The notes beneath the pieces were generated by a model. The model made no database searches. It saw nothing but the letters and a program-made list of their open reading frames with translations, and was not told the DNA's origin. DNA of 64,000 nt from positions 21,153 to 85,152 of the forward strand of contig CANCPC010000003.1 of NCBI GenBank assembly GCA_947379965.1, in the 5' to 3' direction. The translations under genes were made by a program, and so were the position numbers. The DNA is from Flavobacteriaceae bacterium (GTDB taxonomy: Bacteria; Bacteroidota; Bacteroidia; Flavobacteriales; Flavobacteriaceae). Every line of letters begins with the position of its first letter. Positions within the stretch are counted from its first letter, which is position 1. This document shows, in pieces, positions 1 through 64,000 of this stretch.

Positions 1-36
1 AAAATTGCAACGAATCTTTTTGTAAAGGTGGTTTAA
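1..36. repeat. Left copy of direct repeat bounding the five-gene cassette
   Basis: ttgcaacgaatctttt at 5-20 is identical to 7211-7226, with similarity continuing (gtaaaggt/gtgaaggt...ttaa). Confidence 0.7.
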
Positions 37-605
37 TTTATAAATAATATTCTTTCGATTGTCCAATATAAAGCAATACATCCAATCAAGCTAGAAATAG
101 GGTAAACGACACGCTCTTTGTACCAATATTTGTTGCTAAACCATTTTCCGATCAAAAAATAAACACTTAAAATCACAGTAATTTGTCCTAATTCGACACC
201 CAAATTGAACGACAACAACGAACTTAAAAATTGATTTTTTGGTAAGCCAATTTCCTTTAAGGCATTGGCAAAACCCATTCCGTGAATGAATCCAAATCCA
301 AAAATCAAGAAAATTCTCCAAGGATTTAGTTTGTTGTGTAAGATATTTTCTACTGCTGTAAAAAGGATTGAAGCTGCAATTAATGGTTCTATTATTGTGG
401 CATTAGGCATGATGAATCCGGCTGCTGCCAATCCCAAAGACAAACTATGAGCCAAGGTGAAAACAGAACATTGAATGAGCACCGTTCTCCTATTCGAACT
501 CAAAAAAAACAAGCTTATAATAAATAGAATATGGTCGAAACCTAGCGGGATTACATGGGAAAATCCCAATTGTAAATAGTAGATTAGTGTTTCAAAATAA
601 GACAT
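33..605 (-). CDS. HupE/UreJ family membrane protein (putative metal binding/uptake)
   Basis: Multi-TM 190 aa; motifs GFSHVIPLGFDHILF, FTLAHSLSL, FGFIHGMGFA, FNLGVELGQ. Confidence 0.9.
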   Translation of the reverse strand: MSYFETLIYYLQLGFSHVIPLGFDHILFIISLFFLSSNRRTVLIQCSVFTLAHSLSLGLAAAGFIMPNATIIEPLIAASILFTAVENILHNKLNPWRIFLIFGFGFIHGMGFANALKEIGLPKNQFLSSLLSFNLGVELGQITVILSVYFLIGKWFSNKYWYKERVVYPISSLIGCIALYWTIERILFIN

Positions 606-1807
606 TATTCTTTGAAGAGTTTGATGGTTGTAGTTGATTTATCCTTTATTCTTAAGAAATAAACACCTTTTGTCAAAGCCGAGAAATCTTGTTTTTCGAT
701 TGTTGGGCCAGTATATATTAATTTTCCGAAAGAAGAATATAATTCATAATTTTCGTTTCCTGTATTGGGTTTTAAATGGATGGTCGATTGAAATGGATTG
801 GGAAATACTTGAATCAAAGAATCAATCTTTTCTTGATTCACCGATAATGTTGGATTCCCTTTGACACAAATTACATAATTAGTATTTGTTTTCGCATCAT
901 AAGTTGTAATTCCGAATTGTGTACTCCAATACCAAGCACTATTTGGGTTTTGTGTGTTGGGTTTAAGTGATGTTGAAGACCAGTAGTTTTTGACACCTAA
1001 ATTTTGAAAATAAGGAGAAAAAATCGATGGACTTACTGCGGATTCATTATTCAAAGATTGCAATTCCTTGATATTTGGTAGTCTCCAATCTGATGCGTTT
1101 CCTAACGAAAGACCTTCGGCATAAGTCAAGGCTTGTTCCCAAGTTAAAGCAGATGCATTTGGCACTTTCTGCCAAATGAGTTGCGTTAAATTATCTTTAA
1201 TAGTTCCGTCTAAATTGTCAGTAAAATGATTCGTAATTGTCGCGGGTGTGGTTCTATTTCGGACAGCTCGAACATTATATCTAAATGTACCACCAACTTC
1301 ACCAATTGCTTCAGATTTTGGTTTATTACCAATTCCACCACCTGCATTGGTACACCATACTTTTGAAATATCGCCAAATTGAGTCGTATTGGTCCACCAA
1401 TACTCAGCGACTAAAGTGCTTGAAGATGAGAAAAATGAGGTGTTAATGGCTGGATTTCCATTTTGAAGAATCATAATGCTAAAAGCCTCCATTGGCGTAG
1501 GTAATCTCCAATCGGTAAAATTGGCTAATGTCAAGTTATCACAATAGGTTATAGCTGAAGCATAATTCATTGAGCCACCATCCACTTTTTGCCACATCAA
1601 TCCTGTAATAATATCCGTTATTGTTCCATCTCCATTATCGAAATATGAGGGTGTATTAATAGCATAATCGTGGTCTTCGCCAAAGGTTGACGTGTAACTT
1701 GTTGTTTGCCCAGTATCTGGTAATAACTGAATTGTTCTTGATATGCTTTGTCCAAAAATAAGGACCGAATTGAAAAGTAATAATCCTAAAAGAAGCTGTT
1801 TTTTCAT
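605..1807 (-). CDS. Tandem DUF1566 (Lcl C-terminal-like) domain protein with T9SS sorting domain
   Basis: Signal peptide; two DNxDGTIxDxxTxLxWQK...DWRLP...YWS/W...V(R/I)(A/C)V units; tail VFPNP...GVYFLRI...IKLFKE. Confidence 0.85.
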   Translation of the reverse strand: MKKQLLLGLLLFNSVLIFGQSISRTIQLLPDTGQTTSYTSTFGEDHDYAINTPSYFDNGDGTITDIITGLMWQKVDGGSMNYASAITYCDNLTLANFTDWRLPTPMEAFSIMILQNGNPAINTSFFSSSSTLVAEYWWTNTTQFGDISKVWCTNAGGGIGNKPKSEAIGEVGGTFRYNVRAVRNRTTPATITNHFTDNLDGTIKDNLTQLIWQKVPNASALTWEQALTYAEGLSLGNASDWRLPNIKELQSLNNESAVSPSIFSPYFQNLGVKNYWSSTSLKPNTQNPNSAWYWSTQFGITTYDAKTNTNYVICVKGNPTLSVNQEKIDSLIQVFPNPFQSTIHLKPNTGNENYELYSSFGKLIYTGPTIEKQDFSALTKGVYFLRIKDKSTTTIKLFKE

Positions 1808-1818
1808 TTTATAAATTA

Positions 1819-3474
1819 TTATTTAACTAAAATCTTTTTTGTTACAAGATAATTAGGAAACTGAATTCTAACTAAATACGTTCCGTGTGAAAGGTTTTTG
1901 ATGTCGATAGTTGGTTTATAATGCAATGTTTTTGAAATCAATTCCCCTTTTAATCCAAAAATCGAAATCGACTGAACATCGCTTTCTGCAAGATTGTTTT
2001 TCAATTTAACATTCAAAATATCAGTAGCAGGATTTGGATATAGGATAATGTTTGTGTCATTCAGGGCAAAATCTGATAATCCTAAATTCGGAACCGTACA
2101 TTGTGAAAAGCCATTATAATTTGTAGTTGTTGTTCCTGTTGGCGAAACATAGTTAAAAGTATACGTTGTTCCGCTCCAACTAAAATTCGTGGCATAACCC
2201 GGAACGCCGTTTAGACTATAAGATAAATTATAACCATTGTTGTTTGAATTGGCAACACAAGAAGTGATTAATGCTCCTGCCAATGGAGTTAAATTTCCTC
2301 CTCTCATTGAGCTCGCTTGTGCTTGTGGTATAAGTTGTTTATTTGCGTCTTCAGTAACTACTCCCACCATATTGACTATCATCAGTGGATTACTTCCATT
2401 GGCGTTTGCCGTACCATGATAGTGATATACACCATTAGTTCCGTAATGACCGTGATTGCCATCAAGTGTTGCCATAGCTGAACCATCGGGCTCTAAACCT
2501 CCATAAACTGCAAATCCGTCTAAGCCAAAAGCAATTGGCAAATTGGCAGTTGTTTGTCCTGATGAAATCAAATGTAAGGGTGCGGTATGATAATGATAAT
2601 CATCCCCTTTGCCGCAATGCCCACCATATTTATCCAATTGCCCAGTAGCATAAGAATCTGCTCCTGAGGTGGTATAAAGATTAAAAATAGCCACTCCATT
2701 TGCGGCAATGGCAATAGCGCCAATACTAAAATGATCTTTATTTACAGGAACCGGAGTTGCGGCAATTTCTGGGTTTAATGGAATACTCCATGCATTTTGA
2801 TTACCCGATTTATTGGTAAAGGTACTTATATAACATTGTGGAATAGGTACTTGTTGTTGCCAGCCACCACTTGCTATTCCTACCATCATGGTGTGATTGG
2901 GAATACCTTTTGAATTTACATAGAAATAAGTTGCATCATACGAAGTGCTCACCGTTGATTTAAAAGGGATAAATGCCGAGTTTATAAAAGCAGGGTCTGT
3001 AGTTGTTATAGCTTTTTTTGCAAAACCATACAAAACCATTACACTTCCAACGGAAATAATTGGAATTATATAGGTTAATTTTTTCTTGTTAGTATAAGTA
3101 AACAGGAAAGTACCAAACAAAAACATTAAAATGGAAATGAGCCCCAACTTTTTATTCCAAATCGATTGAATTTCTTCCTCCGAAGTTTTGTTTCTAGCTG
3201 TTATATCATTGTTTATTTTATTGACCCATTCGCTTTTCTTCAAAGCAAATTTTTGGTCTTCTATAGAGAAAGAGGAAATAGGAAAATGGACTATTTTGTC
3301 ATTAGCATCTTCAATGTATATAATACCATTTTTCAGCATATAAAAACTTCCATCTACAAACTGATTTTCTTTTTCTAATTTCCAATGACGCAACACTACA
3401 TTGTCATAATTGATAGTATGCGAAAAAGCATAATCGACATATAAAAAAAGCAAAATAATCAGTATTTTTTTCAT
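1819..3474 (-). CDS. YHYH domain protein with N-terminal SHD1-like domain, two hydrophobic helices and T9SS sorting domain
   Basis: GGHCGKGDDYHYH and HGHYG...YHYHG motifs; N-terminal RHW...VDGSF...PISSFSIEDQKF; tail LYPNPA...GTYLVRI...KKILVK. Confidence 0.85.
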   Translation of the reverse strand: MKKILIILLFLYVDYAFSHTINYDNVVLRHWKLEKENQFVDGSFYMLKNGIIYIEDANDKIVHFPISSFSIEDQKFALKKSEWVNKINNDITARNKTSEEEIQSIWNKKLGLISILMFLFGTFLFTYTNKKKLTYIIPIISVGSVMVLYGFAKKAITTTDPAFINSAFIPFKSTVSTSYDATYFYVNSKGIPNHTMMVGIASGGWQQQVPIPQCYISTFTNKSGNQNAWSIPLNPEIAATPVPVNKDHFSIGAIAIAANGVAIFNLYTTSGADSYATGQLDKYGGHCGKGDDYHYHTAPLHLISSGQTTANLPIAFGLDGFAVYGGLEPDGSAMATLDGNHGHYGTNGVYHYHGTANANGSNPLMIVNMVGVVTEDANKQLIPQAQASSMRGGNLTPLAGALITSCVANSNNNGYNLSYSLNGVPGYATNFSWSGTTYTFNYVSPTGTTTTNYNGFSQCTVPNLGLSDFALNDTNIILYPNPATDILNVKLKNNLAESDVQSISIFGLKGELISKTLHYKPTIDIKNLSHGTYLVRIQFPNYLVTKKILVK

Positions 3475-3500
3475 TTTGTTAGGGTTTATGGTTGCGAAAA

Positions 3501-5216
3501 TTATCTTTTAAGAATCATTTTTCCGGATTTTATTTCCTTAGTTTCACCCTGGATTCTATACAGGTAAACACCATCAGCAAGATCTGTTCCAAAGGAATCT
3601 TTCCCATCCCAAATGATTTGTTGTTTGCCTTGATTGACTCTATTTCCGTTGATAAGTTGTCTTACATTTTGTCCGGCTTGATTATAAATTGATAAATATA
3701 ATTTTTCAGGGTTTTCTAATAAAAATTCAATTGTAGTTTCTTTTGAAAAAGGATTTGGATACACAATTTCGTCGGCATAATTACTATTCCAAATTAAAGG
3801 AAAATTTACACCTAAATTATAGCAATTGTTAGTACCAATAAAATAACTAGAGGAAACATCTTTATTATGTCTAGTTGCAGTTTCGGTTGTGGGCAAATAG
3901 GTTCTAACATATTCTGTTTGAACCCCTGAAGGATTAACCGTAACCCGAATATGACCCGAATTAGGTAAAATGGTTCCTTCTAAATATCCGTAAGTTGTTG
4001 CATAGGTTGCGCTTGTGTAATTGGGATGGCTTGGTTGAGGTGTTTCTTGGTAAACCAAACAATCTTTTTCTTGTTTTCCAAAAAAATGATCGTGACCGTG
4101 AAAAAAAATGGTCACTTTATTTTCTGTCAAAAGGTCTTTTATAGGTTTGTACCATCCAGTTCTATTGGCTGCAAAACCCTCTGTTCCGTCGAGATTTTTA
4201 CCACCCCATTCGTATAAATTGGCAAATTCTACACCACCGCGACCATCTGGATCTCCACCAATTATTTGATGAGAAAAAACAAATTTAAATTTGGCGGTAC
4301 TATTTTCTAAAGTTGTTTTAAGCCAATTGTATTGTGTTAATCCAAGTGTCCATCGCCAACCAGTTGTAGCCGTTGGTTTTGGTGAAGTATACCAATAAGG
4401 GTCAATGACTATAAATAAAGCATCACCCCATTGCCAAGCATAATAATTTTCGCGTTGACCGATGAAATTATGGTTGGTCAAATCACCAGTGTAAAAACTA
4501 TCTGGAGCCGGATTTAAAAAATATTTTTTTCGTTCATTTGAATTCCAAACAGCAATGTTTTCGGAAGTTCCATTCAAATTCCAACCGGATTCTCCTTCAT
4601 GATTTCCTAATGCAATAAACAACGGTACCGAATGGGAGGATATTTCATATTTAGACCGCAACAATTTACATCGATAGGGTATTGTGTCTTTAGGGATTTT
4701 ATTGGTAGTTAAGTTTTTCAATTTATCAGTCATTAAAAAATCGCCTAAATCAATCATAAAATCAGGATTATCTTCCAGCTGATTTTGCAAGCATCTTTCA
4801 TAAACGGCAAGTGAGCTTTGTTCGTCCATGTGAGGATCTGCTTGAACCACAAACGAAAAGCTACTGCCTACAGCTCGTTGAGTATGAAAATTGTGCTCTG
4901 TTCTAGTTATAAAACTTGAGGAACTAGGCTGACGATAACACATTCTGTAAAAATATTTAGTGTCCGCTTGCAGATTCGAAACGATGATTTCTGCAGGTTC
5001 ATTTGCCGCAAAGACTTGCCAAGCAGTTTGGTTTGGATAATTTCCAGATACTATGCCATATTGTATACAAACCTCTACCGAAGCATCAAAAAATGCTTGA
5101 ACAGTGATGCTGTTATTTGTTGGGCGACCTACTATTTCGTTTTGAATAATATTTTGTGCATTCATTACACGCAAACCTATAAATAACAAAAAACATAAGA
5201 ATATAAATTTTTTCAT
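3501..5216 (-). CDS. Secreted calcineurin-like metallophosphoesterase with FN3-like N-domain and FlgD-Ig/T9SS tail
   Basis: ADPH, GDF, GNHE, FSH, GHDH motifs; tail YPNPF...WDGKD...GVYLYRI...GKMILKR. Confidence 0.88.
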   Translation of the reverse strand: MKKFIFLCFLLFIGLRVMNAQNIIQNEIVGRPTNNSITVQAFFDASVEVCIQYGIVSGNYPNQTAWQVFAANEPAEIIVSNLQADTKYFYRMCYRQPSSSSFITRTEHNFHTQRAVGSSFSFVVQADPHMDEQSSLAVYERCLQNQLEDNPDFMIDLGDFLMTDKLKNLTTNKIPKDTIPYRCKLLRSKYEISSHSVPLFIALGNHEGESGWNLNGTSENIAVWNSNERKKYFLNPAPDSFYTGDLTNHNFIGQRENYYAWQWGDALFIVIDPYWYTSPKPTATTGWRWTLGLTQYNWLKTTLENSTAKFKFVFSHQIIGGDPDGRGGVEFANLYEWGGKNLDGTEGFAANRTGWYKPIKDLLTENKVTIFFHGHDHFFGKQEKDCLVYQETPQPSHPNYTSATYATTYGYLEGTILPNSGHIRVTVNPSGVQTEYVRTYLPTTETATRHNKDVSSSYFIGTNNCYNLGVNFPLIWNSNYADEIVYPNPFSKETTIEFLLENPEKLYLSIYNQAGQNVRQLINGNRVNQGKQQIIWDGKDSFGTDLADGVYLYRIQGETKEIKSGKMILKR

Positions 5217-5226
5217 CTTGGAAAAA

Positions 5227-6897
5227 TTAATGTTTGATGATAATTTTTTGAGTATATTTTTTTACAGAATCTAGTTTTAAAAAGTAAATTCCATCGGGTA
5301 TATTGACGGTGTTAATTTCACTAGAATCAAATTCTAAAACCTTTTCACCAAGAGTATTGATCAATGCTCCATGTAGATTTGTAGTTGCATCAACAAATTG
5401 AACATATAGTTTGTCATTTACCGGGTTTGGAAATGTTCGAATAGAATCCTCAGGTTTAGAATTATTAACAGCTAAAGCACAAGTGCCAATTGTATAACTA
5501 AAGGCAACTTCGCCATTGGGATGCGCAATAGTTGCATCTGCAGGCATAAAGGCTTTTACATAATCAACTTTTACGCAGCTTGGAGTTACATTTACTCTAA
5601 TATGTCCGGTACCATTCATTGCATTTCCATTTGGATACGCTCCAGCATTTGCCGTATACCCTATGTTATAGGAGATATCGCTTGGCATAGGTACTTCTTG
5701 ATAAACGACTCCATTAAGTTCTTCTTTGGCAAATAGATGATCGTGTCCTTGAAAAAAAACATCCACACCAGTATCCACAAAAATCTGATGAATTGGTTTT
5801 CCCCAACCCGGTCTGTATGTATCAAATTTATATTGATTTCCATCTATTCCGCCCCATTCAAATTGTGTAGCTGTGGCAATTCCTCCTCTACCTTGACCCC
5901 TATTATGGTGTGCAAAGACAAATTTATGTTTTGCTGTACTGTTTTCTAATACACTTCGCATCCAGTTGTATTGTGTCTTCCCCAATGTCCAATCCCAGTT
6001 TGTTGGTTTTGCTGGATCTGCTGGAGTTGCACCTGGAGCAATTTCGGTACGATATACATCTAAAACAACAAAAAGCGCATCGCCCCAAGTCCAAGAATAA
6101 TAATTTTCAGGGGTATTGATTCCATAAGGTTCTACAACACTATTCCCGGTATAAAATGCATTTGGATAAGGATTTGGATAATAAAATTTTCTCCATTGCG
6201 TTCCCCAAACACCAATATTAAATGGAGGATTTTGATTAAGATAATAATCATTTTCACCTTCGTGATTCCCTAGGCAAATATAAAAAGGAACAGAATGACA
6301 AATTTGACCTAAATATTGTCTGTAATCTTTGTGTAAGGCATCCATATCAGTGCTTGTAGTGGTTGTAGGCGTGTGGTCATCTCCAAAAATATCACCTAAG
6401 GACAACATAAAATCAGGTTTATCTGCTGCTTGATTGGCCAAAGTGACTTGATACATAGATGGAATACCTTTCTTATCATAAAGATGTTCGTCTGATTCTA
6501 CTGTAAATGTAAATGAGTTTCCAGGGGATCGCTGAGTTTGAAAATTATATTCTGGAGTTGTATTAAAATTTGCCGTACCTGGATTTTTATACACCATTCG
6601 GTAAAAATACTTGCTATTGGATACTAAATTGGTAAGGTCTATTTCGTCGGGAGTTTTTGGGGAATTTGTAAAAGTGTTCGTAACCGAAGAATAAACACCA
6701 GAAAGAGTTCCGTATTCAATATAATAGTCTGTTGAAACATCAAACAAAATACTTGCAGTTACAGATGTATCCGTAGGCCTTCCTAGGATTATAAATTTTT
6801 CTTGACCAGACAAGCTTATACTATTACTAATAAAAAATAATATAAATAATGATTTGTAAAAGGGGGTTCCTATTTCTTTAAAAAATAATTTTTGCAT
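5227..6897 (-). CDS. Secreted calcineurin-like metallophosphoesterase with FN3-like N-domain and T9SS tail (paralog of 3501-5216)
   Basis: SDEH, GDI, GNHE, FAH, GHDH motifs; tail FPNPV...GIYFLKL...KIIIKH. Confidence 0.88.
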   Translation of the reverse strand: MQKLFFKEIGTPFYKSLFILFFISNSISLSGQEKFIILGRPTDTSVTASILFDVSTDYYIEYGTLSGVYSSVTNTFTNSPKTPDEIDLTNLVSNSKYFYRMVYKNPGTANFNTTPEYNFQTQRSPGNSFTFTVESDEHLYDKKGIPSMYQVTLANQAADKPDFMLSLGDIFGDDHTPTTTTSTDMDALHKDYRQYLGQICHSVPFYICLGNHEGENDYYLNQNPPFNIGVWGTQWRKFYYPNPYPNAFYTGNSVVEPYGINTPENYYSWTWGDALFVVLDVYRTEIAPGATPADPAKPTNWDWTLGKTQYNWMRSVLENSTAKHKFVFAHHNRGQGRGGIATATQFEWGGIDGNQYKFDTYRPGWGKPIHQIFVDTGVDVFFQGHDHLFAKEELNGVVYQEVPMPSDISYNIGYTANAGAYPNGNAMNGTGHIRVNVTPSCVKVDYVKAFMPADATIAHPNGEVAFSYTIGTCALAVNNSKPEDSIRTFPNPVNDKLYVQFVDATTNLHGALINTLGEKVLEFDSSEINTVNIPDGIYFLKLDSVKKYTQKIIIKH

Positions 6898-6921
6898 GGA
6901 AATTAATTTTGAAATCTCCTT

Positions 6922-6949
6922 TATGACTTTTGTTTGTTAAAAAGGTTTA
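6922..6949 (-). promoter_or_regulatory. Putative ECF-sigma-type promoter of the five-gene cassette
   Basis: Minus strand TAAACC-N16-GTCATA about 25 bp upstream of the start at 6897; no canonical TAnnTTTG box seen nearby. Confidence 0.45.
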
Positions 6950-7206
6950 ATAAAACCTTACTTTTTTTCGATATTTTTTTAAAGAATTAAAAAATCAAAT
7001 AAATACAAGTCATGAACGTAGTTTATTATCCGATTGTAAGGGAATACTATTTACAAATTTTTAATAGTAAGATAGGGTTTTAATGGAATTTTAAAAGATA
7101 TTAATTTTAGAATTTAACAAAAATTATTTTGTAGTTTAAAATGCGATTTGAATAAATTAAAACTTTCAATTCTTCGACGAAAATTATAGTAAAAGCGAAT
7201 AAATAG

Positions 7207-7241
7207 AAATTTGCAACGAATCTTTTGTGAAGGTTTTTTAA
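7207..7241. repeat. Right copy of direct repeat bounding the five-gene cassette
   Basis: aaatttgcaacgaatcttttgtgaaggttttttaa matches positions 1-36. Confidence 0.7.
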
Positions 7242-7360
7242 CTGCAATTACAATCATCGCCACAGTTTTTGTCATTCTTTTTCTTTTTGAAAAAGAATTT
7301 TCTGAATAAGAAAATAACAGCTATTGCAAGGGTTAAATAGGCTAAAACATCTTGTATCAT
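7238..7360 (-). CDS. FeoB-associated Cys-rich membrane protein (40 aa; not in ORF track)
   Basis: MIQDVLAYLTLAIAVIFLFRKFFFKKKKNDKNCGDDCNCS*, starting 6 bp after the feoB stop: one TM helix, basic linker, Cys-rich tail. Confidence 0.88.
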   Translation of the reverse strand: MIQDVLAYLTLAIAVIFLFRKFFFKKKKNDKNCGDDCNCS

Positions 7361-7366
7361 AACGGT

Positions 7367-9469
7367 TTATTTAAGGATTTGGTATGCTATTAATGCTGCT
7401 ATGTATGCAAAACTACTCATAAAAAGTAGTTGTGCTAAAGGCCATTTCCAACTGTTGGTTTCTTTTTTTGTAACGGCTAAAGTACTGGCACATTGCATCG
7501 CAAAAGCATAAAATAATAATAACGAAATTCCAGAAGCAAAATTGAATATTTTCTCTCCTGTTACTGGATTAATTTCGGCTTTCATTTTGTCTTTTATTGT
7601 TTCGTCATTATCGCTTCCGCCAACGCTGTATATCGTAGCTAAAGTACCCACAAAAACTTCCCTTGCCGCAAACGAACTAATTATAGCAACGCCAATTTTC
7701 CAATCATAACCCAAAGGTGAAATCAATGGTTCGATTGTTTTTCCCATTATTCCAATATAAGAATGCTCTAATTTATAAGAAGCGACTTTGTTTTTGAGAT
7801 CTGCTGTTGAGAAGCCTATATTATTTCTTTTTGAAAGGATTACCGTTTCGGAATCATTGAATTTTTCGCTCGGACTATTCGAAGCCAGAAACCATAAAAC
7901 CACTGAAATGGCTAAGATAATTTTACCGGCGCCAAAAACGAAAGCTTTGGTTTTTTCAACAACATTTATCGCCACGTTTTTAAACATTGGCAATTTATAA
8001 TTGGGCATTTCGACCACAAAGAAGGTTTTGCATTTTAGTTTCAATACTTTATTTAGCACAAAGGAGGAGAATATTGCCATCCCAAAACCTATTAAATACA
8101 ACAACATCAAAGTCATCCCTTGCATATTTATAAATCCAAAAATGCGTTTATCGGGTATTACAAGTCCAATAATAATGGCATAAACAGGTAATCTCGCGGA
8201 ACAAGTTGTAAACGGTGTTACCAGAATAGTAATTAACCTTTCTTTCCAATTTTCGATGTTTCGGGTGGCCATAATTGCCGGAATCGCACAAGCTGTTCCG
8301 GAGATTAATGGCACAATACTTTTGCCAGAAAGTCCAAAATTCCGCATGATTTTATCCATCAAAAAAACTACACGACTCATATAACCGCTTTCTTCAAGAA
8401 TAGAAATGAATAAAAAAAGAAAGGTAATTTGTGGAATAAATATCAAAATTCCACCAATTCCGGGGATGATTCCTTGAGCAATCAAATTGGTGAAAGCTCC
8501 TGGAGGAAGACTTTCGCTAGCCAAATTACTGAAGGATGCAAAAGTTTGGTCGATGTAGTCCATCGGGATTTTTGACCATTCGAAAATAGATTGAAAAATA
8601 CTCGATAATATGAAAAAGAAAATTAAATAACCCCAAAATTTATGTGTTAAAACCCTGTCTAGCTTGCTTCTAAAATCAGTTGCAATTGAAAAATCTATTT
8701 TTTGACCTATTTTTAAAGTGTCATTTATAAATTGGTATCTTTTGATGGTTTCCTTTTGTTGTAGTCTTTTTATCTCGGAATTTGTTTTTGTAAACGAGTT
8801 GCTATGAATTGCTTTTCTATTTAAATCCACAAAATTTACATCTTGTGTAATTACTAGCCAAAGTTTGTATAATGACTGATTGGGAAATGTTTTTCGAAGA
8901 GTATCAAAATAGGCGTCATCAATAGAAGATGCATTTAAGCATGGTTCTATAGAAATTGTTTTGTAAGTTGTTATTGTGTTTTTTAGTTCTTCAATTCCAA
9001 CTCCTTTTCGAGAACTTACAAGTACAATTTTAGTTTTTAATTGAGATTCTAAAAACGGAATATCCAATGAAATCCCTTTAAGTTTCATTCTGTCAATCAT
9101 GTTAATGACAAGAATGGTTGGTATTTCAAGATCTTTTATTTGGGTGAAAAGCAATAAATTTCGCTTCAAATTTTCTACTTCAGCAATTACTACAATCACA
9201 TCGGGAAAAAGTTTATCGTTTTTGTTTAGCAGAAGTTCAATAACTACATTTTCATCGGCAGAGCTAGCATTAAGACTATAAGTTCCTGGTAAATCTACTA
9301 TATTTGCATGAATTGTATTGGATAATTTGCAAAAACCAACTTTCTTTTCGACCGTAATTCCGGGATAATTTCCCACTTGTTGATTCAAGCCTGTAAGCTG
9401 GTTGAAAACGGAAGTTTTCCCAACATTAGGATTCCCGATTAATGCGACATTGATGTTTTGCTTGCTCAT
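7367..9469 (-). CDS. feoB: Ferrous iron transport protein B
   Basis: GNPNVGKT, NYPGITVE, DLPG GTPase motifs; LEESGYMSR, CSARLPVY, AAREV membrane motifs. Confidence 0.97.
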   Translation of the reverse strand: MSKQNINVALIGNPNVGKTSVFNQLTGLNQQVGNYPGITVEKKVGFCKLSNTIHANIVDLPGTYSLNASSADENVVIELLLNKNDKLFPDVIVVIAEVENLKRNLLLFTQIKDLEIPTILVINMIDRMKLKGISLDIPFLESQLKTKIVLVSSRKGVGIEELKNTITTYKTISIEPCLNASSIDDAYFDTLRKTFPNQSLYKLWLVITQDVNFVDLNRKAIHSNSFTKTNSEIKRLQQKETIKRYQFINDTLKIGQKIDFSIATDFRSKLDRVLTHKFWGYLIFFFILSSIFQSIFEWSKIPMDYIDQTFASFSNLASESLPPGAFTNLIAQGIIPGIGGILIFIPQITFLFLFISILEESGYMSRVVFLMDKIMRNFGLSGKSIVPLISGTACAIPAIMATRNIENWKERLITILVTPFTTCSARLPVYAIIIGLVIPDKRIFGFINMQGMTLMLLYLIGFGMAIFSSFVLNKVLKLKCKTFFVVEMPNYKLPMFKNVAINVVEKTKAFVFGAGKIILAISVVLWFLASNSPSEKFNDSETVILSKRNNIGFSTADLKNKVASYKLEHSYIGIMGKTIEPLISPLGYDWKIGVAIISSFAAREVFVGTLATIYSVGGSDNDETIKDKMKAEINPVTGEKIFNFASGISLLLFYAFAMQCASTLAVTKKETNSWKWPLAQLLFMSSFAYIAALIAYQILK

Positions 9470-9475
9470 TTCAGC

Positions 9476-9709
9476 TTATTGTTCAATAATTTCAACTTCA
9501 ATTTCACTAGCAGTTTCAATACGAATTGCAAGATGTGAACCGTTTATATCTAAATATAACGGATCGCCAAAAGGGGCAATTTGAAGTAATTGAACCTGAT
9601 TTCCAGGCAAACAGCCCATCTCCAATAGTTTTAACGGAATGGCCTCAACATCAAAATTGATGATGATTGCTTTATCCCCTTTTTTTAAGCTGGCTATTGT
9701 AGTTTGCAA
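9476..9709 (-). CDS. feoA: Ferrous iron transport protein A (TTG start)
   Basis: LLEMGCLPG...APFGDP...LAIR FeoA signature; directly upstream of feoB. Confidence 0.95.
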   Translation of the reverse strand: MQTTIASLKKGDKAIIINFDVEAIPLKLLEMGCLPGNQVQLLQIAPFGDPLYLDINGSHLAIRIETASEIEVEIIEQ

Positions 9710-9712
9710 TTC

Positions 9713-9743
9713 TTATTTAGATTGAATTTAGATTGCAAAAGTA
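9713..9743 (-). promoter_or_regulatory. feoAB -7 promoter box with adjacent putative iron-regulator operator
   Basis: TACTTTTG (complement of 9736-9743) followed by imperfect dyad ttatttagattgaatttagatt (9713-9734) between promoter and start codon. Confidence 0.55.
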
Positions 9744-9783
9744 CAGATAAAAATAGAATATTAGCTGATAATTATCAGGTTTA

Positions 9784-10458
9784 CTAATTTTTTTCGTCTT
9801 CTAAAAGCCAATTAATATCTTCGATTAAGCGTGTCATTTCTTCTTTTTTTGTACCGTCATAAAAGCCACGAACGCGTCTTTTAGCATCTACAAGAACAAA
9901 GTTTTCAGTGTGAACCATGTCGTATAATTCGTCTGGTTTTCCTTGTTTTACGGCCAAATAGGATTTTCTAGCCATGGTATAAATCGCTTTTTTGTCGCCT
10001 GTAACTAAGTTCCATTTGCTATCGATCACACCATTTAATTTGGCATACGCTTTCAAAGCGGGAACATCGTCAGTATCCGGAAGAACAGAATGAGATAGCA
10101 ACATTACCTTTGGATTATGAAGAAATTCTTTTTGAATTTCCACCAAATTAGTTGTCATTTTTGGGCAAATAGAGCCACAAGTGGTGAAGAAAAAGTCGGC
10201 CACATAAATCTTCCCTTCGTAGTTTTTTTGGGTGATAGTTTTTCCGTTTTGATTGGTAAACGAAAAATCGGCAATATGGTGTTTGTTCGCAATATATTGT
10301 ATCGTAGAATCTACTAATTCAGGGTTTACATCCGCAGGATTGTAAATTGGTAAGCTTTTTATAGGCTTCAAGGCCGAATAAAATAAGGATAGGACAACGA
10401 CTGAAAACACTAAAAACCCAATAATGAATTTTCGGTATTGGTATAAAAGAGACTTCAT
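9784..10458 (-). CDS. SCO1/SenC family copper chaperone
   Basis: FFFTTCGSICP (CxxxC) and conserved His in MVHTENFVLVD; N-terminal TM; start moved to MKSLL. Confidence 0.93.
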   Translation of the reverse strand: MKSLLYQYRKFIIGFLVFSVVVLSLFYSALKPIKSLPIYNPADVNPELVDSTIQYIANKHHIADFSFTNQNGKTITQKNYEGKIYVADFFFTTCGSICPKMTTNLVEIQKEFLHNPKVMLLSHSVLPDTDDVPALKAYAKLNGVIDSKWNLVTGDKKAIYTMARKSYLAVKQGKPDELYDMVHTENFVLVDAKRRVRGFYDGTKKEEMTRLIEDINWLLEDEKN

Positions 10459-10589
10459 ATGAATATTTTGCTGCAAAAATACGAAATGACTTTTGATTTA
10501 AATTATAACCAAGTTGTTTTCGAATGAATTGGGGTTTTAATTAAAAAATTATGAATATTTTTGTGAGTATAACCAATCCCTTAAAACTA

Positions 10590-12653
10590 ATGAAAATAAA
10601 TTTCAATAAACAGTTATTTTTCGTAATTCCTGCAATCTTAGGGTTTACTTCTTCGCAAGCACAGAACACCCCAGCGAGTAAAGAACCAGGAATTAATGTT
10701 TCGTATATGGATACGAAAGTAAGACCAAACGATGATTTTTTCAGATTTGTAAACGGAACTTGGTTTGATAAAACCCAAATTCCAAATGACAAAACCTCTT
10801 GGGGAAGCTTCAACGAATTGCGTAAAAAAACAGATATTGATGCTTTGAATATTTTGAAAGAAGCGGCCAAAAACCCAAAATATAAATCGAATACTGATCA
10901 GGGTAAAGCCGTAAATCTTTATAAAACGGTTATGGATACCGTTAGTCGAAATAAACAAGGTCTGTCTCCGCTAAAACCCTATTTGGCCAAAATTAACGCC
11001 GTAAAAAATAGTAAAGATTTACAAGCTTTGTTAATTGAAATGGAACCATATGGAGGTATTGGTTTTTTTGGCGTTGGTATAGATGCAGATGCAAAAAATA
11101 GTAACAGAAATGTGATTTCTGTTGGTCCAGCAAGTTTAGGTTTACCGGATCGTGATTATTATGTTTCTGATGATAAAGACTCGAAAGAAAAGCGAGAAAA
11201 ATATGTTTTGCATGTAGCTAGAATGCTTCAGTTTCTGGGAGAAAAACCATTGAAAGCAAATACAGATGCTGCAACAATTTTAGCATTTGAAATAGCATTA
11301 TCTAAACCAAGATTTGATAGAGTAGAAAGACGCGACCGCAGAAAATCATATAATCCGATGAAGGTTTCCGATCTGCAGAAACTTACTCCTACAATAGATT
11401 GGAACACTTACTTGACAAATGTGGGTCTAAAAAATGTAGATTCTTTAATTGTTTCGCAACCTAAATATATGTCTGCTTTAGAGACAATTTTCAAAGAAAA
11501 TAAAGTAGAAGATTGGAAAACTTATTTGCGTTGGAACTTGTTAAACCAATCAACAAACTCATTAACAACGGATATTGAGTATGCTAACTGGGAGTTTTAT
11601 GGAAAAACGTTGACAGGAGCAATCAAACAAAGAGCGCGTGACGAAAGAGCTTTGCAAGTAATAAATGGTTCGGTTGGGGAAGCGCTTGGGAAATTATATG
11701 TAGAAAAAATGTTTCCGGCTGAAGCCAAAGAGAAAGCAGGAAAAATGATTAAGAATGTTTTTCTAGCCTTCGAAAACCGCATCAATAACTTGCCATGGAT
11801 GTCTCCAGATACTAAGAAAAGTGCGATTGAAAAACTTCAAAAATCAACTATAAAAATAGGTTATCCTGATAAGTGGAAAGATTATTCTGCTTTAACTTTG
11901 AAAAGCCCAGAAGATGGAGGGACGTATTTTGAGAACTCGAAAAATCTTGCAAAATGGAGTTTTCAAGAAGATTTAGACAAGCGATTTAAACCAGTAGACA
12001 AAACCGAATGGGGAATGTCGCCACAAACTGTAAATGCGTATTACAATCCTTCCTATAACGAAATTGTGTTTCCAGCAGCAATTCTGCAACCGCCTTTTTA
12101 TAATTATCAAGCCGATGAAGCCGTTAATTATGGTGGAATTGGAGCCGTTATTGGTCATGAAATCTCTCATGGTTTTGATGATTCGGGTGCGCGTTACAAT
12201 GCCGATGGCAACTTGAAAGATTGGTGGACAGCCGATGATTTAAAACAATTCACTGCATTGACAGGTGCACTTGCCACACAATATAGCGCTTTGCAACCTT
12301 TGCCAGGAATTTTTGTTGACGGGAAATTTACTTTGGGAGAAAATATAGGTGATTTAGGCGGAGTAAATGCTGCTTATGATGGATTACAACTTTATTTAAA
12401 AACCAATGGCAATCCCGGTTTAATTGATGGTTTTACACCAGAACAACGTTTCTTTATTTCTTGGACAACCGTTTGGCGAACAAAAACTCGGGACGAAGCC
12501 ATAAAAAATAGTGTCAAAACGGATCCACATTCTCCAGGAATGTATCGTGCTTATGTTCCTTTACAAAATGTAGATTCGTTTTATGAAGCTTTCAAACTTC
12601 AACCCGGCGACGGAATGTATCTTGCGCCAGAGAAACGAGTAAAAATTTGGTAA
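10590..12653 (+). CDS. pepO: M13 family zinc metallopeptidase (PepO/neprilysin-like)
   Basis: VNAYY, HEISH, GENIGD, DPHSP motifs; signal peptide from MKINF. Confidence 0.93.
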   Translation: MKINFNKQLFFVIPAILGFTSSQAQNTPASKEPGINVSYMDTKVRPNDDFFRFVNGTWFDKTQIPNDKTSWGSFNELRKKTDIDALNILKEAAKNPKYKSNTDQGKAVNLYKTVMDTVSRNKQGLSPLKPYLAKINAVKNSKDLQALLIEMEPYGGIGFFGVGIDADAKNSNRNVISVGPASLGLPDRDYYVSDDKDSKEKREKYVLHVARMLQFLGEKPLKANTDAATILAFEIALSKPRFDRVERRDRRKSYNPMKVSDLQKLTPTIDWNTYLTNVGLKNVDSLIVSQPKYMSALETIFKENKVEDWKTYLRWNLLNQSTNSLTTDIEYANWEFYGKTLTGAIKQRARDERALQVINGSVGEALGKLYVEKMFPAEAKEKAGKMIKNVFLAFENRINNLPWMSPDTKKSAIEKLQKSTIKIGYPDKWKDYSALTLKSPEDGGTYFENSKNLAKWSFQEDLDKRFKPVDKTEWGMSPQTVNAYYNPSYNEIVFPAAILQPPFYNYQADEAVNYGGIGAVIGHEISHGFDDSGARYNADGNLKDWWTADDLKQFTALTGALATQYSALQPLPGIFVDGKFTLGENIGDLGGVNAAYDGLQLYLKTNGNPGLIDGFTPEQRFFISWTTVWRTKTRDEAIKNSVKTDPHSPGMYRAYVPLQNVDSFYEAFKLQPGDGMYLAPEKRVKIW

Positions 12654-12675
12654 AAAATATATTTTTTTAAAAATT

Positions 12676-12701
12676 CCCAAGTGTGAGCTTGGGTTTTTTT
12701 T
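12676..12701 (+). terminator. Intrinsic terminator after the M13 peptidase gene
   Basis: cccaag-N6-cttggg followed by a T tract. Confidence 0.7.
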
Positions 12702-12714
12702 GTTTTACTATTAT

Positions 12715-13638
12715 TTAATTCCGTCCTTTCCGCATCGAATAATTTACCATATATAAGCCACCTAAAGTGATTATACCCCCTATAGCAATTGCAATAGAAA
12801 GGGGTTCACCAAAAATTAGGGATCCTAATAACACAGCAATAATTGGATTCACATAAGCATAAATACTATTTATTTCTGGTGGAAGTTTTTGCAACATGTA
12901 GATAAAAGCAATAAAAGTAAGTACAGATCCAACAATTACTAAATATGCAATTGCCCACCAAGAATTCGACGAAATAGAACTTAAAGTAACCCCTGTGCCG
13001 GTGGCCCCCGTAATAGCAAAGAGCAGAATACTAGAAATTAGCATTTGTAATCCTAGACTAAAATACGGATTGAAACTTGCTGCCTTTTTCTTGGTATACA
13101 AACTGCCAAATGCCCAACTTAAAGTTGATAATACGGAAAGAATAATACCAAATCGAAAATCAGGATTTAGGAAATCACCTAGATGATCATAGAAAATTAC
13201 GCAAACGCCACCAAAACTAATTATGAGTCCAAATACGGCTAATCGGACTAATTTTTCCCCACTAAAAATGGAGATAATTACAATCCATAATGGGAAAACA
13301 GCATTGATAATAGCGCCTAAACCGCTGCTTATATATTTTACCCCCCAGGTGCTTAAACCGTTACTTAATGCAAAATTCAGTATACTCAAAATGAGAATGG
13401 TTCGCCATTGTTTGCCTTTCGGCCAAGGTGTTTTTATAAACAAAAAATAGGAAACATAAAGAATTCCACCTATAAATTGTCTCATTCCGGCGAGTTGTAA
13501 TGCAGGCATATGACGCACTCCTTCCTTTGATGCAATCCATGTGGTCCCCCAAAAAAAGCATACAAAACACAAGGCGAGTATTGGTAAACCAATTGCATTT
13601 ACTTTTGTCGAAACTACTTTTTGTATTTTTTTCTTCAC
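12715..13638 (-). CDS. EamA/DMT family transporter
   Basis: About 10 TM; FWGTTW, GSVLTFIAF, YAYVNPIIAV motifs. Confidence 0.92.
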   Translation of the reverse strand: MKKKIQKVVSTKVNAIGLPILALCFVCFFWGTTWIASKEGVRHMPALQLAGMRQFIGGILYVSYFLFIKTPWPKGKQWRTILILSILNFALSNGLSTWGVKYISSGLGAIINAVFPLWIVIISIFSGEKLVRLAVFGLIISFGGVCVIFYDHLGDFLNPDFRFGIILSVLSTLSWAFGSLYTKKKAASFNPYFSLGLQMLISSILLFAITGATGTGVTLSSISSNSWWAIAYLVIVGSVLTFIAFIYMLQKLPPEINSIYAYVNPIIAVLLGSLIFGEPLSIAIAIGGIITLGGLYMVNYSMRKGRN

Positions 13639-13639
13639 G

Positions 13640-14464
13640 TTATAGATTTTTTTTTGAGAACGAATACCCCAAAACTTTTTCGACTTTCGAACTCAAAACA
13701 ATTTTGCCAAAAGTAGGCAATTGATAATTAAATTCCGGCAAAGCCAAATTCAATTCTGCCGCTTTTTGTGTGTAATATTCTTTGCGATTCGGGTGAAAAG
13801 GCGCAACACCATTAAAGGTTTCTCCCCAACTATTTATTTCGATAATCTTCATTATTATACCAATGCAATCTTCTTGGTGAATGAGGTTTATGGGAGCATT
13901 TGGGTTTTCAATATTTGTTCTTCCAGCAAGAAAATGCACAGGATGTCGGTCTTCGCCAATCAATCCTCCAAAACGTAAAACGGTGGTTTTAAAGTTAGTA
14001 TTCTTTTGCAAAAGTTGTTCTGTTTGTAACAATTGCTTGCCGCCTTCTGTTTCTGGATGAGGCTCGGTTTCTTCGGCAATAATAGAATTAGCATCTCCAT
14101 AAACTGAAGTTGAACTTACAAAAATCACGTTTTCGATTTCGGATTTTTCGATAAAAGGAATTAAAGTTTCTATTTTTCCAACAAATGACAATCCGAGCGC
14201 ATTCAAAGGATCTTTTGAATTTCCTCTTAATTTGGGTGGAATATCGATAATCAAGATTTTGCTTCCTCGCAAAAAGGCTTCGATATTTCCGGAAATACTA
14301 TCGCTGTCAAGGGTAATTTGAAAAGGTCGAATTCCCGAGTTTTCCAACACCGAAAGTTTCTCGCTCGATGTTGTCGAACCATTTACTGAAAATCCGTTTT
14401 GCAGCAAGGCTTTCGCCAAAGGCAAACCCAACCAACCGCAACCAAGAATACTAATTTGTGTCAT
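13640..14464 (-). CDS. Atypical SDR / NAD-dependent epimerase-dehydratase (YeeZ-like)
   Basis: ISILGCGWLG Rossmann motif; SSTSVYG; LRFGGLIG. Confidence 0.88.
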   Translation of the reverse strand: MTQISILGCGWLGLPLAKALLQNGFSVNGSTTSSEKLSVLENSGIRPFQITLDSDSISGNIEAFLRGSKILIIDIPPKLRGNSKDPLNALGLSFVGKIETLIPFIEKSEIENVIFVSSTSVYGDANSIIAEETEPHPETEGGKQLLQTEQLLQKNTNFKTTVLRFGGLIGEDRHPVHFLAGRTNIENPNAPINLIHQEDCIGIIMKIIEINSWGETFNGVAPFHPNRKEYYTQKAAELNLALPEFNYQLPTFGKIVLSSKVEKVLGYSFSKKNL

Positions 14465-14567
14465 TGTGAAAAAAATTGAGTTCTCAAAAGTAGTTTAAAA
14501 AGGGGATTAAATAGTCGGATAATCTATAATCTCGGGTTTTCTTATTCGTGTTGAATACGCAATAAAA

Positions 14568-15116
14568 TCAAGCTGTTAGCTTTAGTATTTTCGCTATTGA
14601 TATTCTATCCTTTTTTGTAACAATTTGCTTGCGTTCTTTTTGGGCAATTTCTTTATCGTCTTTGTTGATGAGGTAATTCAAGGCTTCATAAATGTCACTA
14701 AATTTTTTGTCGTATTTGGTTTCTATTTCCATTAATTTAGCATTGAATTCTTTGTGTTCCAGAGCATATCTTCGTATCATAACAAAAGTTCTCATTATAG
14801 CAATATTCACATTTAGGGCCACTTCCGAATTTAAAACCCCGCTAAGCATAGCAACTCCTTGTTCAGTAAAAGCAAAAGGCGTTACAATTATGTTTCTTTT
14901 ATTTTGGTATGCGGTCACAATTTGTGACCGCATACTTTCCCATTCTTCAATAGTTAATCGAAACATAAAATCAACAGGAAATCTCTTGATATTTCTTTTG
15001 ACGGCTTGGTTTAAAACTTTTGTTTCTACTTCGTAAAGCATTGCCAAATCAAAGTCAAGTATGACTTTTTGACCTCGAATGTTAACTATTTTAGATTGTA
15101 ATGTTGCTAATTCCAA
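14568..15116 (-). CDS. ORF6N domain DNA-binding protein (TTG start; C-terminus probably frameshifted)
   Basis: RGQKVILDFDLAMLYEVETKVLNQAVKRN..RFP.DFMF, RSQIVT, PFAFTEQGVAMLSGVL. Confidence 0.9.
   Translation of the reverse strand: MELATLQSKIVNIRGQKVILDFDLAMLYEVETKVLNQAVKRNIKRFPVDFMFRLTIEEWESMRSQIVTAYQNKRNIIVTPFAFTEQGVAMLSGVLNSEVALNVNIAIMRTFVMIRRYALEHKEFNAKLMEIETKYDKKFSDIYEALNYLINKDDKEIAQKERKQIVTKKDRISIAKILKLTA
14907..14935. repeat. Perfect 29-bp palindrome inside the ORF6N coding sequence
   Basis: gtatgcggtcacaa-t-ttgtgaccgcatac, 14-bp perfect arms. Confidence 0.95.
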
Positions 15117-15132
15117 ATTAGGTTATTTATGT

Positions 15133-15165
15133 TAATATGTCAACACAATTTGTGACGACATATTA
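15133..15165. promoter_or_regulatory. Imperfect 33-bp palindrome upstream of ORF6N gene sharing its core with the intragenic palindrome (putative operator)
   Basis: taatatgtcaacacaa-t-ttgtgacgacatatta; core cacaatttgtgac identical to 14916-14928. Confidence 0.6.
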
Positions 15166-17559
15166 CTATTTTTTCAAACTATCTTTCACTACTGTTACGC
15201 TATCTTTTTTTATAACAAATCTATTTCTAGTGTTCAAAGGTTTTACTTCAACTACTCTCGCAATTGCTTTTATTTTCTGATTAATAACCACAGCATCATT
15301 CATTACGAATGGCGTTGGCATCATCCAATTGGCTCTTTTTGCCATCGAAAACAACGGATTATTCATCAAATCGAAAGAGCTTTCCATTAGATCCATATCC
15401 AAAACGCTCGTAGTTTTTATATTAAATTCCATTTCCAGCGGAAGTTGATCTACCACATAATAGCTCAACAATTTTTTGCCTTTTCGTTCGTAAACAGCTC
15501 CTTTCTGACCTAATAGCGATATGCCATTGGCTTTAAAATTTTGAATATCTAAATCTTCATTGGCAAAAATATCATACCGATTTACTTTTCTGTTGGGAGT
15601 AATTCGAATTTTTAAATAACGATTGGTCTCAGAAACACTGTCTTTCAGAAATTCGATGGTGGGTCTGGCGATGTTTTTCAATGGCGCATCAGCCATAAAT
15701 GTAAATGCAGTATTGTACTTGCTTTTCAAAGGATTAGCATTTAAACCGTTGGCTATTTTTGGATTTTGTCCTAAATAACCGCGTGTCCATTCATCAAGAT
15801 TGGTGTCGTAAGTTGTCCAAACTGCTTTGTTGGTATTGGCATCAAGTAGGTACAATAAACTATTCGATTTGGCTTTTCCTGGTTCATAATTCGATAGATA
15901 ATGTGCTTTTGCAAAGAAACCAATAGCAGCAATAAATAGGAAAAATGACCATTTCTTTTTTCGAGCAAACGAACCAAAAAGAGGCAATAACAAACCAAAA
16001 ACTAAAGCAGTTAAAATGGCACTCCCGAATAATAATTTTAATCCCAAACCTATCGGAAACATATGAATAAGTGGTGCAATAAGAAACAATGCTGGAATAC
16101 TTAAAACAAGATTCAGGATTGGTTTTGATTTTTGGGTTATGATAAACGAAGCCAACATAATCAATCCTGAAAACACAGGAAGAATCAAAAATCCTGCGCC
16201 TTTCAGTTTCAAACCAATAACAAAATTAATAATAATCCAAATAAATAATGGAGCGATAGAATGGTTTATCGTTGCTTTTTTGGCAGAGAAGCGTTGATAA
16301 AAAACAAAACAAATAGATAAACTCAAAAGTATAAAAGCAATAATGTACGAATGTCCATTGTAGGTAAATCCGTTGAGTAAATCGTTGTATTGCGGATAGA
16401 CTTTTAGCAATAATTTCCATCCAAAAAAAGTGATCAATCCGGAGGTAATCATTGCGCTCAAAAACGGAATAAACCCTTTTGTCATTTCTTGAAATGATAA
16501 AATTCGTTTGGCCAAACCAAAGAAAATCAAAATCACAAAAAGTATAAATGCAAGAATCACCATAGGTAAAACCCATGCAAATGGATAACTTATAAAAGTA
16601 AATGGAATCGTAAAATAAACATCATCATTTTTATTTTTGGTAGTTTTTAAATCGGTATTCGAAAAGTAATTTAGCAATGGCATCAAGTAAGTTCCTTGAT
16701 GTTCTAGTGTATTAGTGCTCAAATGATGGAGATTGTCTTGAGCAGAATGGTAATTGTAATGTCCGTCAATAAAGGCAAAATTGTAGCCTTGAATATTACC
16801 TTGTTCTCTAAAAACGGTTAGATCGGTATCATTGGGAAGCATTTTATAAATACTGTACATCAAAGAATTTGAAACCGGATATTTCGTATTTGCAGCGGCG
16901 AATTCTTTCACAAGTCCACTATTTCCTTCATTGGTTTCCATCAACATATAACTGGGTCCTGAAGAACCGCGCGCTTCAAAATTGAGCACCAAACCCACTT
17001 CTTTTGCCCATTTATGTTGCGTTACAAAAAGAGCAGCACCGTTCAAACCTAATTCTTCGCCGTCCGTAAACAGAATAATGATGTCGTTTTTGTGTTGTTT
17101 TTTATTATAAATAAAAGCACGAACACTTTCGAGAATTGTCGCCACCCCAGAACCAGCATCACTTGCGCCTTTTGAAGCCGAATGTGGCGCGCTATCATAA
17201 TGCGAAAGTAACAGCAATGCTTTATCATTGTTAGTCCCTTTTATCCGAGCCATAACATTCTTGCATTTGGTCAATGTTCCCCAATCCGAAAAGGAAAAAC
17301 CTTCCTGAATCGAAGTTTTCAAACCCATTTTTTGTAATTCATTTTGAAGATAATTCGCAACGTCTTCATGATTTTCGGAACCTACAAAATGTGGCTTTTT
17401 CGAAATATTTTTTACTTGTTCTAAAGCTCTTTTGGTAGAAAATTCCGAAAGTGGAACGTCATTAGAAGTAATAATGTGGGGCATCATTGTAGCGAAAACA
17501 AATCCAAGAATTACGAGGATAAATAACGCAGAAAAAACAGAGGAAATGTTTTTTTTCAT
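15166..17559 (-). CDS. Membrane-bound M28 family metallopeptidase
   Basis: SHYDS, GASDAGSG, DGEE, NFEARG, NDTD, YHS motifs followed by multi-TM region; start moved to MKKNISS. Confidence 0.92.
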   Translation of the reverse strand: MKKNISSVFSALFILVILGFVFATMMPHIITSNDVPLSEFSTKRALEQVKNISKKPHFVGSENHEDVANYLQNELQKMGLKTSIQEGFSFSDWGTLTKCKNVMARIKGTNNDKALLLLSHYDSAPHSASKGASDAGSGVATILESVRAFIYNKKQHKNDIIILFTDGEELGLNGAALFVTQHKWAKEVGLVLNFEARGSSGPSYMLMETNEGNSGLVKEFAAANTKYPVSNSLMYSIYKMLPNDTDLTVFREQGNIQGYNFAFIDGHYNYHSAQDNLHHLSTNTLEHQGTYLMPLLNYFSNTDLKTTKNKNDDVYFTIPFTFISYPFAWVLPMVILAFILFVILIFFGLAKRILSFQEMTKGFIPFLSAMITSGLITFFGWKLLLKVYPQYNDLLNGFTYNGHSYIIAFILLSLSICFVFYQRFSAKKATINHSIAPLFIWIIINFVIGLKLKGAGFLILPVFSGLIMLASFIITQKSKPILNLVLSIPALFLIAPLIHMFPIGLGLKLLFGSAILTALVFGLLLPLFGSFARKKKWSFFLFIAAIGFFAKAHYLSNYEPGKAKSNSLLYLLDANTNKAVWTTYDTNLDEWTRGYLGQNPKIANGLNANPLKSKYNTAFTFMADAPLKNIARPTIEFLKDSVSETNRYLKIRITPNRKVNRYDIFANEDLDIQNFKANGISLLGQKGAVYERKGKKLLSYYVVDQLPLEMEFNIKTTSVLDMDLMESSFDLMNNPLFSMAKRANWMMPTPFVMNDAVVINQKIKAIARVVEVKPLNTRNRFVIKKDSVTVVKDSLKK

Positions 17560-17578
17560 AATGGTAAATATTTGGAAT

Positions 17579-17929
17579 CTAAATTTCTTTTTTAACAAGC
17601 ATATAATAGTCGTCTTCAAGAAGGCGATACCCTTGATCATATACAAAACAGTAGGTATTTCCGGTTTTTGTTTGCAAAATATTGGTTAAAAACTCAAAAT
17701 CAAAACCCTTACTCAATAGTTTTGTGCGTGTAGTTTTGCCTTTTCCATCAACATTCAATGCCGAAAGAATGCGGTAATTCTTGCGCAACTTATTGTTTAC
17801 GTTGCGCATAAAATTGGTACTGTCTTTATTTATTTTGTTGTTATACCCATTACGACACCCGTCACTGCAGAACTTTTTGTCCTCGCGACCTACAATTTTG
17901 TCTCCGCATTCTAGGCAGTTTTTGTCCAT
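17579..17929 (-). CDS. Conserved Zn-ribbon protein (DUF2116-like), possible DNA-binding regulator
   Basis: CLECG...KKFCSDGCR followed by basic helix NNKLRKNYRIL. Confidence 0.75.
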   Translation of the reverse strand: MDKNCLECGDKIVGREDKKFCSDGCRNGYNNKINKDSTNFMRNVNNKLRKNYRILSALNVDGKGKTTRTKLLSKGFDFEFLTNILQTKTGNTYCFVYDQGYRLLEDDYYMLVKKEI

Positions 17930-17943
17930 AATTTTATTTTTTT

Positions 17944-18037
17944 AGGAGCGAAATAATAGTACTTTTCTGTTCTAATCGTTCCTGCTCTTACCTTTATCTC
18001 TTCACTTCGTTAAGAGGATATCGGCTTGATTAGGGCT
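17944..18037. repeat. Degenerate structured intergenic repeat
   Basis: aggagc...cctgctc...tatctctt-loop-aagaggata...tagggct; resembles a dispersed Flavobacteriaceae repeat (from recall). Confidence 0.4.
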
Positions 18038-18116
18038 ACTCACAATCAGTATTTTGTATTTTTAAACTACAAGTTAAATATTTATAATTCAATCAAATAT
18101 AAACAAAATTTCCCAC

Positions 18117-18168
18117 TTACAAACGTTTACAAATAGTTACAACCGAAAGTAAATAGTTATTAACCGAA
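18117..18168 (+). promoter_or_regulatory. 10-bp-phased direct repeats upstream of ssb
   Basis: ttacaaacgt/ttacaaatag/ttacaaccga/aagtaaatag/ttattaaccgaa. Confidence 0.6.
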
Positions 18169-18255
18169 TAATCTTTTGGTTCTGTCTCATCTTTGCCATG
18201 TTGATTGAAACGAATCCTTCAACAAACATATACTAACAATTTAAATTTATACGCC

Positions 18256-18588
18256 ATGAATGCATTAAGAAACAAAGTACAGTTAATTGGACATGTAGGA
18301 AACGATCCAGAAATCAAAAACCTTGAAGGAGGAAAAAAAGTAGCTAATTTGACTATCGCCACAAACGATAGCTATAAAAACGAAAAAGGCGAAAAAGTAG
18401 AACAAACCGAATGGCACAAAGTTGTTGCTTGGGGAAAAACTGCCGAAATCATAGAAAAATACGTAACCAAAGGCAAAGAAATAGCCATTGAAGGAAAACT
18501 AACCCACAGAAGTTATGACGATAAAAATGGTGAAAAACGATACATTACCGAAGTTGTAGCTAATGACATTCTTTTATTAGGAAAATAA
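18256..18588 (+). CDS. ssb: Single-stranded DNA-binding protein, short form without acidic tail
   Basis: NKVQLIGHVGNDPE, TEWHKVVAWGK, EGKL OB-fold; ends at DILLLGK. Confidence 0.95.
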   Translation: MNALRNKVQLIGHVGNDPEIKNLEGGKKVANLTIATNDSYKNEKGEKVEQTEWHKVVAWGKTAEIIEKYVTKGKEIAIEGKLTHRSYDDKNGEKRYITEVVANDILLLGK

Positions 18589-18603
18589 CAATACATACTA
18601 TTT

Positions 18604-18640
18604 AATAAGGGTTCCAATTTTTGGGAACCCTTATTTTTTT
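18604..18640 (+). terminator. Intrinsic terminator after ssb
   Basis: aataagggttcc...ggaacccttatt plus T tract. Confidence 0.85.
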
Positions 18641-18652
18641 ATTAAATACTAA

Positions 18653-18850
18653 ACCTGTTGAGTGTTATTAATAAAAAGTCTAACTAATTATACATTTTTA
18701 AGAATGATTCACCTAGAATCCTTTTAAAAAGAGTTACAGAGTCCAATCTTCGGTTAACATAACTAAGATATAAGCGTCTTCTAAAAACTAATAAAAATAT
18801 ATGTTTGTATATGTTTAAAACATAAATAAATTGAATTACACCCAACGGGT
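18653..18850. mobile_element. 198-bp MITE / internally deleted IS with TIRs and 10-bp target-site duplication
   Basis: TIRs acctgttgagtgttatt vs acccgttgggtgtaatt (14/17); flanks taaatactaa (18643-18652) and taaacactaa (18851-18860). Confidence 0.72.
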
Positions 18851-18866
18851 TAAACACTAAAATTGA

Positions 18867-19553
18867 TTATAATAATCTCTTAATTACATCTGTCATTTTT
18901 TCGAAGGCATAAAAATTATCGTGTTTTACTTCGTAATCAATTCTTTCGTGCGCCCAAGTGGTGTGAAACGGAATATGTACGGCGTGTCCGCCAATGGCTA
19001 AAACCGGCAAAACATCCGATTTCAGGGAGTTTCCAATCATAAAAAACTCTGATGGTTGAATCTCCAAACGTTTTATCAAATCCGAATAATCTTTTTCTTG
19101 CTTGTCTGCCATAACTTCAATATGGTGAAAAAAATGCCCCAAACCCGAATCATGTAACTTCCTGCGTTGGTCTAATAAATCGCCTTTGGTGGCAACAACC
19201 AATTTGTATTTGGAGTGTAAAGCTTGCAAAGTTTCTTCAACACCGTCTAATAAAACAATAGGTTTCTCAAGTAATTCTTTCCCGTATTCAATGATTTTTT
19301 CAATAATTTCGACAGGAATTGTATTGTTTGAAATCTTCATCGCCGCCTCAATCATCGAAAGAATATAGGCTTTGATTCCGTATCCGTAGATTTTCAAATT
19401 ATCGATTTCGACCTTAAAAAGCTCTTGCGAAATTCCTTGATGCGACAAATAATCTTCCATCAAACCACAGAATTTTTGTTCCGTTTCCTGAAAATAAGGT
19501 TCATTGATAAACAAGGTATCATCAGCGTCGAAAGCAATTACTTTTAGGTTCAT
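18867..19553 (-). CDS. HAD family hydrolase
   Basis: FDADDTL motif I; VATKGD; MIGNSLKSD. Confidence 0.92.
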   Translation of the reverse strand: MNLKVIAFDADDTLFINEPYFQETEQKFCGLMEDYLSHQGISQELFKVEIDNLKIYGYGIKAYILSMIEAAMKISNNTIPVEIIEKIIEYGKELLEKPIVLLDGVEETLQALHSKYKLVVATKGDLLDQRRKLHDSGLGHFFHHIEVMADKQEKDYSDLIKRLEIQPSEFFMIGNSLKSDVLPVLAIGGHAVHIPFHTTWAHERIDYEVKHDNFYAFEKMTDVIKRLL

Positions 19554-19567
19554 TTGTTATTTTTTTA

Positions 19568-19625
19568 AACACAAATTTCACAGATTTACACAAATTAATC
19601 TGTGCTAATCTGTGAAATCCGTGTT
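19568..19625. repeat. REP-like hairpin built from ~9-nt CACAGATT units
   Basis: aacacaaatttcacagatttacacaaatt / aatctgtgctaatctgtgaaatccgtgtt, 24/29 complementary. Confidence 0.8.
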
Positions 19626-19633
19626 AGTATTAT

Positions 19634-21694
19634 TTAATTTATCGTTTCGCCATTCGCAACGCCATCCGAATCAGGATTTACGAAAGCCAGTTTTCCTTCG
19701 GCATTTGTAGTCATCAAAATCATTCCTTGACTTTCTACACCACGAAGGTTTCTTGGAGCTAAATTCACTAAAACAGTCACGCGTTTTCCAACGATTTCTT
19801 CGGGCGAAAAACTCTCAGCAATTCCTGAAACTATGGTGCGAACGTCAATTCCTGTATCGACTTTTAAAATTAAAAGCTTGTTCGCTTTTGGCATTTTTTC
19901 GGCTTCTAGAATCGTTCCTACTCGCAAATCCATTTTGGAGAAATCATCAAACTGAATCAATTCTTTTTGTGGTTCGGCCACTTTGTTTTCTGCGATATTG
20001 GCGGTTTTTGTAGCTTCTAATTTATCTATTTGTTTTTGAATTTCTTCATCTTCAATTTTGGCAAAAAGCAATTCGGCTTCCCCAATTTGATGTCCGGCAG
20101 GAATCAAATCTGAAAAATCTGCAACTGTTTTCCAACCTATTTTTTCTCCAATATTTAAAATTCTTGACAATTTTGTAGCAGTAAATGGCAAGAAAGGTTC
20201 GCAAAGTGAACTCAAAGCAGCGGCAATTTGCAAAGCCACGTACATTTGGGTTTGTACACGAGCTGGATTTGTTTTTATCATTTTCCAAGGCTCTTCGTCA
20301 GCCAAATATTTGTTTCCCAAACGGGCAACATTCATCAATTCGCCCAAAGCTTCACGGAATCGATACCGTTCCAAAGAACTCGAAATCACAGCTGGATACG
20401 CTTTCAATTCGGTCAATGTAGCCTCATCCACTTCAGAAAGTGCGTTCGGACTTGGAACAATTCCTTCGTAATATTTATTGGTTAAAACCACCACACGATT
20501 GATAAAGTTTCCAAAAATTGCCACTAGTTCATTATTGTTTCTAGCCTGAAAATCTTTCCAAGTAAAATCATTATCCTTGGTTTCTGGCGCATTCGATGTC
20601 AACGCATAACGCAAAACATCTTGCTGATTCGGAAATTCTTCCAAATATTCGTGCAACCAAACCGCCCAGTTTTTTGACGTAGATAATTTATTTCCTTCCA
20701 AGTTCAAGAACTCATTGGCAGGAACGTTATCCGGCAAAATATAACTTCCTTCGGCTTTCAACATCGCCGGAAAAATGATGCAATGAAAAACAATATTGTC
20801 TTTCCCAATAAAATGAACCAGTTTTGTATCTTGATCTTTCCAGTAAGGTTCCCAATCTTTTCCTTCTCTCGTCGCCCATTCTTTCGATGATGAAATATAG
20901 CCAATTGGGGCGTCAAACCACACATATAATTTTTTTCCTTCGGCACCTTCAACCGGAACATCAATTCCCCAATCCAAGTCACGAGTTACTGCGCGAGGTT
21001 CCAATCCGCCGTCAATCCAAGATTTTACTTGTCCGTAAACATTGGGTTTCCAGTCATTTTTATGTCCAACGAGAATCCATTCTTTCAAGAAATCTTCGTA
21101 ACGGTCCAAAGGCAAAAACCAATGTTTCGTCGATTTCAAAATAGGCGTTTCTCCTGTAATTGTCGATTTTGGATTAATCAAATCCGTCGCGTTCAATGTC
21201 GAGCCACATTTTTCGCATTGGTCACCGTAAGCTTCTTCGTTGCCGCATTTAGGGCAAGTTCCAACAACAAAACGATCTGCCAAAAATTGATCTGCTTTTG
21301 CATCATATAATTGCTCGGTCACTTCCTCGATAAAATCACCTTTTTCATACAGTGTCTTGAAAAATTCCGAAGCCGTATCATGATGAATTTTAGCCGAAGT
21401 TCTGGAGTAATTATCAAACGAAATTCCAAAATCCGAGAACGATTTTCGGATAATTCCATCATATTTATCAATTATTTCCTGAGGCGTAACCCCTTCTTTT
21501 TTGGCTTTCATCGAAATCGCCACGCCATGTTCGTCGCTTCCACAAACAAACAAAACGTCTCTTCCTTGCAATCTTAAATAACGAGAATAAATATCTGAAG
21601 GCACGTAAACACCCGCCAAATGCCCAATATGAATGGGTCCGTTTGTGTAGGGTAACGCCGCCGTGATAGTATATCTTTTTGGATTCAGTATCAT
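19634..21694 (-). CDS. metG: Methionine--tRNA ligase
   Basis: [19 protein letters not shown] zinc knuckle, KLSTS, C-terminal tRNA-binding domain. Confidence 0.98.
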
Positions 21695-22098
21695 AATAGA
21701 ATTTAGTGAAATGCAAAAATAAGATTTTTTATCATAGCGACAACTTGCGCATTGACTGTTCTTTATAATGGCTATGATTTGTTTGAGTCTAATTTTGATT
21801 GGATGAATTTTAGATAAAAAATTTAGGGGTAAATAATAATTGATTAATTATCTTACTAATTTTAAAGTAGACTCTTTTTGTTTTTTAACAATTTAATAAT
21901 TATTAGAAAATCAAAGTTTTACAGAGCCCTACTACCTTTGTCATCATTAAAAAATATATTTAAACCCGTCTTTTGGCTCAATCTTAAATGGTATTCCAAA
22001 ACAAAGCGTTTGATTTTTTTATTTTTATTACCAATTAATCAATTTTTTTTTATTTTTGAAAAATTTTAAGAATAAAAACAAGAATTAATAAATTTATA

Positions 22099-22497
22099 AT
22101 GCCTAAAACTAACAAACTGAAATCTGCTTCTTTAGAAGATTCAATATTGAAAATTGAAACAAAATCCGGAGAAACTACCGAGATTTCGGTTAAAGCAGTT
22201 ACTAAAGTATATATTAAAAAAGCAAATGTTCCTTTTTACTATTGGTTATTGTTTTTTTTACTTTTGGCTTTGATTTGCGTAGTCGCGTATTTTTTTATTG
22301 ATTCGAAACTCTCTGTTTTTATTTTTATTTTGCTGTTTTTTTATTTTAACAAGAAAGATTTTAGTCGTAAATCCTATAATTTTGTTGTTGAATTTAATGA
22401 TAAGAAAACGTATTCAGCTAAAATTCCTTATTCTATGAAGGAAGAAATTAAAAGTTTGATTTGGAATATACGTGCTATTCTAATTTTAAACACATAA
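22099..22497 (+). CDS. Hypothetical two-TM membrane protein, very AT-rich
   Basis: 132-aa ORF with central hydrophobic hairpin and A-rich leader. Confidence 0.6.
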   Translation: MPKTNKLKSASLEDSILKIETKSGETTEISVKAVTKVYIKKANVPFYYWLLFFLLLALICVVAYFFIDSKLSVFIFILLFFYFNKKDFSRKSYNFVVEFNDKKTYSAKIPYSMKEEIKSLIWNIRAILILNT

Positions 22498-22580
22498 TTT
22501 TTTATTAAAATCCTATACCTCTTTTAACTTTCTTGTTCATTTAAGTTTTAATTTGTTTAACTAAAATTGGCTTATAATAG

Positions 22581-22751
22581 TTAACCTCAATTCGAGATTC
22601 CGTTTCCAACACTTTTTTTGAAATAGACGAAAATCTTGTTACTTTGAACATTAATTTTCTAAAAACCCATCCCGATTTCAAAGTGCTTTCCGTTGATGAT
22701 AGGTTTGCCACTTTGGAAGAATTCATAGGTCACGAGATTAAAAGAGAGTAG
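22581..22751 (+). pseudogene. Probable 3' remnant of an unidentified gene
   Basis: 56 open codons (LTSIRDSVSNTFFEIDENLVTLNINFLKTHPDFKVLSVDDRFATLEEFIGHEIKRE*), no ATG, preceded by in-frame taa tag; GC higher than flanks. Confidence 0.35.
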
Positions 22752-22896
22752 CTATTTATTTCACAAAGACATTTTTTTTAAATTAGTTTCACAGAATCAC
22801 GAAGAAATTTCACAAAGACCCACAAATAATTTTTTATATATCTTAAAAAACTTCGTGAATCTTTGTGTCTCTTTAGTGAATCTTAGCGAAATAGCT
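22750..22896. repeat. Degenerate REP-like inverted repeat of CACAAAG/CTTTGTG units
   Basis: agctattt...cacaaaga...cacaaagacccacaaa / cttcgtgaatctttgtg...ctttagtgaat...aaatagct. Confidence 0.65.
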
Positions 22897-22985
22897 TTTC
22901 CCCAAAAATTTTGTCTGATTTCTATCAAACATTTCCTTAAATTTGCTTCCGTTATTATTAAAGTTAGCCTTAAAAAAATCAAGCT

Positions 22986-24257
22986 ATGTTACAAATTGCA
23001 TTTATTAGAGAGAATCAAGAAAAAGTAATCAAGGCTTTGGCCAAAAGAAATATGGATGCTACCGCTATAGTTCAAGAAGTGGTACAACTAGATGAAAGAC
23101 GTCGCGCTACGCAAGTGGAATTGGACAACATTTTATCCGAATCTAATAAATTGTCGAAAGACATAGGCGAATTGATGAAAGGTGGCGAAAAAGCAAAAGC
23201 CGCAATCCTCAAAGAAAAAACGGTTTTGTTGAAAGAAAAAAGCAAAGCTTTGGCCGAAACTGCAGATCAATTGGCTGCTGAACTTTTAGAAAAATTATAT
23301 ACTTTACCCAATCTTCCCGCTGATATTGTTCCCGAAGGAAAAACACCGGAGGAAAATTTAAACATTTTTGAGGAAGGCGATATCCCAGTTTTGCACGAAG
23401 GAGCGCAACCACATTGGGAATTAGTAAAAAAATACGACATCATCGATTTCGAATTAGGAAATAAAATTACCGGTGCAGGATTTCCGGTTTACAAAGGAAA
23501 AGGAGCCAAATTACAACGTGCCTTAATCAATTATTTTTTAGATAAAAATACGGCTGCAGGTTACAATGAAGTTCAGGTTCCGCATATGGTCAACGAAGCT
23601 TCGGCTTATGGAACAGGACAATTGCCAGACAAAGAAGGGCAAATGTACCACGACGCCACCGATAATTTATATTTGATTCCAACGGCCGAAGTTCCGGTAA
23701 CGAATTTATTTCGTGACGTGATTTTGAACGAAAATGAATTACCGGTTTTAACAACCGCTTATACGCCTTGTTTCCGTCGTGAAGCCGGTTCTTATGGCGC
23801 TCACGTTCGTGGATTGAACCGTTTGCACCAATTTGACAAAGTAGAAATCGTGCGCGTGGAGCATCCTGATAAATCGTATGAAGCTTTAGAAGGAATGGTA
23901 GAACACGTAAAAAGTATTTTGCAAGAATTGAAATTACCGTATCGGATTTTGCGTCTTTGTGGTGGCGATATGGGTTTTACATCCGCGTTGACGTATGATT
24001 TTGAAGTGTATTCTACGGCGCAAGAGCGTTGGTTAGAAATTAGTTCGGTTTCTAATTTTGAGACTTTTCAAGCGAATCGTCTAAAATTGCGTTTCAAGGA
24101 TAAAGACGGAAAAAACCAATTGGCACACACCTTAAACGGAAGTTCTTTGGCTTTGCCAAGAGTTCTAGCAGGAATTTTAGAAAATTACCAAACACCTGAA
24201 GGTATTGTTATTCCAGAGGTCTTGCGTGGCTTTTGTGGCTTTGATATTATTGATTAA
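22986..24257 (+). CDS. serS: Serine--tRNA ligase
   Basis: N-terminal coiled coil; LIPTAEVP, CFRREAGSYG, RLHQFDKVE, EISSVSN, HTLNGSSLA. Confidence 0.98.
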   Translation: MLQIAFIRENQEKVIKALAKRNMDATAIVQEVVQLDERRRATQVELDNILSESNKLSKDIGELMKGGEKAKAAILKEKTVLLKEKSKALAETADQLAAELLEKLYTLPNLPADIVPEGKTPEENLNIFEEGDIPVLHEGAQPHWELVKKYDIIDFELGNKITGAGFPVYKGKGAKLQRALINYFLDKNTAAGYNEVQVPHMVNEASAYGTGQLPDKEGQMYHDATDNLYLIPTAEVPVTNLFRDVILNENELPVLTTAYTPCFRREAGSYGAHVRGLNRLHQFDKVEIVRVEHPDKSYEALEGMVEHVKSILQELKLPYRILRLCGGDMGFTSALTYDFEVYSTAQERWLEISSVSNFETFQANRLKLRFKDKDGKNQLAHTLNGSSLALPRVLAGILENYQTPEGIVIPEVLRGFCGFDIID

Positions 24258-24265
24258 AAATTCAC

Positions 24266-24383
24266 CATATAAGGCATTTAAGGTCATATAAGTGTTTGTA
24301 ATAATTAATAAACTATTATAAAACTTCTTTTTTCGACGAAAGGAGAAAAAGAAAAACTTATTTGACCTTAAATGCATTATATG
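24266..24383. repeat. REP-like inverted repeat of CATATAAG units
   Basis: Arms 24266-24293 and 24356-24383 are 26/28 complementary. Confidence 0.85.
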
Positions 24384-24393
24384 TTTCAAAACA

Positions 24394-26172
24394 ATGAAAA
24401 AACTCTTTCTACATATCGCCTTGTTTTTTTCATTAGTTTGTTTTTCGCAAAACGAGCAATTGGCGCAATATTATTTTGAAAAAGGTGATTTTGAAAAAGC
24501 TAAAATCAGTTTCGAAGAATTACTAAAAGCTATACCACAAAATGCCCAATATTTTCAAAGAACGGTAGATTGTTACCAGCAATTACGTCAATATGATGTT
24601 GCCGAAAAAGCAATCAAAGAGCGTTTAGACAAATACAAACAAGCCAATCTTTTGGTCGAATTGGGTTATAATTTCCAGCTGCAGAAAAAGGATGATTCTG
24701 CCAAAAAGCACTATGACGAAGCTATAGACCGAATCAAGAAAAACCCAAACGAAGTATATAGCATTTCTAATTCTTTTGAGAAAAAAGTGCTGATTGATTA
24801 TGCTTTAAAATCGTATCAAACCGCCTTGGCATTAGTGCCAACGTTTAATTTTAATTATCAAATGGCGTTGCTTTACGGACAATTGGGCAATACCGAAATG
24901 ATGACTTCCACTTTCCTCGACGAAGCATTTGCTAATCCACAAAATTCGATACAAATACAAAATCAGTTGGCTATTTTTATGGTCGATAAAGGCGATGAAA
25001 GTTTTAGTGAAACTTTAAGGAAGGCATTAATTACAAGAGCGCAGAAAAATCAAGATGTTTTTTGGAACCATTATTTGAGTTGGTTTTATTTACAACAAAA
25101 AGAGTTTAGCAAGGCTTTTATCCAAGAAAAATCGATCTATAAACGCAATCCTGAATCGCTTTCGAGCATCGTAAATTTAGGGCAACTCGCTATTGAAGAT
25201 GATGATCAAGAAGCTGCAAAGGAAATTTTAGGATTTGTATTAGAAAACACCAAAGATTTGCAACTCCTAATTCAAGCCAATTCCTATTTGTTGAAAATGA
25301 AAATTGAAAAGGCGCAAGAAAAAGATTTCTTAGCTATCAACACCGAATTATCCGTTTTATTGAAGCAATATGAAATAAGTCCATTTACGTTATCTTTACA
25401 ACTTATTCAGGCCCATTTTGTGGCATTTAATTTACGAAAACCGGAGGAAGGTAAAGCAATAGTTAAGAAAGCACTCGAAATGCATTTGAATGATTTTGAT
25501 GTGGCTAAGGCCAAAATGGAGTTAGCGGATATTTTGCTTTACGAAGAAAAATACAATCAGGCTTTGCTTTATTATTCGCAAATTGAAGAAAATTTAAAGA
25601 ACGATGAGGTAGCTCATGAAGCCAGTTTGAAAGCGGCCAAAACGAGTTATTTTCAAGGTGATTTTGTTTGGGCCTTGAAACAATTTAAGGAATTGAAAGC
25701 TGCTACTTCTGAATTGACAGCCAATGATGCCATGGAATATTTCCTTTTGATCAATGATAATACCGTCGCCGATTCGACTCAAACAGCCTTGAAACAATTT
25801 GCCAAAGGCGATTATCTTTTATATCAAAAAAGGAATCAAGAAGCGATTGTACATTTTCAATCAATTTTGAAAAATTTTAAAGGACAGGAAATAGAAGCGG
25901 TAACATTGTTACGTTTAGGTAAGATTTACGAAAATTTTGGGGATTATCATTCGGCTTTAAGCCAATATCAAGAAATTATTAATCATCATGCAGACGGAAT
26001 TTATATTGACGAAGCATTGTATTTTTCGGCTGAAATAGAAAACAATAAATTACATGAACTCGAAAAAGCAAAACCGCTTTACGAGAAAATAATTATGAAT
26101 CATCAAGACAGTATTTACTTTGTTGATGCAAGAAAAAAATATAGGCAATTGCGCGGCGATAAAGAACTGTAG
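24394..26172 (+). CDS. Tetratricopeptide repeat protein, exported
   Basis: Signal peptide and multiple TPR-like helical repeats. Confidence 0.88.
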   Translation: MKKLFLHIALFFSLVCFSQNEQLAQYYFEKGDFEKAKISFEELLKAIPQNAQYFQRTVDCYQQLRQYDVAEKAIKERLDKYKQANLLVELGYNFQLQKKDDSAKKHYDEAIDRIKKNPNEVYSISNSFEKKVLIDYALKSYQTALALVPTFNFNYQMALLYGQLGNTEMMTSTFLDEAFANPQNSIQIQNQLAIFMVDKGDESFSETLRKALITRAQKNQDVFWNHYLSWFYLQQKEFSKAFIQEKSIYKRNPESLSSIVNLGQLAIEDDDQEAAKEILGFVLENTKDLQLLIQANSYLLKMKIEKAQEKDFLAINTELSVLLKQYEISPFTLSLQLIQAHFVAFNLRKPEEGKAIVKKALEMHLNDFDVAKAKMELADILLYEEKYNQALLYYSQIEENLKNDEVAHEASLKAAKTSYFQGDFVWALKQFKELKAATSELTANDAMEYFLLINDNTVADSTQTALKQFAKGDYLLYQKRNQEAIVHFQSILKNFKGQEIEAVTLLRLGKIYENFGDYHSALSQYQEIINHHADGIYIDEALYFSAEIENNKLHELEKAKPLYEKIIMNHQDSIYFVDARKKYRQLRGDKEL

Positions 26173-26174
26173 CA

Positions 26175-26222
26175 GTTGATTTGGTTAATCGATTAACCAA
26201 ATCAACGATTAACCAAATTAAC
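26175..26222. repeat. Perfect 32-bp palindrome plus a tandem extra half-site
   Basis: gttgatttggttaatc|gattaaccaaatcaac followed by gattaaccaaattaac. Confidence 0.9.
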
Positions 26223-26226
26223 GAAA

Positions 26227-26538
26227 ATGATTATTTATAACGTTACCACAAACATACACGAAAGCGTTCATGATAAATGGATGATTTGGATGCAACACAA
26301 ACATATTCCTGAAGTTTTAGCTACAGGAAAATTCTCATCGGCACGAATGGTGAGGGTTTTAATTGAGGAAGATATGGGAGGAACAACGTATTCTGTTCAA
26401 TATACAACCGATAGCAAAGTAACTTTGGATAAATATTATCAAGAAGATGCGCCAAAATTGCGTGAAGAAGGATTGAAATTATTTGGCGATAAAATGCTGA
26501 CTTTTAGGACAGAACTGGAATTGATAAGTGAACATTAA
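26227..26538 (+). CDS. DUF4286 family protein
   Basis: MIIYNVT...WM..KHIPEVLATGKF...TYSVQY. Confidence 0.88.
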   Translation: MIIYNVTTNIHESVHDKWMIWMQHKHIPEVLATGKFSSARMVRVLIEEDMGGTTYSVQYTTDSKVTLDKYYQEDAPKLREEGLKLFGDKMLTFRTELELISEH

Positions 26539-26543
26539 AAGCA

Positions 26544-26607
26544 CTTTGCGCCTTCGTGGCAAAATAAATTTAAAAATACGTGAGATAGCTTCGTGCCTCT
26601 CAATGAC
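26544..26607. repeat. Two REP half-site remnants
   Basis: ctttgcgccttcgtggca and gagatagcttcgtgcctctcaatgac; the latter ends in AATGAC like the right arm of 40867-40938. Confidence 0.5.
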
Positions 26608-26610
26608 TAA

Positions 26611-27390
26611 ATGGAAAAAGTAAAAGCAAAAAAACACCTCGGACAACATTTCTTAAAAGACGAAAGCATCGCCAAAGCAATTGCTGATACTTTGAATCTA
26701 GAAGGTTACGATGATGTTTTAGAAATAGGTCCAGGAATGGGAGTTTTGACAAAGTATTTATTAGAGAAACCAATTCATACTTATGTTATTGAAATTGACA
26801 CAGAATCAGTTACGTATTTAGATGAAAATTATCCAAAATTGAATGATAAGATTATTTCTAAGGATTTTTTGAAATACAATATAAATGAAGTTTTTGAAGG
26901 GAAACAATTCGCTATAATTGGAAATTTTCCCTATAATATTTCGACACAAATCGTATTTAAAGCATTAGAATATAGGGATCAAATTCCTGAATTTGCAGGA
27001 ATGTTCCAGAAAGAAGTTGCGCAACGGATATGCGAAAAAAAGGGAACAAAGTCTTATGGGATTCTTTCGGTTCTAGTTCAGGCTTTTTACGATGCTGAAT
27101 ATTTGTTTACGGTCGACGAACACGTTTTTATTCCACCACCAAAAGTAAAATCGGGTGTTTTGCGTTTGCGAAGAAAAGAAAATTATAGCTTACCTTGCGG
27201 CGAAAAATTGTTTTTTACTGTTGTCAAAACTGCTTTTCAACAAAGACGGAAGACATTACGCAACAGTTTAAAAACATTAAATTTATCTGATAATTTGAGA
27301 GAAGACCTTATCTTTGACCTTAGGCCAGAACAATTGAATGTGGAGCAATTTATAGCAATTACCCAAAAAATAGAAGCGGATGGAATTTAA
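26611..27390 (+). CDS. rsmA: 16S rRNA (A1518/A1519) dimethyltransferase
   Basis: [41 protein letters not shown]. Confidence 0.97.
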
Positions 27391-28789
27391 AATCACAAAA
27401 AAATTCATTAACGATTTAAAAGAACTTATCAATAGCAATAATAGAGAACAATTAGAGCTATTACTTACTGAAGTTCACTATGCTGATATTGCTGAGATTC
27501 TTGAAAAATTAAGTTTCAAAAAAGCTATTTACATTTTCAAAGTTTTAGATAGTGAAAAAACAGCTGAGATTTTATTAGAACTTAATGACGATTTACGAGA
27601 GAAAATATTAGGAAGACTTTCTTCTAAAGAAATTGCTGAAGTTCTAGACGAACTCGATACGAATGATGCAACCGATATAATCGGGGAACTTTCTCAGGTA
27701 AAAAAAGAAGAAGTAATTTCTGAGCTTGAAGATGAAGATCACGCTAAGGATATTGTTGATTTACTTCGCTATGACGAGGAAACAGCAGGGGGAATCATGC
27801 ACAAAGAATTAGTAAAAGTCAATGAGAATTGGAATGTAATGACTTGTGTAAAAGAAATGCGAATACAGGCAGAAAATATTTCAAAGGTACATTCTATTTA
27901 TGTTGTTGATGATAATAATATTCTCAAAGGACGTTTATCTCTTAAAGATTTGCTAACTGCGCCCACTACCAAAACACCTATTAGCCAATTTTATATTCGT
28001 AAATTAAATTATGTAGATGTTGAAATGGCAGATGTTGAGGTGGCGCGAATTATGGATAAATACGATTTAGAAGCCATTCCGGTTGTAGATGAATTAGGAC
28101 GATTAGTAGGACGTATCACAATTGATGATGTTATTGATGTCATCAAAGAAGAAATTGAGAAAAGAGATACTGAAGACATTCAAAAGTTTGGAGGTTTAGA
28201 AGCGCTTGAATTGCCTTATGTGCAAACTAGACTCTTCGAAATGGTTAAAAAAAGAGCTACCTGGCTGGTTGTTTTATTTATTGGAGAAATGTTTACCGCC
28301 TCGGCGATGGGATTTTTTCAAGGGGAAATAGAAAAAGCAGTTGTTTTGGCATTATTCGTTCCGCTTATTATTTCGAGTGGTGGGAATTCGGGTTCACAAG
28401 CGGCCACTTTGATCATTCGTGCTATGGCTCTAAAAGAACTTACGTTGAAAGATTGGTGGTATGTGATGAAAAAGGAAATTGCATCTGGATTTTTATTGGG
28501 ATCAATATTAGGAATTGTAGGTTTTTTAAGAATTTTGATTTGGCAACAAACAGGAATTTATGAATATGGAATTCATTGGTTTACTGTTGCTTTAACAGTT
28601 TCAATCTCGTTGGTATTTATTGTTTTGTGGGGAACTCTTTCCGGCTCAATGATACCCTTTTTATTAAAAAAACTTAAATTAGATCCAGCAACATCATCTG
28701 CTCCTTTTGTAGCCACGTTAGTCGATGTTACTGGTTTGGTTATTTATTTCACAATTGCCTCTTTATTGTTAAAAGGCAAATTGTTATAA
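27380..28789 (+). CDS. mgtE: Magnesium transporter MgtE
   Basis: N domain, CBS pair, [31 protein letters not shown]. Confidence 0.96.
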
Positions 28790-28835
28790 AATTAAATTGA
28801 ATATAATTATTTAAAAGAATCAATAATTAAATAAA

Positions 28836-29612
28836 ATGAAAGTACACATTATAGGAGGAGGAAACTTAGGTGTTTCAATAGCATTAGGAATAGCAAAATT
28901 TTCGACAATAAATCAGGTTACAGTTACACGAAGAAATACGTCAAGTATTCTTTATTTAGAAAAATTGGATATTACGGTTTCAAAAGAAAATACTTTCCAT
29001 ATTCAAGAGGCGGATGTAATTATTTTGACTATAAAACCATATCAGGTAGATACTGTATTGGCCGAAATATTACCTTCTATTTCTAATAAAGTCATTGCTT
29101 CTGCAGTTAGTGGATTATCAATTGAAGCCCTTCAAAACAAGATTGGCGTTACAAATTATGCTGTTAGAATCATGCCAAATATTGCATCACAATTTGGTGC
29201 ATCGGCCACTTGTATTGCTTTTAACGAAAAAAACAAAGAGAATGTGCAAAATGTAGTTACTCTTTTCCAAGATTTAGGAACAGCTCCAATTATTGACGAA
29301 AAGTTAATGGATGCAGCTACTGTTTTGGCAGCAAGTGGAACTGCTTTTGCATTGCGTTATATTCGTGCTTCAATGCAAGCAGGCATCGAAATAGGATTCG
29401 ATTGGAAAACAGCATTGGCTATTTCGGCACAAACAGTAAAAGGAGCAGCAGAAATGATTTTGGAAGAAAATATACATCCAGAACAATTAATTGATAGAGT
29501 AACAACGCCACAAGGCTGTACGATTGCTGGTCTAAACGAAATGGAATTACACGGGTTTAGTGCTTCTTTAATAAAAGGAATAAAAACTTCTTTGAAACAA
29601 ATTAAAGGGTAA
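28836..29612 (+). CDS. proC: Pyrroline-5-carboxylate reductase
   Basis: IIGGGNLG, IKPYQ, RIMPN, VTTPQGCTIAG. Confidence 0.95.
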   Translation: MKVHIIGGGNLGVSIALGIAKFSTINQVTVTRRNTSSILYLEKLDITVSKENTFHIQEADVIILTIKPYQVDTVLAEILPSISNKVIASAVSGLSIEALQNKIGVTNYAVRIMPNIASQFGASATCIAFNEKNKENVQNVVTLFQDLGTAPIIDEKLMDAATVLAASGTAFALRYIRASMQAGIEIGFDWKTALAISAQTVKGAAEMILEENIHPEQLIDRVTTPQGCTIAGLNEMELHGFSASLIKGIKTSLKQIKG

Positions 29613-29631
29613 ATTCCGAATACTAATTTCG

Positions 29632-29671
29632 AAAAGGGTGTTTAACTATAAAAAGTTAAATACCCTTTTTT
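29632..29671. terminator. Bidirectional terminator between proC and nhaA
   Basis: aaaagggtgtttaact...agttaaataccctttt. Confidence 0.75.
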
Positions 29672-30818
29672 ATGTTTTTTTAGAGCTGTTTTTCAAAGTA
29701 AATTTCAATCCTAAAAAACCTAAAATTCCCGCTATAAAAGAAGCTATTAAAATGGCGATTTTAGAAATGGCAATATCTTCAGGTTCTTTAAAAGCAAGTA
29801 ACGTAATAAAAATAGACATTGTAAAACCTATTCCGCCAAGCATTCCTGCGCCAATAATAGTTTTCCAATTTAAATCTTTGGGCAAGGCGCATAATCCTAA
29901 ACTAACTCCAAGTAAGGAGAATAGAAATATTCCAAGGGGTTTTCCAATGACAAGTCCCAGGATAATTCCAAGCGAATTGGCGTGAACCAGGCCTTCTTGC
30001 CAGTTTGAATTAATGGCAATACACGTATTAGCAATAGCAAAAAAGGGAAGAATTATAAAAGCCACAGGTTTGTGTAAAAAATACTGTAATCGATAAGAAG
30101 AAGTTTTTTTTCCGCCATCTCCAAACGGAATCACAAAAGCCAATAAAACACCTGTAATTGTCGCATGAACACCCGAATTGAGCATGAAATACCACATCGC
30201 AATTCCGCCAATTAAATAGGGAATTAGGTTGTGAATCTTCATTCGATTAAGAATAAACAAAACTCCCAAAATGCTTAATGCAATTCCTAAATTTAAGAAA
30301 GATATGGTTGTGGTATAAAATACCGCAATTACGATAATAGCTCCCAAATCATCCATTACGGCAAGCGCAGTCAGGAATATTTTCAAGGATGTCGGAACTC
30401 GATTTCCCAAAAGCGATAATATGCCTATGGCAAAAGCAATGTCCGTTGCCATTGGGATTCCTGCGCCATTTTGTGTTGCTGTCCCAATGTTTAACAATAA
30501 AAATAGACACGCAGGAATGAGCATTCCGCCAAATGCGCCAAAAATAGGCAAGGCAGCATTTTTGATACTCGATAATTCCCCATGATAAATTTCACGTTCT
30601 AATTCTAAACCAATTAAAAGAAAGAAAATCGTCATCAATCCATCATTGATCCAATGCGTGATAGAATGAGGACCAACATTCGTTGACCAAAATTGTATAT
30701 ATTCCGTTTGAATGCTTGAATTGGCAAGGAAAAGCGACAAAATAGTCACGAAAACCAGAAGAATTCCGCCCGTTTTTTCACTTTCAAAAAAGGTCTTAAA
30801 TGTTGCCGTTAATCTCAT
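29670..30818 (-). CDS. nhaA: Na+/H+ antiporter NhaA
   Basis: WINDGLM, PMATDIAF, LAVMDDLGA, SGVHAT, GKPLG, GIGFTMSIFI. Confidence 0.97.
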   Translation of the reverse strand: MRLTATFKTFFESEKTGGILLVFVTILSLFLANSSIQTEYIQFWSTNVGPHSITHWINDGLMTIFFLLIGLELEREIYHGELSSIKNAALPIFGAFGGMLIPACLFLLLNIGTATQNGAGIPMATDIAFAIGILSLLGNRVPTSLKIFLTALAVMDDLGAIIVIAVFYTTTISFLNLGIALSILGVLFILNRMKIHNLIPYLIGGIAMWYFMLNSGVHATITGVLLAFVIPFGDGGKKTSSYRLQYFLHKPVAFIILPFFAIANTCIAINSNWQEGLVHANSLGIILGLVIGKPLGIFLFSLLGVSLGLCALPKDLNWKTIIGAGMLGGIGFTMSIFITLLAFKEPEDIAISKIAILIASFIAGILGFLGLKFTLKNSSKKT

Positions 30819-30852
30819 TTTTTGTGTTTTATTTTCAAAAGGGTAAATTTTT

Positions 30853-30908
30853 AAAAATCCGTTTTAATCTGTGTTTTTGTGATAGCAAATCGGCCTTTAT
30901 CGGCGTCC
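30853..30908. repeat. Degenerate REP-like half element (AATCCG/AATCTG/AATCGG units)
   Basis: aaaatccgttttaatctgtgtttttgtgatagcaaatcggcctttatcggcgtcc. Confidence 0.4.
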
Positions 30909-31013
30909 AAATTTTATACAAACATACACAATTGTAGCATTAAACTCTTTTACTCAAACATTAAACGGCATTTTTTTTGTTATTTTGGTAAACCAAATTT
31001 AGAAACATTTTTT

Positions 31014-31964
31014 ATGGACATCAAGATCCTTCATATCGATAGCAATCACCCCTTACTTTGGGAACAATTACAGCAATCTGGTTTTATGAATCACGAAGAT
31101 TTTACGTCTTCAAAAGAAGAAATAGAAGCTAAAATTCAAGATTATCAAGGAATTGTTATCCGAAGCCGATTTAAAATTGATAAAACATTCCTCGACAAAG
31201 CCACACATTTGCAATTTATTGCACGTGTTGGCGCAGGTTTGGAAAGTATAGATTGTGACTATGCTATTAGCAAAAATATTCAGCTTATTGCTGCTCCTGA
31301 AGGCAACAGCAATGCAGTGGCCGAACATACTTTGGGAATGATTTTATCGCTTTTTAATAATTTGAATCAAGCAGATAATGAAATAAAATCAGGACATTGG
31401 AACCGAGAAAAAAACCGTGGTCACGAACTTGATGGGAAAACCGTTGGGATTATTGGATATGGTAATATGGGAAAATCATTTGCTAAAAAATTAAGAGGTT
31501 TTGATGTTGACGTATTATGTTATGATATTATAGAAAATGTCGGCGACGCCAATGCAAGACAAGTAGGGCTAAAAGAATTTCAACAAAAAATTGATGTTTT
31601 GAGTTTGCATATTCCTTGGACACCTGAAACGGATAAAATGATTAATGGGGATTTTATTAACGCTTTTGCAAAACCATTTTGGATTTTAAACACCTCAAGA
31701 GGAAAAAATATTGTCACAGCAGATTTGGTTGAAGCAATGAAATATGGAAAAATCTATGGTGCCGGTTTAGATGTTTTAGAATATGAAAAGTTGTCCTTCG
31801 AAACACTTTTTCACGATAATGATACACCTGAAGTTTTTCAGTATTTATTGAATGCTAAAAACGTACTTCTTACTCCACACATAGCGGGTTGGACATTTGA
31901 AAGTCATGAAAGATTGGCGCAAGTGATTGTGGATAAAATCAAGTTAAAATATAATTTGCTTTAA
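31014..31964 (+). CDS. D-2-hydroxyacid dehydrogenase (SerA-like)
   Basis: ARVGAG, AVAEH, GIIGYGNMG, NTSRG, LDV, TPHIAG; start moved to MDIKILH. Confidence 0.9.
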   Translation: MDIKILHIDSNHPLLWEQLQQSGFMNHEDFTSSKEEIEAKIQDYQGIVIRSRFKIDKTFLDKATHLQFIARVGAGLESIDCDYAISKNIQLIAAPEGNSNAVAEHTLGMILSLFNNLNQADNEIKSGHWNREKNRGHELDGKTVGIIGYGNMGKSFAKKLRGFDVDVLCYDIIENVGDANARQVGLKEFQQKIDVLSLHIPWTPETDKMINGDFINAFAKPFWILNTSRGKNIVTADLVEAMKYGKIYGAGLDVLEYEKLSFETLFHDNDTPEVFQYLLNAKNVLLTPHIAGWTFESHERLAQVIVDKIKLKYNLL

Positions 31965-32022
31965 ATAATTGAAAATAAATGATTTTATTTTTTACTTTTA
32001 ATCAATTAAAAATCAATTTCCT

Positions 32023-32304
32023 ATGGAAAATTTAAAACACGAGGACTGGAATAATCCCCGACCTGTTTATCAAGACAATAAAAAAATAGCTGCTGGACTC
32101 TTGGCAATTCTTTTGGGACCTTTAGGGATTCATAAATTCCTTCTTGGTTACACGAATGAAGGCATAATTTGGTTGGTAATTAGCCTTTGTACTTGTGGAA
32201 CGGTAACAAGTGTTTTGGGACTTATTGAAGGAATTATTTATCTAACAAAATCAGACCAAGAGTTTTATGAAACGTATCAAGTCAATAAAAAAGAATGGTT
32301 CTAA
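32023..32304 (+). CDS. TM2 domain protein
   Basis: KKIAAGLLAILLGPLGIHKFLLGY. Confidence 0.92.
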   Translation: MENLKHEDWNNPRPVYQDNKKIAAGLLAILLGPLGIHKFLLGYTNEGIIWLVISLCTCGTVTSVLGLIEGIIYLTKSDQEFYETYQVNKKEWF

Positions 32305-32308
32305 TAAT

Positions 32309-32335
32309 AAAAAAGCCGCATAAATTGCGGCTTTT
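32309..32335. terminator. Bidirectional terminator
   Basis: aaaagccgca-N5-tgcggctttt between convergent genes. Confidence 0.8.
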
Positions 32336-32347
32336 GTTTTGTAATTC

Positions 32348-34147
32348 TTATTCTTTCTCGGATAACTTTCGTTCTAATTCAGCCTGAAATTCTTCCATTA
32401 CCGGTTTTACGGTGCTGTCAGGAATGTCAGATATTCTTATGTACATTAAACCGTCTACCGCATTATTAAACAAAGGATCTACATTAAATGCGACCACCCG
32501 AGCATTTTGTTTGATGTATTTTTTTATCAATACGGGCAATCGCAAAGAACCTGGTTCAAGTTCATCAATAATTTTGTCAAATTTATTTAAATCGGCTTCT
32601 GCTTCATTAAAAACAAAGTCCTTATCTGCATCTTTTAGTTTTACTTTAAATGCTTTTTTCGGGTGAATATATTGAGCAATGTAGGGATCGTAAAAATTAG
32701 ATTTCATAAATTCAATCATTAACGATTTCGAAAAATCGGAGAATTGATTACTAATACTTACACCACCAAGCAAGAATTTATGCTCTGGATAACGTAAAGT
32801 AATATGAATGATTCCTTTCCAAAGTAAGAAAAGAGGCATTGGTTTTTGTTGGTATTCTTTTATAATAAAAGCACGACCCATTTCGATCGATTTGCTCAGC
32901 ATATCGTGTAATTCAGGTTCAAATCTAAAAAGATCGTTTAGATAAAAACCTTCGATACCATATTCAGGAAAAATTTCTGTCCCTAAACCCATTCTATATG
33001 CTCCTGCAATTTTTTTAGCATCGTCATCCCACAAAAACATATGACGGTAATGCTTATCAAAAGCGTCAATATCTGTCGATTCATTTGTACCTTCACCCAC
33101 TTCTCTAAAAGTAATTTCACGCAATCTTCCTATTTCATGAAGTATATTCGGGATGTATTTTGCTTTGGCAAAAAACACTTCATAGTTCTTACTTTGCAGT
33201 AATCGGCAGTCGTTTTTTCTTAAAGAAGCTACCTCATTTATCATATTCTCTTGGCAAGCGGCATCTACAATTTCCTTTGGATTTTTTGGGATTTTTAGAT
33301 TTGGCGTAGGTAAAAAAGGGGTTTCCTTTTCAAAAGGATTTGCCAGCATATACGTTTTTCGTCTTAAAAATTCTGAATATTCTTCGATGCTTGAATGCTC
33401 ATTTTGTTCAGCAACAGAAATAGGTTTTCCAATACGAACTTTGATTACGCGGTGTTTTTGACTAAAAACTTCAGATGGTAATTTTGCCGTGCGTAACGTA
33501 TCACTTATTTTTGATAGAAAATAAAAAAACCAGCTGTTTTTAGCATGAAAATAGATAGGAACAACAGGTACTTGAGCTTTCCTTATTACTTTTATAGCAC
33601 CTTCTTCCCATGGTTTGTCAACCACAAGCTTCCCGTCTTTATAAGTCGAAACTTCTCCCGCAGGGAACATTCCTAGGGGTTTACCATCTTTTAAGTGCCG
33701 AAGGGTTTCCTTAATTCCAACCACGCTAGATTTTGCATCTTTATGATTTTCGAAAGGATTAACAGGCATTATATATTTCTTTAATGGCTCAATTCTGTGT
33801 AGAAGAAAGTTGGCAATTATTTTGAAATTAGGCTCTCTTTCGAGCATTAATTTTAATAATAAAACACCATCAATTCCTCCCAATGGGTGATTTGAAATAG
33901 TAATGTAAGCTCCTTCTTTTGGCAAACGTTTGAAATCTTGTTCTGGAATTTCGAATTTTATTTGTAAATCATCTAAAATAGCATTCAAAAACTCAACATC
34001 TTTCAAGTGTTTGTTGCCGTCGTAAAATTTGTTTAAAGTAGATATTTTAAGTGCTTTCATTAATAACCAACCTGATAAAGTACCCAAAAAACCGTACTTA
34101 TCTGCGTTTATTGCTTTGGCAACTTCTTTTGCGGTAACTAAACCCAT
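32348..34147 (-). CDS. olsF: Bifunctional PlsC-type O-acyltransferase / GNAT N-acyltransferase (OlsF-like amino-lipid synthase)
   Basis: N-terminal NHPLGGID (HX4D) and FPAGEVS; C-terminal IGRLREITFREVGEG...GAYR...EMGRAF. Confidence 0.7.
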   Translation of the reverse strand: MGLVTAKEVAKAINADKYGFLGTLSGWLLMKALKISTLNKFYDGNKHLKDVEFLNAILDDLQIKFEIPEQDFKRLPKEGAYITISNHPLGGIDGVLLLKLMLEREPNFKIIANFLLHRIEPLKKYIMPVNPFENHKDAKSSVVGIKETLRHLKDGKPLGMFPAGEVSTYKDGKLVVDKPWEEGAIKVIRKAQVPVVPIYFHAKNSWFFYFLSKISDTLRTAKLPSEVFSQKHRVIKVRIGKPISVAEQNEHSSIEEYSEFLRRKTYMLANPFEKETPFLPTPNLKIPKNPKEIVDAACQENMINEVASLRKNDCRLLQSKNYEVFFAKAKYIPNILHEIGRLREITFREVGEGTNESTDIDAFDKHYRHMFLWDDDAKKIAGAYRMGLGTEIFPEYGIEGFYLNDLFRFEPELHDMLSKSIEMGRAFIIKEYQQKPMPLFLLWKGIIHITLRYPEHKFLLGGVSISNQFSDFSKSLMIEFMKSNFYDPYIAQYIHPKKAFKVKLKDADKDFVFNEAEADLNKFDKIIDELEPGSLRLPVLIKKYIKQNARVVAFNVDPLFNNAVDGLMYIRISDIPDSTVKPVMEEFQAELERKLSEKE

Positions 34148-34259
34148 ATTAATTTTGAATTAATCCAAAAACAAAGATAGCAAAAAACTCCATTTTCTTT
34201 GTTTTTTGAGAGTCAATATTTCTTGTTTTTTATTACTTTTGATATTCAAAACACTTTTA

Positions 34260-35024
34260 ATGAAAATCATTTCTTATAACGTAAACGGAATTAGATCCGC
34301 AATTTCAAAAGGATTTATCGGCTGGATTCAACAAGTTAACCCCGATGTAATATGCCTTCAGGAAATTAAAGCAACTCCAGATCAAATTCCTCTTTTAGAT
34401 TTTGAACTCGCAGGCTATCCCTATCATTACTGGTTTCCAGCAACAAAAAAAGGCTATAGTGGTGTTGCAATTTTGTCTAAAACTGAGCCCAAAAAGGTTG
34501 TTTTTGGAACTGGAATTGAGTATATGGATTTTGAAGGGAGAAATATTCGCGTTGATTTTGAAGACTTTTCGGTGATGAGTTTGTACTTGCCATCGGGAAC
34601 AAATTCCGAAAGATTAGACCATAAATTCATGTACATGGATGATTTTCAAAATTATATCAACACGCTAAAAATTGAAATCCCGAACCTAGTAATCTGTGGA
34701 GATTATAACATTTGCCACGAAGCAATTGATATTCATGATCCTATTAGAAACAAAAAAGTTTCTGGTTTTTTACCCGAAGAAAGAGCTTGGTTAGACAATT
34801 TTTTGAAAAATGGATTCGTCGATAGTTTTCGATTCTTTAATAAAGAACCGGATAATTATACCTGGTGGACGGTTCGATTTCCTAGTGCAAGATTACAAAA
34901 CAAAGGGTGGCGAATAGATTATTGCTTAGTTAGTGAACCCTTAAAACAAAAACTAAAAAGAGCCGTTATATTACCGGAAGCAAAACATTCCGACCATTGC
35001 CCAATATTGGTAGAACTTGAATAG
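34260..35024 (+). CDS. xth: Exodeoxyribonuclease III
   Basis: SYNVNGIR, CLQEIK, GYSGVA, GDYN, GWRIDY, SDHCP. Confidence 0.96.
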   Translation: MKIISYNVNGIRSAISKGFIGWIQQVNPDVICLQEIKATPDQIPLLDFELAGYPYHYWFPATKKGYSGVAILSKTEPKKVVFGTGIEYMDFEGRNIRVDFEDFSVMSLYLPSGTNSERLDHKFMYMDDFQNYINTLKIEIPNLVICGDYNICHEAIDIHDPIRNKKVSGFLPEERAWLDNFLKNGFVDSFRFFNKEPDNYTWWTVRFPSARLQNKGWRIDYCLVSEPLKQKLKRAVILPEAKHSDHCPILVELE

Positions 35025-35094
35025 TTTTATTGTAAATGAATCAATAGAGTACTATAATAAAACTAATTTTCAAATGTCATCAAAAATAAAAATA

Positions 35095-36330
35095 ATGAAA
35101 AATCTTTTGCTAATTCTTTTTTTCGGATTATTTTTTTTAAAGTCCCATTCTCAAGTTAATTATGAAAAGGCTTATTTTATAGATAATAAAAATGTTAGAA
35201 CAGAATGTTTTATTAAGAATAAGGACTTATATAACAATCCAAATTCTTTTGAATATAAGTTAAGTCCAGAAGATAATTTTGTGAAAATTGGTGAAATTAG
35301 CAACATTAAGGAATTTGGGATTATCGACTTTATAAAATTTGAGAGGAATATTGTAAAAATGGATATGTCAAGTATTAATCTTGATAAGTTAAGTGAAAAA
35401 AATGAACCTGAATGGAAGGAACAAACACTTTTTCTTAGAGTATTGATTGATGGCAAAGCTACTTTGTATGAATATAAAAATGAGAATTTGAGAAGGTATT
35501 TTTACAAATTGAATAATTCTGCTGTACAACAACTCATCTATAAAAGGTATTTTGTAGAAAACACAAGTCATACAGAGACAGCTGCAAATAATGATTTTCA
35601 AAAGCAATTATATTCAGAGATATACTGTGAGAACATGCCGATTAATAGTATTCTTAAACTTGAATATAGGAGTGATGATTTGTCAAGTTATTTTGTAGAA
35701 TATAACATTTGTCAAAATTATAATTATATAAATTATAAAAATAAGGAGGCAAAAGGCAGTGTGAATTTTAAAATGAAGGAAGGTTTAGTTTTTTCTAAAC
35801 TTCAAATTCCTTTCGGCACCAATTTTTCATATATAGATTTTGGTGCAAAAATCAGCAACAATATTGCTGGAGAAGTTGAATATATATCACCTTTTAATAG
35901 AAATAAATGGTCTATTTATTTAGGAACAGGTTATCAAACCTATAAAAAAAAGACGGATTATAAAATTATAAATGATTCTGGCGTCTTATTCGCAAATGAT
36001 ATAATTCATAAATTTGAAACAGATTATAAATATTTTGATTTAATTTTTGGAATAAGACATTATATGTTTTTAAATGACAAGTCTAGTATCTACCTGAATA
36101 TAGGATATGTTTTTGGTTTGCCTATGAATTCGACTATTAAAATTGACGATATATTATATCGAGAAATTTATACTCGAATGGGAGTTACTTATGGTTTAGG
36201 CTATAATTATAAATCAAAATATAACCTAGAATTTAGGATAAGTAGTAACCATTTAGATAAATATTATGCGTATTCCCAATATGATTCTTTTTCGTTGGTT
36301 TTTGGATACACATTATTTAATAATAAATAA
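35095..36330 (+). CDS. Hypothetical exported protein with probable C-terminal outer-membrane beta-barrel
   Basis: Signal peptide MKNLLLILFF..SHSQ; alternating aromatic strands ending FSLVFGYTLF; very low GC. Confidence 0.65.
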   Translation: MKNLLLILFFGLFFLKSHSQVNYEKAYFIDNKNVRTECFIKNKDLYNNPNSFEYKLSPEDNFVKIGEISNIKEFGIIDFIKFERNIVKMDMSSINLDKLSEKNEPEWKEQTLFLRVLIDGKATLYEYKNENLRRYFYKLNNSAVQQLIYKRYFVENTSHTETAANNDFQKQLYSEIYCENMPINSILKLEYRSDDLSSYFVEYNICQNYNYINYKNKEAKGSVNFKMKEGLVFSKLQIPFGTNFSYIDFGAKISNNIAGEVEYISPFNRNKWSIYLGTGYQTYKKKTDYKIINDSGVLFANDIIHKFETDYKYFDLIFGIRHYMFLNDKSSIYLNIGYVFGLPMNSTIKIDDILYREIYTRMGVTYGLGYNYKSKYNLEFRISSNHLDKYYAYSQYDSFSLVFGYTLFNNK

Positions 36331-36341
36331 CATAAATAAAA

Positions 36342-37283
36342 ATGATAAAAAAAATTTCCCTTGGATTGCTAGTAGTGGCACTTTCAACTTCTTGTGTTTC
36401 TAAGAAAATATACAATGATTTAGAAAATAAATATGCCAATTTAAAGAAAGAAAACCGAAGTATGTCAGACGAAAATGCTGATTTATTAAAATCGAAAAAC
36501 CAATTGGAATTGGATCGTACTTCATTAAATAAAGAATTAGAAAAAGCAAAATCGGAGCGTGATAAATGGCGAGCTGATTATAATGCTGCAAATGAAAAAT
36601 TGAATCTTTTGCAGGATTCTTATACTGCTTTGGAAAAAAACAGCAATGAATCTCTTAAGGCAAATATGGCCAAAAACCGTGATTTGTTAGCTGAATTAGA
36701 AGCTAAAGGAAAAGCTTTGGCTTTAGATAAAGAACGTCTAGACAAAAGTAATCAAAGATTGACAGAGCTTGAGGCTTTGATTGCTGCTAAAGAAGCCGGA
36801 ATGCTCAAACTGAAAGAAGCACTCTCTAACGCACTAAATAGTTTCGAAGGAAAAGGGTTGACAATTGAACAAAAAAACGGCAAAGTTTATGTTTCTATGG
36901 AGAACAAGTTACTATTCAGTTCTGGAAGTTGGGCGGTAGGTACTGAAGGTAAAAAAGCAGTTGTTGAGGTGGGAAAAGTATTAGGAGACAATCCCGATAT
37001 CTCTGTTCTTATCGAAGGTCATACGGATGATGTTCCTTATGGAGGTTCAGGTGCTATTGCTGACAACTGGGATTTATCAACCAAAAGAGCTACTTCGATT
37101 GTCGCTATTTTGAGTGAAAACAAAAAAATAAATAAACAAAATTTAACTGCAGCAGGAAGGGGTGAATTTTCGCCACTTGCTAGTAATGCAACTGCCGAAG
37201 GAAAGGCAAAAAATCGTAGAATTGAAGTGATTTTAACGCCAAAACTTGACGCAATTGCGGATATGTTGAAGGATATTAACTAA
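36342..37283 (+). CDS. OmpA/MotB-family lipoprotein with long coiled coil
   Basis: Lipobox STSC; IEGHTD, NWDLSTKRA, NRRIE. Confidence 0.92.
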   Translation: MIKKISLGLLVVALSTSCVSKKIYNDLENKYANLKKENRSMSDENADLLKSKNQLELDRTSLNKELEKAKSERDKWRADYNAANEKLNLLQDSYTALEKNSNESLKANMAKNRDLLAELEAKGKALALDKERLDKSNQRLTELEALIAAKEAGMLKLKEALSNALNSFEGKGLTIEQKNGKVYVSMENKLLFSSGSWAVGTEGKKAVVEVGKVLGDNPDISVLIEGHTDDVPYGGSGAIADNWDLSTKRATSIVAILSENKKINKQNLTAAGRGEFSPLASNATAEGKAKNRRIEVILTPKLDAIADMLKDIN

Positions 37284-37302
37284 GTTTTAAATAATATATT
37301 TT

Positions 37303-37335
37303 AAAAAGGTTCACATGAAAATGGGAACCTTTTTT
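37303..37335 (+). terminator. Intrinsic terminator
   Basis: aaaaaggttc...gaaccttttt. Confidence 0.75.
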
Positions 37336-37417
37336 AGTTTAAAAAATTGTTAACGACTTACAAAATCTGCATTCTAAGTACTACTTTTACATCCTATAAT
37401 TTTATCACCCCTAATAA

Positions 37418-38455
37418 ATGAAACAAACAACTTTACCAGATACCGATATAAAAGTCAGTAAAATTTGTCTTGGCACAATGACTTTTGGCGAACAAAATAC
37501 CGAGGCCGAAGGTCACTCACAAATGGATTATGCACTCGAAAATGGTGTCAATTTTTTTGACACTGCCGAAATGTATTCTGTTCCTGGGAGAAAAGAAACG
37601 TATGGGAGTACTGAAAAAATTATTGGAACCTGGTTCAAAAAATCAGGACGTAGAGAAGAAATTATTTTGGCTTCGAAAATCGCAGGACCCAATCCTGGAT
37701 TATCCTATATTCGAGAAAATATGGATTTTTCTCCAGCAAGTATTGCCTTGTCAATAGATAAAAGTTTGATTCGATTACAAACAGAATATATCGATATCTA
37801 TCAATTGCATTGGCCAGAACGCAAAGCAAATTTCTTTGGCCAACGAGGATTTAAGACACAAGACGACGCTTGGGAGGATAATGTTCATTCCGTTCTTGAA
37901 ACTTTAGATGGGTTTATCAAGCAAGGAAAAATCAATCATATTGGACTTTCGAACGAAACTCCATGGGGAATCATGCGCTTTTTGGAAGAAAGTAAATACC
38001 AAAATTTACCAAGAATAAAAACGGTTCAAAATCCTTACTCTTTATTGAATAGACTATTCGAAAATGGTTCTGCCGAAATCTGCATTCGCGAAAATGTGGG
38101 TTTATTAGCTTATTCGCCAATGGCCTTTGGGTTATTATCGGGTAAATTCTTATCGGGTGAAAGTCATCCAAATTCAAGAATTAAATTGTTTCCTCAATTT
38201 GCAAGATATAATAGCGCACAATCTGCCGAAGCTACACGATTATATAATGAGGTTGCAAAAAAACATGGTTTAACATTGACCGAATTATCTTTGGCTTTTG
38301 TAAACCAACAAGCTTTTGTGACCAGCACAATTATTGGAGCCACAACTCTGGAACAATTAAAAGAAAATATTGCCTCGATTGATGTGGTTTTATCAGATGA
38401 AATTTTAAAAGATATTGATGCTGTTCAAGCTATAATTCCAGATCCAGCACCCTAA
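37418..38455 (+). CDS. NADP(H)-dependent aldo/keto reductase (Tas-like)
   Basis: LGTMTFGEQN, DTAEMY, YQLHWP, GLSNETPWG, QNPYSLLNR. Confidence 0.93.
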   Translation: MKQTTLPDTDIKVSKICLGTMTFGEQNTEAEGHSQMDYALENGVNFFDTAEMYSVPGRKETYGSTEKIIGTWFKKSGRREEIILASKIAGPNPGLSYIRENMDFSPASIALSIDKSLIRLQTEYIDIYQLHWPERKANFFGQRGFKTQDDAWEDNVHSVLETLDGFIKQGKINHIGLSNETPWGIMRFLEESKYQNLPRIKTVQNPYSLLNRLFENGSAEICIRENVGLLAYSPMAFGLLSGKFLSGESHPNSRIKLFPQFARYNSAQSAEATRLYNEVAKKHGLTLTELSLAFVNQQAFVTSTIIGATTLEQLKENIASIDVVLSDEILKDIDAVQAIIPDPAP

Positions 38456-38463
38456 TAAAAAAT

Positions 38464-38504
38464 AATAAACGGTCCAAAAAAATTAATTTTGGACCGTTTA
38501 TTTT
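38464..38504. terminator. Bidirectional terminator
   Basis: aataaacggtccaaaa...ttttggaccgtttatt. Confidence 0.85.
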
Positions 38505-38523
38505 GAATTTAGAATCTTCAAAT

Positions 38524-38970
38524 TTATAAACGATGTGCTAAATCTAGTTTGCGTTGAAGAGGGTTATAAAAATCTTTGACTTTTGCTACTATTTCATTCA
38601 AAGTCATTTTATCGGCCGTTTCAACTGCTTTTAGGTTAATTTTACTATTTGATTTTCCTTCCAGAAACTTTTTCTCTAATATTGTTTTCGTTTCGGCAGG
38701 GCCAAAAATATACAGATAATCAGAACCTTTGATATAGGCTATTACCGCATTCAGATAATAATCCATTTCTTCTTTTTTTCGATTCTCAAATTTTGTTTCG
38801 CTATTACTATGATGACTTCCTGAAAAGGTTCCTTTGTTTCCTTCTTTTTGGTGATAAACTCTATTTTCAACCTCAGAATCAATCTCTGTAATCCTCTCTT
38901 TTTTTTGTCCATCAAGAGTTACTATTATTGCTTTTTTGGTGTCTATCCAAATTCCGACTTGTTTTTCCAT
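38524..38970 (-). CDS. Small eRF1-domain-2 / host-attachment (baeRF)-like protein
   Basis: VGIWIDTKKAIIV...YY..VI..I....LYIFGPAETK pattern. Confidence 0.6.
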   Translation of the reverse strand: MEKQVGIWIDTKKAIIVTLDGQKKERITEIDSEVENRVYHQKEGNKGTFSGSHHSNSETKFENRKKEEMDYYLNAVIAYIKGSDYLYIFGPAETKTILEKKFLEGKSNSKINLKAVETADKMTLNEIVAKVKDFYNPLQRKLDLAHRL

Positions 38971-39193
38971 GATGTTATTATTTATGTTAAAATGAATTAT
39001 TTTCTACATTTTTTCATTGGAGAAAGTGAATACATAAATTTACATATAAATAATGGAATTCATACAATTTTTGAGTTTTATTACTAATAAAATTTATTTT
39101 AAACTATTGATTTTCAGTAGTAAATATATTTTAATAAAAAGATACGTTATTTACACATGACCTCTCTTTTTTGAAAGATTCATCAAGAAAAAT

Positions 39194-40837
39194 TTACTTT
39201 TTTGCAAATACTTTATCCAAGAATAAATAACGCCCATCGTTCGTCGCTTTTGTCGTTTTTGAGTCTAAATCTAGTATCATGACTTCTGGATTTTTGTCGT
39301 CATTTGAAACCGACCAAACAGGTAGTTTATCGCCGTTTGGATTCCCGGTTTTAATAAAGTTAGCGAAGTAATTCATCATTGTTTCTGATACTTTATAATC
39401 CTCCTTTTCCCACGTATAATCTTTATTGGTTACTAAATTTCCCATAGCATATTCAATTTCTGCGGAGTGAACGGCTCCTTTTGGTTTAGGCGCTTTAGGC
39501 GCACTTTTGTCTTTATTGATGACGCCACCAGCGAGACCTGCTTCAAGATCTTTGTCTCGCATATCGGGTCTTGGTTTCGAAAAATAATAGCGATAAACAG
39601 GTTGTACACTATTTTTTCGATGTAAATCGAACCACTTCCATGTGCTATATGCAATAAATCGATCTCCGGCTAAATCAGTCGCCGATTGCTCCGTAATTTC
39701 GGGAGTTCCTGCTGGATATAATTGCAAGACTTCGGGTGCTTTATCTCCGTATAATTCTTTTATTTTTTGAGTATAATTCTCATTTGTAAGTTCTTTTCCG
39801 AAACCTAAAGCACGGTAATTCATTTCTTCCGAGTTCCATCCTAATAACAATGGAACCATGGCTTGTTGTTTGTTTACGAAAATTTCTGGCAATGATTTAG
39901 GAAGAAAATAACCATCAATAGTGGTTTTGAAAACGCCCATACTTGATCCAATTGATTTTTGGTACAGTTCTAAAGTGGACATTTCACGAAGCTCTTTTAG
40001 TGATTTTGCACCAATTTTTTGTCCAAAATCAAAGCCTGTTTTTTCGGCTTCCGCCAAAGGAATAGGAGCCAAAGTAGGGTAGAAAGAACCACCACTTTCG
40101 CCAATAGCGCCCGCAATTAGATTTTTAGATAAAGGCGAAGCCATTTGTGCACTTACGGAAATGGATCCCGCAGATTCACCAGCAATTGTTACTCGTTTTG
40201 GGTCACCGCCAAATTGTGCAATATTGGCTTGAACCCATTTTAAGGCGGCATTTTGATCCAGGAAACCATAATTTCCTGAAGCGTGATTAGGCGATTCCTT
40301 AGTTAATTCTGGATGCGAGAAGAATCCCCAAATCCCTAAACGATAATTTACGGTTAGCGTTACAATTCCTTTTTTGGCCATGTTTTCTCCGTCATAGCGA
40401 TTTTCTGAGCCATCGCCAGCAGCAAAACCACCACCGTAGAAATAGACTAAAACAGGTAGTTTTTCAATGGCAGATTTAGCAGGCGACCAAACATTCAAGT
40501 ACAAACAATCTTCGCTTATGCCGTCACTTCTAAAACCCATATCGCCAAAAATGTTGGATTGTACGGCTCGTGGGCCAAATTTTTTGGTTTGTTTGATTCC
40601 TGTCCAATTTACAACTGGTTGAGGTGCTTTCCAACGTAAATTACCAATTGGCGGTTGCGCAAAAGGTATGCCTTTGAAGCTTTGAATGTTTGTTTTCGTG
40701 TCGAATTCGCCTTCGATAATTCCGTTGGCTGTGTTTATTTGAACTGGAAACGAATTTGAATTAACTGCTTGTTGTGCCTTCGAAATAAAAGGAATTGCTA
40801 CAAATAGCAAACCGATAAAGGAGTTTTTTAGATTCAT
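39194..40837 (-). CDS. Type B carboxylesterase, exported
   Basis: FKGIPFAQPP, EDCLYLNVW, GGGF, GESAG, HSAE, NFIKTGNPN; start moved to MNLKNSF. Confidence 0.94.
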   Translation of the reverse strand: MNLKNSFIGLLFVAIPFISKAQQAVNSNSFPVQINTANGIIEGEFDTKTNIQSFKGIPFAQPPIGNLRWKAPQPVVNWTGIKQTKKFGPRAVQSNIFGDMGFRSDGISEDCLYLNVWSPAKSAIEKLPVLVYFYGGGFAAGDGSENRYDGENMAKKGIVTLTVNYRLGIWGFFSHPELTKESPNHASGNYGFLDQNAALKWVQANIAQFGGDPKRVTIAGESAGSISVSAQMASPLSKNLIAGAIGESGGSFYPTLAPIPLAEAEKTGFDFGQKIGAKSLKELREMSTLELYQKSIGSSMGVFKTTIDGYFLPKSLPEIFVNKQQAMVPLLLGWNSEEMNYRALGFGKELTNENYTQKIKELYGDKAPEVLQLYPAGTPEITEQSATDLAGDRFIAYSTWKWFDLHRKNSVQPVYRYYFSKPRPDMRDKDLEAGLAGGVINKDKSAPKAPKPKGAVHSAEIEYAMGNLVTNKDYTWEKEDYKVSETMMNYFANFIKTGNPNGDKLPVWSVSNDDKNPEVMILDLDSKTTKATNDGRYLFLDKVFAKK

Positions 40838-40866
40838 AGTTTGTGGGTTTTGTTTTAAATATTTTG

Positions 40867-40938
40867 TTGTCATTTCGACGAAGGAGAAATCACATGACGA
40901 GAGCAACTTATGTGATTTCTCCTTCGTCGAAATGACAA
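40867..40938. repeat. Perfect REP doublet (29-bp arms, 14-nt loop)
   Basis: ttgtcatttcgacgaaggagaaatcacat / atgtgatttctccttcgtcgaaatgacaa. Confidence 0.93.
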
Positions 40939-40952
40939 AATGTGATGATTTA

Positions 40953-41122
40953 TTAAAAGAATTTATTAGCAATAAAACCTATTACTAGTCCAACTATAGT
41001 GAGGAAAAAAATGTTTCTACTCCATTTATCTTCTGCTTGTTCATCTTCTAAATCTGTTTTGCAAAATTTAATAAACATCTCCAAAGAAATTCTCCTAAAT
41101 AATGTAGTAACGGATATCTCAT
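40953..41122 (-). pseudogene. Small membrane-protein gene with apparent 1-bp frameshift (or a 41-aa ORF at 40953-41078)
   Basis: MRYPLLHYLGEFLWR then, in another frame, MFIKFCKTDLEDEQAEDKWSRNIFFLTIVGLVIGFIANKFF*. Confidence 0.45.
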
Positions 41123-41147
41123 AAATAAAATTTATTTGAAACCTATT

Positions 41148-42509
41148 TTACCCAAACAACTCGCTCGCCACATCTTCAATCTTCGCCACCAATCGTATTT
41201 TTATAATCGTATTTTTCAAGGCAATTTTATTGTATTTAGAAACAAAAATGGTCGAAAAACCTAATTTTTCGGCTTCTTGGATGCGTTGATCTACACGATT
41301 TACAGGACGAATTTCGCCAGAAAGCCCGACTTCGCCAGCAAAACAAAAATCTTTACTCACCGGAATATCTTCATTCGATGATAAAATAGCGGCGACAACG
41401 GCCAAATCAATTGCAGGATCATCTACTGAAATTCCGCCAGTTACGTTCAGGAATACATCTTTGGCGCCAAGCCTAAAACCGGCTCTTTTTTCTAAAACGG
41501 CCAAAATCATATTCAGTCTTTTGGCGTTATAACCCGTTGTGCTACGTTGCGGGGTTCCGTAAACTGCAGTGCTTACGAGTGATTGAATTTCAATCATTAA
41601 TGGGCGCATGCCTTCGAGCGTGGAAGCAATTGCGGTTCCTGATAATTCCTCGTCTTTGTGCGAAATCAATATTTCCGATGGATTTGAAACTTCGCGCAAA
41701 CCCGTTCCCAGCATTTCATAAATCCCGATTTCTGCAGTCGAACCAAAACGATTTTTCAACGAACGCAAAATACGATATACGTGATTTCTGTCGCCTTCGA
41801 ATTGCAAAACGGTATCGACCATGTGTTCTAAAATTTTGGGACCAGCAATGTTTCCGTCTTTGGTAATATGGCCAATTAAAATTACTGGAATATTCGATTC
41901 TTTGGCAAATTTTATAAGTTCGGCAGTGGTTTCTCGAATTTGAGAAATACTTCCCGGAGTCGATTCGATATAATCCGTATGAAGCGTTTGAATGGAATCG
42001 ATAATGACAATTTCAGGTTCGATCGCTTCAATTTGTTTGAAGATATTTTGTGTTTTTGTTTCGGTAAGAATGTAGCAATTATCTCCGTTTGGAGTGATTC
42101 TTTCGGCACGCATCTTGATTTGCTTTTGGCTTTCTTCACCCGAAACATACAAGGTTTTATAAGGGAGTTTTAATGAAATTTGAAGCAAAAGGGTACTTTT
42201 TCCAATGCCAGGTTCGCCGCCCAAAAGGATCAAAGAACCAGGAACAATTCCGCCACCTAAAACGCGATTCAGTTCGCCATCGGTGGTGTCCATTCGGATT
42301 TCTTGAGTCGAATCAATTTCGTTGATGCGTAAAGGTTTTGGTGCTTTGGTAGTGGTAAGGGATTCACTTTTCCAAGTTGATTTTTCTTCTTTTTGGATGA
42401 TTTCTTCGGCTATTGTATTCCATTCTTTGCAGGAATTACATTGGCCTTGCCATTTAGAATATTGGGCGCCACAATTTTGGCAAAAAAAAGTTGTTTTTAC
42501 TTTTGACAT
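41148..42509 (-). CDS. radA: DNA repair protein RadA/Sms
   Basis: CQNCG..WQGQCNSC zinc finger, GEPGIGKST, KNRFG, Lon-like C-domain. Confidence 0.98.
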   Translation of the reverse strand: MSKVKTTFFCQNCGAQYSKWQGQCNSCKEWNTIAEEIIQKEEKSTWKSESLTTTKAPKPLRINEIDSTQEIRMDTTDGELNRVLGGGIVPGSLILLGGEPGIGKSTLLLQISLKLPYKTLYVSGEESQKQIKMRAERITPNGDNCYILTETKTQNIFKQIEAIEPEIVIIDSIQTLHTDYIESTPGSISQIRETTAELIKFAKESNIPVILIGHITKDGNIAGPKILEHMVDTVLQFEGDRNHVYRILRSLKNRFGSTAEIGIYEMLGTGLREVSNPSEILISHKDEELSGTAIASTLEGMRPLMIEIQSLVSTAVYGTPQRSTTGYNAKRLNMILAVLEKRAGFRLGAKDVFLNVTGGISVDDPAIDLAVVAAILSSNEDIPVSKDFCFAGEVGLSGEIRPVNRVDQRIQEAEKLGFSTIFVSKYNKIALKNTIIKIRLVAKIEDVASELFG

Positions 42510-42592
42510 TATTTCGAACTAAATTAAATTCAAATTTAGTCTAAAGAATATTCAAAAAAAAGGATTTATTTTTTTAAAAAGAAGGACTTTGT

Positions 42593-42943
42593 TTATGTCA
42601 GCGAATTGTCTTTTTCATTGGGAAAAACAACCCATGGTTTAAAGGTTTTAGCTTCTTCAAAATCCATTGTTGCATACGAAATAATGATTATAATATCATC
42701 TCTTTGTACTTTTCTTGCTGCTGGTCCGTTGAGGGTTATTTCTCCTGAGTTTTTTGCTCCTTTTATGGCATACGTTTCAAATCTTTCCCCATTATTAATG
42801 TTTACAATCGACACTTTTTCACCTTCGATAATGTTCGAAGCGTCGAGCAATGTTTCGTCAATGGTAATGCTTCCGATATAATTAAGATCGGCTCCAGTAA
42901 CTCTAACACGGTGAATTTTTGATTTTAAAATTTGGATTTGCAT
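42593..42943 (-). CDS. panD: Aspartate 1-decarboxylase
   Basis: [29 protein letters not shown]. Confidence 0.97.
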
Positions 42944-42957
42944 GATGCAAAAGTAAA

Positions 42958-43806
42958 TTAATTTAATGAAATGGTATCAATCAATCGAACATTGTTGACA
43001 AAAACTACAATAAAAGCACGGTATTTAGCATTTTTATTTTTTCTATTAACAGGTAAAAGTGTCGCTTCATCTGCAATTTCGAAATATTCTAAATTGAAGT
43101 CTGCATTTTTTTCAAATGATTTTTCAACCCATTTTGTAACAACAGCAGTGCTATTCGTTTCGAATTTTGCTTTTGCGGCTAATAAAGTTTTATAAATAAG
43201 TGAAGATTCTTCTTTTTCTTCAGGAGTCAAAAGTTCGTTTCTAGAACTCATGGCTAACCCATTGGTTTGTCGATAAATTGGGCATCCTATTACGTTGATA
43301 TTTAGCTTATTTTTGCTGACTAATTTTTTTATAATTTGCAATTGTTGAAAGTCTTTTTCTCCAAAATAAGCGTTTGTGGGAGTTACAATTTCGAATAACC
43401 GTTTTACAACTGTACCAACTCCGTCAAAGTGACCGGGTCTGAATTTACCTTCCATTTGGTTTTCTAATCCATCGAAATCAAATGATTGTGAACTTGGTTT
43501 CCCGTCGTAAATATCATTAGCTTCGGGAGCGTAAACAATTATTTTTGGATCTAAATCCTCTATTTTTTTTATATCAACATCGAGTGTTCTAGGGTATTTT
43601 GCTAAATCTTCGGGATTGTTAAATTGGGTAGGATTTACAAAAATACTTACTACTGTGACCTTATTTTCTGCCAATGATTTTTGCATCAACGATAAGTGCC
43701 CTTGGTGCAAAGCTCCCATTGTTGGAACAAAACCAATTTTAGTATTGTAGGTTCTTATAGATTGTAAATAATCTATTAATGGTGCTTTTCCGAAGAAAAT
43801 TGGCAT
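42958..43806 (-). CDS. panC: Pantoate--beta-alanine ligase
   Basis: [49 protein letters not shown]. Confidence 0.97.
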
Positions 43807-43914
43807 GGCTTTTTTGTTGAAATTAAATGCAAACATAATATTTTAGTCTATAACTGCATAAATTTTTGTAATTTTGCATGGTTTATATAGACAACAAATT
43901 AAGCAAATTACAAT

Positions 43915-44721
43915 ATGGAAGATAAGAGAATATTATACGTATCATCAGAAGTGGTACCTTATCTAGCTGAAAATGAGGTGTCTTCAATGTCATATGAGGT
44001 TCCTAAAATGATAAATAATCTAGGTGGACAAATACGAATTTTCATGCCAAGGTATGGAAATATTAATGAAAGAAGACATCAATTGCACGAAGTAATTCGC
44101 CTTTCGGGGATGAATCTGGTTGTAAATGACTTAGATATGCCCTTAATCATAAAAGTAGCCTCTATTCCAAAAGAAAGAATTCAAGTTTATTTTATTGATA
44201 ATGAAGAATATTTTAAGAGAAAAGCTACGTTTACAGATGAAGACGGAGTTTTATATCCCGATAATGATGAACGTGCTATTTTCTTTGCAAAAGGAGTTGT
44301 TGAAACAGTAAAAAAACTCAATTGGGTTCCGGATATTATTCATGTACACGGATGGATGGCTGCATTGTTGCCTATCTATATGAAGCATTATTATAAAAAT
44401 GAGGCTTTGTTTTCTGAAACAAAAATAGTTACTTCGATCTATGGCCCTTCTTTTGATGGGACTTTGGATAAAGAAATGATCAATAAAGTAATTTTTGATG
44501 GTATTCCTAAAGAAGCTGTTTTAGATTTAGAAAATCCTGATTATGAGAATATAATGAAAACAGTAATTCATCATTCGGATGCTGTTATTATTGCTTCGGA
44601 TAAAGTGACTTCAAGTTTAACAAAATTTATAGAATCTTCGGGAAAACCTTTTTTACCTTTCACCCCGAAAGAAAAATTCGCTGAAGCGTATGTTAATTTC
44701 TATAATAACAGTGTTATATAA
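43915..44721 (+). CDS. Glycogen/starch synthase (GT5) N-terminal-domain-only protein
   Basis: RILYVSSEVVPY, IFMPRYG, YPDNDERAIFF, PDIIHVHGW; only 268 aa, no KTGG. Confidence 0.85.
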   Translation: MEDKRILYVSSEVVPYLAENEVSSMSYEVPKMINNLGGQIRIFMPRYGNINERRHQLHEVIRLSGMNLVVNDLDMPLIIKVASIPKERIQVYFIDNEEYFKRKATFTDEDGVLYPDNDERAIFFAKGVVETVKKLNWVPDIIHVHGWMAALLPIYMKHYYKNEALFSETKIVTSIYGPSFDGTLDKEMINKVIFDGIPKEAVLDLENPDYENIMKTVIHHSDAVIIASDKVTSSLTKFIESSGKPFLPFTPKEKFAEAYVNFYNNSVI

Positions 44722-44744
44722 TTTTAAACTTTTCCCTTTTAAAC

Positions 44745-46514
44745 ATGCACAATAATTCTTTTTTTAAGCAAATACTATTACTTGTATCGATTTTACTTTT
44801 CATTTCTTGTGATAAAGAATATAATGTAATAGGTGATGGCTTAATTAGTCAAAATCATTTTATGCTTAAAGATTCCACTTTTTCTGTGGTAGCCTATAAT
44901 CAAAAAATTACTTCTGTTGAATCCGAAAATTTACCTGTTAATGCTTTAGGAATATATAATAACCCAGCCTTTGGTAAAACCGTGGCAAGTTTTGCAACGC
45001 AAGTGATATTATCTGCAGCGAATCCAATTGTGTCAACTAATGCGGTAATAGACAGTGTTTATTTAAATGTTCCTTATTTTACAGATCCTTTAAAAAACAA
45101 ATTAAACTCGGACGGAGTAAGCACCACTTATGTATTAGACTCTATTTATGGAGCTAGCAAAGCTAAAATAAAACTTAGTGTTTATGAGTCAGGGTATTAC
45201 ATGAGAGATTCAGATCCTATTGGAGGATTTCAAACAGCTCAAAAATATTTTACAGATCAAAATACTGATTTTAACAACCTTAAAATTGGCAATCGATTAA
45301 ATGATGATTCTGATGCAAGTCAAAATGATGGTTTCTTCTTCAATCCTGCCGAACATGTGCTTAAAGCTACTGATGCTACTACAAAAGTGGTTACAACAAC
45401 AAGAATGGCTCCAAGCATGCGTTTGAAATTGAATAGTAATTACTTCATGAATAAAATCATAAATGCTGCATCAAAAGCTACTACTACAATTGTTAATGGT
45501 GTCGTAACATCAAACACGACCAATTCAATTAATTTAATAACTAACGATGTTTTCAAAAATTATTTTAGAGGTTTGTATTTCAAAGTAGAACAATCAGGCA
45601 GTGATGCAGGCGCCATGGCAATTATGGATTTTTCTAAAGGGTCAATTACCATTAGTTATACTGAGGAATTGGTTGCCACAACAGGCACCACTAGAGTTCC
45701 TAAAACGATAGTGCTAAATTTTACGGGTAATACGGTTAGTTTGCAAGATCAATCTAATACTAATTCAAGTTATTCTACTGCAATGAGTTCAGCAAACGCA
45801 AACGTTGGTGACGAAAGATTATATCTAAAAGGAGGTGAAGGTTCTATGGCTATATTAGATCTATTTGGTCCGGATCACTTTGGTTCAAACGGAGTTACAG
45901 GCAACCCTAATGGCGTTGCGGATCAATTAGACATTATTAGAACAAAAAAATGGTTGATAAATGAGGCTAATTTAGTTTTTAATATTGATTCAGAGGCTAT
46001 GAGTAAAACGGATCCAATTACTAATTTGCCAGTCTATGAACCTAAAAGAATCTATTTGTGGGATTTGAATAATAGACGTCCTATTACCGATTATTATATG
46101 GATGGAACTTCAGGAACGAATGCTAAAAATGGTAAAACTGTTTTTGATGGGAACATTAATTTTGACGCTACTTCAAAAAGAGGGTCTACCTATAAAATTA
46201 GGATTACGAATCATATTCGAAATCTTGTAAAATATGCTGATTCAACAAATGTTAAACTGGGTATTGCAGTAACGGAAAGTGTAAATATCGCGAGTACCAA
46301 CAAATGGAGAAACCCTAAAACGGCGACAACAATAATTCCAGGAATACCTAATTATAATGTTGTAATGCCAAAATGGCCCGATTTTTCTATTGAAACTCCA
46401 AAATCAAGTGTTATGAATCCTTTAGGAACCATACTTTACGGTAACAGATTAAAAGTTGGTGATTTAGAAGCAAAAAGATTAAAACTTCAAATTTTTTATA
46501 CAAAACCTAATTAA
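44745..46514 (+). CDS. DUF4270 family lipoprotein
   Basis: Lipobox FISC; DSVYLNVPY, FKNYFRGLYFK, LYLKGGEGS, KLQIFYT; context upstream of glmS. Confidence 0.85.
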   Translation: MHNNSFFKQILLLVSILLFISCDKEYNVIGDGLISQNHFMLKDSTFSVVAYNQKITSVESENLPVNALGIYNNPAFGKTVASFATQVILSAANPIVSTNAVIDSVYLNVPYFTDPLKNKLNSDGVSTTYVLDSIYGASKAKIKLSVYESGYYMRDSDPIGGFQTAQKYFTDQNTDFNNLKIGNRLNDDSDASQNDGFFFNPAEHVLKATDATTKVVTTTRMAPSMRLKLNSNYFMNKIINAASKATTTIVNGVVTSNTTNSINLITNDVFKNYFRGLYFKVEQSGSDAGAMAIMDFSKGSITISYTEELVATTGTTRVPKTIVLNFTGNTVSLQDQSNTNSSYSTAMSSANANVGDERLYLKGGEGSMAILDLFGPDHFGSNGVTGNPNGVADQLDIIRTKKWLINEANLVFNIDSEAMSKTDPITNLPVYEPKRIYLWDLNNRRPITDYYMDGTSGTNAKNGKTVFDGNINFDATSKRGSTYKIRITNHIRNLVKYADSTNVKLGIAVTESVNIASTNKWRNPKTATTIIPGIPNYNVVMPKWPDFSIETPKSSVMNPLGTILYGNRLKVGDLEAKRLKLQIFYTKPN

Positions 46515-46522
46515 ATAAAATT

Positions 46523-48370
46523 ATGTGTGGAATTGTTGGATATATCGGATACAGAGAAGCTTATCCTATTGTAATTAAAGGGTTAAAAAGGCTTGAATAT
46601 AGAGGATATGATAGCGCAGGAGTTATGTTATATGACGGAACTGACTTAAAACTTTCGAAAACAAAAGGCAAAGTTTCTGATCTTGAGATTAAAGCTTCTA
46701 AAGAAATAACTACCAATGGAACTATAGGCATGGGGCATACCCGTTGGGCTACGCATGGTGTTCCTAATGATGTTAATTCTCATCCTCATTTATCTAATTC
46801 AGGTGATTTGGCAATAATTCATAATGGGATCATTGAAAATTATGCTCCTTTAAAAGAAGAGTTAATCAAAAGAGGTTATGTTTTTCATTCGGATACAGAT
46901 TCAGAAGTACTCGTAAATTTAATTGAAGAAATCCAAAAAAAGGAAGGAATAAAATTAGGGAAAGCAATTCAAATCGCTTTAAACCAAGTTGTTGGAGCGT
47001 ATGCAATTGCTGTATTTGACAAGAAAAATCCAGATGAGATTGTGGTTGCACGTTTAGGTAGTCCATTAGCAATAGGAATTGGAGAAGATGAATATTTTAT
47101 CGCATCTGATGCTTCACCTTTTATTGAATATACTTCGAATGCAGTATATTTAGAAGATGGAGAAATGGCCAATATTAGGTTACATAAACCAATGAAAGTA
47201 AGAAAAATTAAAGATGATTCTTTAGTTGATCCTTATATTCAAGAACTTCAAATGAATTTGGAGCAAATAGAAAAAGGAGGTTATGATCATTTTATGTTGA
47301 AAGAAATCTACGAACAACCAAGTGTTATTAAAGATACTTATAGAGGTAGACTTCATGCCAATGAAGGGATTATAAAAATGGCTGGCGTTGAAGATAACTT
47401 AGGTAAATTCTTAAACGCAGAAAGAATCATAATCGTTGCTTGTGGAACTTCATGGCACGCTGGTTTAGTAGCAGAATATATTTTTGAAGAATTCGCTCGT
47501 ATTCCTGTCGAGGTAGAATATGCTTCAGAATTTAGATATAGAAATCCAATTATAAAAACTAGCGATGTTGTAATAGCTATTTCACAATCAGGTGAAACTG
47601 CCGATACAATGGCAGCTATAAAATTAGCCAAAGAACACGGAGCCTTTGTATTTGGAGTTTGTAATGTAGTTGGTTCTTCTATTTCAAGAGAATCTCATGC
47701 TGGTGCATATACTCACGCAGGTCCTGAAATAGGAGTTGCCTCTACAAAAGCTTTCACCACTCAAATTACAGTATTGACAATGATCGCTTTACGATTGGCT
47801 CAAGCTAAGGGAACCTTGTCTAAATCTGATTTTCATACCTATTTGCAAGAATTAGAAATAATTCCTGAAAAAGTAAAAGAAGCATTAGAGACTAATGAAA
47901 GAGCAAAAGAAATCGCTACAACATTTAAGGATGCACCTAATTGTTTGTATTTAGGAAGAGGATACAACTTTCCAGTTGCCCTAGAAGGAGCATTAAAACT
48001 TAAAGAGATTTCCTATATTCATGCCGAAGGGTATCCTGCTGCTGAAATGAAACACGGACCAATCGCTTTGATAGATGAACATATGCCAGTTGTAGTAATT
48101 GCTCCAAAACAAGGGCATTACGACAAAATTGTTAGTAATATTCAGGAAATTAAATCAAGAAGTGGAAGAATAATTGCCGTTGTAACAAAAGGCGATACTC
48201 AAGTTAGGGAATTAGCGGATTATGTAATCGAAATTCCTGAAACATCGGATGCTTTATCTCCCTTGATTACTACAATACCTTTACAACTTTTATCGTATCA
48301 TATTGCGGTTATGAGGGGATGTAACGTAGATCAACCACGTAACTTAGCTAAGTCTGTAACGGTAGAGTAA
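46523..48370 (+). CDS. glmS: Glutamine--fructose-6-phosphate transaminase (isomerizing)
   Basis: MCGIVG, LEYRGYDSAG, HTRWATHG, SQSGETADT, PRNLAKSVTVE. Confidence 0.98.
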   Translation: MCGIVGYIGYREAYPIVIKGLKRLEYRGYDSAGVMLYDGTDLKLSKTKGKVSDLEIKASKEITTNGTIGMGHTRWATHGVPNDVNSHPHLSNSGDLAIIHNGIIENYAPLKEELIKRGYVFHSDTDSEVLVNLIEEIQKKEGIKLGKAIQIALNQVVGAYAIAVFDKKNPDEIVVARLGSPLAIGIGEDEYFIASDASPFIEYTSNAVYLEDGEMANIRLHKPMKVRKIKDDSLVDPYIQELQMNLEQIEKGGYDHFMLKEIYEQPSVIKDTYRGRLHANEGIIKMAGVEDNLGKFLNAERIIIVACGTSWHAGLVAEYIFEEFARIPVEVEYASEFRYRNPIIKTSDVVIAISQSGETADTMAAIKLAKEHGAFVFGVCNVVGSSISRESHAGAYTHAGPEIGVASTKAFTTQITVLTMIALRLAQAKGTLSKSDFHTYLQELEIIPEKVKEALETNERAKEIATTFKDAPNCLYLGRGYNFPVALEGALKLKEISYIHAEGYPAAEMKHGPIALIDEHMPVVVIAPKQGHYDKIVSNIQEIKSRSGRIIAVVTKGDTQVRELADYVIEIPETSDALSPLITTIPLQLLSYHIAVMRGCNVDQPRNLAKSVTVE

Positions 48371-48395
48371 ATATAACGTATCCTAACGATATTTT

Positions 48396-48423
48396 AAAGC
48401 GAGAATTTTCTCGCTTTTTTTTT
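48396..48423 (+). terminator. Intrinsic terminator after glmS
   Basis: aaagcgagaa..ttctcgcttt plus T tract. Confidence 0.85.
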
Positions 48424-48654
48424 GGACGTAAATAATGGGTTTATAAATTGTACATTTAATTTTAAACAAATATTTTTTAATAATATTTCTTATAACTTTT
48501 AACAAAATCACAATTTAATATTTTAAATTTTACAAAATGTGAAATACGTACAAATGAATTAAAAAAACTACAATTTCGATTTTTTTTACGCACTTTTAAT
48601 ATAATATCAAAAATATTTTTACTTTTACCTTAACTAACCATAAATTTTAACCAA

Positions 48655-51486
48655 ATGAAAAAGTATTTACTTATTTTGTCTTTGTTCTTTTGTAGCATAA
48701 CTTTTGCTCAAAGTACAATTTCAGGTTCAGTTACTGATAGTAACAACAAACCAATTCCTGGAGCTAACATTAAAGTAGTTGGAGACTCCTCGGGAACTGT
48801 AGCTGATGCAGACGGAAAATTCACTTTGAATTCAACTAAAAAAGCACCTTTTAAAATTGAGGTATCCAGTGTTGGGTTTGAATCTAAAAATTTAAATGTT
48901 TCATCAAACAACCAAAAAGTAAATATTAAACTAGGTAGTCAAGAAACCCAATTAAATGAAATAGTTGTATCTGCTTCTAGAACTCCGGAAAGAGTTTTAG
49001 AATCTCCAGTTACAATTGAAAGAATGGGAATTAAGGAAATTAAAAAAACGGCCTCTCCTAGTTATTATGACGGATTAGAAAATCTGAAAGAAGTTCAAAT
49101 GAATACCAGTAGTTTGACCTTTAAGTCTATAAATACTCGTGGTTTTGCAACTGTTGCAAATACACGTTTTATGCAATTAGTGGACGGAATGGATAATTCT
49201 TCACCACTGTTGAATTTTGTGTTAGGTAACATGATTGGTATTTCAGAAATTGATGTTCAAAGTGTTGAATTATTGCCTGGAGCATCTTCTGCTTTATATG
49301 GTGCCAATGCTTTTAATGGTATTATGTTTATGAACAGTAAAAGCCCATTTACTAATCAAGGAATTTCTACTTATCTTAAATACGGAGAAACATCTCAAAA
49401 AGCTGCAGGAACTAACGGTTTCTATGATTTTGGAATTAGAATGGCGCATGCTTTCAACGATCATTTTGCCTTAAAAGCTAATTTAACCTATATGAATGGT
49501 ACCGATTGGTTTGCTACAAATTATGATGATAAGACTCGTGGTGGAATAGATAGAAGCGATAAAAATTATGATGGTATAAATGTATATGGTGATGAAGTTT
49601 CTACAAATATAAAAGGAGTTGGTAAAGCATTAGCTGGATTGGGAATATTACCTTCTCCCGCTTTGGTAAACTTATTACCAAATTCTAATGTAAGTAGAAC
49701 AGGATATAACGAAGTTGATTTAACAGACAATAAAGCCAGTAATACTAAAATCGATTTTTCAGCTCATTTTAGACCATTAGGGAATGAAAAATTAGAAGTT
49801 ATTTTCCAAAGTAAATTTGGTTTTGGTAATGCTGTTTATCAAGGTGCCAACAGATATTATTTGAATAACTTTTTTATGCAACAGCATAAATTAGAAATAA
49901 AAGGAAAAAACTTTTTTCTAAGAGGATATACTACAACGGAAGATGGGGGAAAATCATATGATATGTTATTTACAGGAATAAATGTAGATAGACAATGGAA
50001 AGATGATAAAACTTGGTTTGGTCAATATGCAGGACAATATATAACTTCAACTTTAGGAGGAGCAACTCCCGAACAAGCTAATGCAGCAGCAAGAGTAGTT
50101 GCAGATACTGGCAGATTAATTCCTGGAACTCCAGGGTTTATTGCAGCTTTTAATAAGGTAATAGCAGATCCAAGTGTTTTGACAGGATCTAAATTGGTTG
50201 ATAATTCTAGAATTTATCACTCAGACATTAATTATAATTTTAAAGATATTGTAAAATTTGCCGAAATTCAAGTAGGTGGCTCGCTTAGAGAATATCAATT
50301 AAATTCGCATGGAAGAATTTATACCGATGGAAATGCACCTATTCATTATAATGAATATGGAATTTATACTCAAGTACAAAAGAAATTGATGGAGGATAGA
50401 TTAAAATTTACAGGGTCTATTCGTTATGATAAATCGAAAAATTTTGATGGAAGTTATTCGCCAAGAGTTTCATTAGTGTATTCAGGGGGCCAAAATAAAG
50501 AACATAATTTTAGAGCTTCTTTTCAAACAGGTTTCAGAAACCCAAGTACCCAAGATCAATACATTGGGTTTAATGTAGGAACAGCTGTTTTAATAGGTTC
50601 TGCACCAGATAATTTACCAAGATTTACAGAAACACTTCCTGTTTCGGTGGGTCAAGGACAGGCACTTGCCGGAGGAGCTTCTGTAGTTATGACTGGATTA
50701 AATGCCTATAATAACTCTTACACAGCATCATCTGTTGCCGCATTTAGTGCTTTAGCTGGAACTAGTCCAATTGCAGCTGCAGCATTATTAAGAAAGACAA
50801 ATATAAATTATGTTAAACCTGAAGAAGTAAAAGCATTTGAATTAGGGTATCGTTCACAAATTAGAAATGTTAGTGTTGACATTAACGCGTATTACAATAT
50901 TTATAACAGTTTTATTGGGAACTTGAATGTTGTTGCTCCATATTATGGTACAGCTAAAGATGCACCAAGTGCAATTGCCGGAGATGCAGGAACAAAATCA
51001 ATGTTAGCTCTTGTTAATTCGGATTATAGAGTGTATCAGTTGTATACCAATACTAATCTAGAGATTAAATCTCTAGGCCTTGGTGTAGGATTATCAAAAA
51101 GAATATTCGGAAATTATGAATTTGGTGTAAGCTATAATTATGCTCAATTTAATTTTGACCAGGCAGCTGACCCTAGTTTTGAAGCCGGTTTCAATACACC
51201 AAAACACAGAGTAAAAGCCACAGTTGGAAACGACAAATTATTCCCAAATTTTGGTTTTAGTGTTAGTTCAAGATGGAATAGTGAATATTTATGGCAATCT
51301 ACCATGGTTGACGGAATGATTTCATCTGCAACTGTAGTTGATGCACAAATTAATTATGGTCTTCCAAAACTAAAATCATTAATTAAAATTGGAGCAGCAA
51401 ACATAGGAAGTAAAGAATATACTCAAGTATTAGGAGCTGGTTCAATTGGGCATCAGTATTTTGTTTCATGGACAATTAAACCTTGA
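48655..51486 (+). CDS. TonB-dependent receptor with N-terminal carboxypeptidase-regulatory-like domain
   Basis: ISGSVTD..PIPGANI; EIVVSASR TonB box; plug VELLPGASSALYGANAFNG; barrel KPEEV..FELGY. Confidence 0.93.
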   Translation: MKKYLLILSLFFCSITFAQSTISGSVTDSNNKPIPGANIKVVGDSSGTVADADGKFTLNSTKKAPFKIEVSSVGFESKNLNVSSNNQKVNIKLGSQETQLNEIVVSASRTPERVLESPVTIERMGIKEIKKTASPSYYDGLENLKEVQMNTSSLTFKSINTRGFATVANTRFMQLVDGMDNSSPLLNFVLGNMIGISEIDVQSVELLPGASSALYGANAFNGIMFMNSKSPFTNQGISTYLKYGETSQKAAGTNGFYDFGIRMAHAFNDHFALKANLTYMNGTDWFATNYDDKTRGGIDRSDKNYDGINVYGDEVSTNIKGVGKALAGLGILPSPALVNLLPNSNVSRTGYNEVDLTDNKASNTKIDFSAHFRPLGNEKLEVIFQSKFGFGNAVYQGANRYYLNNFFMQQHKLEIKGKNFFLRGYTTTEDGGKSYDMLFTGINVDRQWKDDKTWFGQYAGQYITSTLGGATPEQANAAARVVADTGRLIPGTPGFIAAFNKVIADPSVLTGSKLVDNSRIYHSDINYNFKDIVKFAEIQVGGSLREYQLNSHGRIYTDGNAPIHYNEYGIYTQVQKKLMEDRLKFTGSIRYDKSKNFDGSYSPRVSLVYSGGQNKEHNFRASFQTGFRNPSTQDQYIGFNVGTAVLIGSAPDNLPRFTETLPVSVGQGQALAGGASVVMTGLNAYNNSYTASSVAAFSALAGTSPIAAAALLRKTNINYVKPEEVKAFELGYRSQIRNVSVDINAYYNIYNSFIGNLNVVAPYYGTAKDAPSAIAGDAGTKSMLALVNSDYRVYQLYTNTNLEIKSLGLGVGLSKRIFGNYEFGVSYNYAQFNFDQAADPSFEAGFNTPKHRVKATVGNDKLFPNFGFSVSSRWNSEYLWQSTMVDGMISSATVVDAQINYGLPKLKSLIKIGAANIGSKEYTQVLGAGSIGHQYFVSWTIKP

Positions 51487-51518
51487 TTTTAGTCAATAAA
51501 TTTAAAAAATATATAAAG

Positions 51519-53081
51519 ATGATAAAAAATTTCAAATGGCTACTTTTGGTTTCTTTAACCTTTGTAGCATGTACAAATAATGACAATTCAACTCCTGAAG
51601 CAATTCCTGTTTCAGCAGGTGAAGCAACATTTACTAACTATGTTGCATTAGGAGATTCATTTGCAGCAGGATATAGCGATGGCGCACTTTTTGCAAAAGG
51701 GCAACAAGGTTCATATGTCAATATACTTTCTCAACAATTTGCATTAGCAGGTGGAGGAGTATTTAAAACTCCCTATACTTCGGATAATTTAGGAGGCCTT
51801 TTATTAGGAGGAAATGTTATTGCTGGAACGAGATTGTATTTTAACGGAAGTGGTCCAGTTGCAGTAAATGGAACTCCAACAACTGAAGTTACTAATCATA
51901 TTGTGGGTCCTTTTAATAATTTAGGGGTTCCGGGTGCAAAAAGCTACCATTTAGTTGCTCCTGGTTATGGGAACGTTGCAGGTGTTGCCACCGGTGCAGC
52001 GAATCCTTATTTTGCTAGATTTGCAACTTCGTCTACAACAACAGTTCTTGCAGATGCTTTGGCACAAAACCCTACCTTTTTTTCACTTTGGATAGGGGGT
52101 AATGACGTTTTAGGGTATGCTACTTCAGGAGGTGTTGGTGTAAATCAAACCGGAAACAATAATCCAGCATCTTATGCATCAAATGACATAACTGACCCAG
52201 GAGTTTTTGCCTATGTATACAATTCTCTTATAACAAATTTAACTGCAAAAGGAGCCAAAGGAGTAGTTGCAAATTTACCTTATGTAAGCACTCTTCCTTA
52301 TTTTACTGCTGTACCATACAATCCGCTTAGCGTTTCAATTTTAGGAAGTGGAAATGCTGCAGTTGGTCAAGCTACCATATCTGCTTTGAATACACAGTTA
52401 TATGGACCATTGCGTTCTGCTTTGACTTATTTAGGAGCTGGCACTAGAATTAATTTGCTTTCTACAACAGAATCAAATCCCGTTTTAATTAAGGATGAAT
52501 CGTTGACCAATTTATCAGCACAATTAACCGCTGTACTTACTCCTTCAATTGGTGCACAAACAGCGGCTTTTTATGGAGCAATTTATGGGCAAGCACGTCA
52601 AGCAACAGCAGCTGATTTAATTTTATTACCTACTCAATCTGTTATTGGATCAGCGCCTACTGCTGGTAATTCAGGGTTAGGAATAGCTCCCCCATCTCCT
52701 TTAAACAAATTTGGAATTACCTTTCCTTTGCAAGATTCTCATGTATTGATACCGTCAGAAATTGCAGAAATTAAAGTAGCCACGGATGCCTATAATGTTT
52801 CAATAAAATCAATTGCAGACTCTAAAGGTTTGGCATTTGTAGATGCAAAAGCAATTATGGATCAATTGTCAACTAGCGGAATTGTAAGTAATGATTTTAC
52901 GTTAACTTCAGCATATGTTACAGGTGGTTCGTTTTCTCTTGACGGCGTTCACCCTAGTCCAAGAGGATATGCTTTGATAGCAAATGCTTTTAGTACCGCT
53001 ATAAACAAAACGTATAAGTCTACATTTCCAATGGTAAATCTGGGATTATACTCAATTTTATATCCCTACTCAATTCAATAA
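51519..53081 (+). CDS. SGNH/GDSL lipolytic lipoprotein
   Basis: Lipobox FVAC; LGDSF, NLGVPGA, IGGND, DGVHP blocks. Confidence 0.9.
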   Translation: MIKNFKWLLLVSLTFVACTNNDNSTPEAIPVSAGEATFTNYVALGDSFAAGYSDGALFAKGQQGSYVNILSQQFALAGGGVFKTPYTSDNLGGLLLGGNVIAGTRLYFNGSGPVAVNGTPTTEVTNHIVGPFNNLGVPGAKSYHLVAPGYGNVAGVATGAANPYFARFATSSTTTVLADALAQNPTFFSLWIGGNDVLGYATSGGVGVNQTGNNNPASYASNDITDPGVFAYVYNSLITNLTAKGAKGVVANLPYVSTLPYFTAVPYNPLSVSILGSGNAAVGQATISALNTQLYGPLRSALTYLGAGTRINLLSTTESNPVLIKDESLTNLSAQLTAVLTPSIGAQTAAFYGAIYGQARQATAADLILLPTQSVIGSAPTAGNSGLGIAPPSPLNKFGITFPLQDSHVLIPSEIAEIKVATDAYNVSIKSIADSKGLAFVDAKAIMDQLSTSGIVSNDFTLTSAYVTGGSFSLDGVHPSPRGYALIANAFSTAINKTYKSTFPMVNLGLYSILYPYSIQ

Positions 53082-53098
53082 AAGTAATAAACAACTAC

Positions 53099-53129
53099 AA
53101 AAAACCATCACATTCCGTGATGGTTTTTT
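53099..53129 (+). terminator. Intrinsic terminator
   Basis: aaaaccatcac...gtgatggtttt. Confidence 0.85.
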
Positions 53130-53319
53130 CATTTTAAATTACTTTTTTTAGTTTTTCTCTTGTTTGAAAACCATTCATCAATTTTAAGTTAATTATTTAA
53201 AAAAAAGTGTTGATTTTTATATTTTAAAAATTTACCTTTGCGCACTGAAAACACATTCGATCATTTAATACGGTTGAATGTTATTCATAAACCAGAATAG
53301 CTATTTAATAAATACATAA

Positions 53320-54834
<1,515 letters not shown>

Positions 54835-54840
54835 AAATAT

Positions 54841-54921
54841 AATTATGAATTGTGAATTATGATTTATGGGTTGAGCATTGCTTCCTTAATTTATAATTCA
54901 TAATTTATAATTCATAACTCA
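54841..54921. repeat. Inverted heptamer arrays between atpD and atpC
   Basis: 4 x ~AATTATG, an 18-nt spacer, then 5 x ~TAATTCA. Confidence 0.85.
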
Positions 54922-54927
54922 AAAAGT

Positions 54928-55209
54928 ATGATTTTAGAAATAGTATCACCAGAAGCAAAATTATTTTCAGGGGAAATTACCTCTGTATCTCTTCCGGGAG
55001 TTGACGGTCATTTTCAAATATTGAATAATCACGCACCGATAGTTTCAATCCTTCAAAAAGGGAATGTAAAAATTACAGCAACAAGTTTTAATTTTAGCAA
55101 AGAATCTGAAGGTCTATTCTCGAAAGTAAACGATCAGAATTATACAATTGCTATTAATTCTGGAACTATCGAAATGAAAGATAATAAAGTAATTGTTTTA
55201 GCCGACTAA
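54928..55209 (+). CDS. atpC: F1 ATP synthase subunit epsilon (short form)
   Basis: LEIVSPE, LPGVDGHFQILNNHAP; follows atpD; lacks C-terminal helices. Confidence 0.95.
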   Translation: MILEIVSPEAKLFSGEITSVSLPGVDGHFQILNNHAPIVSILQKGNVKITATSFNFSKESEGLFSKVNDQNYTIAINSGTIEMKDNKVIVLAD

Positions 55210-55229
55210 ATCAATTCAAAATACAAACT

Positions 55230-55260
55230 AAAAGTCATACAGCAATGTGTGACTTTTTTT
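55230..55260. terminator. Terminator between atpC and the MocR gene
   Basis: aaaagtcatac...gtgtgacttttt. Confidence 0.8.
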
Positions 55261-55263
55261 ATT

Positions 55264-56754
55264 TTAGAGACAATCATAAGCCAGTTTCAATTTTTTTACA
55301 ACAGTTTCAATTTCTTCTTCATTTAAATTGCCAAAACCTAATCGAATTGCACAAGTATATTTGTCTTGATAAAGAATCGTTTTAGGTACAAACAAATCGT
55401 TTCTTATTGAATGTCCTGCGAGTTGAACTAAGGAAATTTTGGTTTTGAATTCTAGCCAAATTGCCAAACCTCCCGTTGGTTTTTTGAAACGGATTGTATC
55501 TTTAAAGTTTTCTTCCAAACATTGGCATAAAAAATCGCGTCTTTGCTTATACACGAGTATATTTTTTTTGAGTAATCGATGAATTTCGCCTTCATAAATC
55601 AATTCGGAAAGCATTTGTTCTTGAATTAAATCACCTTGTCGGTCTAACATTTGCAGATAGTTTTTGGCTTCAGCGATTAAATTTTCAGGAGCTACAACAA
55701 ATCCGGTCTGAAAACTTGGGAATAAAGATTGTCCAAGTTTCCCTAAATAAATTACCATTCCATCAGTATCCGAACTTTCCAAAGGTAACATAGCCCTGCC
55801 ATCAAACTGAAAATCATAATCATAATCATCTTCTATAATAGCAAATTGGTATTCTTTTGCAAGCGCTAATAGTTTTAGCCGACGTTCAGCTGATAAAGTA
55901 ATAGTAGTGGGGAAATCACGATTAGCACTAAGATATACACAACGAATCGCTCCTTTTACAAAGTGAGTTTTAATAAAATCCACATTTAATCCTTGATCAT
56001 CTAATGGTATTTTTTTGATACTTGCACCTGATTGTTGAAATATCATGTTGGATGCATAATTACTCAAATTTCCAACCAAAACGACATCGTTTCGGCTAAT
56101 CATAAGTTGTGATATCAGGTACAAACCCATTTCATTGCTCCTTGTACTAATTACGTTTTTGGGCTTAATATGAAGTCCCCTCGTAGCATTCAAATAATTG
56201 CACAATTGGTTTTCAAAAATAGAATGCGTAGCTTTTTTGTTTGGATTCCATTTTGAGATTAATGATTTACGCTTCATAGAAGTTACATACCATTTCGTAA
56301 ATTCATGAGTAGGATGTAGTCTTAAATCGGGTTGACCATCATTTAGTTCGTATTTTGCTTCCGAAAATTCTTGTGTTGATAATAAATGAAAGGAGGTTTG
56401 AAAGGGGAATCCAGTTGTTTCTGCAAAATTATAGGCATCACCTATTTGGTTCGAACCCGCTTTTATTGTTGCTGTTTTCTGTTCTGGAACTAGTATAAAT
56501 GTGCCTTTGTTTGCAATTATTTCAACCCAACCTTGCGAAGCTAATTCATCATAAACTGCCACCGCTGTGTTTCGGTGAATAGCAAATATTTTACTAAAGA
56601 CTCTGGTTCCGGGTAATAAAGTTCCAACGGTCAAATAATCGCGCTGAATAGCATTAATTATTTGTTGGGAAATTTGAATATATATAGGGCTAGCACTTGA
56701 TTTATCAAAGTGAATCAGCTTTTTTAATACTGCATTTGCCGGACTATCTATCAT
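55264..56754 (-). CDS. MocR/GabR-family regulator (GntR HTH + aminotransferase-like domain)
   Basis: PIYIQI...LPGTR...HRNT...YDEL..QGW..KGTF HTH; IIEDDYDYDF. Confidence 0.93.
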   Translation of the reverse strand: MIDSPANAVLKKLIHFDKSSASPIYIQISQQIINAIQRDYLTVGTLLPGTRVFSKIFAIHRNTAVAVYDELASQGWVEIIANKGTFILVPEQKTATIKAGSNQIGDAYNFAETTGFPFQTSFHLLSTQEFSEAKYELNDGQPDLRLHPTHEFTKWYVTSMKRKSLISKWNPNKKATHSIFENQLCNYLNATRGLHIKPKNVISTRSNEMGLYLISQLMISRNDVVLVGNLSNYASNMIFQQSGASIKKIPLDDQGLNVDFIKTHFVKGAIRCVYLSANRDFPTTITLSAERRLKLLALAKEYQFAIIEDDYDYDFQFDGRAMLPLESSDTDGMVIYLGKLGQSLFPSFQTGFVVAPENLIAEAKNYLQMLDRQGDLIQEQMLSELIYEGEIHRLLKKNILVYKQRRDFLCQCLEENFKDTIRFKKPTGGLAIWLEFKTKISLVQLAGHSIRNDLFVPKTILYQDKYTCAIRLGFGNLNEEEIETVVKKLKLAYDCL

Positions 56755-56799
56755 TTTAAAACTGGACTATTTTAATAGTCCGGAAAGTTAGTATTTTTG
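56740..56799. promoter_or_regulatory. Putative MocR operator and -7 box of the TonB receptor gene
   Basis: GGACTAT at 56741 and 56764, inverted ATAGTCC at 56775-56781, TATTTTTG at 56792-56799. Confidence 0.75.
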
Positions 56800-56830
56800 C
56801 AGCGTTTTAAAATTATCAAATACATATAAA

Positions 56831-58651
56831 ATGAAAAATAATTATTTATTAGGTTTCTTATTAATCTTTTCAGTACTTGTTAACGCACAAGGCAATAAAA
56901 AAATGACTGATACGCTTCAGGAAGTCATTGTCAAATCCTCTCGAATTGATTTGCCATTTAAACAAAATTCTAGAACGATTCAGTTGATTACTGCCGATGA
57001 TTTAAAAAAATCTGGAGTGTCAAATGTTGCCGATGCTTTACAGCAAATTGCAGGAATCGACATCAGACGTCGTGGAACTAGCGGAATGCAAGCCGATTTA
57101 TACATTCGTGGAGGAAGTTTCGATCAAACATTGCTACTCATTGATGGCATTAAAGTGGATGATGCTCAAACCGGACATCATACACTGAACTTGGCATTGC
57201 CAATTGAAGTTATCAAGCGAATCGAAATTATAAAAGGCCCAGCAGCTCGTGTATTTGGTCAAAATGCTTTTACAGGTGCAGTTAATATTATTACAAAAGA
57301 TACCCTTGAAAACAGTGTTTCTTTAAATCTAAAAGCAGGTTCTTTTGGTCAAGTTAGTGCGGCAGTTACTGCAGGAGTCAATTTGGATGATAGCAGCCAT
57401 ATTATCCATTTTTCAAAAAATGCTTCGAATGGGTACCGTTATAATACCGATTTCGACAATACTAATTTTGTATTGAAAAGCACTTTCGATAAAAAAGAAT
57501 TACCAATTGAAATGTTGGTTTCCCTTTCGGAAAGAAACTTTGGAGCCAATGGTTTTTATGCTACGCCAGCAGCAATTAATCAGTATGAGAAAACAAAAGC
57601 GAGTTTAATTGGTTTTTCTACCACAATCAAAAAAGGAAACGTTACTTGGAAACCAAAAGTGTATTGGAGACATAACGAAGATGAATATATCTACGTTAGA
57701 AGCAATCCGTCTTTATACAGAAACTTGCATATTACAAATAAATTTGCAGCCGAATTAAATGGTTCTTATTCTTCAAATCTAGGTATTACAGGTTTTGGAA
57801 TAGAAACATCGAAAGTGCTAATTACTAGTAATAATCTTGGTGCCAATAATCGTTTTTTAAGTACTTTGTTTTTAGAGCACCGTTTCAATTTGCTTGATAA
57901 TAAGTTAGACATTACTCCAGGAGTGGCAGTGACTTATTTCTCTGATTTTAAATCTTATGCTTTCCCTGGAATAGACATTGGTTATCAATTGCTTGACAAT
58001 TTTAGAGTTTATGGGAATGTGGGAAATACGTATCGAGTTCCAACCTATACCGATATGTTTTATAAATCAGCAACAACAATAGGAAATTCAAATTTAGAAC
58101 CTGAAAAAGCTTTTGCGCAAGAATTGGGTTTAAAATGGAATCTTTCCAATTTTGATATATCCGTTGCGGCATTCAATCGTAATTCGAATCATTTGATTGA
58201 TTATGTAAAAACACTAAGTACAGATTTGTGGCAAGCTCAAAATATTCAAGATGTTACTACCAAAGGTTTCGAAACACAACTGCTATATAAGTTTACCGTT
58301 AATTCCTATAACCAGAAATTACAAATTGGATATAACTTCATGAAAGATGATGTAAAACATAGTATTTATAATTTCTCACAATATGCTTTAAACTCCATGA
58401 AACATCAGTTTGTTGGAAGCTATACAATGCAATTTTGTAGTAACTTCAATAACACGATTTCCTATAGATATGCCGAAAGAACTAACGGAGGATCGTATTC
58501 GGTTGTAGATCTTGGTGCTTCGTATTCTTTGAAAGCGTTTGAAATTTCTTTGTTTGCAAATAATATTTTCAACACAGTGTATACCGAAACGAATTTGGTT
58601 CCCATGCCAAAAGGGAATTTGATGTTTGGTTTACGCTATAATTTTAGATAG
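56831..58651 (+). CDS. Small TonB-dependent receptor (cofactor-receptor size class)
   Basis: DTLQEVIV TonB box; IRGG..QTLLLIDG; IEIIKGP...GAVNIIT; NLEPE; C-terminal LRYNF. Confidence 0.93.
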   Translation: MKNNYLLGFLLIFSVLVNAQGNKKMTDTLQEVIVKSSRIDLPFKQNSRTIQLITADDLKKSGVSNVADALQQIAGIDIRRRGTSGMQADLYIRGGSFDQTLLLIDGIKVDDAQTGHHTLNLALPIEVIKRIEIIKGPAARVFGQNAFTGAVNIITKDTLENSVSLNLKAGSFGQVSAAVTAGVNLDDSSHIIHFSKNASNGYRYNTDFDNTNFVLKSTFDKKELPIEMLVSLSERNFGANGFYATPAAINQYEKTKASLIGFSTTIKKGNVTWKPKVYWRHNEDEYIYVRSNPSLYRNLHITNKFAAELNGSYSSNLGITGFGIETSKVLITSNNLGANNRFLSTLFLEHRFNLLDNKLDITPGVAVTYFSDFKSYAFPGIDIGYQLLDNFRVYGNVGNTYRVPTYTDMFYKSATTIGNSNLEPEKAFAQELGLKWNLSNFDISVAAFNRNSNHLIDYVKTLSTDLWQAQNIQDVTTKGFETQLLYKFTVNSYNQKLQIGYNFMKDDVKHSIYNFSQYALNSMKHQFVGSYTMQFCSNFNNTISYRYAERTNGGSYSVVDLGASYSLKAFEISLFANNIFNTVYTETNLVPMPKGNLMFGLRYNFR

Positions 58652-58671
58652 AAAATTTGAATCTAAATGGT

Positions 58672-58701
58672 AAAGTCCCGCGTTTTTGCGGGACTTTTTT
58701 T
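58672..58701 (+). terminator. Intrinsic terminator after the TonB receptor gene
   Basis: aaagtcccgc...gcgggacttt plus T tract. Confidence 0.85.
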
Positions 58702-58714
58702 ATACTTTCGTTTT

Positions 58715-59767
58715 ATGGAATATTTTTCTAAAGATTTAATCGATTTTGCATCGAATGACTATCTTGGGTTTTCGAAGAACAACGTGTTTTTAGACACAAC
58801 AAACCTAGATCTAGTTTGTGCTATTAGTATTGATAACGGTGAAATAGAATTAGAAAACCATATTGCCAATTTCCATCAAGTGGAAAGCGCTTCGATTTTT
58901 AATTCGGTTTATGAGGCCACTCTTTGTTTTTTTGATTCCATTCCTCAAAAAGAGGATTTGATTTTTTATGATGAATTGTGTCACGCTTCTATCTGTAGTG
59001 CCATTCAAGTTTCTAACGCTTTTTCATGTCAATTTCAACACAACGATTTCGAAGATTTAGAAAGATTAATCGAAAACTCAAGACTTAAAACCCAATACCC
59101 AAAACCCATTTTCATTGTCACCGAAAGTGTTTTTTCTATGGATGGTGATATGCCTAATCTTGAAGAATTGGCACAACTTTCAGAAAAATACAATTGCCTT
59201 TTGGTAATTGATGAATCCCAATCGGTTGGTGTTTTTGGAGAAAACGGACAAGGTTTAGTTCAAAATTTGCAGTTGCAGAATAATGTTTTTGCTAGAATAA
59301 TTTCTTTTGGTAACGCTTTGAGTTGCTCAGGAAGTGCTATTATTGGTTCCAAAAATCTAAAAAAAAAGTTAGATAATTTTGATTCTAGGTCAATCAATAA
59401 AATAAAGCTTTCGCCAAAGGCTATTGCCAATATTGTAGCAGCTTACAAGCATTTAGAATCTGAAAAACAAACAATCGAACAACTTCGTGAAAACTTGGTT
59501 TACTTTAATCAAGAAATAAATTTATTAGGTTTAAAACCTATGTTTGTTCGAAGTAAATCAGCCATTCATTCGGCTATTATAAACCGAAACTACAATGTTA
59601 AATTTTTAGCTGAGCAATTTCACAAAAAGGGGTTTATTGTAAAAACCATACTTTCGCCTGATGTTCCTGAAGGTCAAGAAAGGTTGCAATTCTGCTTGCA
59701 TAGTTTTAATACAAAAGAAGAAATCTCTATTTTATTGGGTTTGTTATGTAAGTTGGTTTTTGGGTGA
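58715..59767 (+). CDS. bioF: BioF (8-amino-7-oxononanoate synthase)-like protein with degenerate active site
   Basis: Retains DFASNDYLG, DELCHASI, HND, ESVFSMDGD; has DESQS, SFGNA, RLQF in place of DEAH, (T/S)xGK, RLR. Confidence 0.75.
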   Translation: MEYFSKDLIDFASNDYLGFSKNNVFLDTTNLDLVCAISIDNGEIELENHIANFHQVESASIFNSVYEATLCFFDSIPQKEDLIFYDELCHASICSAIQVSNAFSCQFQHNDFEDLERLIENSRLKTQYPKPIFIVTESVFSMDGDMPNLEELAQLSEKYNCLLVIDESQSVGVFGENGQGLVQNLQLQNNVFARIISFGNALSCSGSAIIGSKNLKKKLDNFDSRSINKIKLSPKAIANIVAAYKHLESEKQTIEQLRENLVYFNQEINLLGLKPMFVRSKSAIHSAIINRNYNVKFLAEQFHKKGFIVKTILSPDVPEGQERLQFCLHSFNTKEEISILLGLLCKLVFG

Positions 59768-59793
59768 AAATTTATTTATTTTACCTCTACTTA

Positions 59794-60261
59794 TCATCGT
59801 TCTAATTCCTTTGATTTTTCAAAGACTAAGTTGCTTTCAAAACCGCGTCGAAGCATATAATCACAAAATTTTTTCTTTTTTTTCTGCGTGTCTGATTCCC
59901 GGATGTTTTCCCAATGCCTTTCGGACAAAGAATGAAATGTTGCAGCATATTCTTCGGGTGAAATTTCTTTTAGGGCTTTATTGATAAGAGTTTGGGATAT
60001 TTTTTTGAATTTTAATTCGTTAATTATTCTAATATTTCCCCAATGTTTGATGCGGTGTTTTCCTCTGGCAAAACTGCAGGCAAAGCGCTCTTCATTCAAA
60101 AAATTGGAGTCAATTAGATGCACCATAATTTCGTCTATTTCGTCCGAATCCATTTTCATACTGCGTAATTTTTTTTCCACTTCTTCGTGGCAACGTTCTT
60201 GATAGGAACAGAAAAACTCTATCTTTTGTATGGCTTCTTTTACGGAAAAAACGTCTTTCAT
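59794..60261 (-). CDS. recX: Regulatory protein RecX
   Basis: CSYQERCHEEV..KL, FLNEERFA, WGNIRI..ELK, RRGF. Confidence 0.93.
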   Translation of the reverse strand: MKDVFSVKEAIQKIEFFCSYQERCHEEVEKKLRSMKMDSDEIDEIMVHLIDSNFLNEERFACSFARGKHRIKHWGNIRIINELKFKKISQTLINKALKEISPEEYAATFHSLSERHWENIRESDTQKKKKKFCDYMLRRGFESNLVFEKSKELER

Positions 60262-60661
60262 TGTGGAAGTTGTTATTTTGAACTTTTAAAATTTTAGTAT
60301 TCAAATTTCGGTTTTTTATTTGGACTTTCAAATCTAGCTTTTTAGTTATTGAAGGAGACAGATATTATCTAGTTTATTTTTTAACCAAATAGAAACATAG
60401 ATTTATAATTTTTAATTGAGCTAAGATTGACTTTTTTTTATATCATAGTTAGGTTAACTCAATTCCCGATTTACCACAATCAAGCATAGCAATTGAATTG
60501 TATAATTTTTTTATGTCTCTATGTCGTACATTTTATAAAACTAGATAGGTATAGGTTTTTATTGATAACAATCAAATGGTTTTGTAAGTCTATTTTTTTT
60601 CAAATTTTAAATCGCTTTTTTTGGTAGAAATATCTGATATAAATTAAAAAAATTGCATTTA

Positions 60662-60705
60662 ATCGGATAAATATGTATTTTATCGGATTATTGTTTTTAC
60701 ATTTG
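60662..60705 (+). promoter_or_regulatory. Candidate adhesin promoter: direct repeats plus -7 box
   Basis: atcggataa (60662) and atcggatta (60682), then TACATTTG (60698-60705). Confidence 0.4.
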
Positions 60706-61137
60706 TTTTTTGTTTACTGAAAAAAGATGGTGTTTGCTATAAAAATTGATTTTCTATTTTTTATGGGTTATAAAATTATATAATTCTTAAATTATTTTAA
60801 AAATTTTATTAATTAATCATTAGCAGTTAAATATTTGTTTTTCAGTATTTTAATAAAACGGGACTGTCTTTTTTGAGTCTCGCTTTAATACCAAAAAGAG
60901 ATTGCATTTTACCTCTTAAAAACGGTTATATAACGATTTTTTATGTATTTGAACGAATAAATTTCTGTTCCGGTCACACAGCTAGTAATTTTGTTTCAAA
61001 ATTAGTTTATATAGTAAGTTAGAACTAAGCAGAGAACGAAAACAACAAAATAATAAATTCAAAAGTCAATTTAAAAAAAGATACGTTTTGAATCCAAAAC
61101 CTCTTTTTTAAAAATAAATACGGTTACTATTAATTTT

Positions 61138-64000
61138 ATGAAACAATCCTACTTAAATTCAAAAAATAATCCTGCGGTATTTTTGTCTACATCAAAAACC
61201 ATGCGTTTAGTGTTGATGGTTTTTTTGTTTATATCAATAACTGTTTCAGCTCAAATTTCTAGAGTACAATCTGCTGTTGGAAACACAGGATCAAGTGCTT
61301 CAACATCAATTGTAGCTAACTTACCCTCAACCCCTGTTAATGGAAACACACTTATAGCCGTTATAACAACAAGAGGAACATCCACTAATAGAGTTTCGAG
61401 TATTTCATCTGGAGTTGGAGTCGTATGGACAAGAGCAGTTCAATCAACTGGTACCAACGGGACCACTACTGAAATTTGGTATGCTCCTAACGTTAGTAGT
61501 GCAGCAAAAACAATAACGGTTACACAAGCAAGTCTTTTTTCGGCAATGGTGGTGATGGAATATAGTAATATCGAGTTAAGTCCATTGGATCAAACGGCTA
61601 ATGCAACTGGTAATAATACAATAGGTTCGACAGGAACGACAGCTCCAACTACTCAAGCTAATGAATTGTTAATTGGGGGGATTGGTTTGGTAAGCAGTGT
61701 TTATACCTTAGGGACTCCTACAAATTCTTTTACTGTTATTACAAATACAGCTTCAACGAGCGGTACTTCGGGTAATAATGCTAAGATGTATGCTTTAGAA
61801 AAAATTGTTACAGCTACAGGAACTTTCAATTCAGCAGGTTCAATTACAAGTTCTCAATGGTCAGGAGCAATAGCAACTTTTAAAGCGAAAGTGCCAACTA
61901 TTACAAGTTTAAGTTCTACAAGTGGTTGTATAGGGACTACCATTACTATAAATGGTACAAATTTATTAGGCGCAGGTACAACAGCAGCTAATGTAAAAAT
62001 TGGAGGAACAGCAGTTTCTTCCGTAACGTCTAATTCAGGAACGCAAATAGTTGCTATTGTAGGTTCAGGAACAACAGGTACGGTTTCGGTAGCTTCCTAT
62101 GGTAGCACTATAACAAGTGCTGATACTTTTACAGTAAATGCTTTACCAGGAACACCAACGATTTCAGCAAGTGGCTCAACAACTTTTTGTGATGGAGGTA
62201 GTGTTATTTTAACATCAAGTGCATCCTCAGGAAACCAATGGTATAAAGGAGGAACACCAATTTCTGGAGAAACAGGAACAACTTATAATGCAACAACTAG
62301 TGGCACTTATACTGTAATTACAAATAATGGTAATTGTTCAAGTTCGGTTTCAGCAAATTTTCCAGTAACAGTTAGTTCTATTAGTATTGGAGGAACGACT
62401 TCATCAAACCAAACAATATGTAATGGAAGTTCGCCAGCTAACATTACCTTAACAGGTTCAACAGGTACTATACAATGGCAAAAATCGAACGATAATAGTA
62501 CTTTTACTACTATTTCTGGAGCTACTTCAACAACATTATCGAGTTTGCAAATAGGTACTTTGACAGATACTACTTATTTTCGTGCATTAGTAACTAGTGG
62601 AGGTTGTTCATCTGCGATTAGTTCTACTACATCGGTAACAGTTAATACAGTTGCTCCTATTATAGGATCAGATGTTATATGTATTGGTTGTTCTTCACCA
62701 ATGTCAAGTAAGACAACTGGAGGAACTTGGTCATCAAATAATACTGCAAAAGCTATTGTAAATAGTTCAACAGGAGTTGTTACTGGTATTGCTTCTGGAT
62801 CAGCAACTATTACTTATAGCGTTACCAGTAATGGTTGTACAACTGCAGTAAATAAAACAGTTATAGTTTCTACTGTTCCAGCGGATTTGTTTATTGAATT
62901 TACAATGGGTTCAAAGGATAAAACAGAAGCTATTTCTACAGTGAATTGTGGAGCTGTGGGGGGAGGATCTCAAAATGATGTTGATATTTATTATACTGGT
63001 ACATACAGACCAAGTGGAACAGCTACGTATCAATGGCAAGTCAGCTTCGATGGTATGGCAACTTGGGTTAATGCCCTGGGACCATCAAGCACTTTAAATC
63101 AATATGTTATGGATCCTGCTTATACTATTTATGAAAAAGTGGCTGGAATTTATTATTTTAGAGTAGTGATTACAGAGAATTATACCTATTCAGCGATAAG
63201 TGATTATCTTACTTTAACAGTTTCTGGTGGTATTGCTAATCTTACTCCGGGTACAATTACTGGAAATCAAGATTATTGTGTTTCAACAAACCCAACTGGG
63301 TTCAAAGAATCTGTTCCTGCAACAGGAGGTGATACGGCAAATAATCCCTATAAATACCAATGGCAATTTTCAACTGATAATATTAATTTTGTCGATTGTA
63401 CTACTGGTACTGGTCCTACTTCTAAATTATATGATCCTCTATCAATAACTCAAACAACCTATTATCGTCGTGTCGTGTCAACAGGAAGTTGTACAGCTAT
63501 TAGTAATACTATTGCTGTTGCTATTAGAGCTCCCGCACTTACTGTATCTCAAACAACATGTACTAGTGCTGGATCAATTACTGTAATAACGCCTGCTCCT
63601 GCAACCGGCGTTACTTATTATTTAACAGGTACAAATCCGGTGGTAGCTACTCAATCAAATCCAACTGGAGTATTTTCAAATTTAGCACCAGGAGTGTATA
63701 CGGTTTCATATATTATTACAAGTGGTTGTTCTTCTTTGAATACAACTGTAACTATAAATGGAATCCCTCCTTTGGCTTCTGTACCTTCTGCAAGTGTCAC
63801 TTTTCAACCTACTTTTTTTGTGCCAACAGGTATAATTACCGTATCACCTATTACTAGTGGATATACTTATAGTATAGATGGCATTAATTATACGAACACA
63901 ACAGGTGTATTCTATTTTGTTTCACCAGGTACTTATAATGTTACTGCTATGAATGGTACAGGATGTGTACCTTCGGCAGCAACAGTTGTTACTGTTAATC
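61138..64000 (+). CDS. Large Thr/Ser/Gly-rich surface adhesin, partial (IPT/TIG, Ig-like, BIG2-like and SprB-like repeats); not in ORF track
   Basis: Frame open from ATG 61138 (alternative 61201) to the window end; signal peptide ...ITVSAQ; PTITSLSSTSG..ITINGTNL; QWQ.S.D and TTYYRRVV repeats; GGTWSS..GVVTGIASGSATITY; FSNLAPGVYTV. Confidence 0.9.
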   Translation, partial: MKQSYLNSKNNPAVFLSTSKTMRLVLMVFLFISITVSAQISRVQSAVGNTGSSASTSIVANLPSTPVNGNTLIAVITTRGTSTNRVSSISSGVGVVWTRAVQSTGTNGTTTEIWYAPNVSSAAKTITVTQASLFSAMVVMEYSNIELSPLDQTANATGNNTIGSTGTTAPTTQANELLIGGIGLVSSVYTLGTPTNSFTVITNTASTSGTSGNNAKMYALEKIVTATGTFNSAGSITSSQWSGAIATFKAKVPTITSLSSTSGCIGTTITINGTNLLGAGTTAANVKIGGTAVSSVTSNSGTQIVAIVGSGTTGTVSVASYGSTITSADTFTVNALPGTPTISASGSTTFCDGGSVILTSSASSGNQWYKGGTPISGETGTTYNATTSGTYTVITNNGNCSSSVSANFPVTVSSISIGGTTSSNQTICNGSSPANITLTGSTGTIQWQKSNDNSTFTTISGATSTTLSSLQIGTLTDTTYFRALVTSGGCSSAISSTTSVTVNTVAPIIGSDVICIGCSSPMSSKTTGGTWSSNNTAKAIVNSSTGVVTGIASGSATITYSVTSNGCTTAVNKTVIVSTVPADLFIEFTMGSKDKTEAISTVNCGAVGGGSQNDVDIYYTGTYRPSGTATYQWQVSFDGMATWVNALGPSSTLNQYVMDPAYTIYEKVAGIYYFRVVITENYTYSAISDYLTLTVSGGIANLTPGTITGNQDYCVSTNPTGFKESVPATGGDTANNPYKYQWQFSTDNINFVDCTTGTGPTSKLYDPLSITQTTYYRRVVSTGSCTAISNTIAVAIRAPALTVSQTTCTSAGSITVITPAPATGVTYYLTGTNPVVATQSNPTGVFSNLAPGVYTVSYIITSGCSSLNTTVTINGIPPLASVPSASVTFQPTFFVPTGIITVSPITSGYTYSIDGINYTNTTGVFYFVSPGTYNVTAMNGTGCVPSAATVVTVN

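Follow-up and report, generated by a model that had tools for sequence, protein, structure and literature searches.

The minus strand of the window, by which we mean the entire 64,000-nucleotide stretch of DNA analyzed here, carries five co-oriented genes that constitute a recurring, uncharacterized module in a freshwater Flavobacterium. These genes encode two PAP/PhoD-like metallophosphoesterases (MPE1 and MPE2), a YHYH protein, a tandem Lcl_C (DUF1566) protein, and a HupE_UreJ_2 permease. Judged from sequence features, the cassette appears to be a split relative of the recently described anglerase metal-uptake devices. The reading that we favor, while stopping somewhat short of even confidence in it, is that of an accessory, horizontally shuffled freshwater Flavobacterium operon with an ECF-type promoter, whose core would be a split anglerase-like unit for metal capture and transport that is coupled to exchangeable T9SS-secreted enzymes.

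Gene organization and predicted exported proteins

In 5′ to 3′ order, Pfam matches identify the genes for MPE1 (5227..6897; 556 aa), its paralog MPE2 (3501..5216; 571 aa), the YHYH protein (1819..3474; 551 aa), the lectin-like tandem Lcl_C protein (605..1807; 400 aa), and the HupE_UreJ_2 inner-membrane permease (PF13795; 33..605; 190 aa), all on the minus strand. Open reading frame calls give intergenic spacings of 10, 26, and 11 nt followed by a 1-nt overlap. These spacings agree with the compact arrangement (gaps of no more than 26 nt plus one overlap) described in an initial annotation of this DNA. Because the DtxR-type gene next to HupE_UreJ_2 is convergent, the cassette ends at HupE_UreJ_2. 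Terminator-like sites are not in excess over shuffled sequences (6 observed versus 7.4), and the sequencing runs that contain the stretch are exclusively DNA runs.

The first four proteins each have a putative Sec signal peptide (read by eye) and a T9SS type A sorting domain (TIGR04183/PF18962) that scores above cut-offs. The T9SS-like tails originally noted on these proteins are thereby upheld, with TIGR04183 exceeding its cut-off in all four. T9SS machinery is encoded in the same genome, as indicated by PorU (1370 bits, contig C14) and SprA (2762 bits, contig C1).

MPE1 and MPE2 share about 40% identity and the same architecture. Pfam matches include Metallophos (5.2e-09) and Por_Secre_tail (8.3e-09) in MPE1, and Metallophos (3.4e-10), PhoD (29.3 bits; cut-off 27), Por_Secre_tail, and FlgD_ig in MPE2, along with weak Pur_ac_phosph_N/PhoD matches across the pair. 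All five calcineurin-like metallophosphoesterase motifs are present (DxH / GD / GNHE / H / GHxH). The canonical metal ligands of MPE1 (D136, H138, D169, N211, H212, H330, H385, and H387) are likewise complete, invariant in 19 sequences, and shared by MPE2. An AF2 model of MPE1 (pLDDT 71.5) most closely matches wheat purple acid phytase (6gj9) and Bacillus subtilis PhoD (2yeq) at E~1e-17, and the best Foldseek matches as a group (6gj9, 3zk4, 4dsy, and 2yeq) have E values of 1e-15 to 1e-17 at 13-16% identity. Like PAPs, phytases, and PhoD-like enzymes, the MPEs join an N-terminal beta-sandwich to a metallophosphoesterase domain and are predicted to be secreted, whereas the T9SS tail sets them apart from purple acid phosphatases/phytases and from PhoD. 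They differ from purple acid phosphatases in that motif I is DxH and that motif II (GDIFGDD in MPE1, GDFLMTD in MPE2) lacks the Tyr of GDxxY for an Fe(III)-tyrosinate center.

The Lcl_C protein contains two copies of the Lcl_C domain (PF07603; 1.9e-47, 160.8 bits) and a Por_Secre_tail (1.5e-09), and a phmmer search of PDB chains with this protein gave no match at E<0.01. It resembles Legionella Lcl in the Pfam domain, present twice in the window protein, and in the C-type-lectin-like fold. Unlike Legionella Lcl, it has no collagen-like region, and its predicted export route is T9SS rather than T2SS.

Recurrence, enzyme exchange, and insertion site

Five other Flavobacterium loci (L003, L004/5, L010, L011, and L012) contain the complete set of families in an identical order, and partial cassettes reside in L013 and L018. 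A YHYH ortholog is found in only 15 of the 150 Flavobacterium species sampled. Lcl_C lies downstream of YHYH, directly or after a T9x gene, in most loci examined; exceptions are L020, which has another gene order, and L015, L016, and L022, which have no Lcl_C. Furthermore, YHYH is the neighbor of HupE_UreJ_2 in nine loci. The initial annotation had made its proposal depend on the co-occurrence of these families in other genomes, and such co-occurrence is what we find. The tie it drew between YHYH and HupE_UreJ_2 is strengthened by this adjacency and by two fusion architectures.

In the fusion proteins P0228 and P0170, the N-domain, HupE_UreJ_2, and YHYH follow one another in that order, and a six-helix permease occupies the position of the two-helix hairpin in the window protein. 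The N-domain of P0228 aligns with that of the window YHYH protein (E 4e-4). YHYH is fused to Lcl_C in P0128, P0136, P0173, and P0229, and the Rosetta-stone fusions comprise YHYH+Lcl_Cx2, YHYH+PEBP+Metallophos+CTD, SHD1+YHYH+EF-hand+Metallophos, and YHYH+sulfatase+Metallophos+Lcl_C. Further fusion partners of YHYH are a GH29 fucosidase and lectin-like domains, and these last fusions fit a glycan-directed enzyme or binding module and a metal binder equally well. Given that the order of the five families is repeated at five other loci and that single-protein fusions link them, the cassette is more than a product of chance.

The recurrent core is YHYH, Lcl_C, and HupE_UreJ_2, with HupE_UreJ_2 absent from some variants. 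The enzymes around this core are the MPE pair, an MCO-CTD with an AhpC/TSA redoxin, or a sulfatase-CTD. Because the MPE pair is swapped in sister cassettes for a predicted secreted multicopper oxidase plus redoxin or for sulfatases, phosphate represents one exchangeable module, and the earlier casting of phosphoesterases as an obligate partner is not supported. In the YHYH tree, type A cassettes fall into three distinct clades, and a sulfatase-type locus forms the sister branch of the window (98/96 support).

Upstream of the cassette on the same strand are SCO1 (9784-10476), feoA (9476-9709), and feoB (7367-9469), identified with Pfam and parted from the cassette by a 340-nt gap and a 40-aa Cys-rich ORF (7240-7360). 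In relatives the site is empty, and dtxR lies directly against the feoB small ORF. The same interval in this genome contains a 7.2-kb insertion whose borders carry a ~95-nt duplication of the 3′ end of dtxR. The left arm of the direct repeat (1..37, plus strand) consists of the final codons of the DtxR/MntR-type regulator gene, which is intact and starts outside the window. The right arm (7155..7245, plus strand), recognized by alignment, is a remnant copy of the dtxR 3′ end. It is about 80% identical over ~95 nt to L002:12102-12190, where the DtxR-type gene truly ends; this end extends into window positions 1-37. Thus, the cassette moved as a single block into the dtxR/feoB site, and its adjacency to feoAB is an accident of insertion, contrary to the feoAB link suggested by the initial annotation.

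The YHYH protein, the permease, and anglerases

The YHYH family comprises 1036 clusters at 50% identity and is reported to be prevalent in diatoms. Pfam matches in the window member are YHYH (PF14240; 2.7e-12, 47.5 bits, cut-off 25) and Por_Secre_tail (7.3e-14). A signal peptide (residues 1-18) is followed by a mature His1 with an SHD1-like domain (residues 19-~100), two hydrophobic helices (residues ~110-150; nt ~3025-3147), the YHYH domain (residues ~160-470), and the T9SS C-terminal domain (residues 478-551), an architecture retained in orthologs down to 52% identity. Cleavage between YAFS and HT, predicted by eye and with a crude pattern instead of a predictor, would create a mature N-terminal His. 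This His is present in all long orthologs, and about half of 150 family representatives have HPGGH or a similar start after a cleaved A. In the ortholog alignment, eight His and four acidic residues of the YHYH domain are invariant, as are two motifs, DDYHYHTAP and GVYHYHGT, and the model of the domain (pLDDT 91.9) has no fold match in the PDB. The predicted mature N-terminal His and the eight invariant His are hallmarks of metal binding in a protein that the initial annotation had called His-rich, and a 3-His Zn site has been predicted for the family in a preprint (10.64898/2026.10.18.759936).

The closest known system to the cassette is that of the anglerase-HupE/UreJ-2 proteins, Ang-1 and Ang-2 (Franco Cairo et al., Nat Commun 2025; PMC12537917). 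A mature N-terminal His is the defining hallmark of anglerases fused to HupE/UreJ-2, and metallophosphatases are the most frequent known neighbors of Ang-2 (PMC12537917). The window likewise encodes a PF13795 permease with conserved His in its helices and a periplasmic domain with His as its predicted first mature residue; metallophosphatase genes are nearby as for Ang-2, and the fused relatives P0228 and P0170 share the order of N-domain then permease. The initial annotation recognized no characterized operon of this composition, which is correct for the unit as a whole, but the idea of HupE/UreJ-2 acting with an N-terminal-His domain was published in 2025 (PMC12537917).

Several features nonetheless distinguish the cassette from anglerases. 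Its His1 domain and permease are encoded by separate genes, and C-terminal to the His1 domain come a two-helix hairpin, a large YHYH domain, and a T9SS tail. In addition, the host belongs to Bacteroidota, whereas Ang-1 is from Pseudomonadota and Ang-2 from Actinomycetota. The His1 domain (~90 aa) is SHD1-like and has no detectable sequence similarity to solved Ang-1. Its profile matches the yeast SLA1 SHD1 structure (2hbp, 2.6e-5) among PDB entries, and Pfam SHD1 matches 13 of the 22 N-domain members. Because the same profile search found no match to the solved Ang-1 chain, homology to anglerases is not established.

The permease has no N-terminal soluble domain and strongly matches HupE_UreJ_2 (2.9e-43, 147.7 bits versus a cut-off of 24.5). 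Residues H17, D24, H25, H53, E73, H108, E138, and R185 are invariant in cassette orthologs and fused forms, and the H25-H53 spacing of 28 equals that of His201-His229 reported for the MmAng-2a permease domain (PMC12537917). Similarity to the HupE/UreJ family PF04955 is evident in a weak Pfam match (1.7e-08), an HxxxxGxDH-type motif in helix 1, and His/Glu residues in later helices. PF04955 includes the Ni/Co permease HupE of Rhizobium leguminosarum (cited as ref. 26 in PMC12537917). Unlike members of that family, the window permease belongs to the sister family PF13795 and has no hydrogenase or urease genes nearby.

Regulation and possible functions

An ECF-type promoter-like motif, TAAACC-N15-AGTCATA (6922..6949, minus strand), ends 24 nt before the MPE1 ATG and is the sole match in the 64-kb window in a regex search over all loci. 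The same 28-nt motif is found in the same place before MPE1 in L010, L011, and L012, occurs in hybrid form in L018, and precedes the sulfatase operon with YHYH-Lcl_C in L006/7. The 2.76-Mb genome contains six matches to the motif. On contig C76, one of them lies beside an orphan ECF sigma gene, a position that is kept in three of the five relatives checked.

The CnrYXH system for ECF signaling consists of a sigma factor, a ~95-aa anti-sigma factor, and an LTXXQ/Metal_resist periplasmic sensor. A trio with this three-part composition (ECF sigma, 96-aa single-pass anti-sigma, and a Metal_resist-like LTXXQ protein) is located directly upstream in six related loci (L003, L004, L009, L013, L015, and L017), whose promoter type is CCAGA-N17-TCGTCTAA instead of the motif at the window cassette. 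Unlike CnrYXH, the trio differs in gene order and is missing beside the window cassette. Its only counterpart in the same genome is a 38%/29% paralog on contig C68, followed there by genes for a YHYH lipoprotein, a MORN protein, SCO1, and a di-haem peroxidase. The LTXXQ partner scores 24.3 against Metal_resist, below the cut-off of 29.2, and has few His; it may sense envelope stress and not metal.

In the split anglerase-like reading that we favor, the core would consist of a membrane-tethered protein, presenting the mature His on an SHD1-like domain ahead of the two-helix hairpin and the His-rich YHYH domain, and of a bare HupE/UreJ-2 permease, with a secreted lectin-like Lcl_C protein alongside. 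The secreted enzymes would attack metal-holding anionic organic matter outside the cell, here phosphate esters, and would free phosphate together with a transition metal. The His1/YHYH protein might then bind the freed metal at the periplasmic face or at the surface, and HupE/UreJ-2 would carry it across the inner membrane. The analysis directly documents the gene content, the conservation of the unit, the module exchange, the fusions, the intact catalytic and permease residues, the insertion history, and the promoter motif; we infer the metal binding, the metal identity, the transport direction, and the coupling of the enzymes to metal capture. A bolder version, to which we assign little probability, is that the YHYH protein is a self-splitting device. 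Helix 2 would serve as an internal signal peptide cleaved between VLYGFA and KKA, the His1-SHD1 module would be kept in the inner membrane beside HupE/UreJ-2, and the released eight-His YHYH domain, with its new fold, would be a T9SS-exported protein metallophore that, outside the cell, gathers metal which the co-secreted enzymes free from organic complexes and returns it for import.

Several alternatives deserve consideration. It is conceivable, though unlikely, that the cassette is a polymer-degradation locus whose secreted enzymes target anionic organic matter (organic phosphate, sulfated/phosphorylated glycans), with Lcl_C as a substrate lectin, YHYH as a new metalloenzyme or binding module, and HupE/UreJ-2 as ancillary. 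The C-terminal domain of Legionella Lcl does bind sulfated glycosaminoglycans (PMC11162425), and a YHYH-Lcl_C-sulfatase unit is embedded in a polysaccharide utilization locus with GH88, GH2, lyases, and sulfatases (L006/7). YHYH fusions with fucosidase + F5/8 type C, sulfatase, Metallophos, and Lcl_C, and a phytase as the best structural match of MPE1, point the same way. However, this explanation does not account for the fusions of HupE_UreJ_2 to YHYH, for the conservation of the mature N-terminal His, for the variant with multicopper oxidase and redoxin, or for the ECF trio of the LTXXQ type, and the cassette in the window lacks an accompanying SusC/SusD pair. A somewhat less probable role, also proposed in the initial annotation, is defense against metal stress. 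Here, periplasmic metal excess would induce the operon, phosphate from the MPEs would precipitate metal at the surface, the multicopper oxidase variant would detoxify Cu(I), YHYH would sequester metal, and HupE/UreJ-2 would export or buffer it. Multicopper oxidases are classic copper-resistance enzymes, the trio upstream in six loci has the composition of CnrYXH, and an ECF response to excess rather than scarcity would favor detoxification. Yet sulfatase variants have no obvious part in detoxification, the window itself lacks the trio, the Metal_resist score is below cut-off, and PMC12537917 describes the characterized HupE and HupE/UreJ-2 relatives as permeases for uptake.

Even more doubtful is cofactor loading, which was the first reading in the initial annotation and has YHYH and HupE/UreJ-2 supplying metal to the metalloenzymes among the T9SS cargo while these are still in the periplasm, ahead of export. 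The exchangeable enzymes are all metal-dependent (binuclear phosphoesterases, multicopper oxidase, and Ca-dependent sulfatases), but they need different metals while the invariant His set of YHYH is constant across cassette types, and some of the enzymes and domains fused to YHYH do not depend on metal. Finally, the genes might be neighbors by chance or share only a secretion route, as could be supposed from the heterogeneous neighborhoods of distant YHYH homologs and from HupE_UreJ_2 genes of the generic kind, which are solitary, with no cassette genes nearby in 19 other genera. This view is improbable in the extreme and is already contradicted by conservation and fusions, namely the shared order in five other loci, the fusions linking four of the five families, and the block move into the dtxR/feoB site.

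YHYH, a large family without known function, gains a concrete and testable context in its physical or genetic tie to a HupE/UreJ-2 permease, and the predicted N-terminal His of the window protein is the mark of a newly recognized class of metal-capture proteins. If the split anglerase-like reading is true, freshwater Flavobacteria possess a portable set of genes through which trace-metal capture is coupled to secreted hydrolases or oxidases. Metal acquisition in lakes would then be tied to the turnover of organic phosphorus and sulfur, and the anglerase concept would reach Bacteroidota and split, T9SS-linked forms.

Counting against the favored reading is the T9SS sorting domain of the YHYH protein, which is hard to square with the two conserved hydrophobic helices inside the same protein. 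Either the protein is held in the inner membrane with an idle tail, or it is cleaved. A hairpin inside a T9SS substrate bears on how T9SS handles membrane-tethered cargo.

A recurrent cassette with exchangeable secreted enzymes

Five minus-strand open reading frames fill positions 33-6897 of the window; successive genes lie 10, 26, and 11 nt apart, and the last pair overlaps by 1 nt. They encode a pair of Metallophos proteins in which Pur_ac_phosph_N/PhoD signals are weak (MPE1 and MPE2), a YHYH protein, a protein with tandem Lcl_C domains (formerly DUF1566), and a HupE_UreJ_2 permease. Searches of Pfam and NCBIfam upheld every domain assignment made in the initial annotation. The first four proteins (MPE1, MPE2, YHYH, and Lcl_C) each carry a T9SS type A sorting domain, and genes for the T9SS machinery proteins PorU and SprA are present at other sites in the source genome (G000; 2.76 Mb in 181 contigs, 89% complete, with the window at G000:C3:21153-85152). 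Because the next gene, located on the contig beyond the left edge of the window, is convergent with the HupE_UreJ_2 gene it adjoins, the cassette ends at the permease. The closest named homologues come from Flavobacterium, and a sequencing-run search found the stretch in lake and freshwater metagenome DNA only. Searches of PDB sequences with the four cargo proteins returned no match at E<0.01 except sorting-domain noise.

Among 150 species of the genus that were sampled, 15 have a full-length orthologue of the YHYH protein. The orthologue loci were fetched and all cassette proteins were mapped onto them by tblastn. The expectation that the five families would recur together in gene neighborhoods was borne out, as all five are found in the same order in the cultivable Flavobacterium sp. 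N1994 (CP109999; locus L003) and at loci L004/5, L010, L011, and L012. Partial cassettes are present at L013 and L018, and nine loci hold both YHYH and HupE_UreJ_2 in one cluster, although several of the loci counted here come from related species and such kin are not independent.

The cassette is modular, with a recurrent core and exchangeable enzymes. The core consists of YHYH, in many cases a T9SS protein of 407 aa that matches no family (T9x), Lcl_C, and usually HupE_UreJ_2, which is absent from the YHYH-Lcl_C-sulfatase loci and from L009. At L014, L015, and L017, a T9SS-tailed multicopper oxidase and an AhpC/TSA redoxin take the place of the phosphoesterase pair. T9SS-tailed sulfatases occur at L006/7, L008, L010, L012, L019, L020, and L021, and those of L020 are accompanied by an FGE-type enzyme. 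In a maximum-likelihood tree of YHYH proteins, the phosphoesterase-type cassettes fall into three separate clades, and the protein from the window has a sister from a sulfatase-type locus (98/96 support). This topology indicates that enzyme modules have been shuffled on the core. A search of the literature on T9SS multicopper oxidases yielded nothing useful. T9x, which has a T9SS tail and no Pfam family, separates YHYH from Lcl_C in the majority of related cassettes (L004 11614-12837; also L010, L012, L014, L015, L017, L018, and L020, being 5′ of YHYH in the last of these) and is missing from the window.

Further ties among these families come from fused proteins. An exhaustive search with the YHYH domain matched 1036 cluster representatives, and among the best 88 of these the Pfam partners include Por_Secre_tail (24), PEBP (15), EF-hands (8), and SHD1 (7). 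Single polypeptides join YHYH to two Lcl_C domains, to PEBP, Metallophos, and a sorting domain, or to SHD1, EF-hand, and Metallophos domains, and a 2336-aa protein combines YHYH, sulfatase, Metallophos, and Lcl_C. Proteins P0228 and P0170 link the N-terminal domain of the YHYH protein to HupE_UreJ_2 and YHYH. Thus, four of the five cassette families are tied by Rosetta-stone links. The neighborhoods of generic HupE_UreJ_2 genes in 19 other genera include no cassette family nearby. Distant YHYH neighborhoods are heterogeneous (PEBP, DUF305/DUF4142, a chromate transporter, an ECF sigma factor) and are not decisive as evidence.

Insertion site and candidate promoters

The initial annotation gave prominence to the position of the cassette downstream of feoAB. 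Upstream on the same strand come SCO1, feoA, feoB, and an ORF for a Cys-rich product of 40 aa, and 340 nt separate this ORF from the cassette. The convergent genes downstream encode an NRAMP-Usp fusion and a regulator of the DtxR/MntR type that carries a FeoA domain. In the cassette-free species G303, G305, and G311, dtxR and the small ORF that follows feoB are convergent neighbors only a few to about 50 nt apart. Furthermore, window positions 7155-7245, directly beside the stop codon of the small ORF, repeat the last ~95 nt of dtxR at ~80% identity. The empty sites and the duplicated dtxR 3′ end together indicate that 7.2 kb of DNA with the cassette was inserted between two metal-homeostasis loci already resident there. 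On these grounds we reject an operonic or functional link to feoAB, and the adjacency becomes a secondary matter.

At L015 (genome G337), a cassette of the multicopper oxidase type lies 3′ of feoAB in the opposite orientation, so this site may be a hotspot. On the metagenomic contig L004, the cassette and its sigma factor genes are located between a tyrosine integrase gene and an RteC gene (3685-4947 and 14598-15452), which suggests carriage on an integrative element.

Several resident genes at this site merit brief description. The 40-aa ORF (7240-7360, minus strand) encodes a single hydrophobic helix, with the motif CGDDCNCS at the C terminus, and it is conserved 3′ of feoB with 54-68% identity at L035, L037, L040, and L041 and is also present at L015. 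To the left of the window (L002 9560-12189) is a 630-aa NRAMP protein with a C-terminal universal stress protein domain, followed by the DtxR-type regulator with its C-terminal FeoA domain, a pair kept in numerous species of this genus. The gene for a 700-aa metallopeptidase of the M13 family (10551-12653, plus strand) is divergent from SCO1-feoAB.

Six related loci carry, directly upstream of the cassette, genes for an ECF sigma factor, a single-pass protein of 96 aa, and an LTXXQ protein anchored in the membrane; the last is Metal_resist-like, with a score below the model cut-off. At these loci, promoter-like elements of the form CCAGA-N17-TCGTCTAA precede the sigma factor gene and recur after it in L004/5 and L009. 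This trio is missing from the window, and the dedicated cassette-type trio was not found in G000 with the queries used; because this genome is only 89% complete, its absence means just that.

The window offers a different element. The sequence TAAACC-N15-AGTCATA ends 24 nt 5′ of the first ATG of the cassette and has no other match in the 64 kb. The same 28-nt motif occupies the same position at L010, L011, and L012, is present in hybrid form at L018, and also precedes the L006/7 sulfatase operon that contains YHYH-Lcl_C. Across the whole of G000 there are six matches, compared with ~2.6 expected by our own estimate from base composition. The match at pstS lies within the signal-peptide codons of that gene and is taken as chance. 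Another match, on contig C76, directly follows an orphan ECF sigma factor gene that is also preceded by an imperfect copy. This sigma factor shares 71-78% identity with counterparts in five relatives, one of which lacks the cassette, and the motif 3′ of the gene is kept in three of the five. From the position of the motif, we infer that the cassette in the window is read by a resident ECF sigma factor, for which the C76 protein is the candidate.

The C76 locus (L025 5226-6732) encodes the 180-aa sigma factor followed by ORFs of 137 and 151 aa that belong to no family. On contig C13 (L026 2293-2811), the same promoter-like motif is found 26 nt before a 154-aa ORF of no Pfam family, which may be part of the cassette's regulon.

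The YHYH protein, its partners, and anglerases

The YHYH protein comprises, in order, a signal peptide, a His as the predicted first mature residue (His1; YAFS|HT), an SHD1-like domain, two conserved hydrophobic helices with a basic loop between them, and the YHYH domain; a beta-rich region and then the sorting domain complete the chain. The protein thus combines a sorting domain with an internal hairpin, and cleavage after the second helix is a possibility. A profile of the N-terminal domain hits SHD1 of yeast SLA1 (2.6e-5), and Pfam reports SHD1 in 13 of 22 members. Proteins secreted by Bacteroidota usually begin with Gln after removal of the signal peptide, as predicted for MPE1, MPE2, and Lcl_C, and of the four cargo proteins only the YHYH protein begins with His (window 1819-6897; cleavage sites read by eye). 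About half of 150 YHYH representatives start with A|HPGGH or a similar sequence after the signal peptide.

In the YHYH domain, eight His and four acidic residues are invariant. Its predicted structure is confident (pLDDT 91.9, pTM 0.91), and a Foldseek comparison of the model with the PDB gave no match at E<=0.001. In a wide VIA-align search the top hit reached Z 5.2 across 62 residues, and no known fold emerged. The modeled domain thus resembles no known fold among PDB matches, although the newness of the fold is not proven. The family appears in a 2026 preprint as a candidate for a novel fold, and a zinc site of three His is predicted there (10.64898/2026.10.18.759936). Our literature search for YHYH function found no functional paper.

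MPE1 and MPE2 both retain every canonical ligand (D136, H138, D169, N211, H212, H330, H385, and H387). Modeled MPE1 (pLDDT 71.5) is structurally similar to purple acid phytases/phosphatases of plants and to Bacillus subtilis PhoD (E ~1e-17). However, motif II in both proteins lacks the tyrosine of purple acid phosphatases (PAPs), which rules them out as true PAPs and leaves a PAP/PhoD-like architecture. In the permease, H17, D24, H25, H53, E73, H108, E138, and R185 are kept in all cassette orthologues and fused forms. Predictions of a complex between HupE_UreJ_2 and YHYH protein residues 19-165 scored 0.49, 0.10, and 0.11 relative to a mark of 0.32, which weighs on neither side of the question of binding.

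Anglerases are periplasmic domains that have a metal-binding His as the first mature residue and are fused to HupE/UreJ-2 (PF13795) permeases. They have been shown to bind Cu, with Ni/Co binding for Ang-1, and, according to the authors' proposal, would fish for metal ions and feed them to the permease (Franco Cairo et al., Nat Commun 2025, PMC12537917). The most frequent known neighbors of Ang-2 are metallophosphatases (PMC12537917). The system in the window appears to follow the same logic in split form, with the His1 domain on the YHYH protein and a permease that lacks a soluble domain, whereas anglerases are one fused protein. P0228 unites the same N-domain, permease, and YHYH in one chain, in which the permease replaces the two-helix hairpin. 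No sequence similarity was found between the SHD1-like domain and the solved Ang-1, so the likeness is read as a functional analogy with a common permease family rather than as demonstrated homology of capture domains. By this comparison, the system is a putative functional analogue of anglerases.

Proposed metal capture and competing interpretations

The view of the cassette as a mobile, probably ECF-driven putative operon of predicted T9SS proteins, with a YHYH / Lcl_C / HupE-UreJ-2 core and exchangeable secreted enzymes, is well supported. Our proposal for its function is more tentative. The most likely mechanism is that metal is captured and imported in concert with enzymes that release it from anionic organic matter, although our confidence in it is limited. 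The secreted enzymes would free metal, and here also phosphate, from such matter, and the freed metal would be captured and then imported. Alternatively, the proteins might form a set for degradation of glycans or other organic matter in which YHYH serves as an enzyme or binding module, which we consider rather unlikely. Defense against metal stress seems slightly less probable still. Lowest of these three in our estimation is the loading of cofactors in the periplasm. Three observations favor metal capture over cofactor loading: enzymes whose metal requirements differ share one and the same His-rich protein, and YHYH is fused both to proteins that are not metal dependent and to an uptake-type permease.

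A second YHYH locus in G000, on contig C68 (L030 5990-10511), begins with genes for a paralogous ECF sigma factor, a 103-aa ORF, and a Metal_resist-like protein. Next come a YHYH lipoprotein of 253 aa (lipobox LASC), a MORN_2 protein, SCO1/SenC, and a di-heme CCP_MauG peroxidase, a layout that recalls the MauG-like/partner pairs of copper homeostasis. Here YHYH is linked for a second time, independently of the cassette, to an ECF/LTXXQ system and to copper-type genes. Among the metals weighed for capture by the cassette, none is singled out: the multicopper oxidase variant and the SCO1 gene on C68 point to Cu, the phosphoesterases and the insertion site to Fe/Mn, and the HupE family to Ni/Co.
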